A stretch of 64,000 nucleotides of DNA from Candidatus Cloacimonadales bacterium (GTDB lineage: Bacteria; Cloacimonadota; Cloacimonadia; Cloacimonadales; DAONDQ01), in NCBI GenBank assembly GCA_963662275.1, contig OY759316.1, positions 1,472,001-1,536,000 on the forward strand. The letters run 5' to 3'. This document shows positions 1 to 64,000 of this stretch, one piece after another (position 1 is the first letter of the stretch; every line of letters starts with the position of its first letter). The position numbers were made by a program, and so were the translations under genes. The notes under the pieces are model-generated. The model ran no database searches. It was not told the DNA's origin and worked only from the letters and a program-made list of their open reading frames with translations.

Positions 1-10
1 CTGGCTGGGT

Positions 11-1819
11 ATGTTCCTATCAGCTATTTCCTATATTCTCATGTGGATGGGCAAAGATATCCTCATTCTCTATATCGCTGCGTATGCAGCATTAGGCTAC
101 AAGATCGTTTGGACAGCTCTCATCAATATCGTGAAGGGCAGATTACTGGATGAAAAGTTCCTCATGACCTTTGCCACCATTTCCGCCTTTGGTTTGGGAC
201 AGTATCCGGAAGCAGTAGGCGTCATGCTGTTCTACGAAATTGGGAACAGGCTGGAAGGCTTGGCAGTCCAACGTTCTAAGCGTTCCATCACTTCTTTATT
301 GGATTTGAAGCCTACCATCGTTCATAAGATGGAAGGACAAGCAATTTTGGATACTCTTCCAGCCCAAGTCAGTGTGGGGGAGAGGATACTGGTGAAACCG
401 GGGGAACGTATTCCTTTGGACGGTGTTATCCTGAAAGGTGAGACCTATCTTGATCAATCAGCCATCACTGGTGAATCCATTCCTGTCTTCATGGGTATCG
501 GTGCAGAAGTGCTGAGTGGAAGTGTGAATTTGAACACTGCCATAGAAATGAATGTCACGAAAGTCTTTGAAAATTCCTTTGTTTCCCGTATCCTGACTAT
601 GGTGCAGGATGCTTCAGGACGGAAAAGTCAAAGTGAGAACATGATTCACCGTCTTGCCATTTATTATACACCAATCGTAGTGGGGCTAGCCATTCTACTA
701 GCCATCTTACCGCCAATAATATTACAGGAAGCCTTTCATATTTGGTTTTACAGGGCTTTGATCTTTTTAGTAATATCCTGCCCTTGCGCCTTAGTTGTCT
801 CTATACCCTTAGCTTTCTTTGGCGGTATAGGTGCTGCTTCACGTCATGGCATCCTGATCAAGGGTGGAAATTACCTGGAAGCGTTACGCCAAGTGGATAC
901 AGTTGTCTTTGATAAAACTGGTACTCTTACAACCGGTAAGCTTCAAATACGAAATATTGCCCCCATCCAAGGCATTTCTGAACAACAATTACTGGAAACC
1001 GCAGCTTATGCTGATTCCTATTCCAATCATCCTATCGCCAAGTCTATTCGTAATGCATATGGTAAGGAAATTAAGACCAATGAAATCGAATCTTATGAAG
1101 AGATACCCGGATTAGGCACTGTGGCAGTTTGGGATCAAATACGCATTCTTGCAGGAAATGAGAAACTGTTGGCAAAAGAAGGGATCAAGTTACCCGCTGT
1201 TAATGTTTCAGGTACACTCGTTCATATTGCTGCTGGAGGAAATTACCTTGGTTCTATCGAAATCGGAGATGAATTACGAGCCAACGCTGCTGAAGTAATT
1301 ACCAACCTGAGAAAGGACGCTGTCAGTCGTATCATTATACTGAGCGGTGACAGGAAGGATAATGTAAATCAACTGGCAAAGCAGCTCGGTTTTGATGAAT
1401 ACTTTGCTGAGTTATTACCACAGGATAAACTTGCTAAAATGGACGAGATTGTTAATCATGCAAAGGGGAAGGTTGCCTTTATCGGTGATGGTATCAATGA
1501 TGCCCCTGTTCTCATGCGTGCTGACATCGGCATTGCGATGGGCGGTATCGGTTCTGATGCTGCCATTGAAGCAGCGGATGTCGTTTTTATGCGTGACGAT
1601 TTGAAAAGAATGTTGGTTTCCCGAAGAATCTCGAATTATACAAATAAGATCGTCTGGCAGAATATATATTTTGCATTGGGAGTGAAGGCAGCTATTATGG
1701 GACTTGGAACTTTCGGTTATACAAACCTTTGGGGAGCTGTTTTTGCTGATGTGGGTGTAGCCTTGCTTGCTGTTTTGAATAGTATTTTGATTCTGAGGAA
1801 TAAAAAGCTGGAATCGTAA
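11..1819 (+). CDS. cadA: Heavy-metal (Cd/Zn/Co) P1B-type ATPase; true start probably upstream of the window
   Basis: TGES, CPC, DKTGTLT, HP and GDGINDAP motifs. Confidence 0.9.
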   Translation: MFLSAISYILMWMGKDILILYIAAYAALGYKIVWTALINIVKGRLLDEKFLMTFATISAFGLGQYPEAVGVMLFYEIGNRLEGLAVQRSKRSITSLLDLKPTIVHKMEGQAILDTLPAQVSVGERILVKPGERIPLDGVILKGETYLDQSAITGESIPVFMGIGAEVLSGSVNLNTAIEMNVTKVFENSFVSRILTMVQDASGRKSQSENMIHRLAIYYTPIVVGLAILLAILPPIILQEAFHIWFYRALIFLVISCPCALVVSIPLAFFGGIGAASRHGILIKGGNYLEALRQVDTVVFDKTGTLTTGKLQIRNIAPIQGISEQQLLETAAYADSYSNHPIAKSIRNAYGKEIKTNEIESYEEIPGLGTVAVWDQIRILAGNEKLLAKEGIKLPAVNVSGTLVHIAAGGNYLGSIEIGDELRANAAEVITNLRKDAVSRIIILSGDRKDNVNQLAKQLGFDEYFAELLPQDKLAKMDEIVNHAKGKVAFIGDGINDAPVLMRADIGIAMGGIGSDAAIEAADVVFMRDDLKRMLVSRRISNYTNKIVWQNIYFALGVKAAIMGLGTFGYTNLWGAVFADVGVALLAVLNSILILRNKKLES

Positions 1820-1861
1820 AATGGGTCTGTTGTATAGAATAGGAATGTTGAATCGACCTTT

Positions 1862-2026
1862 CCTCCCTCCCTTTAACCAAAGGGAGGGAAGTCAGACAAG
1901 TCATTTCTTCCTTTCCTTTAACCAAAGGGAGGGAGGTCAGACAAGCCATTTCTTCCTTTCCTTTAACCAAAGGGAGGAAGGTCAGACAAGTCATTTCTTT
2001 CTTCCTTTTATCCAAAGGGAGGAAAG
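1862..2026. repeat. Tandem 45-bp repeat (~4 copies), each with a CCCTTT-AACC-AAAGGG hairpin (REP-like)
   Basis: cctttaaccaaagggagggaagtcagacaagtcatttcttcctttc repeated; the overlapping ORF shows a 15-aa period. Confidence 0.9.
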
Positions 2027-2052
2027 CCAGCTAAGTCATATAAAGAGGTATT

Positions 2053-2397
2053 ATGTGGTATTTTATTCTTAAAGTGTTCATCTCCGCTATCATTATTGCC
2101 CTGATCTCCTGGATTTCCCAGAAGAGTACTTTATGGGGTGGTATACTGGCTTCTGTGCCCCTGACATCGCTGTTGGCTATTCTCTGGTTATTCAGGGATA
2201 CTCATGATTTAGAAAAGATATCCAATCTCTGCAAGGACATTTTCTGGCTTGTTCTTCCATCCCTGGCATTTTTCCTGATCCTGCCCTACCTGATCAAACT
2301 TAAAGTGAATTTTGGTTTAGCTATGAGTATATCCATTGTTATTGTTGTTATTCTCTATTATCTGACTATCTTGATTTTGAAAAGGCATGGAGTGTGA
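2053..2397 (+). CDS. Small membrane protein, DUF3147-like
   Basis: Four hydrophobic segments, GGILASVPLTSLLA motif, SD GAGGT. Confidence 0.7.
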   Translation: MWYFILKVFISAIIIALISWISQKSTLWGGILASVPLTSLLAILWLFRDTHDLEKISNLCKDIFWLVLPSLAFFLILPYLIKLKVNFGLAMSISIVIVVILYYLTILILKRHGV

Positions 2398-2400
2398 ATC

Positions 2401-2886
2401 ATGATATCAATCATCGCAGCTATGGATAAAAACAGGTTAATTGGAAAAGACAATCGTATACCTTGGAAGATTCATGAAGATCTTATCTATTTTCGAAAAA
2501 CTACCATGGGGCATACCGTAGTCATGGGCAGAAAAACGCATGAATCACTGGGAAGACCTTTAGACGGACGGGCGAATATAGTGCTTACAAGACAGAAGAA
2601 TTATCATTGTACAGACTGCATGGTTTTGCATTCTGTCCAGGAAGTGCTCGATATGTTTTCTGATGAGGAAGTGTTTATTATTGGCGGTTTTGAAATATTC
2701 AAGGCATTCCTTCCTTATGTGAAACGGATGTATCTGACTAAGATAGATAAAGCTTATGAAGGGGATATCTGGTTCCCTGTATATGACGAAAAAGAATGGG
2801 TATTGGAATCTTTTGAAAATCATGTAACAACGGATAATACTCAAACAAACTTTGCTTTTCTGGTTTATTCAAAGAAGGAAATTTAA
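2401..2886 (+). CDS. folA: Dihydrofolate reductase
   Basis: IG..N.IPW, VVMGRKTHES, PLDGRANIVLT, IIGG, EGDIWFP. Confidence 0.95.
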   Translation: MISIIAAMDKNRLIGKDNRIPWKIHEDLIYFRKTTMGHTVVMGRKTHESLGRPLDGRANIVLTRQKNYHCTDCMVLHSVQEVLDMFSDEEVFIIGGFEIFKAFLPYVKRMYLTKIDKAYEGDIWFPVYDEKEWVLESFENHVTTDNTQTNFAFLVYSKKEI

Positions 2887-3165
2887 CTACAAACTCACTC
2901 CCGACTTCTCTCTTGGACATAAGTTAGAAAATATACAGTCTTTCCCTACCGATCTTCTACTATCTGGAAATGAATGGATTTATTTGAAAGCTAAGGATTT
3001 GGAGTTCAATTTCCCGAGCAAAACTATCAGTAACCACCTAGCTAAAAGGGAAATTGGACTTCAAACCGATCTTTCATTCTCGGCAGTGAAACTCGTTTTC
3101 AGGGAAGTTCATATTGTGTTACTTTAGGGGATTGAGATTGAGAGCATACCTTTTATTGGTAAAAT

Positions 3166-3280
3166 AAAAAAGGGAGAGATAAAATCTCTCCCTTAACTCT
3201 GTGAATATGAGTTCTGAGCCATTCGGGATGGCTGTTCCTTCAACCGCGTTGAAGGAGCGAGTCTCTCATTCATTTAATAA
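3166..3280 (-). ncRNA. Candidate structured small RNA, copy 1
   Basis: TTGCTT...TATCTT promoter-like motif, closing stem TGAATGAG/CTCATATTCA, hairpin CCTTCAAC-GCG-GTTGAAGG, terminator AGGGAGAG/CTCTCCCT plus T-run. Confidence 0.55.
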
Positions 3281-3337
3281 GATAATAGAATTTCTGGAAA
3301 AGCAAAGAAATTATTTCTATTTAATAGATTTAGAATT

Positions 3338-3450
3338 AAAAAAAAGGGAGAGGTTTCTCTCCCTTAGCTTAATGAATTTATGCAGTTCTGTATATTTGGG
3401 TGGCTGTTCCTTCAACCACAGTTGAAGAATCAAGTCTCTCATTCATTAAT
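3338..3450 (-). ncRNA. Candidate structured small RNA, copy 2 (diverged paralog)
   Basis: Same promoter motif, TTAATGAAT/ATTCATTAA stem, CTTCAAC-TGTG-GTTGAAG hairpin, same terminator. Confidence 0.55.
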
Positions 3451-3805
3451 AAGATAATCCATTACCTGTAAAAAGCAAGGAAAACAACATGTAACATAAT
3501 AAGCATTTCCCATCATAGACATGATTGGATATGCTGTTGAACAAGCTCAAGTAGCAGGGTGATTTTGAATATGTATTTGGAAATTGCTTTTTGAAGATTT
3601 CTTGGGTTGAATTGGATTTTTACAATTTTAGCAGAGTCTTTTACCAATGGAAGAGATGATTTTCTTTTCAGAAGTTATCAAATCACTTTGAGATCAGACT
3701 TTTTGTGTATGGGCTGATATTGTTTTCAAGTATTTTAGCAAATTGCCTGTAATATTTCGGTTGTTTCTATAATTTAGGCAAGACAATCCCGTCGGTAAAA
3801 TTAAC

Positions 3806-4948
3806 TTACAGTTTACCGCCATCAAAGCAATTTGCCAAAAACAACAGCGACCAAGGCGGTGATCTTGGTTTTCCGGTAATTGAAGCATGCTGTGTCATCT
3901 TTGATTTGCAATTAGGGCAGAGGTCTTTTTCAAATTTGGGAATTACAAAAGTTTTAGCTGTCTGATTCTTGTCATTAGAATCGGACTTTGCTGGGAAAAA
4001 GCTGTTGACCATCTCCCAGACAGATTTTGCCGCCGGACTGAGAAATCCGTAGTATCTGATTTTCTGAAATCCCTGCGGCAGAACATGCATCAGGAACTTA
4101 TTGATAAACTCCACGGAGTCGACGCTTTTAAAGGCGAATTTAGCTGAACCTGCCGGCTTGTATTTAAAGGTTACCAGCCCGTCCTTTTCCCAAAGGATGC
4201 GATTGTTGGTGATGGCGGTCCGATACACATAATTGGCCAAATAAGTCAGAGCCTCCCGACCTTTTCCGACGGGTCGGGAGTCTGTGACAAACTCTTTTTG
4301 CTGCCAGACTAGCGGGGATATCCGACCAAACAGATGCTGATTTTCCAGTCGAAGCAAATCACGGAATTTTGCCCGGTAAATCACCGAAAGAGCTTTGACC
4401 GGAATCAGGAACTTATTGCCTGCTTTTTGCCATTCCTTTCGTTCTTTATTCCAAGCTCCGCCGGGGACTATATAATGAATATGAGGATGATATTCAAGCT
4501 GCCTTGTCCAGGTATGAAGTACCCCGGTAAAGCCTGAAACGCCACCGGCATATTTGGGATCTGAAAGCAATGTCTTTAAGGCTTCAGATGATGCTTTGAA
4601 CTGAAGATCATAAAGCAGTTTCTGATTTGACAGGCATGTTTTGTGCAGTTCCCGGGGTATGGTGAAAGTTACCATGAAGTACTTAACCGGCAGCAGTTTG
4701 GCAAGCTGCTTTTCCAGCCATTTCGCTGAATCATTACGGCCACACTTCGGGCAGTGACGGTTTTTGCAGGAATGATAGGAATAATGCAGTTCCGCACATT
4801 CCTGGCATAAATAGACTTCTCCGCCCAGTTCAGGTGTCCGGCAAAGGAGAATATCTCTGATCGCTCTTAAATGGCTTTCCGGTGACTGGTTTCCATATTT
4901 TTCCAGATACTCGGACAGGTTGTTTTTGAGAATCCTGCTAAAATCCAT
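3806..4948 (-). CDS. IS91-family (Y2 HUH) transposase with Zn-binding domain
   Basis: CRT..LGG, HSCKNRHCPKC, LHTW, HPHIH (HUH), YLANYVYR, RYYGFL. Confidence 0.92.
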   Translation of the reverse strand: MDFSRILKNNLSEYLEKYGNQSPESHLRAIRDILLCRTPELGGEVYLCQECAELHYSYHSCKNRHCPKCGRNDSAKWLEKQLAKLLPVKYFMVTFTIPRELHKTCLSNQKLLYDLQFKASSEALKTLLSDPKYAGGVSGFTGVLHTWTRQLEYHPHIHYIVPGGAWNKERKEWQKAGNKFLIPVKALSVIYRAKFRDLLRLENQHLFGRISPLVWQQKEFVTDSRPVGKGREALTYLANYVYRTAITNNRILWEKDGLVTFKYKPAGSAKFAFKSVDSVEFINKFLMHVLPQGFQKIRYYGFLSPAAKSVWEMVNSFFPAKSDSNDKNQTAKTFVIPKFEKDLCPNCKSKMTQHASITGKPRSPPWSLLFLANCFDGGKL

Positions 4949-5821
4949 TTACATCTTATTCATCAGTTCATTGATGATTTTACATGACTGCTCTCGGGAA
5001 ACGTTAGTCAAATGCACGTATACCATGGTCGCTCTAAGACTTTCGTGCCCGAGCAAGTCTTTGATGATGATGATACTGACACCTGCTTCCAATAAATGTG
5101 TGGCATAAGAATGTCTGAGTGTATGACAGGTTACATGCTTAGGGATGCGTGTCTCCTTTAAGGCTGACTTCAGAGCTGACCGAAGAGTTTGGACAGAAAT
5201 CTGGTTCGAGGTTGTCATTCTGTTAATATCAGCCTGTCTGGTGCTTCTGCTCGGGAATAAAAGCTGTCTGTTCTGATGGGTTTTCCAATATTCCCGGAGT
5301 TCCTGATACAATTTTTCAGGCAGAGGTATTGACCTGTCTTTGTTGCCTTTGGATTGCCTTACCGTGATGGTCATCAATTCCCGGTTGATATCGGCTATTT
5401 TAATCTTGACTGCTTCCGAAATCCTTAATCCGCATTGATAGGTAAGAGTCAGTAAGAGTCGATAATCATAAGTATGAATGCGGGAGATAAGCATTCTAAC
5501 TTCGTCTGTGGTCAGAATCACAGGAAGTTTGTGCTCAATCTTTGCCTTAAAAAAGGTAAAATCCTCTTGCCTGAAACCAACAACATGGATGAAAAAAAAT
5601 CTGATGCCATAATAGGCTGATTTTAAACTCTGAGGACTATAATTCTTGACGTTATGCAGGTAGACAAAATATGTTCTTACCTGTTCAATAGATAGTGTGC
5701 CGGGGTCTTGACCATAATATGATGCTAAAGAAGTGACTTGTCTGATGTAATTGTATTTTGTCTCTCGGGACACGCCTCGAAGATCAAGGCACTCTAAAAA
5801 GCGAACTTCGTATGATTCCAT
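4949..5821 (-). CDS. Tyrosine recombinase/integrase
   Basis: GLRISE, KGNKDR, HTLRHSYATHLLE, LLGH, catalytic Y in VYVH; SD GGAGGT. Confidence 0.93.
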   Translation of the reverse strand: MESYEVRFLECLDLRGVSRETKYNYIRQVTSLASYYGQDPGTLSIEQVRTYFVYLHNVKNYSPQSLKSAYYGIRFFFIHVVGFRQEDFTFFKAKIEHKLPVILTTDEVRMLISRIHTYDYRLLLTLTYQCGLRISEAVKIKIADINRELMTITVRQSKGNKDRSIPLPEKLYQELREYWKTHQNRQLLFPSRSTRQADINRMTTSNQISVQTLRSALKSALKETRIPKHVTCHTLRHSYATHLLEAGVSIIIIKDLLGHESLRATMVYVHLTNVSREQSCKIINELMNKM

Positions 5822-5972
5822 ACTTACCTCCAGTTAATTTTGGGGGTAAGTATGCTTTTAGTGAGGGTTCAGTATATCAATAGTTTAAATGCATGAAACA
5901 CGAGTTTACTGCGAACGGTACTGCTGCTTGCAGCTTCGTTCAACAAGATGCAATCATATGTAACAACCAATC

Positions 5973-6036
5973 GTAGCACGAACAGTCTAGTCTGTTTTGT
6001 GAGAGTTTCGTCCCGAACTTGAAACGGACTGCAGAA
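5973..6036. repeat. Dispersed ~60-bp element, copy 1 (copy 2 at 16076-16139)
   Basis: gtagcacgaacagtctagtctgttttgtgagagtttcgtcccgaacttgaaa, nearly identical to 16076. Confidence 0.8.
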
Positions 6037-6170
6037 GATTCCAGGTTTCAAAACTAATGCTTATTCAAACAGAATTAATATGGAACAGACAATCGATATT
6101 TAATCACTTGACAACAATTTAATGAAAATGAAATTTAGTAAATTCATTATATCAACATGGAGGTAATTTC

Positions 6171-7127
6171 ATGAGAACATCTCTTCTCTTCATAGTCTTA
6201 TGTTTCGTTCTTGCCGGATGTGCAACGATGAAACAAGAGACACCTCAACCTGTTCAGAACATAGATCAGGTTAAACAGAATCAACCTAATCCTCCTGCTC
6301 CCAAGAGCGAATACACATTAAAGCGTAAGATTGCCATTGCCAGGTTTACAAATGAAACAAGAACCGCCAACAGCTTTTTAACTAGTGGCACAGAAATTAA
6401 GGATAAATTGAGTAAACAGGCGACGGATATCCTTTCCACAAAACTGGCTATGACAGGTAACTTCATCCTGATAGAAAGACAGGATACGGTTGCATATTTA
6501 AATGAGCAACGAGTTTCCAATATAGAGCGATTGCAGATTCCTGCAGATTATATGATTGTAGGTTCTATCACGGAATTTGGAAGAAAAGTCAACGGCGATG
6601 TTGGTTTGATTGGTAGAACGAAGAAGCAGACTGCTTTTGCGAAAGTATCATTAAGGATTATCAATACTAAGACAGGAATTGTCATTTATGGTGAAGAAGG
6701 TTCCGGTGAAGCTACTTCAGAAGTGGGAACGGTTCTGGGCATGGGTTCGCAAGCCGGATATGATGAAACTCTGACGGATAAGGCAATAGATACAGCAATC
6801 ACCAGCGTGATTCAGAACCTACTGAATAAATTGTATGATCAGCCATGGAAATCCTATATTCTTTCCAACGATAATAATGTCATTTATATCTCGGGAGGCG
6901 CGAAACAGGGTATTAAGGTTGGCGATGTATTTCAAATCATGAAGAGTGGTAAGATGGTGAATAATCCGCAAACGAACATACCTGTTGAATTACCTGCAAC
7001 GAAGATTGGAAGTCTTAAAGTAGTGAATTTGATTCCTGGTGAAGAGTTGACTGAACTATCCGAGTGCCAGGTTGTAGATGGCAGCCTGGCTAATGTTGAC
7101 ATCAAATCATTATTTATCAGCAAATAA
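6171..7127 (+). CDS. CsgG/HfaB-family lipoprotein
   Basis: Lipobox LAGC, KRKIAIARFTNET, FILIERQD, GSITEFGR. Confidence 0.85.
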   Translation: MRTSLLFIVLCFVLAGCATMKQETPQPVQNIDQVKQNQPNPPAPKSEYTLKRKIAIARFTNETRTANSFLTSGTEIKDKLSKQATDILSTKLAMTGNFILIERQDTVAYLNEQRVSNIERLQIPADYMIVGSITEFGRKVNGDVGLIGRTKKQTAFAKVSLRIINTKTGIVIYGEEGSGEATSEVGTVLGMGSQAGYDETLTDKAIDTAITSVIQNLLNKLYDQPWKSYILSNDNNVIYISGGAKQGIKVGDVFQIMKSGKMVNNPQTNIPVELPATKIGSLKVVNLIPGEELTELSECQVVDGSLANVDIKSLFISK

Positions 7128-7136
7128 GGAGAGAAA

Positions 7137-7448
7137 ATGAAAGGGCTATACTTGATCCTGGTCTCCAGCATCGTAATTCTACTGCTCTGCTCATGCAGCG
7201 TTACGAAGATAAATAACTCTTCGACAGTAAAAGCTGACTTAGGGTATATACACATTACCGGCAATGTAGAGGGGATAAGCGTTTATATCAATAATGTTGA
7301 GCAAGTCCTGGTATATAAGCACAACTCGGCTCTAATACAGGTTCCTGCCGGGAATTATGAATTGAAAATAACGAGAGCTAACTCCACCCTAGTGGATCAA
7401 AAAATCATCGTATCCATATCAAATACAACGGAGGTAATTGTTCCATGA
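7137..7448 (+). CDS. Small lipoprotein, PEGA-like beta domain
   Basis: Lipobox-like CSC, SVYINN, VPAGNYELKIT. Confidence 0.6.
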   Translation: MKGLYLILVSSIVILLLCSCSVTKINNSSTVKADLGYIHITGNVEGISVYINNVEQVLVYKHNSALIQVPAGNYELKITRANSTLVDQKIIVSISNTTEVIVP

Positions 7449-7795
7449 GAAAACTAAGATTCATCATTTTAGGTATCGTTGTCCTGTCATTCGCAGGTTG
7501 TGCCACTCAAACACAGTTATATTATTATGGTGATTATTCCCATAAGTACTACAACATGGTTAAAAAACAGGATGATGCAAGTAAGCAAGGCTTTATCAAA
7601 ACATTGGACAACATTATCAGTAAATCCCAAAAACAGGATAATTCTCCTGTTCCCCCAGGTATCTATTGTGACTATGGGATGATGATGGTAGGTCAGTCCA
7701 GACCTGATGAAGCGCAAAAGTATTTTAATCTTGAGAAAAGCCATTGGCCTGAATCAGCTCCTTTGATGGATTACTTGATTCAATTATATAAGTAA
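7445..7795 (+). CDS. DUF4810-family lipoprotein
   Basis: FAGC lipobox, LYYYGDY, VPPGIYCDYG, EK..WPES; typical partner of CsgG. Confidence 0.85.
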   Translation: MRKLRFIILGIVVLSFAGCATQTQLYYYGDYSHKYYNMVKKQDDASKQGFIKTLDNIISKSQKQDNSPVPPGIYCDYGMMMVGQSRPDEAQKYFNLEKSHWPESAPLMDYLIQLYK

Positions 7796-7806
7796 TAGGA
7801 GAAAAG

Positions 7807-8496
7807 ATGAAAGACCGTTTATTGATCTGCCTTGTAGTACTGTTCATATTATTTCTTACAGGATGCGCTACAGTTAAAACAAAAACCATGCAGGATATCT
7901 ACCCCAAAATGTATTCAAACAGACCTGCATCCATATTGATATTACCTCCCATGAATAAATCTACAGCCTCTGAAGCTAAGGAGTATTTCTCATGCTCCTT
8001 GGCTGAACCCCTTGCACAAATGGGATATTACCCCATGCCAGTGGAAGCTATTTTTTCAGTTCTGAAGCAGGAAGGATTGTACGATACAGAATCGATCAGC
8101 CCGGCTGTTTTGGCGAATCTTAGAAAATACTTCGGGGCAGATGCCGTGCTTGTAACAACTATCGATACCTGGCAGAAATCATATGTTGGTTTAGCTGGAA
8201 GTCTGACCATTGGAGCGACATACGAAATACTAGATACACAGACTGCTGAAAAGCTGTGGGATTTTCACGCAAACATAGTCGTTTCACTGACATCATCAAG
8301 TAACAACTTATTGGGACAACTAGTCGAAACAGCCATCAAAACAGCAGTCGAAGACTACTTTTCAAATGCTCAAAAAGCCAATAATTATACTTTTTATCAT
8401 TATCTTCCAAGCGGAAAACATCACTCCAAAGTTAATGCCGATGGCATAAATATTGTTCCTGCATCTAAAAGCGCTATCATCCGAATATCCAAATAA
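7807..8496 (+). CDS. DUF799/GNA1162-family lipoprotein
   Basis: LTGC lipobox, YPKMY..RPASILILPPMNKS, PLAQMGYY, FGADAVL. Confidence 0.85.
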   Translation: MKDRLLICLVVLFILFLTGCATVKTKTMQDIYPKMYSNRPASILILPPMNKSTASEAKEYFSCSLAEPLAQMGYYPMPVEAIFSVLKQEGLYDTESISPAVLANLRKYFGADAVLVTTIDTWQKSYVGLAGSLTIGATYEILDTQTAEKLWDFHANIVVSLTSSSNNLLGQLVETAIKTAVEDYFSNAQKANNYTFYHYLPSGKHHSKVNADGINIVPASKSAIIRISK

Positions 8497-8749
8497 GGAA
8501 CTAAGAAATAGACTGATCTTATAGAAATGCAGTATTCTCCCCCCTAACGAGGGGGGAGTTTTTGAACCCTTAAACCATTCTGCCATTGAATTACTAGGCG
8601 GTATACTAAGGAATCCTTTCAAATGCTTGTGTTACCACAACGAAAAGCAACAGTAAAGACGCTTTTTAACCAGTTGAAGTAAAAAAATGATCTGGAAATA
8701 ATGAAAGACATCTGAAACGAATGACTAAATATTGAAAGTCCTGAACACC

Positions 8750-10642
8750 GGAGATGTCCCGAAACTAGCATGATTTTATTTTCTTCTGTTGTAAAATATG
8801 TGATTGTTTTTACAGGCAAACTAAATTACTCAATAGTTTCCGAAAAGCGATGCAAAGACAAGGAAAAACGGAGTAATATTTACCTAATTCATGTTTGAAT
8901 TCTGGTAGGAAGAGTCTTCATCAGGCTTTTCCTTCAGTATTTTGTAAGTGCAGAAACATTTTCCCTATATTATGTCCTAAAAAGAGGAGGGATAACTGTT
9001 CCTTGCATTTTCTCAATGAACGGACAGTAAATCTCTCAAACTTCCTGTTCCACTTCATGAAAGCAAATACAGCCTCCGGTTCGATGCCTCTTTGCTTTCT
9101 CAGCTTGTCGCCTTTTTCAGAAAGCAGATTATTGACTGTCTGACGTTTTAGTGGAGCTATATGAGGATCGTAGGTCAGTGATTTATGTGTTTTATCCTTG
9201 TAGGGAATACACTTTTTATTGTGAGGACATTCTCTGCAGTCATTACATATATAGGTTTTCACGATTCGTTTCGGACCGTTCTTCTCTGTCTCTTCTTCCT
9301 TGATTTTGACCAGTCTCCGATTAAATTGACAGACCCACTCATCATGCTCCTCATCATAGCTGAAGCCTGTCAGAAGAGAGTCCCGATAATCTCTCTTATA
9401 ATCCTGGGTCTTGAGATAGCTTGTTATCTCTTTTTCAGCAGCATAATTCAAATTCAGCGCAGTGCCATAGGCAGCATCTCCAACAACGTCGGTAGGATAT
9501 TGTCCCAATTCATCATGCATTTGCTCCATGAGATTGGGAAATTCAACGGTTTCTTTAGGGATATTGAATAAGTGAATGCCTGTGACAAATTGCTCTGAAG
9601 TTCCGATACTGGCAACATAACCCGGTGCCAGCTGTCCATTTTTCAATCGCATAAATGTGGCATCATTATCAGTCTTGGATGTGCTGCTGCGTCCTTCTCC
9701 AATTATCTCAAGCTGTTGCTCATATTTCTCCAGCTTAGTTATATCATTGCTCTTTGATTTGGAGATTTCGCGCAAAAGAGATTTGATTTTCTTGATAGCC
9801 CGAGTATCTGACGGATGATTTTTCTGTAGTCGGGACATTGCTTCTTTCAGCTTGTTTTCTGCTGAGACCAGTCTATCTCTGATCTGTTCAGATGCGACTG
9901 TAGCAGTTTTCTCTGATTCAACCGCATGCAATTGCTCACCAAGCTCAAGAAGATCAGCGGTTCCATATTGCTGTTGCTCTTCCTGATTATATTCCTCGAT
10001 CTTTTTAAACAATCCCTCAACTCGTGTCTTGACCAGTTCCTGATAACGAAGCGCATTGCTTTTCCAGATGTAGGAATTCTTGCCGGCATTTGCGTGAATC
10101 GTCGTCCCGTCAACAAAACAGGTGTCGAGATCAAGATATCCTAATGATGATGCTTTCAGTACTACCTGATAAAATACATCAATAAGAATATCAGAACACT
10201 TAGTCCAGGCAAAGGTGTTGATCGTTCTGAAATCAGGTTCCTGTTCTCCTGCCAGCCAGATAAAATTGATGTTCTCCCGAACAGCCTTAGCTATCTTCCG
10301 ACAGGTATAAATACCATTGATATAGGCATACACAATGATCTTCAACATCATCTTGGGATGATAAGCAGGTGTACCTTCATCAGAGTATCTTGTATATAGC
10401 TCAGATAAGTCCAGTTGCTCAACGACATCGTTAACATAACGAACCATGTGCTGGGGAGGTATTCTCTCTTCAATATTAAGTCCATAGAGTGTCCCCTGAT
10501 TCGGATTGTGCTCTCTGAAATTCATAATTCTCTCTATGCTTAGTTTTTAAAGGCAACAATACACCCTATAACAATATGTCAAGTAATATGATTAATATTT
10601 AATAGTTGCTATTTTTCTATCATTTAGTTTCGGGACATCTCC
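8750..10642 (-). mobile_element. IS1182-family insertion sequence
   Basis: Perfect 18-bp terminal IRs GGAGATGTCCCGAAACTA / TAGTTTCGGGACATCTCC; no flanking direct repeat seen. Confidence 0.9.
8921..10525 (-). CDS. IS1182-family DDE transposase
   Basis: AYHPKMMLK, PDFRTI, VDGTTIHANA, SKTDNDATFMR, DAAYG, CxxCxxCP, IEPEAVF. Confidence 0.93.
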   Translation of the reverse strand: MNFREHNPNQGTLYGLNIEERIPPQHMVRYVNDVVEQLDLSELYTRYSDEGTPAYHPKMMLKIIVYAYINGIYTCRKIAKAVRENINFIWLAGEQEPDFRTINTFAWTKCSDILIDVFYQVVLKASSLGYLDLDTCFVDGTTIHANAGKNSYIWKSNALRYQELVKTRVEGLFKKIEEYNQEEQQQYGTADLLELGEQLHAVESEKTATVASEQIRDRLVSAENKLKEAMSRLQKNHPSDTRAIKKIKSLLREISKSKSNDITKLEKYEQQLEIIGEGRSSTSKTDNDATFMRLKNGQLAPGYVASIGTSEQFVTGIHLFNIPKETVEFPNLMEQMHDELGQYPTDVVGDAAYGTALNLNYAAEKEITSYLKTQDYKRDYRDSLLTGFSYDEEHDEWVCQFNRRLVKIKEEETEKNGPKRIVKTYICNDCRECPHNKKCIPYKDKTHKSLTYDPHIAPLKRQTVNNLLSEKGDKLRKQRGIEPEAVFAFMKWNRKFERFTVRSLRKCKEQLSLLFLGHNIGKMFLHLQNTEGKA

Positions 10643-10824
10643 TTAAATTATTCTCAATTTATTGACATTGACTGGGCTATTATCTGCCATCCATGCAGGA
10701 TTCGGAAGTATTTTCTGTTTATTTCCACCCACCCATAGCTGACGCTATGGGCTATCATCTTGCATACATGTGGGAATTGTTCATTCGTTGATGCTCCCCC
10801 ACCCATAGCTGACGCTATGGGCTA

Positions 10825-12694
10825 GTACGATAGTGATAGATAGAAATCGGATGGGTGCAAGTCCCATTTCAGGCTACGTCATGCCTGGTAGTCTATGTAA
10901 CTGCTTCATCGTGAGATGGGGTGGGGAGTAACAAATGACGAAACAGCAGTCCGTAGGATAACGAACTCGATTCGGCAGGATACAATGTCGAGCTTGCTAG
11001 CCTTAAGCGAAGACCAAAATCTTCTGGAATGATGCACTTCGGGTGAACCGGAGTTTCCCCCGGAAGATGGCAGACAGGCTGAGATGACGTGCAAAAGCCA
11101 TGTACTGATTGTATCAAGTGACTGGAGACGGAATGTTGTGAAGGTTTCTATCTCAAGCTATGAGACCTGCTGATGGGAAGAGACATCAGCAGGAGTCAGA
11201 GTGTTCATAGTAGCGATGATATTCAGGACACTATAACCTGAAAGTAGCGAAGGGGCACAGGAAAATGAATTTTGAAAGGAGTATTGATGGAAGATCAACG
11301 TTCATTATTGCCGAAAACGGCTAAACAAGAACGAGAAATCCCTCCGCAATGGAGTTGGGTGGAACCGTCAGTATGGTCTGACAAAATGTTGGCAGCGCTC
11401 GAAATGGGCGTCAAAGGTGGAAAATGGTTCAGTCTGATAGACAAGGTATATGCCATGGCAAACCTTGCATCAGCTTGGAAACACGTGGCATCCAACAGAG
11501 GTAGTGCCGGTATCGACAATGTCAGCATCCAGCACTACAAAAGACATGCGCTGGCAAGATTAGTACGAACCTCCGAACTGTTGCAAAAGGAAGCGTATCA
11601 ACCCAATGGAATCAAACGTGTCTGGATAGATAAACCGGGCAGTAAGGAAAAGAGACCTTTGGGCATACCGACCGTCACGGACAGAGTAGTACAAACAGCA
11701 CTGCGCAATGTAATCGAACCGATATTTGAACAGGGATTTGCCGAACACAGTTATGGCTTTCGTCCCAAACGCGACTGCAAAGATGCTTTAAGACAAGTCG
11801 ATGGACTTCTCAAGCAGGGATACGTCTTTGTTGTGGATGCAGACCTGAAAGGATACTTTGACAGTATACCGCAGGACAAGCTGATGAAGCGTGTAGGAGA
11901 AAAGATAGCAGACGGGAAAGTTCTGAATCTTATCAATGACTATTTGAATCAAAAAGTAATGGATACAACGTCAACCTGGACACCGGAAACGGGAACACCT
12001 CAGGGAGCAGTTATCAGTCCATTACTGGCAAACATTTATCTGAATCCTCTGGACTGGCTTATGGCAGGCAAAGGCTATAGAATGATACGCTATGCGGATG
12101 ATTTTGTAGTCATGTGTCAAAGTCGAGAGGAAGCAGAAATGGCTTTATGTACAATAGGCGAATGGGTTGAAAAAGCAGGTCTGGTTTTGCATCCTGAAAA
12201 GACTAAAATACTGGACGCAGAAACGGAAGCGGTGGAATTTTTAGGATACCACTTCTTCAAGGGTAAAAGATACCCCAGACAGAAGAGTATCAACAAGTTC
12301 AAAGACAGCATCCGTAAATGTACCGGACGCAGTAATGCCCACAGCTTACAAACCATAATAGCTAAAATCAAGCCGATTCAAAGAGGTTGGTTCGAGTATT
12401 ACAAACACTGTTACAAAACAGTCTTTCCTAACTTGGATGGCTGGGTAAGACACAGGCTACGCAGTATCCTCAGAAAGAGGAAAAAGCGCTATGGTATTGC
12501 CACAGGAAAAGACAATATCAGGTATCCAAATTACATCTTTGATAATGCTGGGTTTTTCTCATTAACCAAAGCCCATCAGGAATTATGTCAATCTCTTAAA
12601 TGAGAACTCGTTTTCTGGAGAGCCGTATGCGGGAGAACCGCACGTACGGTTCGGAGGGAGGGGAGCCAGTAATGGATTACTCCCCTACCCCTAT
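10825..12694 (+). mobile_element. Group II intron, copy 1 (1870 bp)
   Basis: 5' GTACG, 3' ...CCCCTACCCCTAT; domain V GAGCCGTATGCGGGAGAACCGCACGTACGGTTC; removal restores the repeat GGGCTA|TCATCT. Confidence 0.95.
11287..12603 (+). CDS. ltrA: Group II intron reverse transcriptase/maturase, no endonuclease domain
   Basis: RPLGIPTVTDR, SYGFRP, GTPQGAVISPLLANIYL, YADD; likely ATG start at 11287 after AAAGGA. Confidence 0.95.
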   Translation: MEDQRSLLPKTAKQEREIPPQWSWVEPSVWSDKMLAALEMGVKGGKWFSLIDKVYAMANLASAWKHVASNRGSAGIDNVSIQHYKRHALARLVRTSELLQKEAYQPNGIKRVWIDKPGSKEKRPLGIPTVTDRVVQTALRNVIEPIFEQGFAEHSYGFRPKRDCKDALRQVDGLLKQGYVFVVDADLKGYFDSIPQDKLMKRVGEKIADGKVLNLINDYLNQKVMDTTSTWTPETGTPQGAVISPLLANIYLNPLDWLMAGKGYRMIRYADDFVVMCQSREEAEMALCTIGEWVEKAGLVLHPEKTKILDAETEAVEFLGYHFFKGKRYPRQKSINKFKDSIRKCTGRSNAHSLQTIIAKIKPIQRGWFEYYKHCYKTVFPNLDGWVRHRLRSILRKRKKRYGIATGKDNIRYPNYIFDNAGFFSLTKAHQELCQSLK

Positions 12695-12834
12695 TCATCT
12701 TGCATACATGTGGGAATTGTTCATTCGTTGACGCTCCCCCACCCATAGCTTACGCTATGGGCTATCATCTTGCATACATATGGGAATTGTTCATTCGTTG
12801 ACGCTCCCCCACCCATAGCTGACGCTATGGGCTA

Positions 12835-14704
12835 GTACGATAGTGATAGATAGAAATCGGATGGGTGCAAGTCCCATTTCAGGCTACGTCATGCCTGGTA
12901 GTCTATGTAACTGCTTCATCGTGAGATGGGGTGGGGAGTAACAAATGACGAAACAGCAGTCCGTAGGATAACGAACTCGATTCGGCAGGATACAATGTCG
13001 AGCTTGCTAGCCTTAAGCGAAGACCAAAATCTTCTGGAATGATGCACTTCGGGTGAACCGGAGTTTCCCCCGGAAGATGGCAGACAGGCTGAGATGACGT
13101 GCAAAAGCCATGTACTGATTGTATCAAGTGACTGGAGACGGAATGTTGTGAAGGTTTCTATCTCAAGCTATGAGACCTGCTGATGGGAAGAGACATCAGC
13201 AGGAGTCAGAGTGTTCATAGTAGCGATGATATTCAGGACACTATAACCTGAAAGTAGCGAAGGGGCACAGGAAAATGAATTTTGAAAGGAGTATTGATGG
13301 AAGATCAACGTTCATTATTGCCGAAAACGGCTAAACAAGAACGAGAAATCCCTCCGCAATGGAGTTGGGTGGAACCGTCAGTATGGTCTGACAAAATGTT
13401 GGCAGCGCTCGAAATGGGCGTCAAAGGTGGAAAATGGTTCAGTCTGATAGACAAGGTATATGCCATGGCAAACCTTGCATCAGCTTGGAAACACGTGGCA
13501 TCCAACAGAGGTAGTGCCGGTATCGACAATGTCAGCATCCAGCACTACAAAAGACATGCGCTGGCAAGATTAGTACGAACCTCCGAACTGTTGCAAAAGG
13601 AAGCGTATCAACCCAATGGAATCAAACGTGTCTGGATAGATAAACCGGGCAGTAAGGAAAAGAGACCTTTGGGCATACCGACCGTCACGGACAGAGTAGT
13701 ACAAACAGCACTGCGCAATGTAATCGAACCGATATTTGAACAGGGATTTGCCGAACACAGTTATGGCTTTCGTCCCAAACGCGACTGCAAAGATGCTTTA
13801 AGACAAGTCGATGGACTTCTCAAGCAGGGATACGTCTTTGTTGTGGATGCAGACCTGAAAGGATACTTTGACAGTATACCGCAGGACAAGCTGATGAAGC
13901 GTGTAGGAGAAAAGATAGCAGACGGGAAAGTTCTGAATCTTATCAATGACTATTTGAATCAAAAAGTAATGGATACAACGTCAACCTGGACACCGGAAAC
14001 GGGAACACCTCAGGGAGCAGTTATCAGTCCATTACTGGCAAACATTTATCTGAATCCTCTGGACTGGCTTATGGCAGGCAAAGGCTATAGAATGATACGC
14101 TATGCGGATGATTTTGTAGTCATGTGTCAAAGTCGAGAGGAAGCAGAAATGGCTTTATGTACAATAGGCGAATGGGTTGAAAAAGCAGGTCTGGTTTTGC
14201 ATCCTGAAAAGACTAAAATACTGGACGCAGAAACGGAAGCGGTGGAATTTTTAGGATACCACTTCTTCAAGGGTAAAAGATACCCCAGACAGAAGAGTAT
14301 CAACAAGTTCAAAGACAGCATCCGTAAATGTACCGGACGCAGTAATGCCCACAGCTTACAAACCATAATAGCTAAAATCAAGCCGATTCAAAGAGGTTGG
14401 TTCGAGTATTACAAACACTGTTACAAAACAGTCTTTCCTAACTTGGATGGCTGGGTAAGACACAGGCTACGCAGTATCCTCAGAAAGAGGAAAAAGCGCT
14501 ATGGTATTGCCACAGGAAAAGACAATATCAGGTATCCAAATTACATCTTTGATAATGCTGGGTTTTTCTCATTAACCAAAGCCCATCAGGAATTATGTCA
14601 ATCTCTTAAATGAGAACTCGTTTTCTGGAGAGCCGTATGCGGGAGAACCGCACGTACGGTTCGGAGGGAGGGGAGCCAGTAATGGATTACTCCCCTACCC
14701 CTAT
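12835..14704 (+). mobile_element. Group II intron, copy 2, apparently identical to copy 1
   Basis: Same termini and junction, offset 2010 bp from copy 1. Confidence 0.95.
13297..14613 (+). CDS. ltrA: Group II intron RT/maturase, copy 2
   Basis: Translation identical to copy 1. Confidence 0.95.
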   Translation: MEDQRSLLPKTAKQEREIPPQWSWVEPSVWSDKMLAALEMGVKGGKWFSLIDKVYAMANLASAWKHVASNRGSAGIDNVSIQHYKRHALARLVRTSELLQKEAYQPNGIKRVWIDKPGSKEKRPLGIPTVTDRVVQTALRNVIEPIFEQGFAEHSYGFRPKRDCKDALRQVDGLLKQGYVFVVDADLKGYFDSIPQDKLMKRVGEKIADGKVLNLINDYLNQKVMDTTSTWTPETGTPQGAVISPLLANIYLNPLDWLMAGKGYRMIRYADDFVVMCQSREEAEMALCTIGEWVEKAGLVLHPEKTKILDAETEAVEFLGYHFFKGKRYPRQKSINKFKDSIRKCTGRSNAHSLQTIIAKIKPIQRGWFEYYKHCYKTVFPNLDGWVRHRLRSILRKRKKRYGIATGKDNIRYPNYIFDNAGFFSLTKAHQELCQSLK

Positions 14705-15092
14705 TCATCTTGCATACATGTGGGAATTGTTCATTCGTTGACGCTCCCCCACCCATAGCTTACGCTATGGGCTATCATCTTGCATACATATGGGAATTGT
14801 TCATTCTTTGACGCTCCCCCACCCATAGCTTACGCTATGGGCTATCATCTTGCATACATATGGGAATTGTTCATTCGTTGACGCTCTCCCACCCATAGCT
14901 TACGCTATGGGCTATCATCTTGCATACATATGGGAATTGTTCATTCGTTGACGCTCCCCCACCCATAGCTTACGCTATGGGCTGATCATCTGGCATCCCA
15001 TCGCTCACGATATAGGTTTGAATTTTAGATTGACATCATAGCATAAATATGGAATAAATTGTTTAATCATTCTCAGAAAAGGGAAGCATGAT

Positions 15093-16079
15093 ATGAGCAC
15101 ATCAGATCATAAGCGAAAGCTTAAAATACCTGTTTTGTCGGCTTTTATCATCATGTTCGTGATATTTTCGGCGATGACGTATCAGCACAGGGTTCAGATG
15201 AATCGGAAAGCGAAAGCGATCTATTCCAGGAAGGACATAGCCTATGCTAGAGGTAATAATCTGTACCTTCTGAACATTACAACGGGTGATTCCACCTGTA
15301 TTCCTGCCAATGGTATCGTTGCCTCGCCCACATTCGATAATAGCGGAAGGAATGTCTATTTCCTGAGCAATACGGAATCCGGTGCTGAAAACAATCACTT
15401 TGTTACCTGCAATATCTTCAAATATGATATCGATGCAGGAAAACTAAGCCAGGTGACCAGTAAGCGATTCGATAACCTCTGGCTTGAACTTCCCACTCAT
15501 TTGAATCTATTTTTTGACAAGTCTGATGTGCTGTTTTTGACGATGTTTGACCTGGAAAACGTGCAGATGTTTCAAATCGATACAAAGCAAAATCAATTGC
15601 AGGTATATGACAGCGAGCAAGCTCTTGAAAGCAGAACTGTTTGCTCTGATTCGCTGACATTCAATGGAACAGTCATCGTGAATCGGAAAACAGAAGGCAT
15701 CTATGAGCTTGTTCTGCAAAAGAGCGATGGAACACTGACACGACTATCCCATACAGTGCTATATAAAAGAGATTCGGAGTTACTTGATGAGAAAGCACGC
15801 TTTGTCCTATCTCCAGATCGGAAGTCACTCGTATTCGCAATTGTGACTGAAATGGGGGATTTCTTGCACGGTCCGCTATTCTCAGTGGATTTGGATGGCA
15901 AGCATCAGACACACCTCCTGGAAGACGGTTTCGACAGAATTGCGATCCAGGAAACATACTGGATTTCCGGCAGTTCTTTCCTCTATATCGATGACAACGG
16001 AAATCTGATGTCGGTAAATGTCATAGGGGAGAAGAAGCTTATTAGGAAACATGTTTCTGCTTTTACCGCAAAGCAGTAG
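15093..16079 (+). CDS. Membrane-anchored TolB-like beta-propeller protein
   Basis: N-terminal TM segment; SPTFDNSGRNVYF and LSPDRKSLVF PD40-like motifs. Confidence 0.6.
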   Translation: MSTSDHKRKLKIPVLSAFIIMFVIFSAMTYQHRVQMNRKAKAIYSRKDIAYARGNNLYLLNITTGDSTCIPANGIVASPTFDNSGRNVYFLSNTESGAENNHFVTCNIFKYDIDAGKLSQVTSKRFDNLWLELPTHLNLFFDKSDVLFLTMFDLENVQMFQIDTKQNQLQVYDSEQALESRTVCSDSLTFNGTVIVNRKTEGIYELVLQKSDGTLTRLSHTVLYKRDSELLDEKARFVLSPDRKSLVFAIVTEMGDFLHGPLFSVDLDGKHQTHLLEDGFDRIAIQETYWISGSSFLYIDDNGNLMSVNVIGEKKLIRKHVSAFTAKQ

Positions 16080-16139
16080 CACAGACAGTCTTGTCTGTTT
16101 TGTGAGAGTGTCGTCCCGAACTTGAAATGGGATGCGGAG
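16076..16139. repeat. Dispersed ~60-bp element, copy 2
   Basis: gtagcacagacagtcttgtctgttttgtgagagtgtcgtcccgaacttgaaa. Confidence 0.8.
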
Positions 16140-16413
16140 TGAAAGGGAATAGGAAATGATATGGAAGAGACTAGATACCAGGGGCTAGAGTCTAGGAGTT
16201 AAAATAGGATTGAAGATTGGCAGAGAAGAACCGCCTGAAGGCAGCGCTACTGAAGGTGGAAGAACGCATCCTGTGCTGACTGCTGGATCGGAATCAAGGG
16301 AAGTTCGAAGTACGAAAGGAAGTAGGGTTCAATAAAAGTTAAACAGCATGTATATCTTGACAATACTGGGCTATAATGAGTTCTACGAATATTCATCCCT
16401 TTAAGGAGTAATT

Positions 16414-17094
16414 ATGTGTAGAACCAGTATTTTTCAAATCCTATTCATCCTGATATTCTCAATTTTCATTTCCAATCTCCTGGCAGACCAAGCCAACCAG
16501 CAAAAAATGGAAGCTCAATTCCGTGATGAAACCGGATTCGAAGGCACGATCAAGTGGTGGAATAGTGATGATACAATGAAAGAACTGGAAGGCTATTTCC
16601 CCGATATGCCAATTTCAATGGATCTCGAGTGGGATGATAATGCTGCAAATGCTAATGAGATATTTCTTAGTTTAGTTCCTTATTCAGGTTTGAAGAAGGA
16701 AGACTTTTTTCCTATTGTTAATGGTGCTGACTTTTATAACTTTAATCAGAAATTGAATGGAAGGAAAATGAGCAATTATGGTGCTATCGAATTTTGCATG
16801 ATGGGGGATGGTAATATCTTCATCAGTGCAAGTACGATCCTGAAAGTGAATGCTCCACTCAATCCAAAACTGACAGTCGATGAAGCTTATACAAAATTTA
16901 CTCAAGTTGCTGTTCCTGCCGACATCATTCCTCAATCTGACATGAAATGTGAATTAACCTATATAGTACCTTCCACCTATGTGGATAATCCTGATATGAA
17001 GCCTACGGAATACCTTTTAACCTGGCTGATGATGGCTTATGATAAATGGTATTATATTGATGCAATAACAGGAAAACTGGTGAAGAAAAATTAG
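16414..17094 (+). CDS. Secreted protein resembling a stand-alone peptidase propeptide (FTP/PepSY-like); paralog of 30722..31399
   Basis: Signal peptide, FNQKLNG, C-terminal YYIDAITGKLV. Confidence 0.55.
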   Translation: MCRTSIFQILFILIFSIFISNLLADQANQQKMEAQFRDETGFEGTIKWWNSDDTMKELEGYFPDMPISMDLEWDDNAANANEIFLSLVPYSGLKKEDFFPIVNGADFYNFNQKLNGRKMSNYGAIEFCMMGDGNIFISASTILKVNAPLNPKLTVDEAYTKFTQVAVPADIIPQSDMKCELTYIVPSTYVDNPDMKPTEYLLTWLMMAYDKWYYIDAITGKLVKKN

Positions 17095-17106
17095 GCTTGC
17101 AGAAGC

Positions 17107-17211
17107 GGACAGGGTACAGGGTACAGGGGACAGGGTACAGGGGACAGGGTACAGGGGACAGGGTACAGCGTACAGCATACAGGGTACAGGGGACAGGGTA
17201 CAGGGGACAGG
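17107..17211. repeat. Heptamer tandem repeat (G[G/T]ACAGG) x~15
   Basis: Read directly from the sequence. Confidence 0.9.
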
Positions 17212-17288
17212 GAAGAGAAGAGTTGTCGTTCTTCCGAACGCGCCTACAGGTTTTCTATTATTAAATCTCTTTGAAATCAAAACACTTC

Positions 17289-17335
17289 TTGACAGATTGT
17301 TCTTCTTTATTAAATAAACATACATGAATGTATGT
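17289..17335 (+). promoter_or_regulatory. TTGACA promoter with an AcrR/TetR-type palindromic operator
   Basis: ACATACAT-GA-ATGTATGT (17318-17335) directly upstream of the tetR gene. Confidence 0.75.
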
Positions 17336-17348
17336 AAAGAAGGGAATA

Positions 17349-18017
17349 ATGAGAAGAACAAAGATTGAGACTGAAGAAACCAGGAAAGCAATCCTAAGTG
17401 CAGCCTTGATTACTTTCAGCAAAAAGGGATACGATAATACAACCCTGGAAGAGATCGCAGATGTTGCCAATTTGACACGAGGAGCAGTTTACTGGCATTT
17501 CAAAAACAAAGAAGATTTGCTGAATATTCTATTGGAAGAATATGAGGGATCCTTGTTATTGAGAATCCAGGGATTCCTGAAAGACAGGAAGTTGAAGAAG
17601 ATGTCATTGAGTGAGAGAGCTTTATTGTGGATTACTCTTTGGGTAGAGACAATGGTGTCGGAAAGGAATCTATTCAGAACACGGGCGGTTTATAACATAC
17701 ATTATCCAGAAAGAATGTCAGAAAAACGCAAAGAGACTAATATACAACTCATGGAATCCGTGAAAGCGATATTTCTTCCGAAATTGGATGAAATCAAGAA
17801 TCCAAATAGGGAAGAAGCATTGTTCTTTGTGATTATGGTCATTGATACATCTTCTGCCTATAAAATCATTCTTGAAGAGATGCATGACCATCTGCTGCCG
17901 GGGATAAACAGTCAAATGCTGATCTGTGAATATCATCAGTTATTCAATTCCTATCTAGGTTTGGATCACGTTTCAGTAAAAGCTGGCATTTCAACAGTCA
18001 AACGAGATGTGAAATGA
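17349..18017 (+). CDS. TetR/AcrR-family regulator
   Basis: FSKKGYDNTTLEEIADVANLTRGAVYWHFKNKEDL HTH; ATG 17349 after AAGGGA. Confidence 0.92.
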   Translation: MRRTKIETEETRKAILSAALITFSKKGYDNTTLEEIADVANLTRGAVYWHFKNKEDLLNILLEEYEGSLLLRIQGFLKDRKLKKMSLSERALLWITLWVETMVSERNLFRTRAVYNIHYPERMSEKRKETNIQLMESVKAIFLPKLDEIKNPNREEALFFVIMVIDTSSAYKIILEEMHDHLLPGINSQMLICEYHQLFNSYLGLDHVSVKAGISTVKRDVK

Positions 18018-19804
18018 ATGCAGGTGGTTTTCTGATTATTTTTATCTTATTGGTATTTTTTTCAAGCGGATATTGTCAAAACTCTGACAGCATAACTGTC
18101 TTCAAAGATGTAAATCTGATTCCTATGACATCGAATATAGTTATTCCTCATCAGACAGTCATCATCGAAGGAAAAAGAATCAGGGAAATCGGGAATATGG
18201 GTTCAGTACGAATACCAACTCATGCTCAGATAATAAATGGCGAAGGCAAATATCTGATGCCTGGTTTAGCCGATATGCATGCTCATTACCTGGCAGATTA
18301 TGAACGTGATAGTTTCTTCAATCTATTTCTAAAAAATGGTGTTACAACGGTCAGGCTTTTTCAGAGTTTTCCCAATGATTCAGTACTTGTCTGGAAAGAT
18401 AAGATCACCAGGCATGAGCTATTAGGTCCCACGCTGTTTACATGCGGAATGATGTTTAATGGTCCAGAGCTTCCAGCCAGCTCGATTCTAACTTCCAAAC
18501 GGAATTATGATTTCATCAAAATTTATGGGGATTTATCATCTGAAGAGTTCAAAGATGTCATGAAGATCGCCAGGCAGGAGAAGATCTATACGATTGGTCA
18601 TATACCATTCCTGGTAGGATTAGATAGTTTCATCCGGGAAGGGATGAATGAAATTGCCCATGCAGGTGAGCTTGATTATGAGCTTGTTGATTTCCCCAAA
18701 CGTACTTCACTTCGTCCTATGTTCGGTTATGTGATCGATCGCTGGGTGAAGCAGTTTTATCAGACCAATCTGACACCAGGGCAATATCTCCAGCTTAAAG
18801 ATTTAGAGATGAATGCTATTGTGGCAAAAGTGAAAGCATCAGGCATGTTTGTTAATACCACTTCAGTCGTTCCCAAGATCATTGTGGAACAGCTTTACGA
18901 AAAGGATAAATTCATGCAAAGACCGGAATTGAAATATATGATCAGAAGCTTCATGACTGATTACAGGGCAGGGCAGAACACTTACACACTGCAAATGGCT
19001 CAAATTCATAAAAAACACAAGAAAATCATGAAAGGAGATGATGGAAGAAAGTTCATTGAAGTTTTCTACAAAATGAACCTGCTCTTTGTAAAGAAACTGC
19101 ATGAAGCCGATGTACCTCTCCTATTGGCTACTGATACACCGGCAGAAGTAGTTGCAGTTGTACCCGGTTACTCTGTGCATGAAGAAATGCAAATCTATGT
19201 TGGAAACGGATTCGCTCCCTATGAAGCAATCAAAACAGGTACTTTCAATGCAGGAAGAGCCGTCGAGGCAATGACTGGAACAAATAGCATAGGGACGATA
19301 GAAATAGATAAACAAGCTGATTTGATTTTGACGAATTCTAATCCTCTTGATGATATAGCGAACATCAGGGATATTCAGGGTATTATGGTGCAGGGACGCT
19401 GGCTTTCCAAAATATCTTTAGACTCGCTGGAAGTGATCATGAAAACATCTATTACTGATGCTTTGATGGATGTAGCCAGGAAGAAACCGGGCGTGGAAAA
19501 TCTGATAAATAAGTATCAGGAAATCAAAGCAGATTCACTTAAATACTATGCTGTCCTGGAATCTCCATTAAACGAATTGGGCTATAAACTATGCAATCTG
19601 AAGAGATTTGAAGAAGGGATAGAAGTGTTCCGAATCAATACCATTGAGTTTTCCAATTCCTGGAATGCGTTTGATAGTTTAGGAGAGGCATACATGCGAG
19701 CCGGTAATAAAACACTTGCCATCGAAAACTATGAAAAATCGATTATACTGAATCCTAATAATGAATATGGAAAAGCTGTCCTGAAGAAAATAAAACGTAA
19801 GTAG
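18014..19804 (+). CDS. Secreted amidohydrolase with C-terminal TPR
   Basis: PGLADMHAH, ATD, GTIEIDKQADLI, NAFDSLGEAY TPR. Confidence 0.88.
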   Translation: MNAGGFLIIFILLVFFSSGYCQNSDSITVFKDVNLIPMTSNIVIPHQTVIIEGKRIREIGNMGSVRIPTHAQIINGEGKYLMPGLADMHAHYLADYERDSFFNLFLKNGVTTVRLFQSFPNDSVLVWKDKITRHELLGPTLFTCGMMFNGPELPASSILTSKRNYDFIKIYGDLSSEEFKDVMKIARQEKIYTIGHIPFLVGLDSFIREGMNEIAHAGELDYELVDFPKRTSLRPMFGYVIDRWVKQFYQTNLTPGQYLQLKDLEMNAIVAKVKASGMFVNTTSVVPKIIVEQLYEKDKFMQRPELKYMIRSFMTDYRAGQNTYTLQMAQIHKKHKKIMKGDDGRKFIEVFYKMNLLFVKKLHEADVPLLLATDTPAEVVAVVPGYSVHEEMQIYVGNGFAPYEAIKTGTFNAGRAVEAMTGTNSIGTIEIDKQADLILTNSNPLDDIANIRDIQGIMVQGRWLSKISLDSLEVIMKTSITDALMDVARKKPGVENLINKYQEIKADSLKYYAVLESPLNELGYKLCNLKRFEEGIEVFRINTIEFSNSWNAFDSLGEAYMRAGNKTLAIENYEKSIILNPNNEYGKAVLKKIKRK

Positions 19805-19851
19805 CCAAGGAATGAAATCAGTGATTTTGAATAAGTAGTGTGAAAGATGTC

Positions 19852-19885
19852 AGCCCATAGCGTGAGCTATGGCTATTATCTTCCA
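19852..19885. repeat. Solo copy of the hairpin REP that forms the 10.7-15 kb array
   Basis: agcccatagc-gtga-gctatggctattatctt. Confidence 0.65.
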
Positions 19886-20095
19886 TCTCGCGAGATTAGC
19901 TCTGAACTAATACCTAGTAACTAAAACCTAGAACCTAGAACCTTATTTGTTTTATTCATTGACAACTATACATTTCACATTATTATAACATTATTGATTG
20001 TGTTTTGAGAAATGGAAATCCTTTGTAAAATATGATGAGTATATAAATTAACAAATAATAGGAGACGAAGTATAGGTTGTTAAAGGAGGTGTTCA

Positions 20096-23000
20096 ATGAA
20101 ATATCCTGTATTATTCTTCTTATTTACACTCTTAGTCTTACCTTCCTTCTTAAATGGAGTTTTTCTTACTAATATTCCCACAACTGTAACACAACCCGAT
20201 GGTACTAAACTGGAACTACTTGCCTCCGGTGATGAATTCAGTAATAAACTGCTTGACAGCAATGACTACACGATCATGCAAAATAAGAAAGGCTGGTATG
20301 TGTATGCTATACCTGATGGTAAAGGATGCCAACCATCAAGCTATATTGTCGGGAAGGACAATCCTGTTAAATTAGGACTCAAGACCGGATTATGGCAGGA
20401 TCCTGCAATTTCCAGGGCACGAGCTAAAGCTCGGTGGAATGAACTGCAGCACAACGGTCAAAGGGTCAATAACACAGGGACGATTAATAACATCGTTGTC
20501 TTCATTCGCTTCAGCAATGATACGGAGTTCCCAATTACAACTACGTATACAGATTACAACGCTATATATAATAGTGTCGCAACGAATGCATCCTCGATGA
20601 TCAATTATTTCAAGGAAATTTCCAGCAATTCTCTGACTGTGAATTCCCATCTTTATCCCAATCCCAATGGCAGCCTTATTGTTTCCTACCAGGATTCTCA
20701 TACCCGTGAGTATTATCTACCTGAAAGTGAAACTAACCCAGGCGGTTACGGATGGTTCTTTGATCAAAGAGATAGGGAGCATACTCTGCTTAAGAACTGC
20801 ATCAATTGGCTGGATTCCCAGCATATTGTTTCGCCATTTATTAACTTGGACAATGATAGCGACGGAAAGGCGGATAATGTCAGTTTTATCGTCAGAGGCG
20901 CTTCCGGACCATGGAGTTCAATACTTTGGCCTCACAGGTGGCAACTGACCAACTATGACGTTTATCTCAATGGAAAACAAGTGTATGATTATAATTTCGA
21001 TATGGAAGACCAAGCTAATGTCGGAACTTTTTGCCATGAGATGTGTCATACCCTGAGCTTTCCCGATCTCTACCATTATTCTGATGGAGGGACAGATCTT
21101 CTTCATCCGGTTAGTCCTTGGGATGTGATGGCACTAACCGCCAATCCTCCTCAGCATCCTCTTACATATATGCTGCATAAATACGGACATTGGGGACCGA
21201 GTCCAACAGGTATTGCATATGCGGGTACCTATTCTCTCACATCAACAGAAGTCTCAATTTATAATGCATATATAATTGCCTCCAATAACGAACATCAAGC
21301 ATACTACCTGGAATATAGAAAGAAAAGGGGAGTCTTTGAAAGTTCAATACCTGCATCAGGAATGATTATCTATCGAATAGATAACGAAGAAGAAGGCAAT
21401 GATGATGGACCTCCTGATGAAGTCTATGTCTATTGTCCGAATGGAACACCTTCCGTCGCTGGCAGCATAAATCAAGCTGCCTTCAGTAGTTATTATGGAA
21501 GAAGTGCTTTTCACCAATATACAAATCCAACACCGTTCCTGGAGGATGGTAGCCAGGGAGGGCTAATTATCACAGATATATCAGATATTCTTTCAGATAC
21601 TATGACTTTCAAGCTTCGGGATTCTATTCCAAAAACGTGGAAAGGAACAGCTTCGGGAGATTGGAACAATGCAGCAAATTGGGTGAATGGATTGCCATTA
21701 TCTACCGATGACTGTGACATCCCGACAGGCTGTCCGAACTATCCAAATTCATCGATTTCCCTAATCTCGTGTCATAATCTGTTTGTGTCGATAGATGCGA
21801 GTTTAATAATCGGTTACCTTAGTGTGTACATCCAGGGGAATTATGACACTCATGGGAATACGAACTTCAACAGCAGTAGTAGTCTCAATGTTACAGGCTC
21901 TACGATTTGGGATTCTTACTCACGTGTCATATCTACAAATCCCTCTTTCACCGTTCATGCTTCAGGCGACATGGAATTCAGAGATGGTTCGTTTGTCAAT
22001 TTCACCCAGGGAACGGTTGTGTTTGAGGGAGGTACAGGAAGTGTTTTGACAATTAATGCGGAAACATACTTCAATCACCTAAGTGTGAACAAGTCTTCAT
22101 CCTGGTTGTCGGTCAATTCTTTATGCACAGATACTCTCAAAGTGTATGGAGATTTCCACAATTATAACGGTAGTATTTTTTATTACAATTCAGCTTATAG
22201 TTTTATGCTGAAAGGCAATTACACCAACGATACTGGAGGTCATTGCTATCATGATAACGGAAAGATACTATTCTATAGTGCTTCAAATCAAAATATTACT
22301 AATCCTGATATCTACAGTTATTTCAATGATGTAACGATAGATGAATTTTCGATTCAAATAGTTAGGCTCATGTCTTCTATTCGAATTCATGGAAATGTTC
22401 AAATACTGAATGGTAGTTTTGACAGTAATGATCATGATATCTATGTGGGAGGAGGGTGGTATAATACACAAGGACCTACTCACTTCAATGAGGGAAGCGG
22501 GAAGGTATATATCAATGGCACTATTGACCAAAGCTTCAATAGTGAGACATTCAATTCACTTGTCCTTAATAAAAGCAGCGGAACCCTCATTATACCATCA
22601 GGGCAGACGGTAATATGTTATAGTTATCAGTGGTCTGGTGGAGCATATAGGGTTGATGGAGGAAATTTCCAGGTGCAGAATCTCTATGATAATGGAATAT
22701 TCGGAGATATTACACTGAACTCAGGCACCATAGATTATTCCCAGGATGGAAGCCAATATGTTGACCTACGTTGTACTTTAACAATCCATAATGGTAATTT
22801 TATCGTCCATGGCGGTCTTGGTCCTGCCTGGCTACCCTATATTGATGCTCTATCCCTGACAATGACAGGAGGAGTGCTTGATTTCACTGATGTGGGTGTA
22901 TATTTGCCGAATGACTACCCTTTGAATTGGAATGTCAGTGGTGGTACCATACGTACACCATATGATATAAACGTAGAAAGAAGTGATTTTGTATCTACTG

Positions 23001-25648
23001 GTGGGATGTTCGAAATGTATGGCAGCTCATCAACTACAATCGCAGTTGATCATAGCAGTAATCTTTTTGACTTGAAAATCAATAAATCATCTCGATCTAC
23101 TGATAACTTCAAGTTACCTTTAGCTTTGAGGACACGAGATGGCAGCATGAGAACCATCACTAGGAACGCTGATGTTGTTTGTACAGCACCATTACATTTA
23201 ACCGGATCGTTTACCCAGGAAGCAGGGGTTTTTACAGCACCATCAACCATTTTGATTGGAGGAGATTGGACTTCAAATGTAAGTGCTGACAACTTTATCC
23301 CGGCAGAAGGAAGGGTTACCTTTAACGGTAGCGGGACTCAATATATTACAGGAAACGTAGATTTCGACCTGGTTGTTCTGAATCAGAGTGGACAGATCAT
23401 AATTCCAAACAACACTTCTTACGTAACCTGTCGTACTTTTACAGTGTATGCTGGAGGAGTATTTGTGCAGAATGGAGGTATTTTTACTGCCTATGATCTA
23501 ACCCAGGACGGCATATGGGGGAATTATACAGCTCGAAGTGATGGAACCATCAACCTTTACCAGGATAGTGGACAGTGGATTGACCTGGATGGCAATTTCT
23601 ATATCTGGGGTGGAACGATCAACGTTTACGGTGGTTCAGGTACCTGTATGTTTGCCTATTCAAATGATGCGAGCTTTTTCATGCATTCCGGGAGAGTCGA
23701 TTTCAAAAACCAGGGTGTTCTTCTTTATAATAACTATAATTATCTGGATTGGACAGTGGAAGGGGGAACATTTAAAGTAGCAGACTGCTTCCAGAGTTAT
23801 TTACCTGATATTCAATTCGAGGGTGGAACCCTTGAATTCACAGGGACAGGATACTCGGAATTGCACTTGGATACAAATAATAGTCTGTATGAAGTTAAGA
23901 TCAACAAATCATCATCCAAAGTATCCGCTCGAAATATTGAAACAGTTGACACTCATACCATGATACCTGGACGAACCAAACCTCACATCAATCAAAGGAC
24001 ATCCGGTGTCTATGCATCATCTGCAATTCATGTGACAGAAAATTTGAATATTCTGAACGGTACTTATGATACTAACGGTTACCATCACACGGTGGATGGA
24101 AACATTGATAACTGCGGAACACTGGCAATAAATACGAATTGTCAAGTGGACTGCGGTAGTAATCTAAACTGGTACACAGGAGCAAGATCTGATATGAGTA
24201 CAGGTACAATCAATTGCAGCGGTGATTTGCTGATTCAAAGCGGTGCTTATTTTAATCTCACGGAATCTTCCATCAATATGCGGGCACCTGCTTCAGCTTC
24301 CATCACCATCCAGGAACAGACTGCTGTCTTTGGCGAATTGAATTTCGATGGTACTACCCCGGATGCATATTATTCTATCAGTGAATATTCGACAGATTCC
24401 TTGAAAGTAGCAGGTGATTTAAATATCATGGGAAACCAGATCGTAGATTTGGGAACTCACAGCGCAATCGTTGATGGTTCCGTTTATATCGCACCATCCG
24501 GGATGCTCTACATAGGCAATAACGGATTTTTGAGCAATCTGGATACGATCATGGATGAAGGAACCCTGTATATGACAGAAGGAAAGCTGATACTTGGTAA
24601 TGCGTTCATAGTAAGCAGCACAGGAGCTTTAAGCACCCTTGGTTCTAATGACCAGAATGCGTTGATTACATCCAACGGAGGTAATTATTCATTCGACATT
24701 AACAGCGGTGGTTCAATCTGTGCTTTATTTACCATATTTGAAGGAATGGGATGGCAGGGGATCAATTTACATGAAGGTTCACTGTTAGCTGAAGGATATT
24801 CATTCTCGCATTGTACATTCAGGAATGGCACACCCTGGGGTACACTATTATCGATGAATAATTCCCAGGATGTCGAGATTTCCGAAGCAGTTTTCCCGAG
24901 CAATACCTGGTATGGCTCCAATAATGTCTCCAAATATAATGACACAGGTAGTGTTACTATGACCAATGCCACTGGTGATTTTGCAGGCTCGGATTATGAA
25001 TATGATCCTTATGATAGGATCAATTGGCAGGATGTGGGTTATCCTGACCTCATTGTAACCAGGCTTTACTATACATCCGGATATCCCTACGTATGTGACT
25101 CAGTTTACGTCACAGTCGTAGTGGAAAATACTTCGTCAATTCCTATAGACACTTCATTCAGGATTGATATGTACTATAATCCTCCTGAACTACCAGGAGT
25201 GGAAACACCAGGAGATCAGTGTCATATCTTTGATGCAATCGGTGCTAATGGAAGTGTCAGTTGGTCATTTCCCTCTGTCAGCAATGATATATCAGAATAC
25301 TGGTATTCCTATTGCAGAGTCGATCGAATTAATGCCATCACTGAATCAGATGAAACAAACAACATAACCTTGCCACTTGAGTTGTTATGGTGGAATTTAC
25401 CCGCTATCGATAACCTTAATATTACGTATAGTACAGATAATATGATCGAACTGACATGGTCTTATCCAGTATGGGCAACTCGATTCAATATCTATAAGGA
25501 TACTGATCCCAATGGAACATTCGAATCACTTGCAGGGAGTTCCACAGATGGATATTATTTGGAAGCACCTTCTTCTGACAGGTATTTCTACATGGTTAAG
25601 GCAGAAAGAGTAGGAAGTTCGAAGTATGAGGTACGAAGCTCGAAGTAG
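20096..25648 (+). CDS. Large secreted M6-family (InhA-like) metalloprotease with beta-repeat region and CARDB-like domain
   Basis: TQPDG..L....SGDEF propeptide, LWPHRW, CHEMCHTLSFPDLY (HExxH), WDVMA, PDLIVT...ESDETNN. Confidence 0.88.
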   Translation: MKYPVLFFLFTLLVLPSFLNGVFLTNIPTTVTQPDGTKLELLASGDEFSNKLLDSNDYTIMQNKKGWYVYAIPDGKGCQPSSYIVGKDNPVKLGLKTGLWQDPAISRARAKARWNELQHNGQRVNNTGTINNIVVFIRFSNDTEFPITTTYTDYNAIYNSVATNASSMINYFKEISSNSLTVNSHLYPNPNGSLIVSYQDSHTREYYLPESETNPGGYGWFFDQRDREHTLLKNCINWLDSQHIVSPFINLDNDSDGKADNVSFIVRGASGPWSSILWPHRWQLTNYDVYLNGKQVYDYNFDMEDQANVGTFCHEMCHTLSFPDLYHYSDGGTDLLHPVSPWDVMALTANPPQHPLTYMLHKYGHWGPSPTGIAYAGTYSLTSTEVSIYNAYIIASNNEHQAYYLEYRKKRGVFESSIPASGMIIYRIDNEEEGNDDGPPDEVYVYCPNGTPSVAGSINQAAFSSYYGRSAFHQYTNPTPFLEDGSQGGLIITDISDILSDTMTFKLRDSIPKTWKGTASGDWNNAANWVNGLPLSTDDCDIPTGCPNYPNSSISLISCHNLFVSIDASLIIGYLSVYIQGNYDTHGNTNFNSSSSLNVTGSTIWDSYSRVISTNPSFTVHASGDMEFRDGSFVNFTQGTVVFEGGTGSVLTINAETYFNHLSVNKSSSWLSVNSLCTDTLKVYGDFHNYNGSIFYYNSAYSFMLKGNYTNDTGGHCYHDNGKILFYSASNQNITNPDIYSYFNDVTIDEFSIQIVRLMSSIRIHGNVQILNGSFDSNDHDIYVGGGWYNTQGPTHFNEGSGKVYINGTIDQSFNSETFNSLVLNKSSGTLIIPSGQTVICYSYQWSGGAYRVDGGNFQVQNLYDNGIFGDITLNSGTIDYSQDGSQYVDLRCTLTIHNGNFIVHGGLGPAWLPYIDALSLTMTGGVLDFTDVGVYLPNDYPLNWNVSGGTIRTPYDINVERSDFVSTGGMFEMYGSSSTTIAVDHSSNLFDLKINKSSRSTDNFKLPLALRTRDGSMRTITRNADVVCTAPLHLTGSFTQEAGVFTAPSTILIGGDWTSNVSADNFIPAEGRVTFNGSGTQYITGNVDFDLVVLNQSGQIIIPNNTSYVTCRTFTVYAGGVFVQNGGIFTAYDLTQDGIWGNYTARSDGTINLYQDSGQWIDLDGNFYIWGGTINVYGGSGTCMFAYSNDASFFMHSGRVDFKNQGVLLYNNYNYLDWTVEGGTFKVADCFQSYLPDIQFEGGTLEFTGTGYSELHLDTNNSLYEVKINKSSSKVSARNIETVDTHTMIPGRTKPHINQRTSGVYASSAIHVTENLNILNGTYDTNGYHHTVDGNIDNCGTLAINTNCQVDCGSNLNWYTGARSDMSTGTINCSGDLLIQSGAYFNLTESSINMRAPASASITIQEQTAVFGELNFDGTTPDAYYSISEYSTDSLKVAGDLNIMGNQIVDLGTHSAIVDGSVYIAPSGMLYIGNNGFLSNLDTIMDEGTLYMTEGKLILGNAFIVSSTGALSTLGSNDQNALITSNGGNYSFDINSGGSICALFTIFEGMGWQGINLHEGSLLAEGYSFSHCTFRNGTPWGTLLSMNNSQDVEISEAVFPSNTWYGSNNVSKYNDTGSVTMTNATGDFAGSDYEYDPYDRINWQDVGYPDLIVTRLYYTSGYPYVCDSVYVTVVVENTSSIPIDTSFRIDMYYNPPELPGVETPGDQCHIFDAIGANGSVSWSFPSVSNDISEYWYSYCRVDRINAITESDETNNITLPLELLWWNLPAIDNLNITYSTDNMIELTWSYPVWATRFNIYKDTDPNGTFESLAGSSTDGYYLEAPSSDRYFYMVKAERVGSSKYEVRSSK

Positions 25649-25750
25649 AAGAGCAGAACAGATAATTTAGCTGAACCTACCTATGCTGCACAGGAAGGGG
25701 GAGTCAATGCTGTCTGTTATTAGATATGCAGGTTAATATCACATCATTAT

Positions 25751-27396
25751 CAGGCATCCCCCCGTAATTTTCTTAACAATTAGTTTAGAAGCGTTTATAG
25801 TAACAGTCAAACGTTTTGCCGACTTTGAAAATCTGTTTAACATCACTGGTTGGTCAAAACTCCTAAACAGAAACTAGTGCAATTTGTAATTTACGGTAAA
25901 CAGAAGAGTTGTGTTTTCACGGTAAAAGCAAAAAGCAGGTATTTTAATAAAACTTATAAAATTATGTGAGAAAATAAGATAACTATATAGAATGTCCATA
26001 ATAAAACTGTACAAAAAAAGTGTCTCCGATCTTTTGTTCAAGCACTAAACCAAACCTAAGAAGGAGACACCCATGATTAATAAGAAGCAAATCAAAACCA
26101 GAGAAACCTTGCAAGTAAAATTGTTACAATTTCTGAATAATTTTAGAGAAACGCAATCTCTACCTGTGTATAAGTTCATACAGGATATCTGCTTAGGGAT
26201 ACTGAAAAGTAAATCTGTAATTATGCTCCAAATAGCGAAACAGCTAAATGAACCAATCACGGTTAAAAAGCTCTGCGAACGTTTCACCCGACATTTGAAT
26301 AAGAAGCCCTTAGGAGATAAGCTGCAAGCGGAAATAATTAGGCATCAGTGCCAGGGTTTTGATGATGAGACAGGCATCATAGTTGATGAAAGTGATATCG
26401 TAAAAACCAAAGCCAAAAAGATGGAGGGATTGCAGAAGGTGCGTGATGGCAGCACCGGCAGTCATGATCAGCAGGGCTATGCATTGCTGAATATAATTGC
26501 CTATCAGGCAGGCAGTACAGGCTATGAGATAAAACCCATCAGTTCAGACCTGATAGCCCGAAACATGGAATTGGATAGCGTCTCTCAGATCATGGAAGAC
26601 CGGCTAGTGGGGATTATTCTTGCAAGTGGTAACCGTGGAGTAACTATTTTCGACCGTGGCTTTGACAACCGAAATCTATTCAGCTTTCTGCATGAACATG
26701 GACTAAGCTATATCATCAGATCAACAGGTGAAAGAAGTCTTATCATGGATGGCTGCGAACAGAACTTCATGGCAGTGGCAAAGACAGTGAAACTCGATCA
26801 TACATTCAATCTGCAAGAATCAGGACAACAGATAAAATGTGGTTTAACGCGGGTGAAGCTGCGTTTGAATCCTTACCCTGTAAAATACCCTGATACTACA
26901 GATGCCTGGCTTATTGTTGCACAGTTCAGTCCCGATGCTAGTGGCAGACAGGGATATTTCTATTTCATCTGCGACTTTCCGACACAACCTTATCTGACGG
27001 AAAATGCTATCATGGAGAAGGTTTTGCGGATGTATCGCATACGCTGGAAAATCGAAGAGGTCCATCGCCATATCAAGCAGGAATATGGTTGGGAAAAGAT
27101 ACAACTGAAATCATATACCCGTCTGAAAAACATGAACCAGCTGCTTCTGCTAGCTATGTGCTACCTGTATTCTCTGAAAAAGTATGCTGGCGTATTTTTA
27201 GATGCCTTCCCAAATCTTATGAAATACTCAAATAAACAGTGGAAGCAGATATATGACTTTGTGTATTATCGTCTGTCAATGCTGATAGAGATGTGTTTTG
27301 CCACCGTGACAAGGTACAGGCTCAATCCTTTTGCAGGAAAATGGCTGGATAATCAGCAGCTAAAAATACCTGGTTTGAAAAACGGGGGGATGTGAG
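25751..27396 (+). mobile_element. IS4-superfamily insertion sequence with 15-bp target-site duplication
   Basis: IRs CAGGCATCCCCCCGT / ACGGGGGGATGTGAG; direct repeat ATATCACATCATTAT at 25736-25750 and 27397-27411. Confidence 0.9.
26073..27395 (+). CDS. DDE transposase (IS4 superfamily)
   Basis: VDESD, FDRGFD, YRIRWKIEEVHRHIKQ (YREK-like); stop codon lies inside the right IR. Confidence 0.88.
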   Translation: MINKKQIKTRETLQVKLLQFLNNFRETQSLPVYKFIQDICLGILKSKSVIMLQIAKQLNEPITVKKLCERFTRHLNKKPLGDKLQAEIIRHQCQGFDDETGIIVDESDIVKTKAKKMEGLQKVRDGSTGSHDQQGYALLNIIAYQAGSTGYEIKPISSDLIARNMELDSVSQIMEDRLVGIILASGNRGVTIFDRGFDNRNLFSFLHEHGLSYIIRSTGERSLIMDGCEQNFMAVAKTVKLDHTFNLQESGQQIKCGLTRVKLRLNPYPVKYPDTTDAWLIVAQFSPDASGRQGYFYFICDFPTQPYLTENAIMEKVLRMYRIRWKIEEVHRHIKQEYGWEKIQLKSYTRLKNMNQLLLLAMCYLYSLKKYAGVFLDAFPNLMKYSNKQWKQIYDFVYYRLSMLIEMCFATVTRYRLNPFAGKWLDNQQLKIPGLKNGGM

Positions 27397-27477
27397 ATAT
27401 CACATCATTATGACTTGACAATAAATTATTACTTCTCAATAAATTGAAACTTGATTTAACAAATATCAGGAGTAATA

Positions 27478-28176
27478 ATGGATACATATACTGATTCCAT
27501 AAAAGCATTTATGGCTATGCAAATGGAAGAACAAATCGCTGAAAGTACATTAGCTTCTCTTGAAACAAATGAGATGCTGAAACTACTCTATCATTACAAT
27601 CTTGATCAGGCTATAAAGAAAGCAATTGTGAATTATCTAGTGAAGAATCGTGTTGAAGATGAAAGTGAAAATCAGGATCAAGATACAACTAATTGGGTGA
27701 ATCCTGAACAATATCGAACGTTATCTGAAAAAGAACAGTTATCTGAAGCTGTTCTCTCTTCCATCAAGGAAAGTGATCTTGTTACAATACTAATTGACCT
27801 TGAGATTTCAGATAACGTGAGAGATATGATCTATCATCGGTTAATTTCTAACATCAGACAAACTTCCGAAACCGAACCAGTTTCAGACAACATCTCATCC
27901 TATTCAAATACAGACAGGATGTATCCTGTATTGAATATGATATCTACAATTTTTAAAGTTGCTGCTGGGCTGATCATATTGATTGGAATCATCATTGTGA
28001 TAGTAACAACAAAAGCAGGATATAGTAGCCTGTTATCAGCATCTGCAATCCTGTTCTATGCCGTGATTATCGCAATCGTTGTATATGCCTTCGCTGAGAT
28101 GATCAAAGTGATGACTGATATCTCTTCAACATCTTTCCAAATCTTGAATCAATTAAAACAAAATGAGAAGAAATAG
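27478..28176 (+). CDS. Hypothetical protein with two C-terminal TM helices
   Basis: SD AGGAG, TTGACA at 27415, hydrophobic C-terminus. Confidence 0.7.
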   Translation: MDTYTDSIKAFMAMQMEEQIAESTLASLETNEMLKLLYHYNLDQAIKKAIVNYLVKNRVEDESENQDQDTTNWVNPEQYRTLSEKEQLSEAVLSSIKESDLVTILIDLEISDNVRDMIYHRLISNIRQTSETEPVSDNISSYSNTDRMYPVLNMISTIFKVAAGLIILIGIIIVIVTTKAGYSSLLSASAILFYAVIIAIVVYAFAEMIKVMTDISSTSFQILNQLKQNEKK

Positions 28177-28607
28177 GTTTAAGATTAGTTAAGAGCAGTG
28201 ATATGTGCCAAAATGACTGAGCTAATTCTATTTGGTATTAAGATTCTGTGGAAAAACGAAGACAACCAATCTTGGACTCAAGGTTGCTATTATGCTTTTT
28301 CCCCTGAGTCATATTAAATAATATGATAGCAATAATATGATCATTTTCTAAAGCAATAGAATAATATACAAGATAATACATAATTAAGTTGACAAGTTGG
28401 TAGGAATTTATTATATAATTTACATAAGAATAAAAAATATTGAACATTTGTTTAATCAATAAGCATGTGTTCGGCTTCCTAATAAATCTGTTCAGGACAC
28501 ATGCAGCTCTTAACATCTGAATAATTGTACGGTAATCGATGAAGGTCGTCGAACTTTCATCCACAAAGTTTCCGGATTCATGAATTGGATATTCAAAAGG
28601 AGCTGAA

Positions 28608-30419
28608 ATGCGCTTGACTTTACTTTTATCAATCTTAATCGTAGCCCAGATGCTGTTTTCTTTGACGAATGTTCCGAGCGGTAACGTCTCTGGAACCTAT
28701 ACTCTTAGTGGTTCACCCTATATGATCAATGGCGATATTACGATTCAAAATGGACAGACCCTAACCATCAATCCAGGGGTACAGATCATTTTCAGTGGCC
28801 TCTATAAACTTAAAGTAGATGGCAGGATTGTGGCAATTGGAACTGCGGTGGACAGCATCAAATTCACCACAACAGGTACATCAACTAAATGGAAGGGAAT
28901 CAGGTTTTACAATACTTCTGCAACAAATGACACTTCCTTTTTTAATTACTGCATTTTAGAAAATGGTGATGCGTCAGGAAACGCTCTATCCATTGATAAT
29001 TCAGGTGGAGCGTTATGTACAACAGCTTTTTCCAAGTTGCATATTGAACATTGCAGATTTAGTAACAATTCTGCTTCAGTCTCTGGAGGAGCTTGTTTTT
29101 TTGACCAAACAGACCTAATTATCAAGAATTGCATATTCAGTTATAATTCTGCCTCCAGCAGCGGGGGAGGTCTAACCAGTACAAGTTCAAATGTTCCCTA
29201 TACAGTAAATAAGATACGAATTTACAATTCAGCTTTCAATCACAATTACGGCGGTTGGGGAGGAGGAGCATATATCCAATCATCCACGGAAAGTATCGTT
29301 CAAAATTGTACAATTGATGCTAATAGCTCCTATAATGGTGGTGGGATCATGATCAAGGATTCACAGGATTGTTTTATCAGGAACTGTACCATTACCAAAT
29401 GCATAAGCAATAATCGGGGCGGTGGAATAAACGGAACAGCTAGTACCATCACAATCTCAGACAATTCAATTTCAGGATGTTATTTCACAGATAACTGGGA
29501 TAATCCCAGTGGAATGGGAATAGCCTTGGAAGCAGGCGGACCCTATATTGTGAATCGTAATAAAATATTCAATAATTTAGCTGATCCTTCCTTTGCAGCC
29601 CAGGGAGGAGGTATCCGTTGTTTGAATTGTATTTATGAAATTGTGAACAATGCCATTTTCAATAATGGAGCTTCCGTTGGTGGAGGGTTGATGCTAAATA
29701 ACTATGGTGCCTTATCTGTAAACTGTAAACTCTGGAATAACACGATCGTGAATAATGCTTCTGCGGGAGCTGGTGCAATGAGTGTTATGGGATATGTAGA
29801 TGTTAGGAATAATATCATCTGGGGTAATACCTGCAATGACGGTTACCAGATAAGAATTACAAATGATGGAACGAATTTGATCTTTGCTTATAATGATATT
29901 CAAAATGGTTTAGCCACTTTTTCTGTACCCAGTTCACCTAACTGGAATTCAACCACCCAGTATGTCAATAATATCTCCGCAACACCTCAATTTATTGGTG
30001 CTACTAGTGGGTCAGGGACAGGCTATGAAGGGTCAGGTGCCAACTGGCAGATTCCTGTCACTTCACCATGTAGAAACTCTGGCGATCCTGCTATCAATAT
30101 GGGAACTTATACAACTGATTTACTTGGTAATACGCGAATTGACGAAGATAGAATTGATATTGGAACCTACGAATATCAGAATCCACTCAATGCACCTAGA
30201 TCCATGCAAATCACTCGTTCAGGTAGTAATGTGATCATACGGTGGGATCCAGTGACAATTGCAACGGGATATGCCCTCTATAGTTCAACGAATCCTTATT
30301 CAGGCTTTACTTTGCTGGATAATACACCATCTCACTTCACTTTGGTAAGCGGTAAAATTCAATGGACGGGTGCTATCTCTACTTCCAGGAAGTTCTTTGA
30401 AGCAAAGGCAGTACAATAG
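28608..30419 (+). CDS. Secreted right-handed beta-helix protein with choice-of-anchor-Q-like domain
   Basis: GSPY.INGDI...TLTINPGV, repeated N.A..GGG, SPCRNSG...DLLGNTR...DIGTYEY. Confidence 0.8.
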   Translation: MRLTLLLSILIVAQMLFSLTNVPSGNVSGTYTLSGSPYMINGDITIQNGQTLTINPGVQIIFSGLYKLKVDGRIVAIGTAVDSIKFTTTGTSTKWKGIRFYNTSATNDTSFFNYCILENGDASGNALSIDNSGGALCTTAFSKLHIEHCRFSNNSASVSGGACFFDQTDLIIKNCIFSYNSASSSGGGLTSTSSNVPYTVNKIRIYNSAFNHNYGGWGGGAYIQSSTESIVQNCTIDANSSYNGGGIMIKDSQDCFIRNCTITKCISNNRGGGINGTASTITISDNSISGCYFTDNWDNPSGMGIALEAGGPYIVNRNKIFNNLADPSFAAQGGGIRCLNCIYEIVNNAIFNNGASVGGGLMLNNYGALSVNCKLWNNTIVNNASAGAGAMSVMGYVDVRNNIIWGNTCNDGYQIRITNDGTNLIFAYNDIQNGLATFSVPSSPNWNSTTQYVNNISATPQFIGATSGSGTGYEGSGANWQIPVTSPCRNSGDPAINMGTYTTDLLGNTRIDEDRIDIGTYEYQNPLNAPRSMQITRSGSNVIIRWDPVTIATGYALYSSTNPYSGFTLLDNTPSHFTLVSGKIQWTGAISTSRKFFEAKAVQ

Positions 30420-30461
30420 GAAAATTAAAAATTAAGAATTGCAGAGCAGACTAGTCTGGTT

Positions 30462-30496
30462 CCCTCCCTTTGGATAAAGGGAGGGGTAGGGGAGAG
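30462..30496. repeat. REP-like hairpin CCCTCCCTTT-GGAT-AAAGGGAGGG
   Basis: Same family as 1862-2026, 63662-63684 and 63879-63912. Confidence 0.75.
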
Positions 30497-30721
30497 TTTG
30501 ATTCTGCTCTTTTCTTTTCCTATCAGCTATAAGCTTCTTCAAGAGGGAGAGCTAGTTTTGCATCTTTTGGACTCCAGGTCGTTTCTGATACTTTTGTCCA
30601 CATAGTCTAATCCCTAATTTTTAATTCTTAATTTTAATTCTAATTCTGTCACTCTTCTCTTGACGTAAAACACCTCTATCTGTAACATATTATCTATCAT
30701 TATAGTTATTCTTGAGGTGTT

Positions 30722-31399
30722 ATGCATCAACGTTATCTATTAGGATTACTGCTTATCATTTTGATGGTCTCATTTGTACCCGATCTATTTGCCGACCAAG
30801 CTAAACAAGAGAAATTAGAAGCAGCTTTCTGCGCTGAGTATAAGTTCGATGGCATCATTACTTGGTGGAATGATGACACACCCCAAAGTTTGGAAGGTCT
30901 ATTTGATTATATGATGCTTTCTACTTATGATACATATGAAGATAGTAAATTCATTATTGAAGATATTTTTGATAGCTTACTGCCCTATATTGGCTTGGAA
31001 GAAGAGGACTTTTTCCCTGTTGAAGTGGGTGAAAATTTCTATACACTGAAGCAGAAGTTAAATGGCAGATCCATTGATGATTATGGTTATATCAAAATGG
31101 AGGTTACAGATCAGGCAGTTTTGCTTTCGGTCTATACTCTTTCTAATGCCAAAGCTCCCAAAGATCCTTCATTAACAGCCGATGCTGCTTATGCCAATTA
31201 TAAGAAGATGGCTCAGCCAGATGACATTGTTCCTCAATCAGAAGCTACCATTAATCTAACTTACTATGTCTTGCCTTCAGACATTGATTATAAGATTCAA
31301 AAACCTACAGAACTAAGCTTAGTTTGGAATATCAAAGGCAAAAACAATACATACCGCATTGATGCTATGACTGGGAAGCAAATAGGAAGGGTGGAATAG
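30722..31399 (+). CDS. Secreted PepSY/propeptide-like protein, paralog of 16414..17094
   Basis: Shared ADQA.Q.K.EA.F, I.WWN.D, L.PY.GL..EDFFP, QKLNGR, DI.PQS, KPTE, IDA.TGK. Confidence 0.65.
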   Translation: MHQRYLLGLLLIILMVSFVPDLFADQAKQEKLEAAFCAEYKFDGIITWWNDDTPQSLEGLFDYMMLSTYDTYEDSKFIIEDIFDSLLPYIGLEEEDFFPVEVGENFYTLKQKLNGRSIDDYGYIKMEVTDQAVLLSVYTLSNAKAPKDPSLTADAAYANYKKMAQPDDIVPQSEATINLTYYVLPSDIDYKIQKPTELSLVWNIKGKNNTYRIDAMTGKQIGRVE

Positions 31400-31468
31400 A
31401 AATTATTAGATAATTGGAGTGGTGATGGATACGAATCATGTTTCTCTGAAAGCATATGTAGTGTTTGA

Positions 31469-31497
31469 GTAGAGACGCCCAACTTGGGCGTCTCTAC
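31469..31497. repeat. GTAG-type REP palindrome (second copy 43988-44016)
   Basis: GTAGAGACGCCCAA-C-TTGGGCGTCTCTAC. Confidence 0.8.
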
Positions 31498-31508
31498 CGG
31501 AGTTAATA

Positions 31509-32594
31509 TCACTGTCTCTTGTTGAAACCAAATTTGATAAGATCCGATCTCAATCTCTCTTCTTTATGGATACGCTGTTTACGCCTTGAATTTAGGACAT
31601 GGAGTTCTTCCTGGAGTCTAAGAAATGAATTCAGGCGTTTTTCATCCAGCTCCCCATTTTCAGTCGCTTCCCGAATAGCACAGCCTGGCTCAGTACCATG
31701 ATTACAGTTACGGAAACGACACTCTTCAGCCAGTTCTTTGATATCTTCAAAGGTCTTGTTCAGGCTTACTTCTGTACCAATGATCTTAATATCACGCAGC
31801 CCCGGATTATCGATGAGGATTCCCCCTGAAGGGATGATGATCAATTCACGATGGGATGTCGTGTGTCTTCCCCTCCCGTCAGCGATTCGTGACTCAGCCG
31901 TAAGTTGCTTCTCTTCTCCCAGGATAGCATTCAGAATAGTCGACTTGCCCACTCCTGATGAACCTATCAGAGATATTGTCGTTCCAACAGACACATATTC
32001 TCGAATAAAATGCATATTGTCACCATGCAAAGCACTGATGGCATGCACAGGTACATCACAACAGATCTTTTTCACTTCCTCTAATTTCTCTTCCACATCA
32101 TTGCATAGATCTGTTTTATTTAGGATGATAACAGCTTTCACACCGCTTTCCCAGATAAGGGAAAGATACCGTTCAATTTTTCGAAGATTGTAATCGAAGT
32201 TTAATGATACAACAAGGAAGACAATATCGATGTTCACCGATAGAATCTGTTCATCGGAACTTCCCGCCTTTGTAAAATTGCGACCGTAGGTATTCTTCGC
32301 CTTTCGGGAGAAGCAACTCTTTCTGGGAAGAATGGCAACGATACGATATGGATCTACGGGTTTCTTTCGTTCCACAGCAACCCAATCCCCTATAGCCGGG
32401 AGGTCAGACCGGTTAAAAGCAGAATCGAACAGTTTTTGTGCAACTAGGGCAACATCTTCGCCCGTTTCCATAAGAATTCCATATCGGTTCTTCATCTCCT
32501 GGCAAATACGTGCGGGAATACATTTTTTTTCTTTATAGGGCTGAAATGCTGCTTCCAGTTCAGTATTCCACCCTAGTTCATTTAATGGATACAT
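31509..32594 (-). CDS. rsgA: Ribosome small-subunit-dependent GTPase RsgA family
   Basis: PAIGDWV, NKTD, GSSGVGKS, GRGRHTT, DNPG, CRFRNCNHGTEPGC; ATG 32594 after GGAGG. Confidence 0.92.
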   Translation of the reverse strand: MYPLNELGWNTELEAAFQPYKEKKCIPARICQEMKNRYGILMETGEDVALVAQKLFDSAFNRSDLPAIGDWVAVERKKPVDPYRIVAILPRKSCFSRKAKNTYGRNFTKAGSSDEQILSVNIDIVFLVVSLNFDYNLRKIERYLSLIWESGVKAVIILNKTDLCNDVEEKLEEVKKICCDVPVHAISALHGDNMHFIREYVSVGTTISLIGSSGVGKSTILNAILGEEKQLTAESRIADGRGRHTTSHRELIIIPSGGILIDNPGLRDIKIIGTEVSLNKTFEDIKELAEECRFRNCNHGTEPGCAIREATENGELDEKRLNSFLRLQEELHVLNSRRKQRIHKEERLRSDLIKFGFNKRQ

Positions 32595-32920
32595 AAACGC
32601 CTCCAGAGAGTTGACCACGAAACACACTGGCAGAAGGTTCCAGGTGTCAGGTTCCAGGTGTCAGTTTCATAGAAAGAAGATAGTGCAATCACAAAAAATA
32701 TGATTATGTATGAATTCATATCCTCTCTCCTTTGACAAGTATTGTTTTTTTCAAGGGATAGTGTGCTATAGCTTGTGAAGTTTTGATCGTTATAAGTTTC
32801 GTAAATATCGAAATCGTAATTCTTCGTAGGGATAAACCCAAGTGTTTATCCTCTGAAACTAATACCTGGTATCTAGTACCTAGCACCTTTTTCTTCATAC
32901 ATCTTCCATTTTGGGCTGAT

Positions 32921-32997
32921 AAAATAAAAAGCTCAGAGGAACTCGTCCCCTGAGCTATACTCAGAAAAAACGGGAACGGTTCCAAGACCGATCCCGT
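32921..32997 (-). terminator. Two consecutive intrinsic terminators
   Basis: Minus strand: ACGGGATCGGT...ACCGTTCCCGT-TTTTT and AGCTCAGGGGA...TCCTCTGAGCT-TTTT. Confidence 0.7.
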
Positions 32998-33066
32998 ATA
33001 AAAACTATCAATAACCGTACTCAGCCCGATATTATGGCTACGCAGCTTACATGACAAGGATCGGAA

Positions 33067-33108
33067 TTAGTATAAATTGTCTCCTGTGAATTCATTTGAA
33101 TAAATCAT
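33067..33108 (-). CDS. Putative 13-aa peptide MIYSNEFTGDNLY
   Basis: TTGACA promoter (33162-33167), SD AAGGAGG 5 nt before the ATG. Confidence 0.45.
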   Translation of the reverse strand: MIYSNEFTGDNLY

Positions 33109-33220
33109 GTTTTCCTCCTTATCATATTTAATAAGACAATAAATAGTGTGGATAGAATGGATGTCAAGAAGATATTGCAGAAGGGGCTAGAGACTAGAAT
33201 AGAGAAGTATAAAAAGACAC

Positions 33221-33370
33221 TATAACTGCAATTCAGGACACAAAACTGCAAATCGGGATTTTCTTTGCTAATTCTGGCAGTTTATGGCGACTGACCCTCT
33301 TCGACAAAAGGGACGCCGTATACTGCAAACAAGTACACTATTTCTGCAAAAACGGTCACGAAAACTGCAG
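33221..33370 (+). promoter_or_regulatory. Phased CTGCA direct repeats (LytTR-like operator spacing)
   Basis: CTGCA at 33226 and 33246 (20 bp apart) and at 33323, 33344 and 33365 (21 bp apart). Confidence 0.45.
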
Positions 33371-33699
33371 ATTTGATTGTTATATTATTATTATCATGTT
33401 TGCCAATAGGATAGGAAATTGGCATAGCCTTCATTACTGTGCTTTAACTAGATAGCTGAACTAAATACAGTTGAGGTTAAAATAATTACAGAAATAAAAT
33501 ACAGGGATTTACTCTGAAGATTGTATTACTTTTTGTAGCCATGTCAATCTGATGACTTACACAGATTACATGACCCCCAATACGAGAATAGTAAAGAATA
33601 TGGATGTAAAGCACTTGCCGATTTATGATTTAGATATTCAAGGATTACCAGGCTTTACAAACCTCAATCAAGAATAACTGTAAGTAAAAGGAGGCAACA

Positions 33700-35172
33700 A
33701 TGACAAAACGCATAGTCAATGTCTTGCTGGGGGTAACATTATGTGTTTCTATTTCAGCTTTCTCCTATCCGATAGTTGACACAGGGGTTCACGCTTTTTA
33801 TAATAACAATGCCATAATAACCGCACCAGCGGAAGGCGCTGCTTTTTTTGGGCAGGATGCCACCTACCAGGGCAATGAAGCCTCTTATACAGACAATGGG
33901 AATGGCACCATAACGGATAACGTAACAGGATTAATGTGGCAAATGGACATGGGAGACAGAATCAGTTACAACAATGCAAAAACAAAGGCTGATACATTAA
34001 CTCTTGCCGGATATACTGATTGGCGGATGCCTACTATTAAGGAACTCTACTCCCTGATAAACTTTAATGGACAAGCCAACATGGAGAGTATCATCACACC
34101 CTATATAGATACAGACTACTTCATACAACCGGAAGGTTCGCCCCGTCCTATTGATGCCCAGACCTGGTCTCTGACCATATATCTCAGCCTGACAATGTAG
34201 GGTGATTCCACAGTGTTTGGGGTGAATTTCCTGGATGGGAGAATCAAAGGCTACAATCAGTATATTCCGGGAAGTAACAATACCAATCCGAATGTCAACC
34301 TCTTTGCCAGGATGGTACGTGGTGCCACAAATTATGGAGTTAACGATTTTGTTGATAATGGGGACGGCACCATTACTGATAACGCTACGGGACTGTTGTG
34401 GCAACAGGCGGATGATGGAGTTGCCCGTGATTGGCAAAATTCGCTGACTTACGCAGAAACCCTTGTTCTGGCTGGACATTCTGACTGGCGTCTGCCTAAT
34501 GCGAAGGAACTGCAAAGTATTGTGGATTATACAAGATGTCCCGATTTAACGCAATCTCCAGCCATTAACCCCATATTTTCTACTACCGGGATCAACGATC
34601 CTGATGGAAACCCGGGTCAGTATCCCTATTTCTGGACCAGCACGACTCATCTGGACGGCATCAATCCCTATGAAAAAGCTGTATATATAGCTTTTGGGGA
34701 AGCCCAGGGCAGACTGAGCAATGTGCTGTTAGATGTACACGGAGCAGGGGCTCAACGCAGCGATCCCAAGACAGGAAATCCTGAAGATTATCCCCAGTTT
34801 TTTGGTCCGCAGGGTGATGTGATATATGTCTTTAATTACACAAGATGTGTCAGAAACGGGGCAATTGTTGGAAATTATGACACAACTCAAAACCCTGAAG
34901 CTGTGTTATTTGTATCAGCCTACCCCAATCCTATACGCATGGCGGGAGAAGTGACTTTTGAAGCAAAACTAAAAGCAGATGAGACAGGGTCTATCACTAT
35001 TTACAATATCAAAGGACAACAAGTCAAATCCTTTGAAGTTAACGCTGCACATTCTAAACAAAGTTGGAACGGTACTGACGAAAATAACCACCAATGTTCG
35101 GTAGGTGTTTACGCATACAAGTTATCAGTCAATAATCGCCAAATAACAAAGAAATTGGTGATACTTAAGTAA
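33700..35172 (+). pseudogene. DUF1566 (Lcl)-domain secreted protein with FlgD-like C-terminus, interrupted by one in-frame TAG (34198-34200)
   Basis: ORFs 33700..34200 and 34213..35172 share a frame; DNGNGTITDNVTGLMW and DWRLP..KEL repeats. Confidence 0.8.
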
Positions 35173-35304
35173 AATCAAATTGATATGAGATGCGGTAACA
35201 GTAATAATAACATTTAATAATGTGTTGATAGCTGGAGAGTTTATCCCTCCGAACAACGTACCCGTAAAGGGTACGGCTATTGATAAATAAAAGGAGTTTA
35301 AGAC

Positions 35305-36531
35305 ATGACAAGGCTTCACATATATCTTCACTGTGCAACATTGTTTGTTGCTGCTGGGATCCTTTTAGCAACAGGAGGATGTAACAATCCTGCAAGTAAT
35401 GATGTGGAAATGCAGATTATTCCTCGTGACCCGGCATATGCAGGATGCTATCCGGTAGTGAGCACCAGTCAAACAGCTTGTTGGGACAGTGCCGGCACCC
35501 TAATCACTCCTGTAGCAGGCGACGCATTTTTTGGACAAGATGCTCAGTATAATCATACAAATCCTATTTACACAAAAAGCAGCGATGGAAAGACAGTAAA
35601 AGACGAAGTAACCGGCTTAACATGGCAGCAAAGCTATAGCAGTGGAACTTATTATTGGGCAGCAACTCAAACTGTAGTGAACAATCTGAACAAGCAGGAA
35701 TATGGTGGCTACAGCGACTGGCGCCTTCCAACTATAAAAGAATTATACTCTTTATGGAATGCATCCGTTGGCTGGCCTTATATTGATACAAACTATTTTA
35801 CTATCAATTACAGCAGTGAGGAAGATCTGAGCCATGCCATTTTCTGGAGCAACGATAAATATTCCGGAGTATTGGGCAACATAAGCGGAGCGCCTGGCGC
35901 AGAACCTGGCGCAGAACTTGCCTTTGGTGTGAATTTTGGCACAGGACATATCAAAGCGTATAGTATCAGTGTCGGTCCAAAGCACTTAGTTCGATGCGTG
36001 AGGGGCAATCTTGCATACGGTGTAAATCTATTTCAGAATAATGGTGACGGAACTATTTCTGATTTGTCTACCGGTTTGATGTGGCAACAAACCGACAGTG
36101 GCTCGGGGATAGATTGGGAAAATGCACTGGCTTATGCTCAAACGCAGAATAGCGCAAATTATCTGGGACACAACGATTGGCGATTACCAAATTCCAAGGA
36201 ACTTCAAAGTCTGGTGGATTATACCCGTTCTCCAGGTGCAACAAACTCAGCCAATGTAGGAACGGCAATAAATCCCTTATTCAGTTGTACAGCCATTACA
36301 AACGATGGTGGAAAAGCTGACTATCCCTATTACTGGACAAGTACATCGGCCATTTCAATAGCAAATGGTTCTTATCCTTCTGCATGGTATGTGGCTTTTG
36401 GAAGAGCGGAAGATGGAAATGGTGAAGATCTTCATGGTGCCGGTGCAGTGCGTTTTGATGCTAAGGTATTGGGAAGCGGTGAAGGAGAAGAAAGAGTTTT
36501 AAATTATGTACGTCTTGTAAGAACCAATTGA
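35305..36531 (+). CDS. DUF1566 (Lcl)-domain lipoprotein
   Basis: TGGC lipobox, two D..TGL.WQQ / DWRLP..KEL domains. Confidence 0.85.
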   Translation: MTRLHIYLHCATLFVAAGILLATGGCNNPASNDVEMQIIPRDPAYAGCYPVVSTSQTACWDSAGTLITPVAGDAFFGQDAQYNHTNPIYTKSSDGKTVKDEVTGLTWQQSYSSGTYYWAATQTVVNNLNKQEYGGYSDWRLPTIKELYSLWNASVGWPYIDTNYFTINYSSEEDLSHAIFWSNDKYSGVLGNISGAPGAEPGAELAFGVNFGTGHIKAYSISVGPKHLVRCVRGNLAYGVNLFQNNGDGTISDLSTGLMWQQTDSGSGIDWENALAYAQTQNSANYLGHNDWRLPNSKELQSLVDYTRSPGATNSANVGTAINPLFSCTAITNDGGKADYPYYWTSTSAISIANGSYPSAWYVAFGRAEDGNGEDLHGAGAVRFDAKVLGSGEGEERVLNYVRLVRTN

Positions 36532-36663
36532 TTGATGCCTGGACTCGTAAATTCAAGTTGCTGCACAGCATTTAATATGTTCCAGTGGTACTTGTTGTAA
36601 TGGTTGAGCAGAAAGCGCAGTTAAAGTATCAACCTTCAATTCCGCTCTTCTCAGCCAATTTAA

Positions 36664-37794
36664 TTAATCCTTAAAGTATACTGCTACTTTCTTCAATTCC
36701 TTTGGAATATCAATATGTTGAGGGCATTTGGACACACATGCTCCGCAATTAACACATTTATCTGCACGTTCTTCCTCTTCTACAAACCACTGGTATTCGC
36801 GAGTGTGCCTTTCCTTATTACCGAACATATGTGCGTCCATATACACTCCAAAACAGTCAGGAATATTGACTTTATGCGGACATTGCATACAGTATCTGCA
36901 TCCTGTACAGGGAACGGGTATCTTATCCTGGTAGATTTTGCGTACTTTGTTGTAGATATTCAGTTCTTTATGGCTCAGTTCATTTGCCTGGCAAGTATCC
37001 GCAATCATGAGATTTTCGAGTAGCTGTTCAATCGTTGTCATTCCGCTGAGAAGCAAGGTGACTTCGGGCAAATTCCACACCCAGCGCAAAGCTCTATCCA
37101 CAGGCGTGCGAATTGAATCAGATTTATCCCATAATGCTTCGACTTCAGAAGGTAACTGATTGACTAGCTTCCCACCCCTAAGAGGTTCCATTACAATAAC
37201 ACCCATTCCTTTTGAGGCAGCATATTTTAGTCCCCGCAAACCAGCCTGGTAAGCAGTATCAAAGAAATTAAGCTGAATCTGGCAGAAATCCCATTGATAG
37301 ACATCAACCACTTTTTTGAAAACAGGATATTTATCATGAAATGAAAAACCTGCATGGCGAATCTTACCTTTCTTCTTCATTTTATCGAGAAAAGTGAAAA
37401 CATCATTCGCAAGCAAATTCGTTAAGAAGCCTGTATTCATTGAATGAAGCAAATAATAATCTATATAATCTGTCTGTAAATGCTCTAACTGCTGATCGAG
37501 ATAGGACTCCAGATCTTCCGGCTTCTGAATTAACCAACTGGGTAGTTTTGTGGCTATCCTTAGCTTGGAACGATCACATTCCCTGATGAACTTTCCCAGC
37601 AGCAACTCGCTTTCTCCACCATGGTAGGGCCAGGCAGTATCGAAGTAATTGACTCCATTCTGATAAGCATGGCGTAACATCTGAAGAGCCTTCTCTTCAT
37701 CGATTTTTTGTTCTGGAGTAGTTGGAAAACGCATACAGCCAAATCCGAGTATAGATAATTTATCCTCTTTGTGAGGCATTGTACGATATCGCAT
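36664..37794 (-). CDS. Aldo/keto reductase with C-terminal 4Fe-4S domain
   Basis: LGFGCMRFP, YFDTAWPYH, MEPLRGG, CTGCRYC..CP, CVNCGAC...CPQ. Confidence 0.92.
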   Translation of the reverse strand: MRYRTMPHKEDKLSILGFGCMRFPTTPEQKIDEEKALQMLRHAYQNGVNYFDTAWPYHGGESELLLGKFIRECDRSKLRIATKLPSWLIQKPEDLESYLDQQLEHLQTDYIDYYLLHSMNTGFLTNLLANDVFTFLDKMKKKGKIRHAGFSFHDKYPVFKKVVDVYQWDFCQIQLNFFDTAYQAGLRGLKYAASKGMGVIVMEPLRGGKLVNQLPSEVEALWDKSDSIRTPVDRALRWVWNLPEVTLLLSGMTTIEQLLENLMIADTCQANELSHKELNIYNKVRKIYQDKIPVPCTGCRYCMQCPHKVNIPDCFGVYMDAHMFGNKERHTREYQWFVEEEERADKCVNCGACVSKCPQHIDIPKELKKVAVYFKD

Positions 37795-37969
37795 GAGTAC
37801 CTCTTTATCTCACTAGTATAATTTTCTTATTATTGATTTCTGAACATGAGTAATTAATCTAATCAGGTCTTGAAAACCAAGAGTGATTACTTAATTATTT
37901 CCATATTCATTACAAGAATGAATACTCTCTATGCATTTTTTTTGGAGTTTCAATGAACAGCCTTAACAT

Positions 37970-38000
37970 AAAAAAAGAGGCATCAGTTGATGCCTCTTTT
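37970..38000. terminator. Intrinsic terminator
   Basis: AAAAGAGGCATCA-GT-TGATGCCTCTTTT. Confidence 0.8.
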
Positions 38001-38014
38001 AACATCAATTTGAA

Positions 38015-40423
38015 TTATTTCATGAGAACGGCTTTCAGGAATGACTGCTGATTTCCAGCGGTCATATGAATGAGATAGATTCCGGAACCGCATTCCTGAC
38101 CATTACTATCAAAACAATCCCAAGATAATGTATGGTAACCTGTTCTTTTGAAGCCATTATTCAAAACACGTACTAATTGACCTTTTAAATTATAGATAGT
38201 GATCGTTGTTGTCACATCTTTTGTCAGGTTATAGCTTATGTTTGTGTAACCTGTAAATGGATTTGGATATACTAATTTGAGACCGGTTGTGTTAGCAATA
38301 GTAGGAGGTGGAGTTATTGATCCACCATCACCCACAACAGAAATGGATACTGGTCCGTTAAATCCTAAAGTACCATCGTTATCGACATTCTGTAACCAAT
38401 AGTAGTATATATTATCGGTAATAACATCCACGTCCTGGAAATTATATGTGTGGGTTTCTGCTGTATTTGTTGCCTGGATAAGACTGGAATTCACCTGAAT
38501 TGCGTTACTGAGGTTTACATCTGTCGAACGAAATACATTGTATCCACTTAAGGCAGTCTCTGATTGCGAAACCCATTGAAGACTAACAAATAATTCCTGT
38601 GTTAGATGAGCGTCAAAGGATGTCAATTCCACCGGCAATTCTTCTTCTATAATTGGTGAAAGTGTCCAGTATAATCCATTGTCACCAGGTGATGTGATCA
38701 CGGAGAGACCTGCAAGGACGACTGAACGTGTTGTTCCCAAGTCGTTCGTCGCTAAATCCATATAATATGTCCAAGGTGTAGGATCTGAGTTTAAATAGCC
38801 ACGATTCCAGCAACTAAGTAAGTCATCACTGTTTTCAGATTCATTATAGAATAATGTAATATCTACTGTACCGTCAACGCCACCCTGGGTTAACCAGGTT
38901 TCCGGTAAACTTATTCCATGACCGGCACCTAAATTGTTTGTTGTACCAGACCAGGTGGGCTGGAAACCGTATATGTAACTTGTCCCTGTAATCGCCATAT
39001 GATGCCTGGTCAGGGTAATCGTGTGATCGTTAAAGATCATTGTACCAGTAATGTATAAGTCTCTGGAGAGAGTTCTGTCTGCATGAATAGTAACACCTGC
39101 GGCATTGATGATAGTAAGATAAGCAGGTCCGTTCGAAGCTGGGAATTCCATACTATTCGTTAATTGCGCCGTTACACCTTTATATTCCAGAAATCCTAAG
39201 CTTCCAAAAGAAAGAATCTTTCCCGTACTGGAAGTCAGGTTTCCTTTGATGATCGAAAGAGTACCATTGATCGTACGATTTGCATGGAGATCTACGTTGG
39301 CACTGTTTTCAACGATCAGGCTATTGGGACCTGAAGATGAAGGGAATTCCATATCAGTGGAAGTCTGTAAAGAAGTTCCTGCATAATGAAGAATACCATC
39401 TTCTCCGAAAATGACGATTTTGCTTACCGTTGATGTGATGTTGCCGGCTTGAATCTTCAGTGTGCCATAAACAGTGGGTGTATCTTGAAGATTGATACCG
39501 CTAGAGTTATAAAGAGTAATATTCGATAATTCATGGGTAGTTGAATTAGTCACATGGTTAATTTCAGCACCTGTGATGATCCTGCCAACAGCCCCTTGAA
39601 GCTCGTATTGAAGCGTTGATCCGGTAGCATAAGAGAAATTATAAGCAGCATTACCTGTGGATAACAAGGCAGTTGTACTTAAGCGTTTTAAAGTCAATTT
39701 TCCACCGCTCTTGACGTTGACAGTGCCATTCAGACGTACACCCTGGATGGTCAGGTTACCATACAAATCGATTGTTGAACAATACGTTGTTGCCGTTGCA
39801 TTACGTAAACCGCATGTTCCCGTACAGATTAAGCTGGCTGCATTTGCTACATAGATCGTGCCAGTATTATCTGATCCCGTACCATCAATATAGAGGTTCT
39901 TTGGATCAGCAGGTCCACCAACTTGGAACGTACCGGATGTTACAATTAAATATCCAATTTCAATATCTGTATAAGTAGTACCAACTTGGCTTGTTGTTAA
40001 AGCAACTTCGCAAGTCCAATCACCATGCGATGCGCACCAGTTCAGTCCAAAAAGATAACGGGAGGCACCAACAAATTTCAGTCTTCCAGCACCACTTGTT
40101 GTGATGACGGGAGTGGTAAAACTGGTTGATGGTCCATTGACGACACCAGTGACTCTCAGGGTATAAATCGATATTGCGAGTCTGGTAGTAGGAGCGCTGA
40201 TACCGACCATAGTTAAATCATTACAGGATTCATTTTCCGTTAAGGTAACGGTGTGCCCATCAGAGATAATGGCATCATCACCAGCGATAGGGTAACCACC
40301 GCCGCCCCAGGTAGCTGCATTATTCCAATCGCCTGATCTTGTGCTTGTGTAAGTGGTGGAAAATAAGCTTAAACTGAATATTAGGAGTGTGAAAACAATA
40401 AAATAAAGCCTTAGATTTGCCAT
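38015..40423 (-). CDS. Secreted beta-repeat surface protein with FlgD-Ig/T9SS-like C-terminus
   Basis: SGDWNNAATW, internal EFP.S.GP repeat, LPVELTSF, YPNPF...IYNLKGQLVR. Confidence 0.8.
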   Translation of the reverse strand: MANLRLYFIVFTLLIFSLSLFSTTYTSTRSGDWNNAATWGGGGYPIAGDDAIISDGHTVTLTENESCNDLTMVGISAPTTRLAISIYTLRVTGVVNGPSTSFTTPVITTSGAGRLKFVGASRYLFGLNWCASHGDWTCEVALTTSQVGTTYTDIEIGYLIVTSGTFQVGGPADPKNLYIDGTGSDNTGTIYVANAASLICTGTCGLRNATATTYCSTIDLYGNLTIQGVRLNGTVNVKSGGKLTLKRLSTTALLSTGNAAYNFSYATGSTLQYELQGAVGRIITGAEINHVTNSTTHELSNITLYNSSGINLQDTPTVYGTLKIQAGNITSTVSKIVIFGEDGILHYAGTSLQTSTDMEFPSSSGPNSLIVENSANVDLHANRTINGTLSIIKGNLTSSTGKILSFGSLGFLEYKGVTAQLTNSMEFPASNGPAYLTIINAAGVTIHADRTLSRDLYITGTMIFNDHTITLTRHHMAITGTSYIYGFQPTWSGTTNNLGAGHGISLPETWLTQGGVDGTVDITLFYNESENSDDLLSCWNRGYLNSDPTPWTYYMDLATNDLGTTRSVVLAGLSVITSPGDNGLYWTLSPIIEEELPVELTSFDAHLTQELFVSLQWVSQSETALSGYNVFRSTDVNLSNAIQVNSSLIQATNTAETHTYNFQDVDVITDNIYYYWLQNVDNDGTLGFNGPVSISVVGDGGSITPPPTIANTTGLKLVYPNPFTGYTNISYNLTKDVTTTITIYNLKGQLVRVLNNGFKRTGYHTLSWDCFDSNGQECGSGIYLIHMTAGNQQSFLKAVLMK

Positions 40424-40683
40424 TAAATCCTCCCATTTTTTAACTTAGTAAAAATATATACTATGTATATACGTCAACCTAACTCAAGTTATTGATATTA
40501 TGGAGTGGAAATTATGTCAAGAAATAATTTGGATTTTGGAATTATTTGGGAGTATATATTTAGACTATAAAACTGAAATAAAATGATATCTCTCTAAGTA
40601 AATTAATGCTCGGATTACGAATGGAAGATAAGCAGAGATTTTACGTCTCTATCTGAGTGTTGAAAGCATAGGAAATACGTATT

Positions 40684-40716
40684 AAAAAGGCTGCCGAATG
40701 AATTCCAGCAGCCTTA
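40684..40716 (-). terminator. Intrinsic terminator
   Basis: AAAAAGGCTGC...GCAGCCTT. Confidence 0.65.
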
Positions 40717-40741
40717 TGTGACATTGAGTAAGAACTAATGA

Positions 40742-43693
40742 TTACTTCATCAGGATGATCTTCCTTGAGGATAGTGAATTCCCATCTTTCACCTGGACAA
40801 GATAAATACCACTCGGACAGGTTACATTCTTTGCATCAGTTCCATCCCAGGATAGATTATATTCACCCGCATTCTTCATACCTGTAGCCAATGTACGAAT
40901 GTGCTGTCCTTTCAGATTATAAATTTCAATCTTCACATCGGATGTTTTTGTGATCGAGAAGGGAATACTCACTGATTGATTGAAAGGATTTGGATACATA
41001 TTTTGTAAAACAAGATTCCCATTACTCGTGGGGGTTTGAGGAGTGTCAGGTGTACCTTTCCCTTTTAAGGTCAGGTTGAATGTTGGATAGAAACCGACTC
41101 GGGCTTCTTTTCCGCCACTGACATCAGTAATACCAAATACAAGGGTATGATCATCAGCCATCATATCAGTATTTCTGACTTTGATCGTAATTTCCTTTGG
41201 AGTTGAACATCCAGCCGGGAAAACAACTGTTTGTGGGACAAAGTTCTCAACTTCATTTGAATCCCCATCCCTGAAGATGATCTGGGCAATTGTGGGTTCA
41301 GTTGGGCTTGGATTTTCTATCGAAACATTCATTGTTACAGTACCGGTTTCCTTATCGAAGGCAGCACTTGCAGGACTGAATCCTAACACTGTATTAGTCG
41401 CTTTCGTTCCGTATACACTGGATACATATTCCGGGTGATCAATATACGGATTGCGATTTGTCAGGAAGGTCTTGATAGATGCATTACGATTAAATTCCCA
41501 GGTACTAACCGGATCAGCAGTATTCCAAGCGAGCATCGTGGGCAGCATATCCACACCGTCTATACTTAGGCTCATCTCGTAACGAGTGTTGAAATACAAC
41601 AATGCCCTAGCGCAATCACCTTTGTGTTGGGCTGATGGTTCAAACACAGTCTGTCCTGCTGCATTTGTTCCCCGTTTGCTGACATAGCCATTATATGAAG
41701 AATAGGTTGTTGTTTGAGTTGTTACTACACCATAGGGTATATTTCCCCTGGAAGAATTAACACCGGAGTTAGTAGGGAAAAGATGATGCAGATCCGCTGT
41801 CTTTTGATTCACTTCACTTGTGCCCATCCAGCTTTGGCAGAATGTATGCTCTGTATTTGGATCCGTACTGCCGGTATAGGTTGTTCCAACAGTATAATTC
41901 TGACCGATATACACACATTGAATAACATTTCCGGCTGTCAAATCGAGGGTTTGATACAGATACACTTTTGCTCCTGAATAACTTGAATATGTATTTGTAG
42001 AAATCAGATTATGTAAGCCTGTCTTTAATGCTGCACCGGTAAGACCTGCAACAGGAGTGTAATAACCATTGAATGGATCAGTGGCAGTGGTAGTCGCAGA
42101 AATAGTATTCGAGGAAGCACTCGTGCCGTAAGTGTTATAGGCTCGTACTCTGTAATAGTATATAGTAGAAGCACTTAATCCTGTCACTGATTTGGTTGTT
42201 GTTGTGACTACAAGATTATTGAAACCGGTGACGAAAGTACCGAATGAGTTACTTGTGGAGACATCCAGGTAATAACCTGTTGCACCTGTGGAAGCATTCC
42301 AGTTTGCCGTGAAACTGTTCAATGTAATCGAAGAGGCTGTTATCGCTACAGGTGCGGATGGTGCTGAACCGGCAGTACTGGTAGTAAAAGATAGATCAGT
42401 TCCATATGCAGTGCCAGCGCTGTTGGTTGCATAAGCTCTGACATGATAGAGCGTTGATGCAGTTAATCCTGTAATAGCGCTTGTGAATGTACCAGTACCA
42501 GTACCATTGGTTGTATGGTTTCCTGTTGCTACTGGATTTGCTGTCGTAGCCCAGCATACACCTTTTGCCGTGACAGAAGCTCCGCCATCAGCGGTAACAT
42601 TTCCTCCACTTGTGGCAGTTGTTGATGTGATTGCAGAGGGAGTAGTCGTTGAAACTGTCGGTATGACTGCTGCAGGGGTACTTGTAGTAAAAGACAGATC
42701 AGTTCCATAAGCAGTACCAGCGCTATTGGTCGCATAAGCTCTGACATGATAGAGCGTTGATGCAGTTAATCCTGTAATAGCACTTGTGAATGTACCAGTA
42801 CCAGTGCCGTTTGAAGTATGGCTTCCTGTTGCTACGGGATTTGCTGTTGTAGCCCAGCATACACCTTTTGCTGTGACAGAAGCTCCGCCATCAGCGGTAA
42901 CATTTCCTCCACTTGTTGCTATGGTTGTTGTTATTGCTGATGGAGTAGTAGTCGATACTGTCGGCACAGTAGCTGCAGCTCCTGCGGCAGTGATGGATAC
43001 ATTATCAATACCCAATCCTTGGGCATTTGTGGTTGTAGTACCGGATGTGACTGAATAATTCCAGGCAAGATATAGACTGCTTCCAGTTGCTAGTGTTGTC
43101 GTGAGTGTTTTACTCGTAACATTTGAAGTACTCCCGGGAGCAGTGGTGAAACCATTATTATCGGCATTGGCAGCAAAAGAAGTCAGGAAGTTTGCTCCCG
43201 CTGATGTCCATGTTGTTCCATTCGTTGAATAATACATTTGAATTGAATAACCAGCAGCATTTGAGCCATTCCGATATTTCTCAACACCATAAGAAATTGT
43301 GAAACTTGAAATAGAAGATGTTCCATTATTAGTTAATATCGTATATAGATTACCGCTAACTGTACCAGTTCCAGATGAAATCCAGCCTACAGCGCGATCT
43401 GTGGCAGTACTGGCAACACCGGCTCCATAATTGTAAATTCCGTTTCCAGCAGTGGAAGACATAGAATTTCCTGCTGATAGAGCTGTCGCTGTTAAAGCTG
43501 CAGAATATGTCCCCAATGTCCGAGCTGTAGTATTCTTATCTACCTTCCATCCGGTAGGTAAGGTTGCGGTAGCGCTTGTTCCAATGGTGAACCCTTCGGT
43601 TATGTTACCACCGGCACTTATGTTTATGGCTGAAAGGGTGGATATCGTAACCATAAAAATAAGAAGAATATAAACTAGATTCTTTTTCAACAC
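40742..43693 (-). CDS. Extracellular endonuclease I (EndA-like) with FN3 repeats and FlgD-like C-terminus
   Basis: NTEHTFCQSW, DLHHLFP..VNSSRGN, KGDCARALLYF, RNPYIDHPE; 303-bp internal duplication; likely GTG start at 43693. Confidence 0.85.
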   Translation of the reverse strand: MLKKNLVYILLIFMVTISTLSAINISAGGNITEGFTIGTSATATLPTGWKVDKNTTARTLGTYSAALTATALSAGNSMSSTAGNGIYNYGAGVASTATDRAVGWISSGTGTVSGNLYTILTNNGTSSISSFTISYGVEKYRNGSNAAGYSIQMYYSTNGTTWTSAGANFLTSFAANADNNGFTTAPGSTSNVTSKTLTTTLATGSSLYLAWNYSVTSGTTTTNAQGLGIDNVSITAAGAAATVPTVSTTTPSAITTTIATSGGNVTADGGASVTAKGVCWATTANPVATGSHTSNGTGTGTFTSAITGLTASTLYHVRAYATNSAGTAYGTDLSFTTSTPAAVIPTVSTTTPSAITSTTATSGGNVTADGGASVTAKGVCWATTANPVATGNHTTNGTGTGTFTSAITGLTASTLYHVRAYATNSAGTAYGTDLSFTTSTAGSAPSAPVAITASSITLNSFTANWNASTGATGYYLDVSTSNSFGTFVTGFNNLVVTTTTKSVTGLSASTIYYYRVRAYNTYGTSASSNTISATTTATDPFNGYYTPVAGLTGAALKTGLHNLISTNTYSSYSGAKVYLYQTLDLTAGNVIQCVYIGQNYTVGTTYTGSTDPNTEHTFCQSWMGTSEVNQKTADLHHLFPTNSGVNSSRGNIPYGVVTTQTTTYSSYNGYVSKRGTNAAGQTVFEPSAQHKGDCARALLYFNTRYEMSLSIDGVDMLPTMLAWNTADPVSTWEFNRNASIKTFLTNRNPYIDHPEYVSSVYGTKATNTVLGFSPASAAFDKETGTVTMNVSIENPSPTEPTIAQIIFRDGDSNEVENFVPQTVVFPAGCSTPKEITIKVRNTDMMADDHTLVFGITDVSGGKEARVGFYPTFNLTLKGKGTPDTPQTPTSNGNLVLQNMYPNPFNQSVSIPFSITKTSDVKIEIYNLKGQHIRTLATGMKNAGEYNLSWDGTDAKNVTCPSGIYLVQVKDGNSLSSRKIILMK

Positions 43694-43987
43694 ATTACAC
43701 CTCTCTTTTGATTTTTTTAGAATGTTCTGGTTTGACAAGTAACCACTTGAATCACATATGTTAATTGTGACATTTTGTGAAACCTTGCAAAAATAATGCA
43801 AGGATTTTATTTAGAAAAGATCATTTATTTTGTGTCTTGTGAATTTGATTAACCAAGAATCTGAAAGAAATCACGAATAAACCAGGAAAATTATGTAATT
43901 TCAAGATTGTTATATTTCGATTAACTTATTTATACATTTGTACATATCGTATCAATTCTCTCATCTGAATTGCACATGAAAACCAAA

Positions 43988-44016
43988 GCAGAGACGCCCA
44001 ACTTAAGCGTCTCTAC
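43988..44016. repeat. REP palindrome, degenerate copy of 31469
   Basis: GCAGAGACGCCCAACTTAAGCGTCTCTAC. Confidence 0.75.
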
Positions 44017-44146
44017 ACTGTGAACAATCCTTCATGACCACTAATTACTAGATAATATTCTATCAAAAAGGCAATTTACGAGATATCTCTTGACATATAG
44101 AAACATATTGTTTTAATCAAGACATATTTAGAGAAAGGAGTTTCTT

Positions 44147-45403
44147 ATGAAAAGATTTGGTAGTGTAATTTTAATCTGCTTATTACCACTTATATTAATC
44201 GGTATGAGTACAGATTGGATGAATCAGATTCGTACTCCAAACAATCCTTCAAATGTTGCTAATATCTTAAGTAAAATTGCGGATTTGAATGGCAGAGACA
44301 ATGCTCGTACCTGGATGCAATCGGAAGTCATTAATCAAAGTTGGACGACCGAATGGACAGGTACATTCCGGTCTGTATATACTTATAATAGTCAGGGTAA
44401 TATGGCAACAGTAACTTACTTTTTACCTGAAACCAATACTTCTGGATGGTCAACTTTCCAAAGAATTACTTATACTTATAATGAACAGAATTGGATGACG
44501 ATGGTATACTATGAATCGTTCTCTACTGGCAACTGGTTACCTCAATACCGCTTATTAGTGACATATACCGGTGAATTTTCTGCGGAGTCTGTTTCGCAAA
44601 ACTGGTCAACTGATACTAATTCCTGGACTGATACTTATAAGACTTTTATGACATACAATGCCTCTCATCAATTGGCCGAAAGCCTAATGCAATCCTACCA
44701 GGGAGAAAACCTGGTAAATGTGTCCAAGACAATTTATACCTATGAGAATGGGCATTATACAGAATTGTTAAGCCAGAGCTGGGTGAATTCTGTATGGGTT
44801 AACGGTGGAAGACAGCTTTTTACATATAATGGAAATGATGAAGTTTTGTATTATTATCAAGCTTGGACAAACGATGCTTGGCAAAACACAACAAAGAGAA
44901 CCACTAGTTATATTAGTCCCAGTCATCCAGAAGTTATTATCATTTATAATTGGGGTGCAGATATTACAGATTGGCAATTGTCTCAGCAATCACTCTATAT
45001 GTATGATGCAGATAATAACTATTCGATCATTTTGTCACAAAACTATACTGGTGGAACTTGGATCGATGCATCCAGGCAACTGTTTTCCTGGTCGAATATT
45101 ACAGGGAACGATGAGCAGATTTCTTCTGCTCCTGTAATGAGCTCTAGTAACTACCCCAATCCTTTTCACCAGGCTACATCGATTTGTTTTCAATTAAAAA
45201 AACAAGCGAGTGGGAATATTGAAATTTATAATATCAAAGGACAGAAAGTCAAAATAATTCCTTTCCAGTTTCAGTCAGGCAGTCATGAATTGAAATGGGA
45301 TGGTAGAGATGAGATGAATCGGGAAACTAGTTCCGGTATTTATTTGTATCATGTTAATGTCAATCATGTTCCTGTGATACGAAAAATGGTCAAGTTATTC
45401 TGA
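44147..45403 (+). CDS. Secreted Tyr/Trp-rich repeat protein with FlgD-like C-terminus
   Basis: Repeated YTY...Q.W....W units; NYPNPF...IYNIKGQKVK...WDGRD. Confidence 0.8.
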   Translation: MKRFGSVILICLLPLILIGMSTDWMNQIRTPNNPSNVANILSKIADLNGRDNARTWMQSEVINQSWTTEWTGTFRSVYTYNSQGNMATVTYFLPETNTSGWSTFQRITYTYNEQNWMTMVYYESFSTGNWLPQYRLLVTYTGEFSAESVSQNWSTDTNSWTDTYKTFMTYNASHQLAESLMQSYQGENLVNVSKTIYTYENGHYTELLSQSWVNSVWVNGGRQLFTYNGNDEVLYYYQAWTNDAWQNTTKRTTSYISPSHPEVIIIYNWGADITDWQLSQQSLYMYDADNNYSIILSQNYTGGTWIDASRQLFSWSNITGNDEQISSAPVMSSSNYPNPFHQATSICFQLKKQASGNIEIYNIKGQKVKIIPFQFQSGSHELKWDGRDEMNRETSSGIYLYHVNVNHVPVIRKMVKLF

Positions 45404-45420
45404 TTTGTAATTCTAGCTAT

Positions 45421-45449
45421 AAAAGTGGGGGCATCATCCCCACTTTTTT
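45421..45449 (+). terminator. Intrinsic terminator
   Basis: AAAAGTGGGG...CCCCACTTTTTT. Confidence 0.8.
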
Positions 45450-46009
45450 ATTCGTAAATGTTTTAATCTCTATTTAATGACTCATAACTGACTTATCTGT
45501 TTATACTAATTTATCTTTGAAGATTCTATATCAAAATAGAATAAAATCCGTTTTATGGACCTCGTTAAGGGTTTATGGTGTTTAATGTTGAATAGCATTT
45601 GTGCAATGATAATTGCAACTATATTTGTATTTCTAGTTTCATTAAATTAGATTTAGTTAAATAAATCTTGACGGTCTATTTGTTTTTTTATAAATAAATA
45701 AAGAGTTTATAATGCTTTTTAAAGTGTATTTAAAGCTCTAGTTAATCTCAATCAAAAAAATAGTTCGTTTACTTCGAAAGTATAATGCATTAGATGCAGA
45801 TGAGATGGTAGCGCAATTTAACTTTACTAATCTGCAGTGAGTGATCAATTGTACAACATGCATATTCTTCAACTGGATGGAACAGATTGGCGAGTACTAC
45901 TAAAGGAAGCGACCAGTAGGAATTTACGATATATAAATCGTTTGTAAAATTTTCAGAGTAAAGTATCTGCAAATAGTGAGCTAGTAAAAAAGTGCGAATG
46001 GAGAGAAGA

Positions 46010-48433
46010 GTGAGTTCCAATATCAGAGGCAAACAATTATTCATAAGCTATTCAAGTTCAGACATAGATTTTGCCAATAATCTATGTCTGATTCTTGAAG
46101 AGAATGGAGTGAACTGCTGGATTGCTCCGCGTGATATTAGACCCGGTTGTTATTGGGATGAAGAAATTAGCTATGCTGCTGATGAATGTAGTGGGTTGGC
46201 ATTATTGTTAAGTGAGAATTCGAATAGATCAGATATTGTGGCGAAAGAAGTAGCATTATTTGCGAGCAGAGGGAAAGCTATATTTCCATTAAGAATTGAA
46301 CCAGTGATACTCTCTAAGAGACTTGAGTTACATTGCAGTTCTCTTCATTGGATTGATTTAAAGGAAGAAGAATTACCCCAATGTGCGATAATGTTAGTAG
46401 ATTCCATAAAACAAAAATTGTGCATTTCAGACAGTGTATCCAATCAGACTGTATCAAGTGGTCAGTATGTTCAATCATCATTACCATTCTCATCCAACCC
46501 GATAGGAAATATGATATCTAGTGAAATCTCGTATAGTAATGCAATTGCCAGATTAGGTATATGTCCTTTGACTTATCATCGAGAAGTACTGATACAAAAA
46601 GGACTAATTGCCTTGAGGAATGGGAAATTCCAAGGTATTTTATTACAGGGCTTACCTGGTTGTGGTAAAACAACCTTGATGGTAGAAATAGCACAGGAAG
46701 TGAAAAGCGATTTTGATATATTTATTAGCTTTCGCTTTAGCGGGCAGCGAGAGATAGATCCCTCTTTCTTCATTTATGAACTAAACAAATGCTTAAAATG
46801 CATAGGTCGTGAAATAGATACCGCAGGGATTCAAAAGGCAGATTTCAGGATTATTTTGCAGAACTTGGTATCCCGATTATCAGATCAAAAGGTATTGCTT
46901 TTGCTTGACTCAGTCGATATGGCACCACTTGGAGTCATCGACACATTACTTAGTGCGTTACCAGTTGCACCACATGTAAGAACAATAATGACAGCTCAAC
47001 TCAGAGTCACTGGAAAATTAGGAGCAACTGCCATAGATGTTCCTCAGTTATTAATTGAAGAGACTGAGGAATTAATCCATCTATTTTCTGATTTGACGGG
47101 TATAGAAATAGATGTGAGTGATTTTATTACAAAATTACCTAAATATGTTGTCTGTAATCCATCTGCTCTGATGGTTGTATTAAGGAATCTTATTGACATC
47201 CCCTTGGAATTTCTCTTACCTGATAATCTGCCTGAGGAATCGAGAGTCGCTTTTGAGATGAATAAGCATATAATAGAATCATTGACCAGCGAAGAAAAAG
47301 ATCTCTTATGTTTAATCGCATTTTTTGATGATGTGAAATTGATTTCGGTTCGAGAAGCGCTTTTAATTACATTTCCTATCAATTTTGGTCAATTAATCGG
47401 TAAGTTAGTAGATCGCTCACTTATCACACGTACTGGAGACAGTTTCTATGTAGCTTCAATTGTGTGGGATGGTCTTGTCGAGGTTTGTGGTGATCGTATT
47501 CAATCTATTGCCCAGAAATTAGCCACAGCGGTTGAATCTTCAACACAAAAAATTCAAAGATTGAACTCTGATGAGGCAGATAACTTAGCACTTCCTATAT
47601 GTGCAGTGATTCATAAACTTCATGAACTGAAAATGTGGGATTTACTGATAACTCTAACCTGTGAAAAATTCTTGGAAACCTTGAACATTAGAGGTTTTTG
47701 GAAAGAATACTGGTATATTTTGCGACTGTTATTCGATTCTTATCGAAGTTCTGGTAATTTATTAGCTGGAGCTGGGATTGGGTTTAGGATTCTCAGAAAA
47801 GCTTTCCAGATGAAGGATGAGGCACTTGGGAAAAAGATTCTTCAAGAACTTTCACAAGTAATACTGATTGAGGATTCGCTGAATTATGCTGAACTGTTGA
47901 GCCATACTGCTTTATATACTGAACGAAGTGTAAATCCGGAACAAGCTTTAAAAGAACTTGAGGAAAGCTGCAGAATTAGAGAAAAATTAGGAGATTCGAT
48001 AGGATTGGCAATCGTAAAAAAATTAATCGGGAATATCTACCTTAGAAAAGGTGAATTTACTAAAGCGAGCGAATATTACAAAGAATCGTTAGGACTCTTG
48101 GAAAAGTTACAGGATGAGTTCAAGCAATCTCTGGAAACCGAAACCAGCTTAGCATTGTGTGATTTGATGTCTGGTCATGTTGAAGTGGCAGAAAATAGGC
48201 TTCGTGAAGTCATCGAGATGTGTCACAGAACTGGTTATATGGCTGGTTTACCTCGGGCATATTATCATTTAGTATTGGTGATGAATCAACTTGGCCGATT
48301 TCTAGAGGGTGTTCATTACGCAGAGCTAGCGATTATCGAAGCGAAGAAAACTTTTTCGGATATTGCCATAGCTGCGAATCTGTTGCTATCTTTTTGTCAG
48401 CAAAAAATAGTACATGAAGGAGAAGAAAAATGA
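46010..48433 (+). CDS. TIR domain - STAND/NB-ARC-like NTPase - TPR protein
   Basis: FISYSSSD, WIAPRDI.PG, SDIVAKEV (TIR Glu), Walker A GLPGCGKTT, Walker B LLLLDSVD, C-terminal TPRs; GTG 46010 after GGAG (ORF track start 45992). Confidence 0.85.
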   Translation: MSSNIRGKQLFISYSSSDIDFANNLCLILEENGVNCWIAPRDIRPGCYWDEEISYAADECSGLALLLSENSNRSDIVAKEVALFASRGKAIFPLRIEPVILSKRLELHCSSLHWIDLKEEELPQCAIMLVDSIKQKLCISDSVSNQTVSSGQYVQSSLPFSSNPIGNMISSEISYSNAIARLGICPLTYHREVLIQKGLIALRNGKFQGILLQGLPGCGKTTLMVEIAQEVKSDFDIFISFRFSGQREIDPSFFIYELNKCLKCIGREIDTAGIQKADFRIILQNLVSRLSDQKVLLLLDSVDMAPLGVIDTLLSALPVAPHVRTIMTAQLRVTGKLGATAIDVPQLLIEETEELIHLFSDLTGIEIDVSDFITKLPKYVVCNPSALMVVLRNLIDIPLEFLLPDNLPEESRVAFEMNKHIIESLTSEEKDLLCLIAFFDDVKLISVREALLITFPINFGQLIGKLVDRSLITRTGDSFYVASIVWDGLVEVCGDRIQSIAQKLATAVESSTQKIQRLNSDEADNLALPICAVIHKLHELKMWDLLITLTCEKFLETLNIRGFWKEYWYILRLLFDSYRSSGNLLAGAGIGFRILRKAFQMKDEALGKKILQELSQVILIEDSLNYAELLSHTALYTERSVNPEQALKELEESCRIREKLGDSIGLAIVKKLIGNIYLRKGEFTKASEYYKESLGLLEKLQDEFKQSLETETSLALCDLMSGHVEVAENRLREVIEMCHRTGYMAGLPRAYYHLVLVMNQLGRFLEGVHYAELAIIEAKKTFSDIAIAANLLLSFCQQKIVHEGEEK

Positions 48434-48690
48434 GTGAAACTTTAGATGATATCGCATTACGAAGGCTCATTACTGATGAGATGCAAAAAAGGGTATTAGA
48501 AGTGATAAGTTGTAACGGGTGGTTAAATTTGGATAGTAGATCAAACTATGAATCTATTCCAGAGTTTATTGCTTCAAACGGTCATGATATCAAAAAAGTA
48601 CAAATGATTTTTGAAGACATTTGGGTTCATTTTAACACTGAAGTTGTTTTACCACTATCAACCGAGATTGCTCCATATTTTTCTGGATAA
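48430..48690 (+). CDS. 86-aa hypothetical protein or peptide precursor candidate
   Basis: ATGA overlap with the upstream stop; 9-nt gap to the next gene. Confidence 0.7.
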   Translation: MSETLDDIALRRLITDEMQKRVLEVISCNGWLNLDSRSNYESIPEFIASNGHDIKKVQMIFEDIWVHFNTEVVLPLSTEIAPYFSG

Positions 48691-48699
48691 TAAATCACA

Positions 48700-50628
48700 A
48701 TGAAGAATTTTGACAAGCTTACTAAATTGCTTATTCATGCAGGACTTAATAGTCCCTACTATGCCGATAAGATATCAATAAATCAAGATACTCCCCCTGA
48801 GGCTATAGAATCTTATCTAAATTCAATACCAATTCTTAATAAAAGAGATGTTAGACAAAAAAAGCACAGAATGCTGTCATCTATTGCTGATCTTTCTGAG
48901 ATTAAAAGACTACAAACTACAGGAACTACCGGTGAGCCTCTTGATATATTTGTTGATAAGTCATTTATCAATAATGAAAATCTTCTTTTCGGTAAGCATA
49001 TCACGCGATGTCTTAGAAATTCCGATTGGACTTCAAAAATAACCTATTACCTTCAGCTACATGCTAGTGCAACTTCAAATTGTATGCCTGCAATATGGAA
49101 TCCAAACAGCTACGTCGTGAAATGGAACCTTGCACGAGCCTGGCAAGCGACGGATAATCATTTCCTAGAGTACCTGGACAGAATCAATGATTGTGTTGTA
49201 ACTACAATGCCATCCGTAGCAGATTTATTATGCAGGAGAATTACTGAAGCAAAAGCGATTGGGCGAATAAAACCTTTACTTGTGATTTGTTCTGGTGAAT
49301 CACTCTCAGAAAAAGTAAGAGATAAGATTCAAAGTGCTTTTCAATGTCCTGTTACATCATTATATACAATGACAGAATCTGGAATAGCGGCTTTTGAAAT
49401 AGAAAATGGATTGTATGATGTGGAAAGTGATTCGGTATTTCTTGAAATATTAGATGAGAATGCAAAACGAGTTAATCCTGGTGTAGAAGGAAACATTATT
49501 GTGACCGTCCTGAATAATTTCATCATGCCATTAATCAGGTACCAAACTGGTGATAGAGGTAGTTGGACAGATAACGGGCTATTAAGAATCAGCGAAGGAA
49601 GAATTCCGTACCATTTGATAACAACTTCAGGTGGGACTGTCAATTCAGTAAGATTCGCAAAAATACTGGCATCTTTGAATGTCGAAAAGTATGCTTTTAG
49701 CCAGGATGAGTCGGGCGCTATCACTTTCTCCTATTTTTCGACTGATAACCAATTAGATTCTATGAGTTGCAATGTTATTCAGGCAGCAATTTTAGGTTCA
49801 ATTGGACCGGGTATGAAAGTAATATTTAAGAGGTTAACTGAACCGGAGAAAGTATCGGAATATGATAATCGAAAAGTATCATTAAATCAAATTTCTGTGA
49901 AGTCCGCTGAACAGATTGGACCAAATATTGAGGAAGTTTCGAGTTGGTTAAAGAGTGTTCTTAGTAATGAACCTCAAATATTTTCTGCTGTTCTGACCGG
50001 TTCTTTTTTAGATTTGACTGGTTCAACCCGATATAGTGATATTGACCTAGTTATTTTTGTAGAAGGGAATCCGATAGCTACTCGTTGGTTAATGCTTACA
50101 AAGAAGCTAAAAAAAAGAATTCCTTCAATTTCTGTACATATAGATACCCAGAAAGACTTACATAAACGCTCTCCCATGCTTGCATGTCGTTTGCTACGAG
50201 AACACAGTCAAGTTATAGGGTATCCCATCGAAGATGTTGTGCTATTGCCTGATACAAAACTCATCAAAGAACAAGGTGTTTATCGAAGCCAGGAAGTTCT
50301 TGGGCTTTTACAGTTACAACTGGCAAATGTTGAACAAGATAGATTGAATCCGATTCGTGAAGCATGGATTACACGGAAGTTCCTGATAGATATTTTTCGA
50401 TATAGATATATCCTCCAGGGAGAGCAAGAAACTTCTTTATCTTACATTGTTCAGAAAATGCAAAATGATCCTATCATCAATATTCAGGAACTCAAGTGCA
50501 TTGATAATATGCATCAAACTGCCTGCGAATATATTCCGCCACTCTCAGATTATGAACAAATTTCATCTTGGTATTATGTAGCATTAAAACTTATTAAAGA
50601 TGTTCAATGTGAAATTATGAATAATTGA
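48700..50628 (+). CDS. PaaK/CapK-like adenylate-forming enzyme fused to a pol-beta-type nucleotidyltransferase domain
   Basis: PILNK, TTGTTGEP, SGE, YTMTESG, MPLIRYQTGD, EGR; then LTGS...SDIDLVIFV and a helical C-terminus. Confidence 0.8.
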   Translation: MKNFDKLTKLLIHAGLNSPYYADKISINQDTPPEAIESYLNSIPILNKRDVRQKKHRMLSSIADLSEIKRLQTTGTTGEPLDIFVDKSFINNENLLFGKHITRCLRNSDWTSKITYYLQLHASATSNCMPAIWNPNSYVVKWNLARAWQATDNHFLEYLDRINDCVVTTMPSVADLLCRRITEAKAIGRIKPLLVICSGESLSEKVRDKIQSAFQCPVTSLYTMTESGIAAFEIENGLYDVESDSVFLEILDENAKRVNPGVEGNIIVTVLNNFIMPLIRYQTGDRGSWTDNGLLRISEGRIPYHLITTSGGTVNSVRFAKILASLNVEKYAFSQDESGAITFSYFSTDNQLDSMSCNVIQAAILGSIGPGMKVIFKRLTEPEKVSEYDNRKVSLNQISVKSAEQIGPNIEEVSSWLKSVLSNEPQIFSAVLTGSFLDLTGSTRYSDIDLVIFVEGNPIATRWLMLTKKLKKRIPSISVHIDTQKDLHKRSPMLACRLLREHSQVIGYPIEDVVLLPDTKLIKEQGVYRSQEVLGLLQLQLANVEQDRLNPIREAWITRKFLIDIFRYRYILQGEQETSLSYIVQKMQNDPIINIQELKCIDNMHQTACEYIPPLSDYEQISSWYYVALKLIKDVQCEIMNN

Positions 50629-50925
50629 CTTTTTTGTTTTAAAAGAAGAAAAAAAATAAGATTATGATTAGCTACGAGTCTATGTTTAAATATAACTAAT
50701 CCATCCAAACTCATAATAATTCAAAAAGTGGCATAAATAAATGAGGAAACCACGGCAATAATATGCGAGAAAAACGCAAAAAGACATTTTTATTAATTCT
50801 GTAGATAAGGGGGGCAGGAATAAGAGAGAAATGGTAATAGTTAAGAAGGTGTAGGCTGTGACGGCATGACGGCAATTTTAACAGTTTTTGAGAATAAGAG
50901 AAATTTTAAGAAGAAAAGGGAATTG

Positions 50926-51028
50926 TGCATAAATAAACGAGAAATTTAAGGGCTATTTACTGCATAAATAAACGAGAAATTTAAGGGCTATTTACTGCAT
51001 AAATAAACGAGAAATTTAAGGGCTATTT
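50926..51028. repeat. 35-bp tandem repeat x3
   Basis: TGCATAAATAAACGAGAAATTTAAGGGCTATTTAC at 50926, 50961 and 50996. Confidence 0.95.
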
Positions 51029-51454
51029 TTGTGAAAGTACGATATACAAGACAATGGATAATACTATTATAATATCAAATTGAATCCACATAGTATCAGA
51101 AATACGATTTATAGCTTTGGTTTGTTGAGCATTCATATATAAAGCAAATTCACGATCGGTCATTTTACTAATGTCGGGAGCTTGGTATCCTGGAACTGTG
51201 ATGTTTTCAAGCTTGTTATCTCTACCTGCAGCAATTAACCCAGCTTTGACATCTACACCATTATCATCCAGGAGAGTAGCAACCTGGTTCTTATAAATCA
51301 CCACCATTCCCTTATCTGTATTAACAACAAAACTCCTGGCATCATTTGATTTGATGGTTCCTGTGATAATGCGTCCATCTGTGGTGGTAAAGACAAGAGC
51401 ATTGGATATAACAACGAATGTGAACAGGATAAAGATTGAAATAAGCTTCTTCAT
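51023..51454 (-). CDS. Exported protein with C-terminal TM, likely co-transcribed with the repressor
   Basis: Signal peptide, SD GGAGG, 9 nt downstream of the repressor stop. Confidence 0.75.
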   Translation of the reverse strand: MKKLISIFILFTFVVISNALVFTTTDGRIITGTIKSNDARSFVVNTDKGMVVIYKNQVATLLDDNGVDVKAGLIAAGRDNKLENITVPGYQAPDISKMTDREFALYMNAQQTKAINRISDTMWIQFDIIIVLSIVLYIVLSQK

Positions 51455-51463
51455 GATTTCCTC

Positions 51464-52135
51464 CTAATAGCGCCTAAAACAGAACATGAGAACACCGATA
51501 ATTTCGATGTCCCGGGTTTCTTCCCAATGAAATACAATGGGATCGTAGCATTGATTGATAGGGATCAGCAAAGTGGTTTCGCATTTATGGTTATAGATTA
51601 GTCTCTTCAAGGTAATACCACCATCCACCCGGAAGGCACAAATCTTATGGTCCAGAGCCAGCCTGTCAAAGTCACTATTGATGAGGATGATATCCCTATG
51701 CATAATCTCCGGTTCCATGCTGGACCCATGCACTCTAAAACAGATGATCTTATCTGGATGTGGGATCAATGACTTCTCCAGGGTAATGTGCATTAGGGGT
51801 TCCTGGTTGTTATATATTTCAATGGGCGGACCCGCGGCTATCTCCCCCACAACCGGAATACTAATAGTACGCGCGCGAGGGGATGGAAGATTTAAGATTG
51901 AAGATTGAATATCTTGGGGATCGGAAAGGAACATGGAGCCTTCCCCGGTGAGAAGCCAGTTGATATTGACGTTATAGACTTTTGACAGGGATTTAAGAAA
52001 ATCGGATTCAGGGGTTGTTTTATCATTAATATATCGACTGATAGCAGCTTGGGTATAGCCTAAAGCTTGCGAAAAATCAACTTGATTCAAATTATTTTCA
52101 AGACGTATCTTATTGATACGCTTACCAATGCACAT
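51464..52135 (-). CDS. CI-like phage repressor (XRE HTH plus S24 peptidase)
   Basis: LNQVDFSQALG.TQAAISRY, NINWLLTGEG, IAAG cleavage site, GSSMEP, TLKRL. Confidence 0.92.
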   Translation of the reverse strand: MCIGKRINKIRLENNLNQVDFSQALGYTQAAISRYINDKTTPESDFLKSLSKVYNVNINWLLTGEGSMFLSDPQDIQSSILNLPSPRARTISIPVVGEIAAGPPIEIYNNQEPLMHITLEKSLIPHPDKIICFRVHGSSMEPEIMHRDIILINSDFDRLALDHKICAFRVDGGITLKRLIYNHKCETTLLIPINQCYDPIVFHWEETRDIEIIGVLMFCFRRY

Positions 52136-52151
52136 CTTTAACCCCTTTTTA

Positions 52152-52203
52152 TATACAGTTCAGTATATTTAATTATTGACATATATACTGAGCTGTATAA
52201 AGT
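52152..52203. promoter_or_regulatory. Divergent promoter/operator region
   Basis: Inverted 17-mers TATACAGTTCAGTATAT (52152) and ATATACTGAGCTGTATA (52183) flank TTGACA (52176). Confidence 0.7.
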
Positions 52204-52266
52204 CTGTCTTATGTATGACGTGAAGGCAGTAATAAGTCAAGGAAAATTTATAAAGTGAGGTTTACT

Positions 52267-52512
52267 ATGGAGATAAAGAAAACGTACACACGAGAGCAAA
52301 TCAAGGCAGCAATGGCGTTGAAGCGATTAAACGTCTATAAATTGGCTGCTAAACTTCAATTAAGCAGCAGGCAGACCAACAGATTGATTTCCTGCAACAA
52401 CAATCAAGTATCTGAACGTAGTAATGATCAAATGATAGAGGCTCTACAGCCTCATTTGGAAGCGATCGCCAAATTAGAAGCTAAATTAGCTAAGAAGGAG
52501 AGAGTAGCATGA
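52267..52512 (+). CDS. Ner/Cro-like small HTH protein
   Basis: EQIKAAMALKRLNVYKLAAKLQLS; divergent from the repressor; ATG after GAGGT. Confidence 0.65.
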   Translation: MEIKKTYTREQIKAAMALKRLNVYKLAAKLQLSSRQTNRLISCNNNQVSERSNDQMIEALQPHLEAIAKLEAKLAKKERVA

Positions 52513-53282
52513 TTCAGCGATATACTAATAAGCAATTGCAGGTTTCACTTGGGATCAGCAGACAGGCAGTGGATAAACGTGCTCTCAAGGAAGGCTGGAA
52601 GTCAGAAATCGTTTATGAACGTGGTACGCACAATAAATATTATTGGGTGGACCTGCAAAGCAACCAAAGCAACCAAAGCAACCAAAGCAACCAAAGCAAC
52701 CAAAGCAACCAAAGCAACCAAAGCAACCAAAGCAACCAAAGCAACCAAAGCAACCAAAGCAACCAAAGCAACCAAAGCAACCAAAGCAACCAAAGCAACC
52801 AAAGCAACCAAAGCAACCAAAGCAACCAAAGCAACCAAAGCAACCAAAGCAACCAAAGCAACCAAAGCAACCAGTTGACTCCCGAAGAGCGGGCGGAGCT
52901 AGATGCAATCAATGTTGTACTGCGTAAGAGGGTATGGTGGAAGCCATTTAAGAACGAAAAAGGACTATATCCATACCGATTGAATGATGGACCTGTGGTT
53001 TTGGCGACTTTTAGCACAATGGAATCGTTCAAAGACTATTTTGGACCCAATGACAAAGTAAAGTTTTTAGTCGATAATGAATATCAGGAAATCAAGATGA
53101 TCCGCTTTGATATGCCTGATATTATGGTGAGTTTAGAGCCGATGGATATGACCAACACCGAGGAACTGGAGACCTTCCTGGCTATCGGCTTGGAAAACTG
53201 TTTGATATGGATGGATGAGGAAGCAGGAAGCAACCTGAAGGATGCTACTACCGATGCTACAACCAAGAGGGAGGAATCATGA
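52509..53282 (+). CDS. Mu-type DNA-binding domain protein with a (QSN)24 tract
   Basis: LGISRQAVDKRALKEGW resembles a Mu HTH. Confidence 0.65.
   Translation: MIQRYTNKQLQVSLGISRQAVDKRALKEGWKSEIVYERGTHNKYYWVDLQSNQSNQSNQSNQSNQSNQSNQSNQSNQSNQSNQSNQSNQSNQSNQSNQSNQSNQSNQSNQSNQSNQSNQSNQLTPEERAELDAINVVLRKRVWWKPFKNEKGLYPYRLNDGPVVLATFSTMESFKDYFGPNDKVKFLVDNEYQEIKMIRFDMPDIMVSLEPMDMTNTEELETFLAIGLENCLIWMDEEAGSNLKDATTDATTKREES
52656..52871 (+). repeat. Perfect 9-bp microsatellite (CAAAGCAAC) x24, in frame
   Basis: 216 bp / 9 = 24 copies. Confidence 0.95.
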
Positions 53283-54058
53283 TTTATAGCTTAATTGGTT
53301 GGATTTTAGCGGTCATCTTCTTTTGTCGGATGATCTGGAGCGAGATGCACTTTTGCAAGCGTTATGATCAGATGATCCTGGGTCGTGAAATCGACAAGCG
53401 GAAGTATGAAGCTGATCTGAAAGGGAAAGAAACGGAGATGGCAGAGATTAGAACGCATCTTTTCAACGCAGAAAGAATGCTGGATGATTTCCGGGCGGGG
53501 ATTACGTACCAGGTACCGGAGTTCATGAAAGAAGATGTTAACCACGGAACAGTCGAAAGCAGAGCAGAGGAAATATCTGATGATGAGCCAATAGGAGTTG
53601 ATGAAGGGTGTGAGGTATTTCACATCAGTCCCAAGAATCCATTACCACGTGGGCATGAATTAGAAAGAGCTTATGAAAAACCTACATATGAAGAATTAGG
53701 TGATATCAACATATATGGGATTTCTGGAAAGTTACTTATGTTCATCGAAGCGCACGAGGAAACAGCACTGGAATTGATTGATCAGTATTCTATCACTCTC
53801 GAGAGATCTGAATGGTTTGAAATAGACAGCAGTCTGCAGACCGACATCATCCATAAGATACTATTTGCAACGGCTGCGACATCCACACACGAAGCACCAC
53901 ACCTGATGACTATATCATTACCAATCCATGAATGGAGACAAATCAAAGACGAACTGAATATAAAAAATCCGCTCAGTCCGCAGGATACGCACATTACGCA
54001 GAGTCCGCAGACTATTGACCCGTCATTAGATACAATGCATATAGAAGCACAGGCTTAA
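53279..54058 (+). CDS. Phage hypothetical protein (N-terminal TM, coiled coil)
   Basis: GGAGG SD, ATGA coupling. Confidence 0.6.
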   Translation: MIYSLIGWILAVIFFCRMIWSEMHFCKRYDQMILGREIDKRKYEADLKGKETEMAEIRTHLFNAERMLDDFRAGITYQVPEFMKEDVNHGTVESRAEEISDDEPIGVDEGCEVFHISPKNPLPRGHELERAYEKPTYEELGDINIYGISGKLLMFIEAHEETALELIDQYSITLERSEWFEIDSSLQTDIIHKILFATAATSTHEAPHLMTISLPIHEWRQIKDELNIKNPLSPQDTHITQSPQTIDPSLDTMHIEAQA

Positions 54059-54163
54059 GGCTTATGGCTGCCCTCTCTTCAGTAGGATCGGCATCCTACT
54101 CCACACTGAGGGCAGAGATAAGATTTAAGAGTGAAGAATTAAGAGATAAGAATTGGAGAGAAG

Positions 54164-55135
54164 ATGATGCAAACTGAATATGGAGTTTCGATATTAGCTG
54201 ACAGCATGCAATATATGCAGACCATTGAAGATAATAGCATAGATTGTATTATGACAGATCCTCCATATGGCATATTAGGTAAAGACAACCTTATAGAAAC
54301 CAATATAGATACTGACGTATTCTTCAAATATGCATATCGGATTCTAAAAGATGATACATTTATAGCTTTCTTTGGGCAATATCCGACTCTACCAAGATGG
54401 ACTCGATCGGCGGAAGATGCAGGATTTAAATACGTTGATCATATAGCCTGGATAAAGCGTATTCCCAGCGGTGGAATACAGCCTTTATCGAGAGCACATG
54501 AAAGCTTTATGATATATAAGAAAGGGAAACCAAGCTATATTAAGACTAAAGGTAAATATGAAGATGTGAAAGTCCCTGGTGTAATGTTTGATACAGTTAC
54601 CCTTGAAGGTATTTCACGTTATATTGATAGCTTGTGGAGAAAGAAACAAGGAATTTCAACAGAAATACGCAGAGGTAGTGAAAAGACAAATTGGCATAGC
54701 ATAATAAACAGTTGTCCATCTTCGGATAGATGTCCAAGAGAATGTAATTATACTAATGTATGGTCATTTTTGAGTCATAATCAGCAAAATAGAGGTTCAA
54801 AGAATTCGAAGAAGTTAAAAGGCTTTGGGCATCCAACGATAAAACCAATACAATTTTTAGAAAGAGCTATTTGCTTATTATCAAAACCAGGTGATACAAT
54901 CCTAGATCCCTTTTCGGGTACCGGAACTACAGCAATAGCATGTATAAAAAACGAGCGCAATTATATAAATATCGAGATCATTCAAGAGTTTCACGAACTG
55001 AGTTTAGAACGCATAATTGATGAAATAGCAATAAAAAACGAACAATTTGATTTTAAAGGCTACGTTACCTCCACATCAGAACTCCAGGAAGGGGGAGAAG
55101 TCGACAGCTCCCCCGCTATTTTTACGGAAAATTGA
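54164..55135 (+). CDS. N6-adenine/N4-cytosine DNA methyltransferase (beta class)
   Basis: TDPPY, HPTIKP, ILDPFSGTGTT. Confidence 0.92.
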   Translation: MMQTEYGVSILADSMQYMQTIEDNSIDCIMTDPPYGILGKDNLIETNIDTDVFFKYAYRILKDDTFIAFFGQYPTLPRWTRSAEDAGFKYVDHIAWIKRIPSGGIQPLSRAHESFMIYKKGKPSYIKTKGKYEDVKVPGVMFDTVTLEGISRYIDSLWRKKQGISTEIRRGSEKTNWHSIINSCPSSDRCPRECNYTNVWSFLSHNQQNRGSKNSKKLKGFGHPTIKPIQFLERAICLLSKPGDTILDPFSGTGTTAIACIKNERNYINIEIIQEFHELSLERIIDEIAIKNEQFDFKGYVTSTSELQEGGEVDSSPAIFTEN

Positions 55136-55157
55136 TGTGGAATAAAAGGAAATTCTG

Positions 55158-55451
55158 ATGATAGTTTCACAAGTAATTAAAGAGCGGATAACCCTATATG
55201 TCTTGAAAAGTACGACATGGGAAGATGCTCCCCTGCAAGTTGAAATCAAAGGGAATGTGTCAGAACTGACTAAGCTGAGAAATATGATCGACTGTGCTAT
55301 CAGCTATGTTGCCGGCAAAACCAACGGCTTTGATGAAGATGATATTGATACACTGCACTTTACCGTGGAAGCCTATTCAGATGATAAGAAGCTGCGTGAG
55401 AAAATTGATAAAGGACCATCGCCAGAGAATCCTTTTGGATGTGGAAAATGA
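55158..55451 (+). CDS. Phage hypothetical protein
   Basis: SD AAAGGA; overlaps the transposase start. Confidence 0.6.
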   Translation: MIVSQVIKERITLYVLKSTTWEDAPLQVEIKGNVSELTKLRNMIDCAISYVAGKTNGFDEDDIDTLHFTVEAYSDDKKLREKIDKGPSPENPFGCGK

Positions 55452-57793
55452 GCTGGCTCAGTGTAAAAGACTTTGCTGCTATGATGGGGATATCCCGCCA
55501 GGCGGTGCTGAAAGGAATTGCGAAAGAGAAATATACGACCAGGGAAGTAACTGGTAGAAATCAGCATGGTGTTAGTTATGAGATACTGCATGAAAAAGAG
55601 AGAAAAAGCGACAACCAAATCATAGAAGCGACAACCGACAACCGACAACCGACAACCAAAAGCGACAACCAACAGGTTGGAATCGGCGTTATGAGCGGAG
55701 AAGGCAGCGACAACCTGGCAGAAGGGAATAGGGAGAAGGGAGTAGGGAATAGTTCGGAACAGATAGACCCCCCTACCCCCCTTGCCAAGGGGGGATTATC
55801 TGATTTACCCGCTGACACTTCGACTGCGCTCAGTGCAAGCGTGGGCGCTACAGACGGTAAGCTAAAGCATACCACTGCCGAAACGAGGCTACTTGAGAAG
55901 GAACAGAAGCTATTTGACGCTCATGAGACGGTGGAAAAGGAAAGGGCGTGGAGTCGGAAAGAGATCGTGGAGATCTACCGGAATGAACGTCTGGATGTGA
56001 AGTTTGAGGGCGTGAGCCTTGCAGCTATCGATGATCTTTTCCAAAAAGCGCTGGATAATGGTGAAATCTGCAAAAAGCAAATGCTGATCCTGGGCGTTCA
56101 GGTTCTTTCATTGAAAACTATCAAAAAATGGGATAAAAAGCTGAGAGATGGCAAAGATGCAAAATATCCGTTGTGCCTGATCGATCAGAAGAAGAATAAG
56201 AGCGGACGGAAGCCTTTGGAAGTATCTCCTGAGCTGAAAAGAGATATAGAATTGATGGCACTTTCCACACATGGGCTGGACGGTTCCACAATTTTCAGGG
56301 CTATTCAGAGTAAGGCAGATGCAGGTTTATATGTAAATCCCTATCAGCCCAGGACTGTGCTTCTGAAAGTTCAGGAATATCGCAATGACAGATACCTGGC
56401 TAATATGGCAGCCGGTGCCAAGAAGTTCAAAAATGGTTCAAAACCGCACATTTGGCGCAAAGCAGATGCCTATCCCCGTGATATTTGGGAAAGTGATGGT
56501 CACCGGTTCAATGCGTTCGTACAATCGCCGTTCTGGTTTCACAATAATCAGAGTTTCAGGCTTCTAGTGAGACCAATGGTCATTATGTTTCTTGATAGGT
56601 GTACCGGATTGATCGCTGCTCATCGCGTTTTTATTAGTGAGAACTTTCATATTGTTAAGACTACCTTTGCTGATGGTGTGAGCAAATGGGGCGTTCCCAA
56701 AGTTGTCATGACAGACAAGGGCGGCGGATACGATAATATCTATACACGTCCGGGATATTATGCCGGACAGAAACGAGTCAATGAGACCGTAAAACGTGCA
56801 CGTGAACTATTTGATAACGGCTATCCGGGGTTCTTCCAGAGTTACGGAGTGGATAGACAGATCATCTGCATCCCAGGGAACCCGGAATCAAAGTCGATTG
56901 AACCGATTTGGAAGCATGTATTCAGTGAATTTGAAAAGAGTCTTTGGGCATATACCGGAGGCTGCATCGATGAACGCCCGGAATACATGCAAATGACAGC
57001 TAAGGCACTGTTTAAGAAATACGGCGATCATATTCCTACCTGGGAGACGTTCTGCGGTCTTGTGGATGCCTGGGTAAATGAATGGAACAATAAGACGCGT
57101 CCTTCGCTCGTGAGCGCTAACGGCAAGATGTTTTCACCTGCAGAGATGTATCGTGAATTCATGGCAATGGATGAAGTGATCATCCCATCTTATGAACAAA
57201 TCATCAGATTATCCTACTTTCCAGTGAAGCGCGTGATCCAGCGTGACGGTATCGAACTGAACGGACTGATCTACCGGCATCCTCAATTTGCCAGCTACCA
57301 GGGCTATCAGATGGAAGTGGAATACGATGAAAACGATATCTACCAGATCTACGTAGCAACCATGAAAGGTGAGAAGTGGGCTTCCAGCGCTAAGCTGATG
57401 ATACCAGGTAGCCTGATCGATCAGGAACAATCTTCATTAGCAATCGCTTCAAGGGCACATTATATGAAGGAAATGGAAGCTGCCTACCTGCAGAGACGGG
57501 AAGCTCACCAACGTAATGAAGCTGAATATCAGAAGTACTTAGCAGGGAGACCGTCTGAAGGCGGTGCTACGCTAAACGAGATCGTACATGATCAAAGCAT
57601 TATCCAGGATGATATCAAGCTAATTGGGATAAGTGATCATATTCGGACGCAACGGCAACCTAAAGGATGCCACCACCGGGATGGCAGGGATCTGGCAGAG
57701 GTGCAGCCGGAGTGGAATGCCCTCGTGGAAGAAGCAATTGCAGAAGGGAACAGGGAACAGGGAACAGGGAACAGGGAACAGGGAACAGCTTAG
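55448..57793 (+). CDS. MuA-like DDE transposase
   Basis: N-terminal HTH (WLSVKDFAAMMGISRQAV), WESDGH, MTDKGGGY, PGNPESKSIEPIW, RVIQRDGIELNGLIY. Confidence 0.88.
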   Translation: MSWLSVKDFAAMMGISRQAVLKGIAKEKYTTREVTGRNQHGVSYEILHEKERKSDNQIIEATTDNRQPTTKSDNQQVGIGVMSGEGSDNLAEGNREKGVGNSSEQIDPPTPLAKGGLSDLPADTSTALSASVGATDGKLKHTTAETRLLEKEQKLFDAHETVEKERAWSRKEIVEIYRNERLDVKFEGVSLAAIDDLFQKALDNGEICKKQMLILGVQVLSLKTIKKWDKKLRDGKDAKYPLCLIDQKKNKSGRKPLEVSPELKRDIELMALSTHGLDGSTIFRAIQSKADAGLYVNPYQPRTVLLKVQEYRNDRYLANMAAGAKKFKNGSKPHIWRKADAYPRDIWESDGHRFNAFVQSPFWFHNNQSFRLLVRPMVIMFLDRCTGLIAAHRVFISENFHIVKTTFADGVSKWGVPKVVMTDKGGGYDNIYTRPGYYAGQKRVNETVKRARELFDNGYPGFFQSYGVDRQIICIPGNPESKSIEPIWKHVFSEFEKSLWAYTGGCIDERPEYMQMTAKALFKKYGDHIPTWETFCGLVDAWVNEWNNKTRPSLVSANGKMFSPAEMYREFMAMDEVIIPSYEQIIRLSYFPVKRVIQRDGIELNGLIYRHPQFASYQGYQMEVEYDENDIYQIYVATMKGEKWASSAKLMIPGSLIDQEQSSLAIASRAHYMKEMEAAYLQRREAHQRNEAEYQKYLAGRPSEGGATLNEIVHDQSIIQDDIKLIGISDHIRTQRQPKGCHHRDGRDLAEVQPEWNALVEEAIAEGNREQGTGNREQGTA
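57746..57787 (+). repeat. Perfect heptamer (GGGAACA) x6 at the 3' end of the transposase
   Basis: Read directly from the sequence. Confidence 0.95.
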
Positions 57794-57929
57794 AACCGGA
57801 ACAGACACCCGAACAGATAGAAGATCAGAGACTTAAAGAAATGCTCAATACCGGTATGAAAAACCGGGGACTGTGAAGTTCGAAGTGCGAAGTTCGAAGT
57901 AGCAGAATAGAAAAAGTTTAGGAGGAAAT

Positions 57930-58658
57930 GTGAAAGAAAATCAAATGATCCAAACTACTAACGTGGAAAAAATCCTTGATGTGCTTGAAGAAGGCAGGAA
58001 TCGACCGAAGCATGAAGAACCTGGATTCATTGTTGTGTATGGTCCTAAGGGTACCGGTAAATCCAGGGCTTTTCATACCCTGGCAATCAAAAACAACTGC
58101 ATCTACATTCGCTTATCTGCCAAAGACACAGCCCGGAGCTTTGCACAGAAGCTTCATCATCTTTTGGAATACTATGACAGCAACAAGAAGGTACCTGAGC
58201 TTGATACAACTGACGTCCCGAGTCATGGGGTAAGTATTACCATGGTTGACCGCTGCGTGAGGTATCTTGCCAAGCATCCTGATATGGAAATCTACATCGA
58301 TGAGTTTGACTATGCTTTGGAAGCAAGCAAGCACGATATATTAGATACTATCAGGGATCTCATAGACCGAACCATGGCGCTGTTTGTGTGTGTGGGGATG
58401 GATAAAGTACTTGAGCTTCTTGAAAAGCGTTCCAGGGCACTTTTTGACCGCATGATGGCAAGCCGTGAACTTTCACCATGGACTGAAGCAGATACAATCA
58501 AAGTAGCGAAAGGGATCTCTTCAGCAACCATGACAGACTCTTTAGCCAGAGAAATCCACATGAATAAGAATGCCAAAGGCGGATCTGCCAGACAGGTGAT
58601 TCACCAGGTAAGCGCTTATGAAGCAACTTACAAAGCAGCACAGGAACATAAATCATGA
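57930..58658 (+). CDS. MuB-like AAA+ ATPase
   Basis: GPKGTGKS, IYIDEFD, DTIRDLID, VCVGM; SD AGGAGG. Confidence 0.88.
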   Translation: MKENQMIQTTNVEKILDVLEEGRNRPKHEEPGFIVVYGPKGTGKSRAFHTLAIKNNCIYIRLSAKDTARSFAQKLHHLLEYYDSNKKVPELDTTDVPSHGVSITMVDRCVRYLAKHPDMEIYIDEFDYALEASKHDILDTIRDLIDRTMALFVCVGMDKVLELLEKRSRALFDRMMASRELSPWTEADTIKVAKGISSATMTDSLAREIHMNKNAKGGSARQVIHQVSAYEATYKAAQEHKS

Positions 58659-59227
58659 ATTCGGTAAGCAGCAGCCAGGCAATTCGAAACTACATTGAAA
58701 TGTGCCAAGTGAGTACATTCAGCGCTGTAATGGTGAGCGAATACCTTAATATTCCACTGCGAACGGTACGTAACCGGTTAAGTGAGTTATGCTCTGAAGG
58801 GTTAATCATGCTGACTACTGGAAAGAACCAGGGACAGTCTCTGTATGCAAAGGCAGACCCTAGCTTACAGGTGTCAGAGCAGACAGCAGAGAAGATCAGA
58901 GAGCTGGCAGAGCAGAACCCGGGAATGACACAGACGGCTATTGCTAAGAAGTTGGGAATGTCCAGACAGGCTGTGTGCGCTGGATTCAAGCAGTTGGGGA
59001 TTGAGGTGTATAAGGGGATGAAGTGGGAATACAAGCATTCAATAGGACAGACCATCTATGGATATGTATATCATGAATATGCTACGCGAAATCAGATCCA
59101 TCAGAATGCTAACTTAGGAATATCATACCAGGAACTTGGTATTTATCTAAGTTTTATGGTTAAGAAGGGCTTAATTTTATTCGAAAACTCAAAATATCAT
59201 ACGAATTATAGAACAAACAATGAATAA
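58655..59227 (+). CDS. HTH DNA-binding phage protein
   Basis: NPGMTQTAIAKKLGMSRQAV. Confidence 0.7.
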   Translation: MNSVSSSQAIRNYIEMCQVSTFSAVMVSEYLNIPLRTVRNRLSELCSEGLIMLTTGKNQGQSLYAKADPSLQVSEQTAEKIRELAEQNPGMTQTAIAKKLGMSRQAVCAGFKQLGIEVYKGMKWEYKHSIGQTIYGYVYHEYATRNQIHQNANLGISYQELGIYLSFMVKKGLILFENSKYHTNYRTNNE

Positions 59228-59238
59228 TTGGAGAGAAG

Positions 59239-59577
59239 ATGATTCTATTCAAAAAAGAGTTCATAGATGCCATTGTTAAAGGTGAAAAAACAACAACTGT
59301 TAGAAAAAATAACCGTAGATTGCAGGGCGTTCACATGATCAAGGTTGGTTTTCTCAAAAAAGATGAAAGGGGTTATGTGAAAATAACCGATTGGAACCCT
59401 ATAATGCTTTATCAGATTACTCTTGAAATGGCAAAAGCAGATGGCTTCAGCACGATAGATGAATGTAAGAAAGCTATCTGTAAAATGTTGAAAATTAAAC
59501 ACAATACAATTTCAGACTTCTATTGGGTTTCGTTATATACTTTTCAATATATCGGGGTGGAAAATGCCAAAAGCTGA
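59239..59577 (+). CDS. ASCH-domain protein
   Basis: F.KEFIDAIVKGEKTTTVR, AKADGF. Confidence 0.8.
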   Translation: MILFKKEFIDAIVKGEKTTTVRKNNRRLQGVHMIKVGFLKKDERGYVKITDWNPIMLYQITLEMAKADGFSTIDECKKAICKMLKIKHNTISDFYWVSLYTFQYIGVENAKS

Positions 59578-59989
59578 ATATGATGAACAGGGGCTCAAGT
59601 TTTGGAGTTTGTTATCTGAAGCTGGATGGACTGAAGAACGGATTGAGGCTCTGATCTGGAAAAGATACAAATGCAGCCATTGGATGGCTTGCAATGAAAG
59701 TCAGAGAAAGGGACTCATGGCTACGGCGCAGAGCTATGCGAAGAAAGCGAACAGCGTACAGCGTACAGGGAACAGGGCAGAGCAGAAAAAAGCAGCTGAA
59801 GCAAAAATGAAGATGCTTAGACAGAATATCATGGCTATTGTGTCAGCTAATGGATTAGATCGTGATTGGCTGCATAGCTGTATGGTTTCCTGGGGTTTTG
59901 GTGATTCACTGCGGAAGTTAGGATATAAGCAACTCTGGCAGGTGAAATCATCAGTGCTTGAGTGCTTTAAAGGGAGAAAAAGAGTATGA
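59564..59989 (+). CDS. Phage protein, possibly GemA/gp16-like
   Basis: Helical protein in a Mu early region; weak resemblance only. Confidence 0.45.
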   Translation: MPKAEYDEQGLKFWSLLSEAGWTEERIEALIWKRYKCSHWMACNESQRKGLMATAQSYAKKANSVQRTGNRAEQKKAAEAKMKMLRQNIMAIVSANGLDRDWLHSCMVSWGFGDSLRKLGYKQLWQVKSSVLECFKGRKRV

Positions 59990-61224
59990 GCGAAGTGATG
60001 ACGTGGGGAGATCTCTTTGCTGGAGGTGGCGGTGCTACTTGCGGGGCACTTGGAGTGAAGAATACTCAGGTATTGTGGGCACTGAATCACAGTGCCTCAG
60101 CCATTGCTACACATGCAGCTAATCACCCGGAAACAGTTCATTATCAGGCTGACATCAGATTCCAGGATGAACACGATCTGGCAGAAGTGGATGGAATCTG
60201 GATGTCTTCCGAGTGTACCAACTTTACTAAAGCGAAAGGTGGGAAAACACGTGATCTTGGAAGTTATAGTCTTCCCTGGGAGCTGTTGAGATTTGCTAAA
60301 CAGTGTAATCCATCAGTTATCATTGTGGAAAATGTTAAAGAATTTTTAAATTGGGGTGAATGGAAAGATGAGCATAAAGTCATTCATGATCGGGGAGTAA
60401 CATACAATAAATGGGTTCGCAAGCTAAGACGCATGGGATATTCAAATTATCAATATCAATTACTAAATGCTGCTGACTTTGGAGCCTACACGTCCAGAAT
60501 TCGCTATTTTGGCATCTTTACAAAGAAAGGGCATAAAATACAGTTTCCGAAGCCAACACATCATAAAACAGGTGCAAACGGTCTTTTAACGTGGATGCCA
60601 TGCAAAGATAAAATTAATCTGAATGATATAGGGAAAAGCATTTGGGAAATGGATTTATGTCCTAATACCATCACCCGGATAGAAGCCGGGCTTAAGAAGT
60701 TTGGAGGCGATCCTTTTATATTGAAGTATTACGGGTCTAAAGGCTGTGATAACAGTTCTTCACTCAATGAGCCATTAGGTACACTCATGACAAAAAGTCA
60801 TCATGTAGTTATTCAATTCCTGGTCAAATATGGCTATCACAATCCAAAGCATCCTGAACTAAATGCTGAAAGTCTTGATCAGCCTATTTCAACACTGATA
60901 ACGACCGAAAGACAAGTCTTGATCACTCAATTTTTAATGAGTTATTACTCTTCACCAAGACCTCAACATATGTGCCATTCATTAAATTCACCAGTGCCAA
61001 CATTAATGACCACTGACAGACATGCCATTATTACTCAAAACGGCTATGATATATACTATCGATTTATTTCAGTCCAGGAAGCCAAAGAGCTGCAAGGGTT
61101 TCCAGCGGAGTATATATTAGAAGGCTCTAAAACACAACAATTAAAACAAATAGGTAATGCGGTTGTGCCACTCATAGCAAAACTGCTCATTGAACACAAC
61201 TACTTGGAGGTGAAAGTTGCCTAA
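59986..61224 (+). CDS. C5-cytosine DNA methyltransferase
   Basis: DLFAGGGG, SSECTNF, ENVKEF, R.RYF, QGFP..Y, KQIGNAV. Confidence 0.92.
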   Translation: MSEVMTWGDLFAGGGGATCGALGVKNTQVLWALNHSASAIATHAANHPETVHYQADIRFQDEHDLAEVDGIWMSSECTNFTKAKGGKTRDLGSYSLPWELLRFAKQCNPSVIIVENVKEFLNWGEWKDEHKVIHDRGVTYNKWVRKLRRMGYSNYQYQLLNAADFGAYTSRIRYFGIFTKKGHKIQFPKPTHHKTGANGLLTWMPCKDKINLNDIGKSIWEMDLCPNTITRIEAGLKKFGGDPFILKYYGSKGCDNSSSLNEPLGTLMTKSHHVVIQFLVKYGYHNPKHPELNAESLDQPISTLITTERQVLITQFLMSYYSSPRPQHMCHSLNSPVPTLMTTDRHAIITQNGYDIYYRFISVQEAKELQGFPAEYILEGSKTQQLKQIGNAVVPLIAKLLIEHNYLEVKVA

Positions 61225-61456
61225 TCAATATACAAGCCAACCAACATACACAGACAAGCTGGAGAAGCTTGGATATCAGACACTTCAGAAGAATCTATCA
61301 TGGATCAATGAGAAAGGTGATATTGTGAGACTGCGCCAGGCTAAGGACGCAAAGCAATATCCGTTTTCATTCAATAGTACTGTTAAATTACAATCAATCG
61401 AAGAACTTATTAACCACGAAACACACGAAACAAACGAAAAGGAGAGGACGTTATGA
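61217..61456 (+). CDS. Phage hypothetical protein
   Basis: TTG start after GGAGGT; coupled to neighbours. Confidence 0.55.
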   Translation: MPNQYTSQPTYTDKLEKLGYQTLQKNLSWINEKGDIVRLRQAKDAKQYPFSFNSTVKLQSIEELINHETHETNEKERTL

Positions 61457-61629
61457 CTATTAAGGAGCTATCTGAGAAATACGGTGAGGATAAGCACTTA
61501 TATCTAATTGATGAAGATGCTCCGTATGGATTTAGAGTTGTTGAACCTGAAATGATAGCAACCGGATCTATAAAAGCAAGTTATCCAGATAAATCAACGA
61601 AAGTAATCGATATGGTGCTGATAGGTTAG
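61453..61629 (+). CDS. 58-aa phage hypothetical protein (below the ORF-track cutoff)
   Basis: GGAGAGG SD, ATGA overlap, MTIKELSEKYGEDKHL...VLIG*. Confidence 0.6.
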   Translation: MTIKELSEKYGEDKHLYLIDEDAPYGFRVVEPEMIATGSIKASYPDKSTKVIDMVLIG

Positions 61630-61636
61630 GTAAAAG

Positions 61637-61825
61637 ATGAAAGATAAAAAAGATGAGCTTATGATTACGATTACTTTTAATGGCAAGACTTCCGGTCCAA
61701 TATCAAACACGGAGTTCGTGAAGCGGTGTAATGCTATAACTCGAGAAAGCAAAAGGATTGTCAGAAAACGCAATAAATTAAAACAGCAGGATAGGCGTCC
61801 TGCTCAACAAGGAGAAAAACCATGA
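61637..61825 (+). CDS. Small basic phage protein
   Basis: Fills the operon gap; overlaps the next start. Confidence 0.55.
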   Translation: MKDKKDELMITITFNGKTSGPISNTEFVKRCNAITRESKRIVRKRNKLKQQDRRPAQQGEKP

Positions 61826-62469
61826 GCAAAGAAAAGAAACCGATTAATGACAGCGCTACAAAGCAACCCAAGGAAAAGAAGGTCGAGTACTGGGTAGATC
61901 CCCAGGGAAACAAAGTCAACGTGAAATACATCAGCAAACACGTTAAAGAGAGAACAGTACTGGTGCAAAACATCATGGCAGATGCTCAAAAGATACGTCA
62001 GATCATGAGCAATTTCAAAGAAGCGGTTAAAATGAGAGTAGAAAGCTTCCTGGAAGATACTGCAGGTGAATATGGTGAAAACTGGAAGGGAAATGCAATC
62101 CTAATGAATTTCAGTGAAAACCAGCGCATATCCATCAAAATCAACAGGGTAATGAACTTCGATGAAAGACTGATGATCGCAAAGCAGAAGCTTGACCGCT
62201 GCCTGGTGAACTGGACCAAGGAAGGTCGTAAGGAAATAGCGCAACTGGTTGGTCAGGCATTCGATGTAGATAAGAAAGGCAACATTAACAGGTCAAAGAT
62301 CATCAGCCTGTTTAAAATCGAATCCAACGATAGCGAATGGAAGGAAGGAATACAACTGATTAAAGACAGCATGGTTGAAGAAACAATGAAGGAATATATC
62401 ATGTTCCAGTACAGAAACGAGGAAAACGGCAACTGGGATAACGTGATATTGGATTTTGCCAGGCTGTAA
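61822..62469 (+). CDS. DUF3164-family protein (Mu-like phages)
   Basis: YWVDPQG, WKGN, FDERL.IAK, AFDVDKKG.I, W..GI..I.DS. Confidence 0.85.
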   Translation: MSKEKKPINDSATKQPKEKKVEYWVDPQGNKVNVKYISKHVKERTVLVQNIMADAQKIRQIMSNFKEAVKMRVESFLEDTAGEYGENWKGNAILMNFSENQRISIKINRVMNFDERLMIAKQKLDRCLVNWTKEGRKEIAQLVGQAFDVDKKGNINRSKIISLFKIESNDSEWKEGIQLIKDSMVEETMKEYIMFQYRNEENGNWDNVILDFARL

Positions 62470-62482
62470 GTTAGGAGTTGAG

Positions 62483-62728
62483 ATGTATCAACCACAAACT
62501 GATCTGTTTGGTAACGAAATATCACCAAAACGGAAGACCAGGGAAAAGCTGGAAGCTGAGTATGGTATCAGTATCAGGCAGGTGGCACGTCCTTTTATGG
62601 CAGGTGATTCGTATGTTATACGGGATTATGTTTATTATGAACAAGGATCAAATAAGGCGAGTGTTCCTTTTTCGAACCTGATCCTTCTTGAAATGGCTCT
62701 CAAAGAATCCAGAGGGATAGTAGATTGA
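62483..62728 (+). CDS. Phage hypothetical protein
   Basis: ATG after AGGAG; QTDLFGNE. Confidence 0.6.
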   Translation: MYQPQTDLFGNEISPKRKTREKLEAEYGISIRQVARPFMAGDSYVIRDYVYYEQGSNKASVPFSNLILLEMALKESRGIVD

Positions 62729-62884
62729 TCTCACTGAGTTCTTACGTAACCCCCACCCGGTACGGTGGGGGCTGGCAAGCACTAAGTCAGAAGAAACTGA
62801 ATAAATTCAGCTGTACACGTTATAAATAACGCGTTACAAGCTGTGATCTTTGATACGTTTATAGTGTGGCTTTCAGGAAATTTA

Positions 62885-63070
62885 TTGACAGAATAAATCC
62901 CTTGTAGTTGTTTCGCAACATCAAAACATCCAAGGGGTTTAACCCTGCCTGAGGGTTTTGTCGTATATATACGGTAAAATCAATATAGGTTAAATACCTG
63001 AGACTCTCTGACCAGTGATGGCAGGGGCGCACCCTTGGATGCGTTGATAAGTCTCAGGTTTATTTTTATC
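62885..63070 (+). promoter_or_regulatory. Promoter plus structured leader upstream of the ORF6N gene
   Basis: TTGACA at 62885; long complementary segments (see findings). Confidence 0.55.
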
Positions 63071-63090
63071 AAAAAAATCAAGGAGGTAGC

Positions 63091-63729
63091 ATGAGCCAAT
63101 TCATGCAGATCAATGGACAGCAGTTGCCGGTTCACGAAATAAAAGGGCAGCGGGTGATTACGATTCACCAGATCGCACAACTTCACCAGGTAAACGAAAA
63201 GAATGTTACAACTAACTTCGCAAACAACAAACGTCACTTCGTTGAAGGAAAAGACTTCTTCAAAACAGTTCAAAAAGCTCCCACCAAAAATTCTTTGGTG
63301 GAACGTGAAAGGCTGTATTTTACTGAGTCCGGTTATCTGATGCTGACGAAATCGATGAAAGATGATCTCTCCTGGGCACTGATGCGGGAGCTGGTGAACT
63401 GCTATTTTAAAGTGGCAGCGTATGAACAGCTTCTTGACTTCCTGCCTGTGGAGTTTAAACAGATGGTGTATTATCGGGCTTTGGGTCTGACACAGCCGGA
63501 AACAGCGAAACTGCTGGATGTGAGCCGGTCACAATTACAGATCATGGAAGGCAAGCTGGAAACACTGGGGTATGTGGCACCGAATCAGAATGGGAAACGC
63601 AAATGGGTACTTCCCTCAACTCTCCCGGAGAAGAAGAATCAAACTCTCCCGGCTAAAGCCACCCTCCCTTTATCCAAAGGGAGGAATAAGACCGGAGGGG
63701 AGCATGGAAAAGCTAAGAACGCTAATTGA
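63091..63729 (+). CDS. ORF6N-domain phage regulatory/antirepressor-like protein
   Basis: EIKGQRVIT...IAQLHQV, NF..NKRHFVEGKDFF, FTESGYLML.KSM.DD.SW. Confidence 0.85.
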   Translation: MSQFMQINGQQLPVHEIKGQRVITIHQIAQLHQVNEKNVTTNFANNKRHFVEGKDFFKTVQKAPTKNSLVERERLYFTESGYLMLTKSMKDDLSWALMRELVNCYFKVAAYEQLLDFLPVEFKQMVYYRALGLTQPETAKLLDVSRSQLQIMEGKLETLGYVAPNQNGKRKWVLPSTLPEKKNQTLPAKATLPLSKGRNKTGGEHGKAKNAN

Positions 63730-63859
63730 TGATATGATGCTGATCAACTCAGCAATCGCAGAACTGGCAGACTGCTCAAAAAACGAGAATGCACTATTTG
63801 TGCTTACCCAGGATATGGATAGGAAATTGAAAGAAGCCTGGGAAGTGGCAGTGAATTAG
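63704..63859 (+). CDS. Small phage protein
   Basis: GGAGGGG SD before ATG 63704. Confidence 0.55.
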   Translation: MEKLRTLIDDMMLINSAIAELADCSKNENALFVLTQDMDRKLKEAWEVAVN

Positions 63860-64000
63860 AAGAACAGAGAATCAAACGCCCCCTTAATCCCCCTCTTTAT
63901 CCAAAGAGGGGGAGAACGGACCTGAAGGCAGCTTAACGGCTGCCTTTTTTATTATACTGAAGGCTGCATAAAGAAAGAAGATGGATCCCCGATCAGGTCG

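Follow-up and report, generated by a model that had tools for sequence, protein, structure and literature searches.

A REP hairpin array in a Cloacimonadales genome interrupted by an endonuclease-less group II intron with probable stem-loop and five-nucleotide EBS1-IBS1 target selection

A 64,000-nt stretch of DNA from Candidatus Cloacimonadales bacterium (GCA_963662275.1, OY759316.1, positions 1,472,001-1,536,000 of the forward strand; hereafter the window) contains a tandem array of REP-type hairpins interrupted by two copies of a group II intron. The intron encodes an RT/maturase in which no endonuclease domain was found, and it very probably chooses its DNA targets in the manner of group IIC introns, by a stem-loop combined with a 5-nt EBS1-IBS1 pairing. 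The principle is not new, since stem-loop targeting by endonuclease-less introns and the use of REPs as targets for mobile DNA have both been published; the lineage of the intron (hereafter lineage X) is slightly unusual.

Direct reading and a script both yielded eight hairpins, each made of an 8-bp stem (CCCATAGC/GCTATGGG) closed by a 4-nt loop of the form TKAC (Table 1). Each unit of the array consists of a 45-nt spacer and a 25-nt REP hairpin including the CTA tail, which directly follows the stem in seven of the eight units; the eighth ends in CTG, and its last IBS1 base is therefore mismatched. Tandem Repeats Finder reported a period of 70 at 12695-12834 (2.0 copies, 97%) and at 14705-14996 (4.2 copies, 96%), in agreement with the eight 70-bp units given in the preliminary description. 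Folded as single-stranded DNA, the REP hairpin reached -8.3 kcal/mol (z -4.87), and none of 200 shuffles folded equally well. The further landing sites that had been proposed within the array were recovered as well, with H1, H3, H5, H6 and H7 carrying an identical site sequence. The array is preceded, about 180 nt upstream, by an insertion sequence of the IS1182 family, which is separate from the intron.

Table 1. Features of the hairpin array, its introns and the neighbouring insertion sequence (window coordinates)
Feature	Position	Strand	Details
IS1182-family insertion sequence	8750..10642	-	transposase 8921-10525
Tandem array	10730..14984	+	eight 70-bp units, interrupted by two introns
Hairpin H1	10732..10751	+	loop TGAC; empty site GGGCTA/TCATCT
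Hairpin H2	10802..10821	+	loop TGAC; occupied; IBS1 GGCTA at 10820-10824
Group II intron copy 1	10825..12694	+	1870 nt; 5' GUACG, 3' ...CCCUAU
EBS1 UAGCC	10998..11002	+	9-nt loop closed by GCUU/AAGC (10992-11008), tip of domain I d arm
RT/maturase ORF	11287..12603	+	438 aa from ATG; RVT_1 and GIIM
Domain V	12620..12652	+	33 nt; AGC triad; 4-bp distal helix and 5-nt loop
Domain VI	12655..12694	+	bulged A at 12687; 3' end AU; from RF00029 alignment
Hairpin H3	12742..12761	+	loop TTAC; empty
Hairpin H4	12812..12831	+	loop TGAC; occupied
Group II intron copy 2	12835..14704	+	1870 nt; EBS1 13008-13012, ORF 13297-14613, domain V 14630-14662
Hairpin H5	14752..14771	+	loop TTAC; empty
Hairpin H6	14822..14841	+	loop TTAC; empty
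Hairpin H7	14892..14911	+	loop TTAC; empty
Hairpin H8	14962..14981	+	loop TTAC; tail CTG

The two intron copies are 100% identical, and both sit between GGGCTA and TCATCT, 3 nt past the stem; this shared junction, reported at the outset, held up against the empty units, which make the boundaries unambiguous. Matches to Rfam RF00029 (domains V/VI; 63.6 bits, gathering score 40) end exactly at 12694 and 14704, with an alignment spanning model positions 1-77, up to the exon junction. The RT/maturase scored 378 bits with TIGR04416 (cut-off 300), 137 bits with RVT_1 and 63 bits with GIIM, and a domain search of its 438 residues returned RVT_1 and GIIM only and no endonuclease domain. The ribozyme is compact, with about 550 nt outside the ORF. 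Its 5' end, GUACG, is a one-base variant of GUGYG that is common to the Cloacimonadales copies and to the Cupriavidus relative and one further relative (L016), most relatives having GUGCG. The AGC triad of domain V was confirmed, though its description as full length was not exact, since its 33 nt fall one pair below the 34-nt standard. Judged by sequence, namely domains V/VI and an RT/maturase ORF in domain IV, the inserted element is a group II intron, and its intact motifs together with the 100% identity among copies suggest that it splices and is mobile, although no empty/filled polymorphism was found.

In the whole genome, six identical full copies of the intron and one 272-nt fragment were found. 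Four of the copies are preceded by the REP hairpin and GGGCTA, a perfect 5-bp match, and share the 3' exon TCATCT. One other full copy follows CCGGGC-TTAC-GCCCGG + GTGTTA, while the last full copy and the fragment follow CGCCGGAT-TGAA-ATCCG(A)GCG + TTA; these hairpins are unrelated to the REP and end in GYUA. All seven sites fold as DNA hairpins. Three older 5' remnants of the intron lie behind CCGCGTAAATGCGG followed by AGCTA, AGCAA or AACTA, and the 3' exons of both the remnants and the non-REP copies differ from TCATCT. The proposal that the intron targets a REP family thus holds for four of the six full copies, but the mapping of genome copies, named beforehand as a way to refute it, uncovered unrelated hairpin targets, and the copies are not confined to the REP. 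The target would thus be a hairpin with a short IBS1 rather than the REP sequence, and the intron appears to recognise a DNA hairpin and five matching bases, not the REP as such.

The wider lineage was represented by 19 genome loci, one copy on a Cupriavidus plasmid and 80 retained stretches out of 595 confirmed relatives among 601 metagenome stretches. An uninterrupted hairpin of at least 6 bp, with its end 0-5 nt (most often 3 nt) upstream of the junction, was present in 55 of 68 5' exons, whereas 200 shuffles averaged 6.6 such exons and never exceeded 14. Of 45 windows used as controls, 60-100 nt downstream from the introns, 14 had hairpins too, because the repeats cluster. The T fraction in the last six exon bases was 0.21 across the lineage, and the sites are therefore not terminators. 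In a related genome (G016, RT 66% identical), all six copies lie behind hairpins, five of them at one hairpin with two compensatory stem variants followed by CTA or CTC, and the sixth at a related GC-rich hairpin. Elsewhere in the lineage dozens of unrelated hairpins are used, with co-varying EBS1, and a CTA tail is found at 21 of 64 sites.

The last five exon bases were found to pair with the intron at a single place. In an unbiased scan, their complement fell in one alignment column (window position 10998) in 50 of 63 related introns, the next-best column reaching 5 of 63. The pairing is complete (5/5) in 49 of 64 related introns, which carry 41 different EBS1 sequences, and the mean number of pairs was 4.55 compared with 2.26 after shuffling. 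In the window intron, EBS1 UAGCC pairs with GGCUA, that is, the last two stem bases and CUA, and because of this overlap with the stem a full pairing excludes a full hairpin. The loop TAGCCT (10998-11003) within a GCTT/AAGC stem had been picked out in the preliminary description as a plausible EBS1; both loop and stem were found as described and the assignment was right, yet the pairing comprises 5 nt, as a sixth pair (T11003) occurred in only 17 of 64 introns, at chance level. For EBS2, exon positions -6 to -15 were compared with the alignment columns of the first 260 nt, none of which showed pairing in over 5 of 63 introns, and EBS3, searched for in the intron, was not located.

These data bear on the idea that the element is a sequence-specific, non-IIC homing intron for which the REP itself is the homing site. 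The four REP-site copies among the six, with their perfect 5-bp match and common 3' exon, fit such a view, as do the nearly full-length domain V with AGC and an RT clade lying apart from IIC references (see below). It is nevertheless improbable, given that two full copies, the fragment and the three remnants lie behind other hairpins and have other 3' exons, that the pairing stops at 5 bp with no EBS2 found, and that relatives are inserted at dozens of unrelated hairpins while their EBS1 co-varies.

The array repeat is not restricted to the window. The repeat pattern was matched at 32 sites in the genome (18 on the plus and 14 on the minus strand), with compensatory stem variants (GC..GC and AT..AT); 25 REP sites have a perfect 5/5 IBS1, and four of these are occupied. 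Repeats in opposite orientations lie on either side of a gene for a Y1_Tnp protein (PF01797, 100.6 bits; genome positions 1450973-1451413). The array hairpin represents a REP family, with the gene of a RAYT (an IS200-like Y1 transposase) beside one cluster and adjacency as the link between the two. Ten genome copies of the repeat also scored 37.9-52 bits with Rfam RF01687, the Acido-Lenti-1 RNA motif (Weinberg 2010, PMC2864571), above its gathering score of 37, while the array units, which retain only the first hairpin of that motif, scored 25.1-27.2 bits and remained below the threshold. In Acido-Lenti-1 the first stem is followed by a conserved GGCUA, which is the IBS1 of the intron. The evidence speaks for a DNA repeat and not for an sRNA gene.

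Under the favoured reading, the array is a REP-type repeat clustered locally in tandem, with an 8-bp hairpin and a conserved CTA-TCATCT tail. As the comparison of related introns shows, EBS1 (UAGCC) pairs with the five bases ending at the insertion point, behind the DNA stem-loop and with no second exon pairing. By analogy with tested or structurally solved IIC introns, as far as the accounts in PMC10190682, PMC1702495 and PMC4424553 go, a lariat-RT particle would reverse-splice into the hairpin while that strand is single-stranded at the replication fork, and reverse transcription would be primed by the nascent lagging strand. The REP would be the best and most abundant target because it places a perfect 5/5 IBS1 behind a good hairpin, and hairpins with 4/5 matches also serve as targets. 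Six of the seven copies, fragment included, run with replication, and 4 of 16 co-oriented REP sites are occupied compared with 0 of 9 others, a bias that is not significant and in which the tandem copies may not be independent.

Both sites in the array are filled, as first described, but two homing events do not necessarily follow, as the two 2010-bp blocks, 10825-12834 and 12835-14844, have only 2 mismatches between them, with identity extending 32 nt leftward. Two homing events and a single one followed by a 2010-bp tandem duplication (the intron with two units), arising by slippage or unequal crossover among the 70-bp units, are about evenly balanced. TGAC hairpins are always followed by the spacer catGtggg and TTAC hairpins by catAtggg, so that the order of units is G, G+intron, T, G+intron, T, T, T, T, in which the repeated block 'G+intron, T' favours duplication. 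Moreover, independent insertions would both fall in the three TGAC units among the seven valid sites in 3 of 21 cases, and a TTAC hairpin is occupied elsewhere (genome position 924590), so the loop is not the deciding feature. However, a simple crossover predicts that unit 6 is identical to the parent of unit 4, and the two differ at 12797/14807; duplication thus requires one more mutation within 140 bp of flank, with no change in 2 x 1870 bp of intron. Equally compatible is a scenario in which empty units were duplicated earlier (140 bp) and two introns then inserted, and an array of just this type is where homing would be expected to recur.

It is very unlikely that the two-intron array was mis-assembled from one copy. 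Identical 1.9-kb repeats within a 70-bp array are hard to assemble, and none of the compared reads or contigs spans the whole region, but short contigs from a public run, which may come from the window's own sample and thus do not count as independent support, match without mismatch at 12676-12740, 12734-12810 and 12791-12862. They trace a path from intron end through units 3 and 4 to intron start, the last one carrying the C at 12802 that distinguishes unit 4 from unit 2, and the genome is closed in a single 4.38-Mb contig.

The class affinity of lineage X was assessed from the RT, domain I and domain V. Against solved RTs, the intron RT scored 216 (7uim) and 210 bits (6ar1) with IIC enzymes and 149 and 128 bits with TeI4h and LtrA. 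In calibration, the RT of the same genome's terminator-type intron (L032) gave 290/281 bits for IIC versus 160, and a non-IIC control RT 202/184 versus 196. The solved IIC RTs thus lie 61-67 bits above the IIB RT, the non-IIC control reaching only +6, which argues for lineage X as a divergent part of bacterial class C (IIC) and not a separate lineage, a reading to which we give a substantial chance, somewhat short of even. It gains from an AU test that did not reject X and IIC as one clade (p 0.158), from the AGC triad of L032, which shows that CGC is not universal in IIC, and from the observation of Toro and Martinez-Abarca, in the account in PMC3552965, that some class C ORFs fall outside the main node. 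Against it, the RT phylogeny that had been suggested as a check, built on a small reference set without intron-database sequences, set X apart in its own clade (SH-aLRT 95), not nested among IIC references, and a branch supported at 99 or 95 placed it on the side away from IIC. Domain I matched RF02001 as the sole D1-D4 model, at 31.9 bits (gathering score 32) compared with 125-135 bits for an integron attC intron and a typical Bacillus IIC intron, and RF01998 gave no match to the window intron. Two relatives exceeded the RF02001 threshold (L038, 34.4 bits; L016, 46.8 bits), and in metagenome relatives the Rfam typing of domain I was weak and mixed, RF02001 or RF02003 scoring 24-26 bits. Group IIC introns have an 11-nt epsilon' bulge with a conserved AGGAA; in the window intron the GNRA hairpin is followed by GUGGGGAGUAA, which aligned without gaps to UCUGAAGGAAg of RF02001, fitting in length but only partly in sequence.

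The hallmarks of IIC named in the account in PMC1702495 include an IBS1-EBS1 of 3-4 bp, a distal domain V stem 2 bp shorter and CGC in place of the AGC triad. The window intron instead has AGC, a 5-bp IBS1 and a distal helix just 1 bp shorter, at 4 bp versus 3 bp in the IIC references L119, L120 and L032. Domain V and IBS1 length therefore speak against membership of class C, and the original statement that the intron is not IIC agrees with the domain V hallmarks. It is misleading on mechanism: the intron shares with IIC the stem-loop insertion, the lack of a detectable EBS2 and an RT without endonuclease domain that is closest to IIC, and hairpin sites without T-runs together with the failure to find an EBS2 indicate that it works like an IIC intron. 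That lineage X forms a separate widespread class outside class C, its stem-loop targeting shared or independently gained, specialised on RAYT-type REPs with EBS1 tuned in each host to the conserved REP tail, is possible but rather doubtful.

The analysis provides a targeting rule, a hairpin plus a 5-nt programmable guide, for an uncharacterised but common intron lineage, drawn from one genome and about 60 relatives. Within this genome, the hairpin niche is split between two intron families, one at terminators with T-runs (11 copies) and one at REP-like hairpins (6 copies). The case for Rfam Acido-Lenti-1 as a RAYT-associated DNA repeat is strengthened, and for annotation, intergenic REP arrays can harbour full retroelements and can grow by kilobase steps. 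If lineage X lies outside class C, stem-loop targeting would not be confined to IIC, and the orphan 'Acido-Lenti-1 sRNA' would be a REP serving as landing pad for a second layer of mobile DNA.

REP, BIME and REPIN elements reportedly come with a RAYT (TnpA-REP) transposase, as described by Nunvar in 2010, Bertels and Rainey in 2011 and Ton-Hoang in 2012. Like them, the array repeat is a short palindrome with a conserved tail by the stem (TAG on the other strand), occurs in dozens of copies in both orientations and has clusters flanking a Y1 transposase gene; unlike them, the array is a direct tandem with a 70-bp period, and its RAYT link is by adjacency only. The likeness to Acido-Lenti-1 (RF01687), within the published outline of that motif, lies in the ten genome copies above threshold, and the difference in the array units with their first hairpin only, at 25-27 bits versus 37.

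Compared with group IIC introns, as portrayed in the available accounts of B.h.I1 (PMC1702495) and of the E.r. intron RNP on a DNA stem-loop (PDB 7UIM, PMC10190682), lineage X likewise has an RT/maturase without endonuclease domain, and the window intron has a compact ribozyme inserted a few nt past a stem-loop, EBS1-IBS1 as the only 5' pairing found and an RT closest to solved IIC RTs. It differs in its GC-rich REP-like stems without T-run, a freely varying 5-nt EBS1 in place of an A-rich one of 3-4 nt, a domain V with AGC and a 4-bp distal helix, a separate RT clade and, in this copy, the 5' GUACG. IIC-attC integron introns, such as L119 from a Klebsiella plasmid, are presented in PMC4424553 and PMC7923331 as a IIC sub-lineage inserting into attC bottom strands with a TTGT/T consensus; they similarly exploit one family of repeated hairpin-forming DNA sites, but the sites of the window intron are REPs of a RAYT system, with EBS1 tuned to GGCUA. 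Finally, Tobes and Pareja (2006, PMC1525189) list IS elements that sit at REPs and also a Pseudomonas putida KT2440 group II intron with 2 of its 9 copies at such repeats, so that in both cases REP hairpins are landing sites for other mobile DNA; their table, as far as it goes, gives counts only, whereas here a pairing rule and a hairpin requirement extend across the lineage.

The array was found, on rereading the window sequence, to be as first described: a hairpin with a 4-nt loop on the stem CCCATAGC/GCTATGGG occurs eight times at 70-bp spacing, and two introns interrupt GGGCTA|TCATCT, both 3 nt beyond the stem. CTA stands directly 3' of hairpins 1–7 and CTG after the last. Tandem Repeats Finder returned a period of 70 at 12695-12834 and at 14705-14996, and the hairpin, folded as single-stranded DNA, reached -8.3 kcal/mol (z -4.87). 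The intron ends are unambiguous because the empty units give a comparison, and the Rfam domain V/VI model stops exactly at both 3' junctions (63.6 bits versus a gathering score of 40). A domain search of the 438-aa intron product returned no endonuclease domain, and a promoter scan of 10400-11300 gave no sigma-70-like site, which is not to be read as a lack of transcription. Five further units are identical to the occupied ones in hairpin, IBS1 (GGCUA, the exon end) and 3' exon, so that the empty landing sites proposed for the array are indeed present.

Coordinates of the introns, the hairpin array and other mobile or repeated features
Feature	Sequence	Position(s)	Details
Hairpin starts	window	10732, 10802, 12742, 12812, 14752, 14822, 14892, 14962	
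Intron copy 1	window	10825-12694	1870 nt
Intron copy 2	window	12835-14704	1870 nt; base-for-base identical to copy 1
RT/maturase ORF	window	ATG at 11287	438 aa; TIGR04416 378 bits; RVT_1 + GIIM
IS1182-family element	window	8750-10642	
IS1182-family element	genome	756335-758228, 926492-928386, 1447035-1448927	
IS200-like Y1 transposase	genome	1450973-1451413	147 aa; PF01797 100.6 bits
Y1 (RAYT-like) paralogues	genome	440475-440888, 3137201-3137626, 4083465-4083896	RF01687 matches within 5 kb
5' remnants of related intron	genome	3889159, 514388, 2539200	minus strand; 80% identical; each after CCGCGTAAATGCGG
Second intron family	genome	724198, 735128, 857516, 1537432, 1751151, 1771775, 2211300, 2371802, 3113482, 3649956, 4255685	
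Other tandem repeat	window	1859-2039	45-bp x4
Other tandem repeat	window	50926-51028	35-bp x2.9 (100%)
Other tandem repeat	window	52656-52873	9-bp x24 (100%)
Other tandem repeat	window	42375-42964	303-bp x1.9

The preliminary description spoke of two occupied sites, and both junctions are in fact filled, although the second may be a copy of the first made with its block. The blocks 10825-12834 and 12835-14844 differ at two of 2010 positions (12797/14807 and 12821/14831), which favours one homing event followed by duplication, and their identity extends 32 nt further leftward. Since the spacer reads catGtggg after every TGAC hairpin (G units) and catAtggg after every TTAC hairpin (T units), the array runs G, G+intron, T, G+intron, T, T, T, T and resembles a doubled "G+intron, T" block. 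Moreover, independent homing would have placed both introns within the three G units of the seven valid sites, for which the chance is 3 in 21. The hairpin loop does not determine which sites are entered, because a TTAC site is occupied elsewhere. A plain crossover, however, predicts that unit 6 equals the parent of unit 4, and it departs from this by one base; the mismatch needs a later change within 140 bp of flank, with the 3.7 kb of intron remaining identical. Homing once with subsequent block duplication has, in our estimate, about an even chance, and two independent homing events stand at much the same odds. A collapsed or expanded assembly could also produce such an array; against this, short contigs from a public run, possibly of the window's own sample, form a path from the intron end through units 3 and 4 to the intron start with 0 mismatches. 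In the four public runs compared with the region the contigs are short and broken at the repeats, with no joint and no single piece across it, and a search of public runs listed none with RNA.

In a pattern search of the closed 4.38-Mb genome, whose relatives are Cloacimonadales, the hairpin occurred 32 times, in either orientation, with compensatory stem variants and the extended consensus ...GGG-CTA-TCATCT-G.CATCC. Array-type hairpins flank the Y1 gene on its two sides in opposite orientations, and an intron copy occupies the one adjoining the 3' end of the gene. This arrangement is the one we take to be typical of a REP and its RAYT, the Y1 transposase gene that goes with it, and from it the repeat is predicted to be a RAYT-type REP. 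The three Y1 paralogues are 33-51% identical to the Y1 beside the intron, and since each lies near RF01687-like hairpins, several REP/RAYT systems are present in one genome.

The RAYT-type repeat of the array matches Acido-Lenti-1 (Rfam RF01687), of which its units retain the first hairpin only. The array hairpin itself scored 25.1 bits, which is sub-threshold; a whole-genome search gave 47 matches at E <= 1, and ten of these, the best at 52 bits, exceeded the gathering score of 37 bits, which no match exceeded in 14 well-known genomes searched as a control. In the supplement of PMC2864571 the Rfam seed shows a conserved GGCUA behind the stem, and this is exactly the IBS1 of the window's intron. 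Two preprints (bioRxiv 10.64898/2026.10.21.760802 and 10.64898/2026.02.09.704811) call the function of the motif unknown, and no link of Acido-Lenti-1 to introns or RAYT was found in the literature within the library searched.

The genome holds six full copies of the intron, all 100% identical, and one 272-nt 5' fragment. Four full copies follow the array-type hairpin and GGGCTA, another follows CCGGGC-TTAC-GCCCGG and GTGTTA, and the last, like the fragment, follows a bulged hairpin, CGCCGGAT-TGAA-ATCCGAGCG, and TTA. Three older remnants of a related intron (~140 nt) are preceded by the hairpin CCGCGTAAATGCGG and AGCTA, AGCAA or AACTA; they break off at nearly one point, with unrelated sequence beyond. 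The proposal that the intron targets a REP, against which copies in unrelated targets would have counted, accordingly applies to four of the six full copies, whereas two full copies, the fragment and the remnants sit at other hairpins. Judged from the flanks of REP and non-REP copies, the sites have in common a hairpin and G-Y-U-A ahead of the junction. An orthologous empty site was sought in the single same-genus genome (99% complete, 240 contigs), where the downstream 2 kb had no match.

Perfect hairpin + GGGCTA sites number 25 in the genome, four of which are occupied. Cumulative GC skew places the origin at ~4.16 Mb and the terminus at ~2.15 Mb, and 6/7 copies of the window's endonuclease-less lineage, here called X, are co-oriented with replication (fragment included), as are 11/11 copies of the terminator-type family described below. 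The occupied REP sites comprise four within 16 co-oriented and none within nine others, a difference that is not significant and in which the tandem copies are perhaps not independent observations. Such an orientation fits entry by way of the template of the lagging strand, the route that PMC4424553 and PMC10190682 describe for introns lacking an endonuclease. The IS1182-family element (20 copies, ~1893 bp) lies <200 nt from four of five intron loci, the array counted once, which is far above chance given 20 copies in 4.38 Mb; only three of the 20 lie within 200 nt of an exact REP hairpin. This proximity raises the question of a common target preference or of permissive "junkyard" spacers.

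The pairing of EBS1 (UAGCC, 10998-11002) with IBS1 was assessed in 19 loci from species genomes, 80 metagenome loci (51-60% identical, kept after 595 of 601 candidate stretches had been confirmed as relatives) and one Cupriavidus plasmid copy (49.6%). The intron 5' end was located in 77 introns by a profile built on the first 200 columns of the intron; a pattern for a 9-nt loop with a short closing stem was found in 68 of these, 64 of which had at least 10 nt of exon. Loop positions 3-7 were complementary to the last five exon bases at 5/5 positions in 49 introns, at 4/5 in 10 and at fewer positions in five introns, of which two seem to be misses of the loop pattern. With 41 distinct EBS1 sequences among the 64 introns, the mean over 49 distinct combinations was 4.55 pairs versus 2.26 for re-dealt exons (sd 0.15, maximum 2.82, 2000 trials) and ~2.0 in shifted registers. 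Similarly, a loop-free scan found the complement of the exon-end 5-mer at one column, that of window position 10998, in 50/63 introns (runner-up column, 5). The EBS1-IBS1 assignment is thereby confirmed, with its 6 nt trimmed to 5; a sixth pair was rejected (17/64, the chance level). For a second pairing, EBS2, no alignment column exceeded 5/63 introns over exon positions -6 to -15, and hence there is no EBS2. No column co-varied with the first 3'-exon base as expected of EBS3, this base being C in 39/55 relatives and thus too little varied.

Once two intron-to-intron junctions had been set aside, 68 5' exons had a length of 40 nt or more; in 55 of them an uninterrupted stem of at least 6 bp ended 0-5 nt (mode 3) upstream of the junction, compared with a mean of 6.6 (maximum 14) in shuffled exons. 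Windows 60-100 nt downstream had hairpins in 14/45 cases, because such hairpins cluster. T makes up 21% of the last six exon bases, and the lineage X hairpins are therefore not terminators; CTA ends 21/64 exons. In G016, a related genome (RT 66% identical), a hairpin precedes 6/6 copies: five share one hairpin (two compensatory stem variants) with CTA or CTC, and the sixth has a related GC-rich hairpin. Read from these sequences, the element appears to be an intron that targets by hairpin plus guide.

Two peculiarities were seen among the relatives. In three loci (L009, a whole contig, L091 and L103) the intron 5' end abuts the 3' end of another copy, so that the exon ends in ...CTACCCCTAT; tandem introns, circles and assembly loops are all candidate explanations, and in L103, the only such case looked at, EBS1 pairs 3/5 with that "exon". 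In L002, L003, L004, L008 and L014, from three Cloacimonadales MAGs, the RT of a related intron carries an in-frame TGA at a shared place (~3518-3520 in each), within EKTKIF*KF, a 9-aa insert that separates the RT domain from the maturase domain. The frame beyond is kept despite many substitutions among these copies, which may point to a conserved read-through or to a protein made in two pieces.

The hairpin niche is divided between two intron families within this genome. The second family (11 copies, one of them 1.4 kb past the window's end) is terminator-type IIC with an RT 39-40% identical to that of the window's intron; each copy stands right after a stem and T-run, and its distal domain V helix is 3 bp, its triad AGC and its score with the Rfam domain I model RF02001 51.6 bits. 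That model is one of IIC domain I, given 125-135 bits on the typical IIC references L119 (integron attC intron) and L120 (Bacillus plasmid intron). The window's intron reached 31.9 bits, just short of the gathering score of 32 that two relatives passed; domain I typing of the metagenome relatives with Rfam gave weak, mixed matches only. Among solved structures, IIC RTs matched the window's RT best (216 and 210 bits; TeI4h 149, LtrA 128). With the calibration by the terminator family RT (290/281 versus 160) and a non-IIC relative (202/184 versus 196), X leans to IIC yet stands further off than a typical IIC RT.

Two RT trees of 39 and 42 rows (quick IQ-TREE, LG+G4) were built with 14 randomly drawn metagenome rows, leaving out all other metagenome loci, identical copies from the window's genome, stop-interrupted Cloacimonadales copies and partial ORFs. 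In both, X forms a single clade (SH-aLRT 95) that does not nest within the IIC references and stands apart from Ni.ha.I1 (Toro's g3/F), Sr.me.I2 (g1) and Rh.sp.I1 (class labels from Table S2 of PMC3552965). Assignment to Toro's g1 or g3 was rejected, the window's RT being 34-36% identical to these three. The RT phylogeny intended to settle the class thus gives X a clade of its own, one that is common and uncharacterised, yet the AU test does not reject X and IIC as one clade (p 0.158).

The preliminary claim that this is not a IIC intron holds for the hallmarks of domain V and misleads as to the apparent mode of action. Stem-loop targets are said to be peculiar to class C in reviews (PMC4424553, PMC7923331), and the window's intron shares with that class the stem-loop, the lack of EBS2 and of an endonuclease domain, and the small size. 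It departs from it in the AGC triad, the 5-bp IBS1 and the distal helix of domain V (4 bp with a 5-nt loop, 33 nt in all), whereas L119 and L120 have CGC and a 3-bp distal helix; GUGGGGAGUAA, the bulge of the window's intron, can be aligned with the IIC motif, with which its sequence agrees only in part. Lineage X would thus work like a IIC intron while dispensing with several IIC hallmarks.

What the first reader, a model, noticed from the sequence alone, without database searches (positions are those of the whole stretch)
45992..50628. Candidate undescribed system: TIR-STAND-TPR sensor + small peptide + PaaK-like ligase/nucleotidyltransferase fusion
Seen: three tightly coupled genes (ATGA overlap, then a 9-nt gap) isolated between a terminator (45421) and the prophage end, in DNA that looks more AT-rich than its neighbours. 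Gene 1 has a TIR domain with the Glu at the catalytic position (SDIVAKEV), Walker A and B motifs and TPRs. Gene 3 joins an adenylate-forming domain (TTGTTGEP, YTMTESG, PLIRYQTGD) to a GS...DID nucleotidyltransferase. Known: TIR-STAND-TPR is the NLR/Avs-like layout; TIRs cleave NAD+ or make signal nucleotides (Thoeris); pol-beta NTases act in CBASS and MNT-HEPN. I do not recognise a named system with these three parts. Inference: an anti-phage or signalling module in which the ligase/NTase modifies the peptide or makes a nucleotide conjugate that gates the TIR effector.
Basis: partly seen in the sequence, partly recalled or inferred. Interest (0 to 1): 0.88.

Follow-up and report, generated by a model that had tools for sequence, protein, structure and literature searches.

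The report
Rare STAND–small protein–ligase/NTase gene module
Three tightly linked genes (a TIR-bearing NLR-like ATPase, a small acidic helical protein, and an enzyme joining a PaaK-type ligase to an AadA-type nucleotidyltransferase) recur together in unrelated bacteria and look like an undescribed immune-type module whose chemistry is unknown.

Summary
Three co-directional ORFs lie at 45992-48433, 48430-48690 and 48700-50628, with an ATGA overlap and then a 9-nt gap. They sit between a terminator (45421-45447) and the left end of a Mu-like prophage (about 50926), in DNA of 35.3% GC against 39.05% for the genome.

- **g1:** TIR (catalytic-type Glu E86), an NB-ARC-like STAND ATPase and a TPR sensor.
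- **g2:** an 86-aa acidic three-helix protein with no known family.
- **g3:** a complete PaaK-type adenylate-forming enzyme fused to a two-domain ANT(3'')(9)/AadA-like nucleotidyltransferase, with the catalytic motifs of both halves invariant.

The g3 fusion is very rare: about 27 near-full-length representatives among 1.84 billion. In 4 of 6 loci with upstream sequence, the same STAND-TPR gene and small gene precede g3. The STAND N-terminus varies (TIR, alpha/beta-hydrolase, hydrophobic), while the TPR block is the most conserved part and has diverged in step with g3.

PADLOC, Pfam, NCBIfam and seven literature searches found no described system with these parts.

My best reading, which is inferred, is an NLR-like abortive-infection module whose sensor is governed by a ligand or modification made by g2-g3. 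No function has been tested.

The parts
45421..45447 (+). Intrinsic-terminator-like hairpin closing the upstream T9SS-sorted gene. It marks the left boundary of the module.
   Evidence: 11-pair stem, 5 G-C pairs, then a T run
45448..45991 (+). AT-rich intergenic leader (about 28% GC in 45500-45999), presumably holding the promoter. No promoter was established.
   Evidence: promoter-like sites are no more frequent than in shuffled sequence
45992..48433 (+). g1: a TIR - NB-ARC-like STAND ATPase - TPR sensor protein of 813 aa
46040..46366 (+). g1 TIR domain (aa 17-125). The codon of E86, the catalytic-type Glu, is at 46247-46249.
   Evidence: Pfam TIR_2 6.5e-18. E86 is invariant in 4 of 4 TIR-bearing relatives. 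It aligns with the Glu of CLEEL/CLDEL in Roq1 and RPP1.
46616..47089 (+). g1 NB-ARC-like NTPase core (aa 209-366), with Walker A at aa 220-227 and Walker B at aa 302-309
   Evidence: The closest solved STAND is PH0952, 6mfv, at 1.5e-16.
47684..48430 (+). g1 C-terminal TPR sensor block (aa about 565-813). It is the most conserved part of the family and holds all 17 residues invariant across 7 sequences, including R599, R602, K603, Q606, S637, H638, G680, R685 and R755.
   Evidence: TPR_12 at 678-743
48430..48690 (+). g2: an 86-aa acidic (net charge -7) three-helix protein with no family. F46, G51 and D53 at the turn between helices 2 and 3 are invariant.
48700..49884 (+). g3 N-terminal part (aa 1-395): a complete PaaK-type adenylate-forming enzyme with both subdomains
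   Evidence: Foldseek: ClxA 5.6e-20, PaaK1, BT_0428. VIA Z 21.5-23.1 for the top four. PDB profile hits at 1.9e-26. Motif residues are invariant.
49915..50616 (+). g3 C-terminal part (aa 406-639): an ANT(3'')(9)/AadA-like nucleotidyltransferase made of an NTase domain and a helical domain
   Evidence: VIA: 7uy4_B Z 14.6, 213 residues aligned, rmsd 3.6; 6sxj_A Z 13.9. G434, S435, D447 and D449 are invariant.

Best explanation
This is a horizontally acquired three-gene conflict module, most probably for anti-phage abortive infection, built around an NLR-like STAND protein.

- **g1** is the executioner. A TPR sensor controls an NB-ARC-type ATPase switch. Oligomerisation of that switch would activate the N-terminal TIR NADase. 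In other loci an alpha/beta-hydrolase or a hydrophobic, membrane-type N-terminus takes the place of the TIR.
- **g2 and g3** are an obligate partner pair. g3 carries two intact nucleotide-using active sites. The PaaK-type site would convert a carboxylate and ATP to an acyl-AMP and then transfer the acyl group. The AadA-type site would transfer an NMP from an NTP to a hydroxyl group.

My committed guess is that g3, together with the small acidic protein g2, makes an adenylylated or acylated ligand on infection. The ligand could be a small molecule or a modified g2. The conserved basic groove of the g1 TPR block would read it and flip the STAND switch. This would work like CBASS, Pycsar or Thoeris, but with a STAND receptor.

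Shown: gene order, domains, intact motifs, recurrence, and divergence of g1 and g3 in step. Inferred: the defence role, which way control runs, the nature of the ligand, and NADase activity.
For: - **Recurrent synteny.** Among 6 g3 loci with upstream sequence, a g2 with the F..A.G.D motif lies immediately upstream of, or overlapping, g3 in 5: window, L080, L081, L082 and L001. A g1-family STAND-TPR gene precedes it on the same strand in 4: window, L080, L082 and L001.
- **Matching contig lengths.** Two more g1 relatives, P0116 and P0117, have contig lengths equal to those of the g3 relatives P0014 and P0008 (175401 and 8081). The separate g2 P0266 shares contig length 12832 with the g3 P0270.
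- **Coupling.** g1/g2 and g2/g3 overlap or abut in every such locus.
- **Variable effector on a conserved sensor.** The N-terminus is TIR in the window and in P0116-P0118, DUF7379/Abhydrolase_6 in L082, and hydrophobic with no Pfam hit in L001. All 17 invariant residues of the family lie in the TPR block.
- **Divergence in step.** Pairwise identities of the TPR block and of g3 correlate across 6 loci. Mantel r is 0.957, and only 1 of 720 permutations (the identity permutation) reaches it.
- **Joint absence.** Neither the g3 C-half nor the full-length g1 sensor block was found in the 231 other genomes of the phylum.
- **Intact catalytic residues.** E86, Walker A and Walker B in g1. In g3, G75/G78/P80, Y222/E226/G228, Y281/D285, R301, G434/S435 and D447/D449.
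- **Folds.** The g3 model has pLDDT 89.9 and pTM 0.88. The N-terminal part is PaaK-family and the C-terminal part is AadA/AAD(9)-like.
- **Charge complementarity.** g2 is acidic in 5 of 6 family members (net -5 to -9). The sensor keeps a basic helix face, R-x-x-R-K-x-x-Q.
- **Mobile-DNA neighbourhood.** The window has a Mu-like prophage, IS elements and group II introns. L081 has an IS200 transposase, L082 an ISL3 fragment, and L001 a PIN_10/DUF433 pair.
Against: - No phenotype, activity or expression data exist.
- No recognisable defence genes flank the module in this window. G437's neighbours are housekeeping genes: MMPL, inositol monophosphatase and PhoX.
- The sample of contexts is small (6 loci), because the genome and metagenome scans were swamped by ordinary PaaK genes.
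- In G437 the g3 gene sits next to a different STAND-like NTPase on the opposite strand (hhalign probability 22% to the g1 family). Its upstream small ORF resembles only the N-terminal part of g2 (probability 44%).
- In L081 an IS200 transposase occupies the place of g1.
- Avs-type STANDs are known to work as single genes that sense phage proteins directly, so g1 may not need g2-g3.
- TPR domains usually bind proteins or peptides rather than small molecules.
- Linked genes diverge in step whether or not they interact.
- The direction of control, activating or inhibiting, is not constrained by any result here.
Confidence: 0.45

Rival explanations
1. Safety-catch or guard model. g1 is a self-sufficient Avs-like sensor and killer. 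g2-g3 is a negative regulator that keeps it off, in one of three ways: nucleotidylylating or acylating g1 or g2 (like type VII toxin-antitoxin MntA/HepT), constitutively making an inhibitory ligand (like Hailong or Panoptes), or simply binding it (as MalK, MalY and Aes hold MalT inactive). Infection would disable g2-g3 and release g1.
For: - g1 has the same layout as single-gene Avs/bNLR proteins.
- The closest solved STAND is the MalT-like TPR-sensor protein PH0952. That MalT is inhibited by enzymes, and the Hailong, Panoptes and type VII TA precedents, are recalled and come from no call.
- Tight translational coupling, as in toxin-antitoxin pairs.
- g2 is small, acidic and helical, like many antitoxins or immunity proteins. 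The atlas's nearest clusters are auto-named 'Immunity protein' at 0.87, below the 0.9 lead threshold. The best Foldseek row is the epsilon antitoxin at E 2.1, which is not significant.
Against: - L081 and G437 carry g3 without a co-directional g1-family gene. An antitoxin-like pair without its toxin is unexpected, although L081 looks disrupted by an IS element.
- No conserved Ser, Thr or Tyr in g2 could serve as a fixed nucleotidylylation site.
- Two intact catalytic modules are more than simple inhibition by binding would need.
Confidence: 0.25
2. Not immunity. The cassette would be a metabolic or regulatory unit in which g3 makes or inactivates a small molecule (for example an aryl-acid or aminoglycoside-like compound), g2 is a carrier or immunity factor, and g1 is a MalT/AfsR-like STAND that senses the compound.
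For: - The closest g3 structures are biosynthetic or catabolic ligases (ClxA, NatL2, AjiA1, PaaK) and antibiotic-modifying ANT enzymes.
- g1 has weak AfsR and MalT-TPR hits.
- The family occurs in actinomycetes: Streptosporangium, Saccharothrix and Streptomyces.
Against: - g1 has no DNA-binding domain. It carries TIR, alpha/beta-hydrolase or hydrophobic N-termini, which are death-effector types.
- No biosynthetic genes lie nearby in any locus examined.
- The distribution is extremely patchy: 0 convincing matches in 231 other genomes of the phylum (one weak partial hit, G214, E 5.9e-4), 2 of 401 actinomycete genomes including the seeding genome G232, and 0 of 401 cyanobacterial genomes.
Confidence: 0.12
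3. Ubiquitin-like conjugation. The PaaK domain of g3 would adenylate the C-terminal carboxylate of g2 and ligate it to a target, by analogy with Cap2 priming of CD-NTases in type II CBASS.
For: - A small protein is encoded next to an adenylating enzyme.
- The window's g2 ends in Gly, and so does L001's.
Against: - g2 C-termini are not conserved...YFSG...FYGS...SLPK...WLPK...IIDG...LLPK.
- The last 14 residues of the window's g2 are predicted to be disordered, with pLDDT under 50.
- PaaK-family enzymes are known to act on small-molecule carboxylates (established knowledge, recalled).
- No E2-, JAB- or protease-like partner is present.
Confidence: 0.05
4. The three genes are neighbours by chance, or a decaying remnant with no joint function.
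For: - The locus lies in a region full of mobile elements.
- Only six contexts could be examined.
Against: - The order recurs in distant lineages with overlapping reading frames.
- All ORFs are intact and their catalytic residues conserved.
- g1 and g3 have diverged in step.
- The sequence is identical in runs from two studies.
Confidence: 0.03

Closest known systems
Avs/AVAST and bacterial NLR-related (bNACHT, TIR-NLR) antiviral STAND proteins
   Same: g1 has the tripartite layout: a variable N-terminal death effector (TIR here), a STAND ATPase with intact Walker A and B, and a C-terminal TPR-type sensor. The effector is swapped between relatives.
   Different: No PADLOC Avs or NLR model matches g1 at E <= 0.1. 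As far as I recall, described Avs proteins act as single genes or with protease/effector partners. Here a conserved enzyme pair, g2-g3, accompanies the STAND gene. The 2026 STAND survey has no occurrence of PaaK, ligase, AMP-binding or nucleotidyltransferase in its main text, and none of six related terms in 7 supplement files.
MalT-like STAND proteins with a TPR sensor (PH0952, PDB 6mfv; MalT; AfsR)
   Same: PH0952 is the best solved-structure match of the g1 NTPase and sensor region (E 1.5e-16 over profile positions 228-729). There are also TPR_MalT hits. MalT is the precedent for a STAND switched by a small ligand and held off by enzymes (recalled).
   Different: g1 has a TIR domain, not a DNA-binding output. 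Its function is unknown.
PaaK family of adenylate-forming enzymes (PaaK1, BT_0428, ClxA, NatL2, AjiA1)
   Same: g3 residues 1-395 have the full two-subdomain fold and the core motifs: TTGTTGEP, YTMTESG, YQTGD and R301.
   Different: g3 scores well below every NCBIfam family cutoff; the best is the DVU_1553 family at 102 bits against 300. It has a family-specific invariant K141-W142-N143 motif. It is fused to an NTase. Its substrate is unknown, and use of CoA is untested.
ANT(3'')(9)/AadA and AAD(9) aminoglycoside nucleotidyltransferases
   Same: g3 residues 406-639 superimpose on both domains of these enzymes: Z 14.6 over 213 residues and Z 13.9 over 206 residues. The GS...DxD catalytic signature is invariant.
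   Different: Sequence identity is only 12-14%. A sequence search of the PDB finds nothing significant. The fusion and the STAND context argue against a resistance role.
Nucleotide-signalling defence systems (CBASS, Pycsar, Thoeris, type III CRISPR) and inhibitory-signal systems (Hailong, Panoptes)
   Same: The logic is similar: a nucleotide-using enzyme gene is coupled to an effector gene that pairs a conserved sensor with swappable killing domains (TIR, hydrolase, membrane). This resemblance is inferred.
   Different: g3 gives only weak hits to the NTase core of PADLOC cyclase models (2.2e-4 and 0.017). There is no SAVED, STING, CARF, SLOG or Macro sensor. The receptor would be a STAND-TPR protein. 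The adenylate-forming domain has no counterpart in those systems (recalled).

Membership tests
TIR-domain NADase/signalling enzymes | TIR fold recognised above the family threshold | tested here: met
   Pfam TIR_2 at 65.8 bits against a cutoff of 28, residues 17-125. Profile hits to Roq1, RPV1, AbTIR, RUN1 and SARM1.
TIR-domain NADase/signalling enzymes | Catalytic glutamate | tested here: met
   E86 is invariant in 4 of 4 TIR-STAND relatives. It aligns with the Glu of CLEEL (Roq1) and CLDEL (RPP1). That this Glu is the catalytic one is recalled.
TIR-domain NADase/signalling enzymes | NAD+ cleavage or signal synthesis | not testable with these tools
   Needs an enzyme assay.
STAND NTPases (NB-ARC/MalT-like clade) | P-loop NTPase with Walker A and B plus helical ARC-type domains | tested here: met
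   NB-ARC at 31.2 bits against 23.5. G220...K226/T227 and D306/D309 are invariant. Matches to PH0952 (1.5e-16), RPP1, Apaf-1, CED-4 and AfsR.
Avs/AVAST antiviral STAND families | Match to a described Avs or NLR defence model | tested here: not met
   PADLOC-DB v2: no Avs or NLR model at E <= 0.1. The best hit is a SAVED_TIR model on the TIR region only, at 1e-9. DefenseFinder models are not on hand.
Avs/AVAST antiviral STAND families | Single-gene sufficiency and direct recognition of a phage protein | not testable with these tools
   Needs phage challenge and binding assays.
Thoeris | A ThsB-type TIR gene paired with a ThsA-type (or later-type) signal-activated effector | tested here: not met
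   Only a weak ThsB hit (E 0.012) on the TIR region. No Thoeris effector model hits g2 or g3. The TIR here is fused to a STAND, a class that the systematic TIR survey set aside as Avs.
CBASS | A CD-NTase (cGAS/DncV-like) synthase | tested here: inconclusive
   PADLOC cyclase models hit only the NTase core, at 2.2e-4 and 0.017. The best fold matches of the C-half are ANT(3'')(9) and AAD(9). CD-NTases were not among the 50 rows listed, which does not exclude them.
MNT-HEPN (type VII toxin-antitoxin) | A minimal NTase paired with a HEPN RNase carrying the Rx4-6H motif | tested here: inconclusive
   The Polbeta (MNT-type) Pfam hit is below its cutoff, 23.0-24.9 bits against 26.9. No HEPN family hits g1, g2 or the g3 C-terminus at E <= 0.1. 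The helical domain superimposes on that of AadA.
PaaK/ANL adenylate-forming enzymes | Two-subdomain ANL fold with the P-loop (A3), A5, A7 and A8 motifs | tested here: met
   Foldseek 5.6e-20 to 1e-18. VIA Z 21.5-23.1. G75, Y222, E226, G228, Y281, D285 and R301 are invariant, and T73, G78 and P80 nearly so.
PaaK/ANL adenylate-forming enzymes | Membership of a named equivalog such as phenylacetate-CoA ligase | tested here: not met
   All NCBIfam hits are far below their cutoffs: DVU_1553 102 against 300, PaaK 31.5 against 646.
ANT(3'')(9)/AadA nucleotidyltransferases | A pol-beta NTase domain with GS...DxD plus a C-terminal helical substrate domain | tested here: met
   VIA Z 14.6 (213 of 257 residues) and Z 13.9 (206 of 250). 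G434, S435, D447 and D449 are invariant.
ANT(3'')(9)/AadA nucleotidyltransferases | Sequence-level family membership or aminoglycoside modification | tested here: not met
   phmmer against the PDB finds no NTase at E <= 10. Identity is 12-14%. The activity itself cannot be tested here.

The most novel reading that the evidence does not exclude
A new class of signalling immunity. A bifunctional PaaK-ligase/AadA-NTase enzyme, working with a small acidic subunit, would synthesise a non-canonical acyl- or aminoacyl-nucleotide-type messenger (or a nucleotidylylated protein ligand). The TPR sensor of an NLR-like STAND protein would read it. This would be the first NLR-type receptor switched by an endogenous, enzymatically made ligand rather than by a pathogen protein, with TIR, hydrolase or membrane effectors as interchangeable outputs.
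Probability: 0.22. Interest if true: 0.9.

Novelty: new variant of a known kind. Interest (0 to 1): 0.66.

Why it matters
STAND/NLR proteins are central immune receptors in bacteria, plants and animals. In the bacterial cases described so far they sense phage proteins directly. This module ties an NLR-like TIR protein to a dedicated enzyme with two nucleotide-transfer active sites. That suggests one of two things: a new way of switching an NLR, through an endogenous ligand or a covalent mark, or a new signalling chemistry in phage defence. Either would widen the known logic of innate immunity and could yield a new small-molecule messenger or protein modification. The family is very rare, so its ecological weight is small. 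Its value lies in the mechanism.

Tried and rejected
- **Complex prediction** (g3, g1 residues 545-813, and g2 as partner): no verdict, score 0.08 against a mark of 0.32, and the controls were not run. This is not evidence either way.
- **g2 sequence search:** it found only itself.
- **g2 in the protein atlas:** the best score is 0.87, for clusters auto-named 'Immunity protein'. This is below the 0.9 lead level.
- **g2 fold search:** no match at E <= 0.001; the best is the epsilon antitoxin at E 2.1.
- **g2 in family libraries:** only chance-level hits in Pfam, PADLOC, NCBIfam and PHROGs.
- **g3 C-half against PDB sequences:** nothing meaningful.
- **Natural g2-g3 fusion:** I first read P0037 and P0267 (783 aa) as fusions. 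Comparison with the separate 132-aa g2 (P0266) and the 649-aa g3 of the same 90% cluster shows a frameshift in the last 13 codons of g2 into the overlapping g3 frame. This shows overlapping frames, not a designed fusion, and I rejected it as Rosetta-stone evidence.
- **Genome and metagenome locus scans:** the patterns came from the ligase part and were swamped by ordinary PaaK genes. Only L001 and L080-L082 were useful, out of 79 and 80 loci kept.
- **Collection and taxon searches:**
  - Plasmids: 0 of 65 matching records cover at least 80% of g3.
  - Phages: 0 of 2 matching records.
  - IMG/VR viral contigs: 0 relatives of the C-half.
  - Cyanobacteria: 0 of 401 genomes sampled.
- **Empty-site test:** the same-genus genome G100 has no match to window 44000-54000, so the test was not possible.
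- **Prophage target-site duplication:** none seen; AATTG on the left against AGATA on the right.
- **Expression:** no RNA holder is listed.
- **Laid contigs:** no clear variant lacking the module was seen.
- **Promoter scan:** no more sites than in shuffled sequence.
- **Ubiquitin-like activation of g2:** considered and set aside because the C-termini are not conserved.


Full report
**What is in the sequence**

g1 is at 45992..48433 (813 aa), g2 at 48430..48690 (86 aa) and g3 at 48700..50628 (642 aa), all on the + strand. g1 and g2 overlap in ATGA, and g2 and g3 are separated by 9 nt.

A terminator-like hairpin at 45421-45447 closes the upstream gene. That gene encodes a secreted protein with a T9SS sorting domain, as do its neighbours.

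To the right lies a Mu-like prophage. It has an S24/HTH repressor (51464-52135, minus strand), MuA (55439-57793), MuB (57930-58658), DUF3164, an anti-repressor-like protein and two DNA methylases. I located its left end at about 50926. Three 35-bp direct repeats containing AAATAAACGAGAAATT begin there at TGCA, and two inverted copies lie about 35.6 kb downstream, beyond the window. The module therefore stops about 300 bp outside the prophage.

The module is 35.3% GC against 39.05% for the genome, and only 4.1% of 5.5-kb genome windows are as low. The window as a whole is rich in mobile DNA: an IS91-type transposase with an integrase, DDE transposases and two identical group II intron reverse transcriptases. 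It has no recognisable defence genes.

**The three proteins**

*g1.* It has a TIR_2 domain (65.8 bits), an NB-ARC-type NTPase and TPR repeats, all above Pfam thresholds.
- A profile of g1 and its three closest relatives finds the TPR-sensor STAND protein PH0952 (6mfv) at 1.5e-16. It then finds plant TIR-NLRs, AbTIR, SARM1, AfsR, Apaf-1 and CED-4.
- E86, the Walker A residues G220...K226/T227 and the Walker B residues D306/D309 are invariant in these four proteins.
- E86 aligns with the glutamate of the CLEEL/CLDEL motif of Roq1 and RPP1. I recall this as the catalytic residue.

*g2.* It has no family in Pfam, PADLOC, NCBIfam or PHROGs. The AlphaFold model (pLDDT 73.9) is a three-helix protein with a disordered tail. 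It has no significant structural match.

*g3.* It folds with high confidence (pLDDT 89.9, pTM 0.88).
- Residues 1-395 are a complete PaaK-type adenylate-forming enzyme. Foldseek gives ClxA at 5.6e-20, then PaaK1, BT_0428, AjiA1 and NatL2. VIA gives Z 21.5-23.1 for the top four matches.
- Residues 406-639 superimpose on both domains of the aminoglycoside adenylyltransferases ANT(3'')(9)/AadA (Z 14.6, 213 residues, rmsd 3.6) and AAD(9) (Z 13.9).
- In an alignment of 34 family members, the diagnostic residues of both halves are invariant or nearly so. These are T73/G75/G78/P80, Y222/E226/G228, Y281/D285 and R301 in the ligase, and G434/S435, D447/D449, R497 and E501 in the NTase. Both active sites therefore look functional.

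**Is the triplet a unit?**

The g3 fusion is a real but very rare family.
- A word-indexed search of 5.8 billion proteins gave about 50 full-length relatives at 28-40% identity. None has an informative name.
- An exhaustive profile search of 1.84 billion representatives listed about 27 near-full-length members and about 20 fragments covering the C-half among its best 150. Below those, only ordinary PaaK-like proteins appear.

The two large locus scans were swamped by ordinary PaaK genes and yielded only four useful loci. A sample of 401 actinomycete genomes gave one more. The six contexts are:

| Locus | STAND gene upstream | Small ORF | g3 |
|---|---|---|---|
| Window | TIR-STAND-TPR, same strand | 86 aa, overlaps g1 in ATGA | full, 9 nt downstream |
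| L082 | alpha/beta-hydrolase(DUF7379)-STAND-TPR, 872 aa | 152 aa, overlapping | full, overlapping |
| L080 | TPR end of a STAND gene (cut by the contig) | 74 aa | full |
| L001 (Streptosporangium) | hydrophobic N-terminus-STAND-TPR, 702 aa | 135 aa | cut by the contig end; the rest lies on another contig |
| L081 | an IS200 transposase takes the place of g1 | 83 aa, overlapping g3 | cut by the contig end |
| G437 | a different STAND-like NTPase on the opposite strand (hhalign 22% to the g1 family) | resembles only the N-terminal helix of g2 (44%) | full |

So g2 accompanies g3 in 5 of 6 loci, and a g1-family gene accompanies it in 4 of 6.

Indirect support comes from matching contig lengths. 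Two of the three close g1 relatives lie on contigs whose lengths equal those of g3 relatives: 175401 and 8081. A separate 132-aa g2 shares contig length 12832 with a g3.

Across the six loci where both genes are known, pairwise identities of the g1 TPR block and of g3 correlate. Mantel r is 0.957, and only the identity permutation, 1 of 720, reaches it. This is as expected for genes inherited together. It does not by itself show that they interact.

Neither the g3 C-half nor the full-length g1 sensor block was found in the 231 other genomes of the host's phylum. The module is identical in sequencing runs from two studies.

**A correction to my own lead**

Two 783-aa proteins, P0037 and P0267, looked like natural g2-g3 fusions. 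Comparison with the separate g2 and g3 of the same 90% cluster shows a frameshift within the last 13 codons of g2 into the overlapping g3 frame. I do not count them as fusion evidence.

**Anatomy that bears on mechanism**

Within the g1 family the N-terminal module is swapped: TIR, alpha/beta-hydrolase or a hydrophobic segment. All 17 residues invariant across seven sequences lie in the C-terminal TPR block. They include a basic helix face, R599-x-x-R602-K603-x-x-Q606, then S637-H638, G680...R685 and R755.

g2 proteins are acidic in 5 of 6 cases, with net charge -5 to -9. Their invariant F46/G51/D53 sit at the turn between helices 2 and 3. Their C-termini are not conserved.

A conserved sensor with interchangeable killing domains is the pattern seen both in Avs proteins and in the effector genes of nucleotide-signalling systems.

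**Most likely mechanism (inferred)**

The module is an NLR-like abortive-infection system. g1 is the executioner: its STAND switch would drive oligomerisation and activate the TIR NADase. The g2-g3 enzyme governs the switch.

I favour a signalling model at about 0.45, counting the general claim that this is a conflict module. In it, g3 with g2 produces an adenylylated or acylated ligand on infection, and the basic TPR groove reads it.

The main rival, at 0.25, is a safety catch. g2-g3 would keep g1 off by modification, by an inhibitory ligand or by binding, and infection would release it.

Lesser rivals are a non-immune metabolic or regulatory cassette (0.12), ubiquitin-like conjugation of g2 (0.05) and chance neighbours (0.03).

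Against the defence reading as a whole: there is no phenotype, no flanking defence island in this window, only six contexts, and two loci without a co-directional g1. One complex prediction gave no verdict.

**Comparison with what is known**

g1 works like, and is laid out like, Avs/bNLR proteins. However, it matches no PADLOC Avs or NLR model.

As a combination, g3 matches nothing.
- PADLOC gives only weak hits to the NTase core of cyclase models.
- All NCBIfam hits are far below their cutoffs.
- No plasmid, phage or IMG/VR record carries the fusion.

Seven full-text searches for combinations of PaaK, adenylate-forming or phenylacetate-CoA ligase with STAND, TIR, NLR or anti-phage terms returned nothing relevant in their listings.

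Term searches inside five papers also found nothing:
- Kaur et al. 2020, PMC7159879: passages only.
- Kaur et al. 2021, PMC8195603: passages only.
- The 2026 STAND survey, PMC13581612: main-text passages and 7 supplement files.
- The TIR-systems preprint, 10.64898/2025.12.03.692087: passages only.
- DefensePredictor, PMC13092281: passages only.

None mentions a ligase, PaaK or adenylating partner of a STAND protein. The library lacks most subscription journals, bioRxiv supplements are closed, and DefenseFinder models were not available. A description elsewhere cannot be excluded.

**Verdict**

I rate it a new variant of a known kind, namely a STAND/NLR immune module with an unprecedented enzymatic partner. 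Interest is 0.66. It is mechanistically intriguing and directly testable, but it is rare and has no functional data.

Noticed in passing
window 50926-64000 (continues to about window coordinate 86515, outside the window): A Mu-like transposable prophage of about 35.6 kb. Its left end has three 35-bp direct repeats (50926-51030) containing AAATAAACGAGAAATT, with two inverted copies at the right end; these are presumably transposase-binding sites. It carries an S24 repressor, MuA, MuB, DUF3164, an ORF6N anti-repressor-like gene, and both an N6/N4 and a C5 DNA methylase. No 5-bp target duplication was seen.
   Followed up: partly
window 52509-53282 (repeat at 52656-52873): A prophage early-region ORF contains a long perfect run of QSN tripeptide repeats (a 9-nt unit, several dozen copies). 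All six frames are open across it. Its function is unknown, and it could be a hypervariable or slippage-prone tract.
   Followed up: no
window 11272-12603 and 13282-14613: Two identical group II intron reverse-transcriptase/maturase ORFs (443 aa each, with identical Pfam scores) lie 2 kb apart in tandem orientation.
   Followed up: no
window 20096-25648: An 1850-aa ORF has no Pfam match at E <= 1e-5. It is flanked by a TetR regulator, an amidohydrolase-TPR protein and a DDE transposase.
   Followed up: no
window 3806-5821: An IS91-family Y2 transposase (Y2_Tnp with a zinc-binding domain) sits directly next to a tyrosine recombinase/integrase on the minus strand. This is another mobile element in the window.
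   Followed up: no
window 40742-43801: A 1019-aa T9SS-sorted secreted protein combines repeated Ig/Fn3-like modules with an Endonuclease I domain (1.6e-40). The internal repeats break short-read contigs at 42449-42902.
   Followed up: no
window about 50677: In run X4, two low-depth contig records match from 50677 rightwards but carry unrelated sequence to the left. This is 49 nt after the g3 stop and could be a strain variant marking the right boundary of the module. The agreement is weak (0.68).
   Followed up: no
L001 3738-5037 (Streptosporangium): A PIN_10 (PIN-like) gene and a DUF433 gene, a likely toxin-antitoxin pair, lie just upstream of the STAND-g2-g3 module in this genome.
   Followed up: partly
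proteins P0157, P0162, P0165, P0166, P0168, P0170 and others: Many proteins of 800-1500 aa carry a PaaK-like module related to the g3 N-part, preceded by about 540 residues of unidentified N-terminal sequence. This is a different and larger fusion family, not examined here.
   Followed up: no

Follow-up and report, generated by a model that had tools for sequence, protein, structure and literature searches.

The small open reading frame between an immune-type sensor gene and an AMP-transferring enzyme gene appears to belong to a defence module not described before

Bacterial STAND (NLR-like) receptors are usually thought of as working singly, by direct binding of phage proteins, and the single-gene antiphage representatives of the Avs, bNACHT and TIR-NLR types act alone and sense phage proteins themselves. 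Adenylation of the C-terminus of a small gene product is carried out by E1 enzymes on ubiquitin-like proteins, by CBASS Cap2 on the C-terminus of the CD-NTase and by MccB on microcin C7; these enzymes are E1-like, not ANL-type, and they act on beta-grasp proteins or on short peptides with a final Gly or Asn. A third arrangement, set out in the relevant sections of Kaur et al. 2020 (PMC7159879), consists of small proteins that diverge fast except for a conserved peptide at the C-terminus and that always accompany an AP-ATPase-TPR protein. The same sections describe peptide-processing systems coupled to TIR-AP-ATPase-TPR proteins, with an adjacent radical SAM/SPASM enzyme and a zincin-like peptidase.

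The window analysed here, a stretch of 64,000 nucleotides, carries a small ORF of 86 codons (48430..48690, plus strand, as are all features below), translated as MSETLDDIALRRLITDEMQKRVLE...LPLSTEIAPYFSG* and ending in APYFSG, just as the initial annotation had described it. A strong Shine-Dalgarno-like AAGGAG (48417..48422) lies 7 nt 5' of the ATG, which shares the sequence ATGA with the TGA stop of the preceding TIR/NB-ARC/TPR gene, and 9 nt separate the stop of the small ORF from the gene for a 642-aa enzyme. A terminator-like hairpin (45421..45447; an 11-pair stem followed by a T run) closes the gene before the cassette and is the upstream boundary of the cassette operon. No terminator-like site was found between the three cassette genes, save a weak 5-pair one within the STAND gene. 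A phmmer search with the small protein against 1.84 billion representatives returned only the protein itself and six unrelated repeat proteins, and the lack of a homolog in this single-sequence search is what a chance ORF, or an untranslated spacer between two real genes, would give. However, the Shine-Dalgarno sequence and the start/stop coupling, the same slot filled in five of five loci across two phyla, and a core motif and tail shared with the products of other such slots make this scarcely credible. The filled slot in particular argues that the ORF is more than chance, and on the combined features it is a real gene, for what is predicted to be a small helical protein.

The gene upstream (45992..48433) encodes a protein of 813 aa with the architecture of a STAND/NLR-like protein, namely an effector domain at the N-terminus, a STAND-class P-loop NTPase and repeats at the C-terminus. 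Its order is an N-terminal TIR domain, an NB-ARC-type P-loop NTPase, a helical region and a C-terminal TPR array, and Pfam detects TIR_2 (E 6.5e-18, 65.8 bits vs a cut-off of 28), NB-ARC (E 1.7e-7, 31.2 bits vs 23.5) and TPR_12 (E 6.8e-10, 39.4 bits vs 30.1). By BLASTP the STAND proteins of two other loci are orthologous to it (L001, 28% identity over 590 aa, E 8e-52; L085, 24% identity over 467 aa, E 5e-20), and that of a third (L092), which shows the same Pfam pattern, is probably its equivalent. The N-terminal module is swapped between orthologs: where the window protein has TIR, the L001 protein has two hydrophobic stretches without a Pfam domain and the L085 protein a DUF7379 hydrolase-like module, and the L092 protein is without an N-terminal Pfam domain. 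The Avs, bNACHT and TIR-NLR proteins are likewise effector-NTPase-repeat sensors that exchange their N-terminal effectors and occur sporadically, as mobile genes do. Unlike them, the STAND gene of the cassette is strictly linked to two extra genes, and the PADLOC models for single-gene STAND antiphage systems gave no match at a meaningful level.

The gene downstream (48700..50628) encodes the 642-aa enzyme, in which Pfam detects an AMP-binding domain (E 2.8e-8) and a Pol-beta nucleotidyltransferase domain (E 9.2e-5). The location that the initial annotation gave the small ORF, between a TIR/NTPase/TPR gene and an adenylating enzyme, is thus borne out by Pfam domains on both sides and by conservation of the cassette. 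About residues 1-395 (48700..49884) form an adenylate-forming (ANL) domain, recognized by Pfam AMP-binding and by PDB profiles, which match the phenylacetate-CoA ligases 9s3l and 4r1l at E about 1e-25, and for which a pairwise alignment was made. The N-terminal 395 residues align with PaaK and PaaK-like ANL ligases (PDB 9s3l, 4r1l, 2y27, 6siw and AjiA1, 6wuq) and show the P-loop-like TTGTTGEP, the YxxTE and the YxTGD motifs. Residues T73/G75/G78, Y222/E226/G228 and Y281/D285 are invariant or nearly so among 36 homologs. The enzyme nevertheless misses every NCBIfam equivalog cut-off by far, those for PaaK included (TIGR02155, 31.5 vs 646; NF041878, 43.9 vs 700), and its best score is that for the DVU_1553 family (102 vs a cut-off of 300). 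Judged by these comparisons, the N-terminal domain is of a predicted PaaK-like fold but is not PaaK, from which it also differs in being fused to a second AMP-transferring module and in having a protein, rather than an aromatic-acid pathway, as its genomic partner.

The second module, residues 400-642 (49897..50628; AlphaFold2 pLDDT 93), consists of two domains, a Pol-beta NTase core and a helical domain. Foldseek places ANT(3'')(9), AadA and AAD(9) on top over the whole module (E 5e-6 to 8e-5, TM about 0.6-0.65), with further matches to ANT(4'), Hailong HalB, MNT antitoxins, LinB and GlnE. The NTase core followed by a helical substrate-binding domain, and an invariant GS...DxD (G434, S435, D447 and D449 across homologs), are common to AadA, ANT(3'')(9), AAD(9) and MntA-type MNT proteins; unlike them, the module sits behind an ANL domain, and it shares only 10-15% identity with them. 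According to PDB titles, MntA AMPylates a small helical protein partner, and the cassette enzyme likewise lies beside a small protein that is modelled as helical. We considered whether the pair might be a HEPN-MNT system: the NTase side does resemble MNT, but the small protein has no HEPN Pfam match and no Rx4-6H motif was seen in it. The catalytic motifs of both modules are invariant in the homolog alignment, and of 112 non-self matches 50 keep both modules, spanning 85% or more of the query with 28-40% identity to it.

We compared five loci with readable DNA upstream of the enzyme gene (the window, L001, L085, L092 and L094), which together span two phyla. All five have a small ORF immediately before the enzyme gene, and a STAND-TPR gene lies upstream of it on the same strand in four. 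In the fifth (L094) the small ORF carries a frameshift, and the NTPase gene next to it runs on the opposite strand and is not orthologous (E 0.66). The genes that flank the cassette are different in every locus. Within the phylum of the window the enzyme was found in 1 of 232 genomes, the window genome itself, and in two actinobacterial samples in 2 of 301 and 2 of 351 genomes, each count including the genome on which the sample was centred (G233); there were none in 401 cyanobacteria or 351 Myxococcota. Such a sporadic distribution is what a mobile defence gene would show. A search of genome contigs brought up generic PaaK-like genes; the first of its 79 loci was the syntenic ortholog L001, and the other loci matched only the N-terminal PaaK-like part, with weaker E-values. 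Viral contigs yielded four loci that match only the ANL part and none with the NTase profile; none of 65 matching plasmid records covers at least 80% of the enzyme query, and phages gave no match to it. A metagenome scan added two loci, one of which (L084) is without the upstream part. A genome of the same genus (G100) has 63-79% DNA identity to the window in the longer matches, is not syntenic and is too divergent for island borders to be drawn. The three genes thus form a conserved cassette, which the changing neighbourhoods and the distribution suggest is horizontally mobile.

Apart from weak matches to the NTase core, neither the enzyme nor the small protein matched a PADLOC defence model, and full-text searches of the literature turned up no description of this cassette, although supplementary tables might list such operons. 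An ORF placed between an immune-type sensor and a doubly AMP-transferring enzyme has the look of a defence-module component and not of a classical peptide precursor, and from this we infer a role in defence.

We aligned the window protein with the products of other such slots. Twelve small proteins have in common an F-x4-G-x-D core motif and a 10-residue C-terminal tail; all except the window protein come from one high-GC, actinobacteria-like branch, and the set comprises no small ORF from the loci of the roughly 40 enzymes most similar to that of the window. In the window protein the core motif is FIASNGHD (residues 46-53; 48565..48588), with F46, G51 and D53 invariant in an alignment of 11 sequences, and the tail is STEIAPYFSG (residues 77-86; 48658..48687), which fits the family pattern [DS]-x-[EDN]-[VIL]-x-x-[WYLI]-[LFI]-x-[KG]-COOH and occupies the same alignment columns as DxEVGDWLPK and DLNLLSI[IV]DG. 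The tail has the identical register at the C-terminus in 12 of 12 proteins. Eight tails end in LPK, three in [IV]DG and that of the window protein in FSG, so that a C-terminal glycine is not universal: Lys is last in 8 of 12. The terminal residue (Lys or Gly) varies by lineage, and the alignment contains no invariant Ser, Thr, Tyr, Cys or Lys.

Against the tail profile, STEIAPYFSG scores highest of the 77 ten-mers of the protein and in the top 0.7% of 32,700 ten-mers of the window, and a score as high was reached by 4 of 258 ORF C-termini. Within the LPK group the more divergent pairs are 53-64% identical in the body, whereas EVGDWLPK is identical in six of six and is the longest invariant block. 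P0135 and P0121 share 33% identity over the core, and P0135 nonetheless ends in DADVIDLLPK. By hhalign, the match of the window protein to ten other family members is weak (E 0.076, residues 42-63, 22 columns). With direct sequence similarity this weak, the homology of the window protein to the family rests mainly on synteny. At the level of sequence the family has a conserved tail anchored at the C-terminus. A lack of any conserved C-terminus among syntenic homologs, named in the initial annotation as counter-evidence, therefore did not appear, because these homologs keep the tail.

AlphaFold2 models the window protein as all-helical (a helix at residues 5-27, short helices and a helix at 54-84), although one of five models only is confident (pLDDT 82; the other four, 56-64), and the tail forms the end of the long helix with low confidence (pLDDT about 57). 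Searches with this model were uninformative: the best E was 3.4 with Foldseek against the PDB and 2.2 against the BFVD viral library, and the wide VIA-align search gave a best Z of 7.3, with generic helical proteins only. The nearest ESM Atlas clusters, at a score of 0.87 and thus below the 0.9 level, are automatically named 'immunity protein', which we regard as a lead only.

The initial annotation had allowed that the small protein might be a carrier. The core FWVxGGHDxxEL of the family does resemble the PCP motif FFxxGGHSL, and an adenylating enzyme adjoins it, as in the loading of DltC by DltA and in A-domain/PCP pairs, so that the small protein could in principle receive an acyl group from the PaaK-like domain, on a side chain or on a prosthetic group. 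We nonetheless find such an acyl acceptor very improbable. The position of the phosphopantetheinyl Ser is Asp in 11 of 11 sequences, no PP-binding (PF00550) match was obtained for ten members at E up to 10, and the one confident model of five shows a hairpin of helices plus short helices instead of the four-helix bundle of an ACP; no carrier was among the Foldseek and VIA-align matches. The identification as a PCP or ACP from the FWVxGGHD core and the sequence VVLPLSTEIAP of the window protein was rejected on these same three grounds.

Comparison with the FxSxx-type systems bears on whether the small protein is a peptide precursor. In the portions of PMC7159879 that describe them, these systems likewise have a fast-diverging small protein that is best conserved C-terminally, with several lineage-specific tails. 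They also couple it to a modifying enzyme and to an NB-ARC/AP-ATPase with C-terminal TPRs, which in one type carries an N-terminal TIR domain, as does the window STAND protein. This parallel in architecture, drawn in the initial annotation, holds, but its specifics do not. The window protein ends in A-P-Y-F-S-G, the other tails end in LPK or [IV]DG, and there is no F-x-S-x-x-COOH; the NCBIfam model FxSxx_TPR (NF040586) scores the window TPR protein at 26.2 bits vs a cut-off of 300. By Pfam, no radical SAM/SPASM enzyme or zincin peptidase lies in or beside the cassette (window, L001, L085 and L092), and the vWA-MoxR core found in the systems of that account is absent from it. The candidate modifying enzyme here joins an ANL ligase to an ANT-like adenylyltransferase, and the small protein has a conserved core and is modelled as folded.

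A RiPP-type reading, with the N-terminal helix as leader and the tail as a core that is adenylated or nucleotidylated, cleaved and released as a toxin or signal, would draw on this analogy, on the small size and fast-diverging body with a conserved C-terminal end and on the adjacent modifying enzyme. We consider it improbable, and the leader-core precursor originally proposed is accordingly not upheld: relatives of the window protein have 122-153 aa and two copies of a structured motif, the most invariant residues are in the internal core and not only in the tail, and the cassette and its neighbours showed no peptidase, exporter or RiPP recognition element in the window, L001, L085 and L092.

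The explanation that we favour, and judge to be somewhat probable as a whole, is a mobile three-gene cassette in which the small protein would be the enzyme's own partner, either substrate or docking subunit, and in which its free tail would be the working part. The first gene would encode the sensor, a STAND/NLR-like protein in which an exchangeable N-terminal effector (here TIR) is followed by an NB-ARC NTPase and a TPR array; the second, the small partner, with the 10-residue free C-terminal tail presented on a helical core with the invariant F-x4-G-x-D; and the third, a PaaK-like carboxylate-adenylating domain fused to an AadA/ANT-like adenylyltransferase. Most likely the enzyme would act on or through the tail, as no chemical group other than the alpha-carboxylate is shared by all tails. 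The state of the tail may then be read by the TPRs of the STAND protein, and this reading may gate oligomerisation of the NTPase and release of an NAD-consuming TIR effector, in the manner of abortive-infection systems.

A reaction of this kind could be adenylation or nucleotidylation of the tail. In its most specific form, to which we give a small chance only, the ANL ligase would adenylate the alpha-carboxylate of the small protein, the enzyme would then, with its ANT-like module, either turn the protein into a nucleotide adduct or conjugate it to a target, and the modified tail would switch the TIR-STAND-TPR protein on or off. The logic would be common with that of E1, Cap2 and MccB, that is, ATP activation of the free C-terminus of a small product by a neighbouring enzyme, and, if true, would amount to immune signalling by ubiquitin-like logic from unrelated parts. 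The small protein itself was rejected as a ubiquitin-like modifier: its model is all-helical, Lys ends 8 of 12 tails, and the enzyme is ANL-type, not E1.

Alternatively, the small protein may be a non-covalent regulator which, like an antitoxin or a chaperone, does no more than bind to the enzyme or to the STAND protein, keeping it inactive or stable, with the tail as a docking helix; the enzyme itself would then work on ordinary metabolites or on molecules of a phage. Hydrophobic residues in the tail are spaced i, i+3, i+4 (V..WL, I..YF, L..II) and the tail is modelled as a helix, the alignment offers no invariant nucleophile, and the proteins that the second module resembles in structure modify small molecules (AadA, ANT and LinB) or, for Hailong HalB, make oligonucleotide signals. 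The sub-threshold 'immunity protein' clusters point the same way, as a lead. A docking helix, however, does not need to end exactly at the C-terminus in 12 of 12 proteins, and we give this alternative an appreciable but lesser chance.

The strict linkage of an NB-ARC/TPR receptor to a two-headed AMP-transferring enzyme and to a small protein whose free C-terminus is conserved points to a regulatory layer based on modification of a protein or ligand. The pairing known from FxSxx-type systems, in which a small protein conserved at its C-terminal peptide goes with an AP-ATPase-TPR protein, is thereby extended to a different chemistry and beyond Actinobacteria. If the ANL enzyme does adenylate the tail, this would be, to our knowledge, new enzymology for protein C-termini, and the cassette would be a tractable three-gene model for the gating of NLR-like sensors; if the small protein is only a docking subunit, the cassette would still be a new candidate for defence.

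The tail is absent from the database sequences P0037 and P0136 because a frameshift fuses the small ORF to the enzyme. P0037 (783 aa) was considered as a natural fusion of small protein and enzyme and rejected: its 90% cluster also contains separate proteins of 132 aa and 649 aa, and it diverges from P0135 exactly at the point expected of a 1-nt frameshift, so that we discounted it as evidence of binding. A profile search found no longer, fused forms of the small protein, which is weak evidence. Single members of the small-protein family gave weak Pfam matches, to Death (E 0.1), VMAP-M8 (E 0.0055), SelB-wing_2 and DinB_2.

We noted that the small ORF at 48430..48690 (+), which encodes 86 residues, carries both the N-terminal and the C-terminal strings quoted for it in the initial annotation. 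Its ATG lies 7 nt 3′ of an AAGGAG and forms an ATGA overlap with the TGA that ends the upstream gene (45992..48433), and 9 nt separate its stop from the start of the downstream enzyme gene (48700..50628). A strong terminator-like hairpin (45421..45447) closes the gene preceding this cassette. No comparable hairpin was found within the three-gene block, so 45992..50628 reads, from the sequence, as one operon; its GC content (0.34-0.38) is near that of the surroundings.

The two neighbours named in the initial annotation, a TIR/NTPase/TPR protein and an adenylating enzyme, were both recovered. The upstream 813-aa protein matched Pfam TIR_2 (E 6.5e-18), NB-ARC (1.7e-7) and TPR_12 (6.8e-10); by these predicted domains its architecture is STAND/NLR-like. 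The downstream 642-aa protein consists of two enzymatic halves. Residues 1 to ~395 form a PaaK-like adenylate-forming (ANL) domain, as seen by Pfam (AMP-binding) and pairwise alignment, which matched phenylacetate-CoA ligases in a PDB profile search (E ~1e-25) and scored far under every NCBIfam equivalog cut-off. Residues 400-642, the nucleotidyltransferase (NTase) module, were modelled from a 14-sequence alignment with a pLDDT of 93. The closest folds in Foldseek were the two-domain aminoglycoside adenylyltransferases ANT(3″)(9), AadA and AAD(9), which matched across the whole module (E 5e-6 to 8e-5, TM ~0.6-0.65), followed by ANT(4′), Hailong HalB, MNT antitoxins, LinB and GlnE. Since G434, S435, D447 and D449, and likewise the ANL motif residues, are invariant among 36 homologs, both halves look catalytically competent.

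A word-indexed search with the enzyme returned 113 proteins, the query included; 50 non-self proteins, 28-40% identical to it, span 85% or more of its length (E ≤5e-60). The DNA upstream of the enzyme gene could be read at five loci: the window, L001 (at the end of a Streptosporangium contig), L085 (a metagenome contig), L092 (genome G714) and L094 (genome G1133). A small ORF lies directly 5′ of the enzyme gene in all five, and in the four loci other than the window its stop abuts the enzyme start or overlaps it. Four of the five also have a STAND-TPR gene, in the same orientation, immediately before the small ORF. Over 590 residues the window STAND protein shares 28% identity with its L001 counterpart (E 8e-52), and over 467 residues it shares 24% with the one in L085 (E 5e-20); L092 was assigned by its matching Pfam pattern only. 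The STAND protein's N-terminal module varies by lineage, being TIR in the window, a DUF7379 hydrolase-like domain in L085, two hydrophobic stretches with no recognised domain in L001, and a region with no Pfam domain in L092. The genes flanking the cassette are unrelated in every locus. At L094 the cognate STAND-TPR gene is absent, the nearest P-loop NTPase being on the opposite strand and non-orthologous (E 0.66). The L094 small ORF (8215..8800) is broken across two frames by a frameshift, with the N-terminal part and first motif in one frame and FWMSSGHDLNEL...ALPK* in another, behind a stop; this may reflect either decay of the cassette or a faulty assembly.

A phmmer search of 1.84 billion representatives with the window small protein alone returned only itself and six repeat proteins (Ig-like, HA-domain and ankyrin), which we rejected as relatives, their summed repeat scores being spurious. 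A profile of three syntenic small ORFs recovered seven more, all high-GC and actinobacteria-like; an eleventh member, P0135, came from the cluster of protein P0037, and the twelfth from L094. All the non-window proteins fall in a single branch of the family. Four residues (L10, F46, G51 and D53, numbered as in the window protein) do not vary across the 11-sequence alignment, and the core motif is FWVxGGHDxxEL in most members versus FIASNGHDIKKV in the window; longer members carry a second, degenerate copy upstream.

In the non-window proteins exactly ten residues separate the last core helix from the end in every case. Eight tails end in LPK (six D-x-EVGDWLPK, one DADVIDLLPK and one RREAFGALPK) and three in DLNLLSI[IV]DG. 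Within the six-member EVGDWLPK group the more divergent pairs share 53-64% identity in their bodies, yet all six have the same last eight residues, which make up the longest invariant block. The initial annotation had proposed to look for a conserved C-terminal motif among syntenic small ORFs, and a C-terminally anchored tail was indeed found; MAFFT aligned the window's STEIAPYFSG with these tail columns. When ten-mers were scored by their match to the eight distinct tails, STEIAPYFSG ranked first among the 77 of its own protein and, of 32,700 taken from the window's reading frames, fell within the top 0.7%; 4 of 258 ORF C-termini scored at least as high. The common pattern is [DS]-x-[EDN]-[VIL]-x-x-[WYLI]-[LFI]-x-[KG]-COOH. 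Because profile-profile comparison of the window protein with ten others gave a weak match (E 0.076 over 22 columns, in the expected register), its assignment to the family relies chiefly on synteny, the two flanking genes being clearly orthologous, together with motif and tail.

AlphaFold2, given a 10-sequence alignment, predicted helices at 5-27 and, longer, at 54-84, with two short ones between them (best pLDDT 82, the other four models 56-64, last residues ~57). Searches with this model (Foldseek against PDB and BFVD, VIA-align against 48,161 chains) returned nothing beyond helical-model background, and neither model nor searches gave evidence of a beta-grasp, ACP-like or HEPN fold. The carrier-protein alternative of the initial annotation failed where tested, as did ubiquitin-like and HEPN-MNT readings. 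Nor did anything speak for cleavage and release of a core peptide, as in a leader-core precursor: the cassette and its direct neighbours in the window, L001, L085 and L092 encode no peptidase or exporter, and the proteins appear folded. The FxSxx-COOH analogy did not extend to membership, each feature tested failing in the cassette. We also rejected the 783-aa proteins P0037 and P0136 as a Rosetta-stone fusion of small protein and enzyme. Their 90% cluster also holds separate 132-aa and 649-aa proteins. Set against P0135 plus P0139 (metagenome cluster), these two non-identical sequences show an apparent one-base frameshift near the small-ORF 3′ end, and the fused forms depart from P0135 right after DRFL, as such a frameshift would give. 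We take the join to be either an error or a mutant allele.

Because the cassette crosses phyla, the enzyme must use universal metabolites or a cassette-encoded product, and the small protein, whose gene always accompanies the enzyme gene in translational coupling, is the natural candidate partner. The ANL domain is a carboxylate-adenylating catalyst, and TPR arrays classically recognise C-terminal peptides (EEVD by Hop, SKL by PEX5). All twelve tails share just one chemical group, the alpha-carboxylate, which lies at a constant distance from the core. Kaur et al. 2020 (PMC7159879) describe small proteins with conserved C-terminal peptides coupled to AP-ATPase-TPR proteins. Given the shared alpha-carboxylate beside an ANL enzyme, the TPR precedent and this coupling, we favour a model in which the small protein would be the enzyme's protein partner and its free C-terminal tail the working element, whose state the STAND TPR array would read, gating the TIR effector. 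A purely non-covalent role, docking or inhibitory, is equally consistent with the data; it accords with tail hydrophobics at i, i+3 and i+4 and with the helix modelled there.

The NTase module was found in 1 of 232 genomes of the window's own phylum (the window genome only), in 2 of 301 and 2 of 351 genomes sampled from the family and class of the actinobacterial genome G233 (itself included in both), and in none of 401 Cyanobacteria and 351 Myxococcota sampled, with part of the first-look candidates scored and misses possible. Distribution of the cassette is thus sporadic across the sampled groups. The combination of a three-gene unit, an exchangeable effector head, patchy occurrence and varying neighbours typically marks a mobile conflict or defence system, and we infer that the cassette is one. 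Among PADLOC models none recognises the small protein or enzyme beyond weak NTase-core matches, and full-text literature searches, with term searches inside papers, yielded no description of a STAND, small protein and PaaK-ANT cassette. By its make-up it would be a conflict system built on a STAND protein, accompanied by a small protein whose C-terminus is conserved.

A Mu-like transposable prophage occupies 51023..64000, with an HTH and S24 peptidase repressor (51464..52135, −), a transposase (55439..57793) whose C-terminal domain is of the Mu-transposase type, a TniB/MuB-like AAA protein (57930..58658), N6/N4 and C5 DNA methylases (54164..55135 and 59986..61224), DUF3164 (61822..62469) and ORF6N (63091..63729). 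Between the cassette and the genes on the repressor side lies a perfect 35-bp tandem repeat (50926..51028; 2.9 copies of TGCATAAATAAACGAGAAATTTAAGGGCTATTTAC), which may represent transposase-binding sites at the prophage end; the cassette would then lie just outside the prophage. Within ORF 52509..53282, 24.2 copies of a perfect 9-bp repeat, CAAAGCAAC (52656..52873), encode a long (QSN)n run, their perfect identity suggesting recent expansion or phase-variable length. The transposase gene carries 7-bp tandem repeats near its 5′ end (CGACAAC x6.7, 55629..55674) and at its 3′ end (AGGGAAC x6.3, perfect, 57745..57788), giving repeated DNQ and GNREQGT protein strings. Elsewhere, 38015..45403 encodes three large secreted proteins in tandem (802, 1019 and 418 aa); the 418-aa protein has a T9SS-type C-terminal sorting domain (Por_Secre_tail/FlgD_ig), and the other two have C-terminal strings similar by eye. 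Two ORFs of equal length (443 aa, both with TTG starts; 11272..12603 and 13282..14613) share a strand and lie 2 kb apart; they may have arisen by gene duplication or represent copies of an IS.
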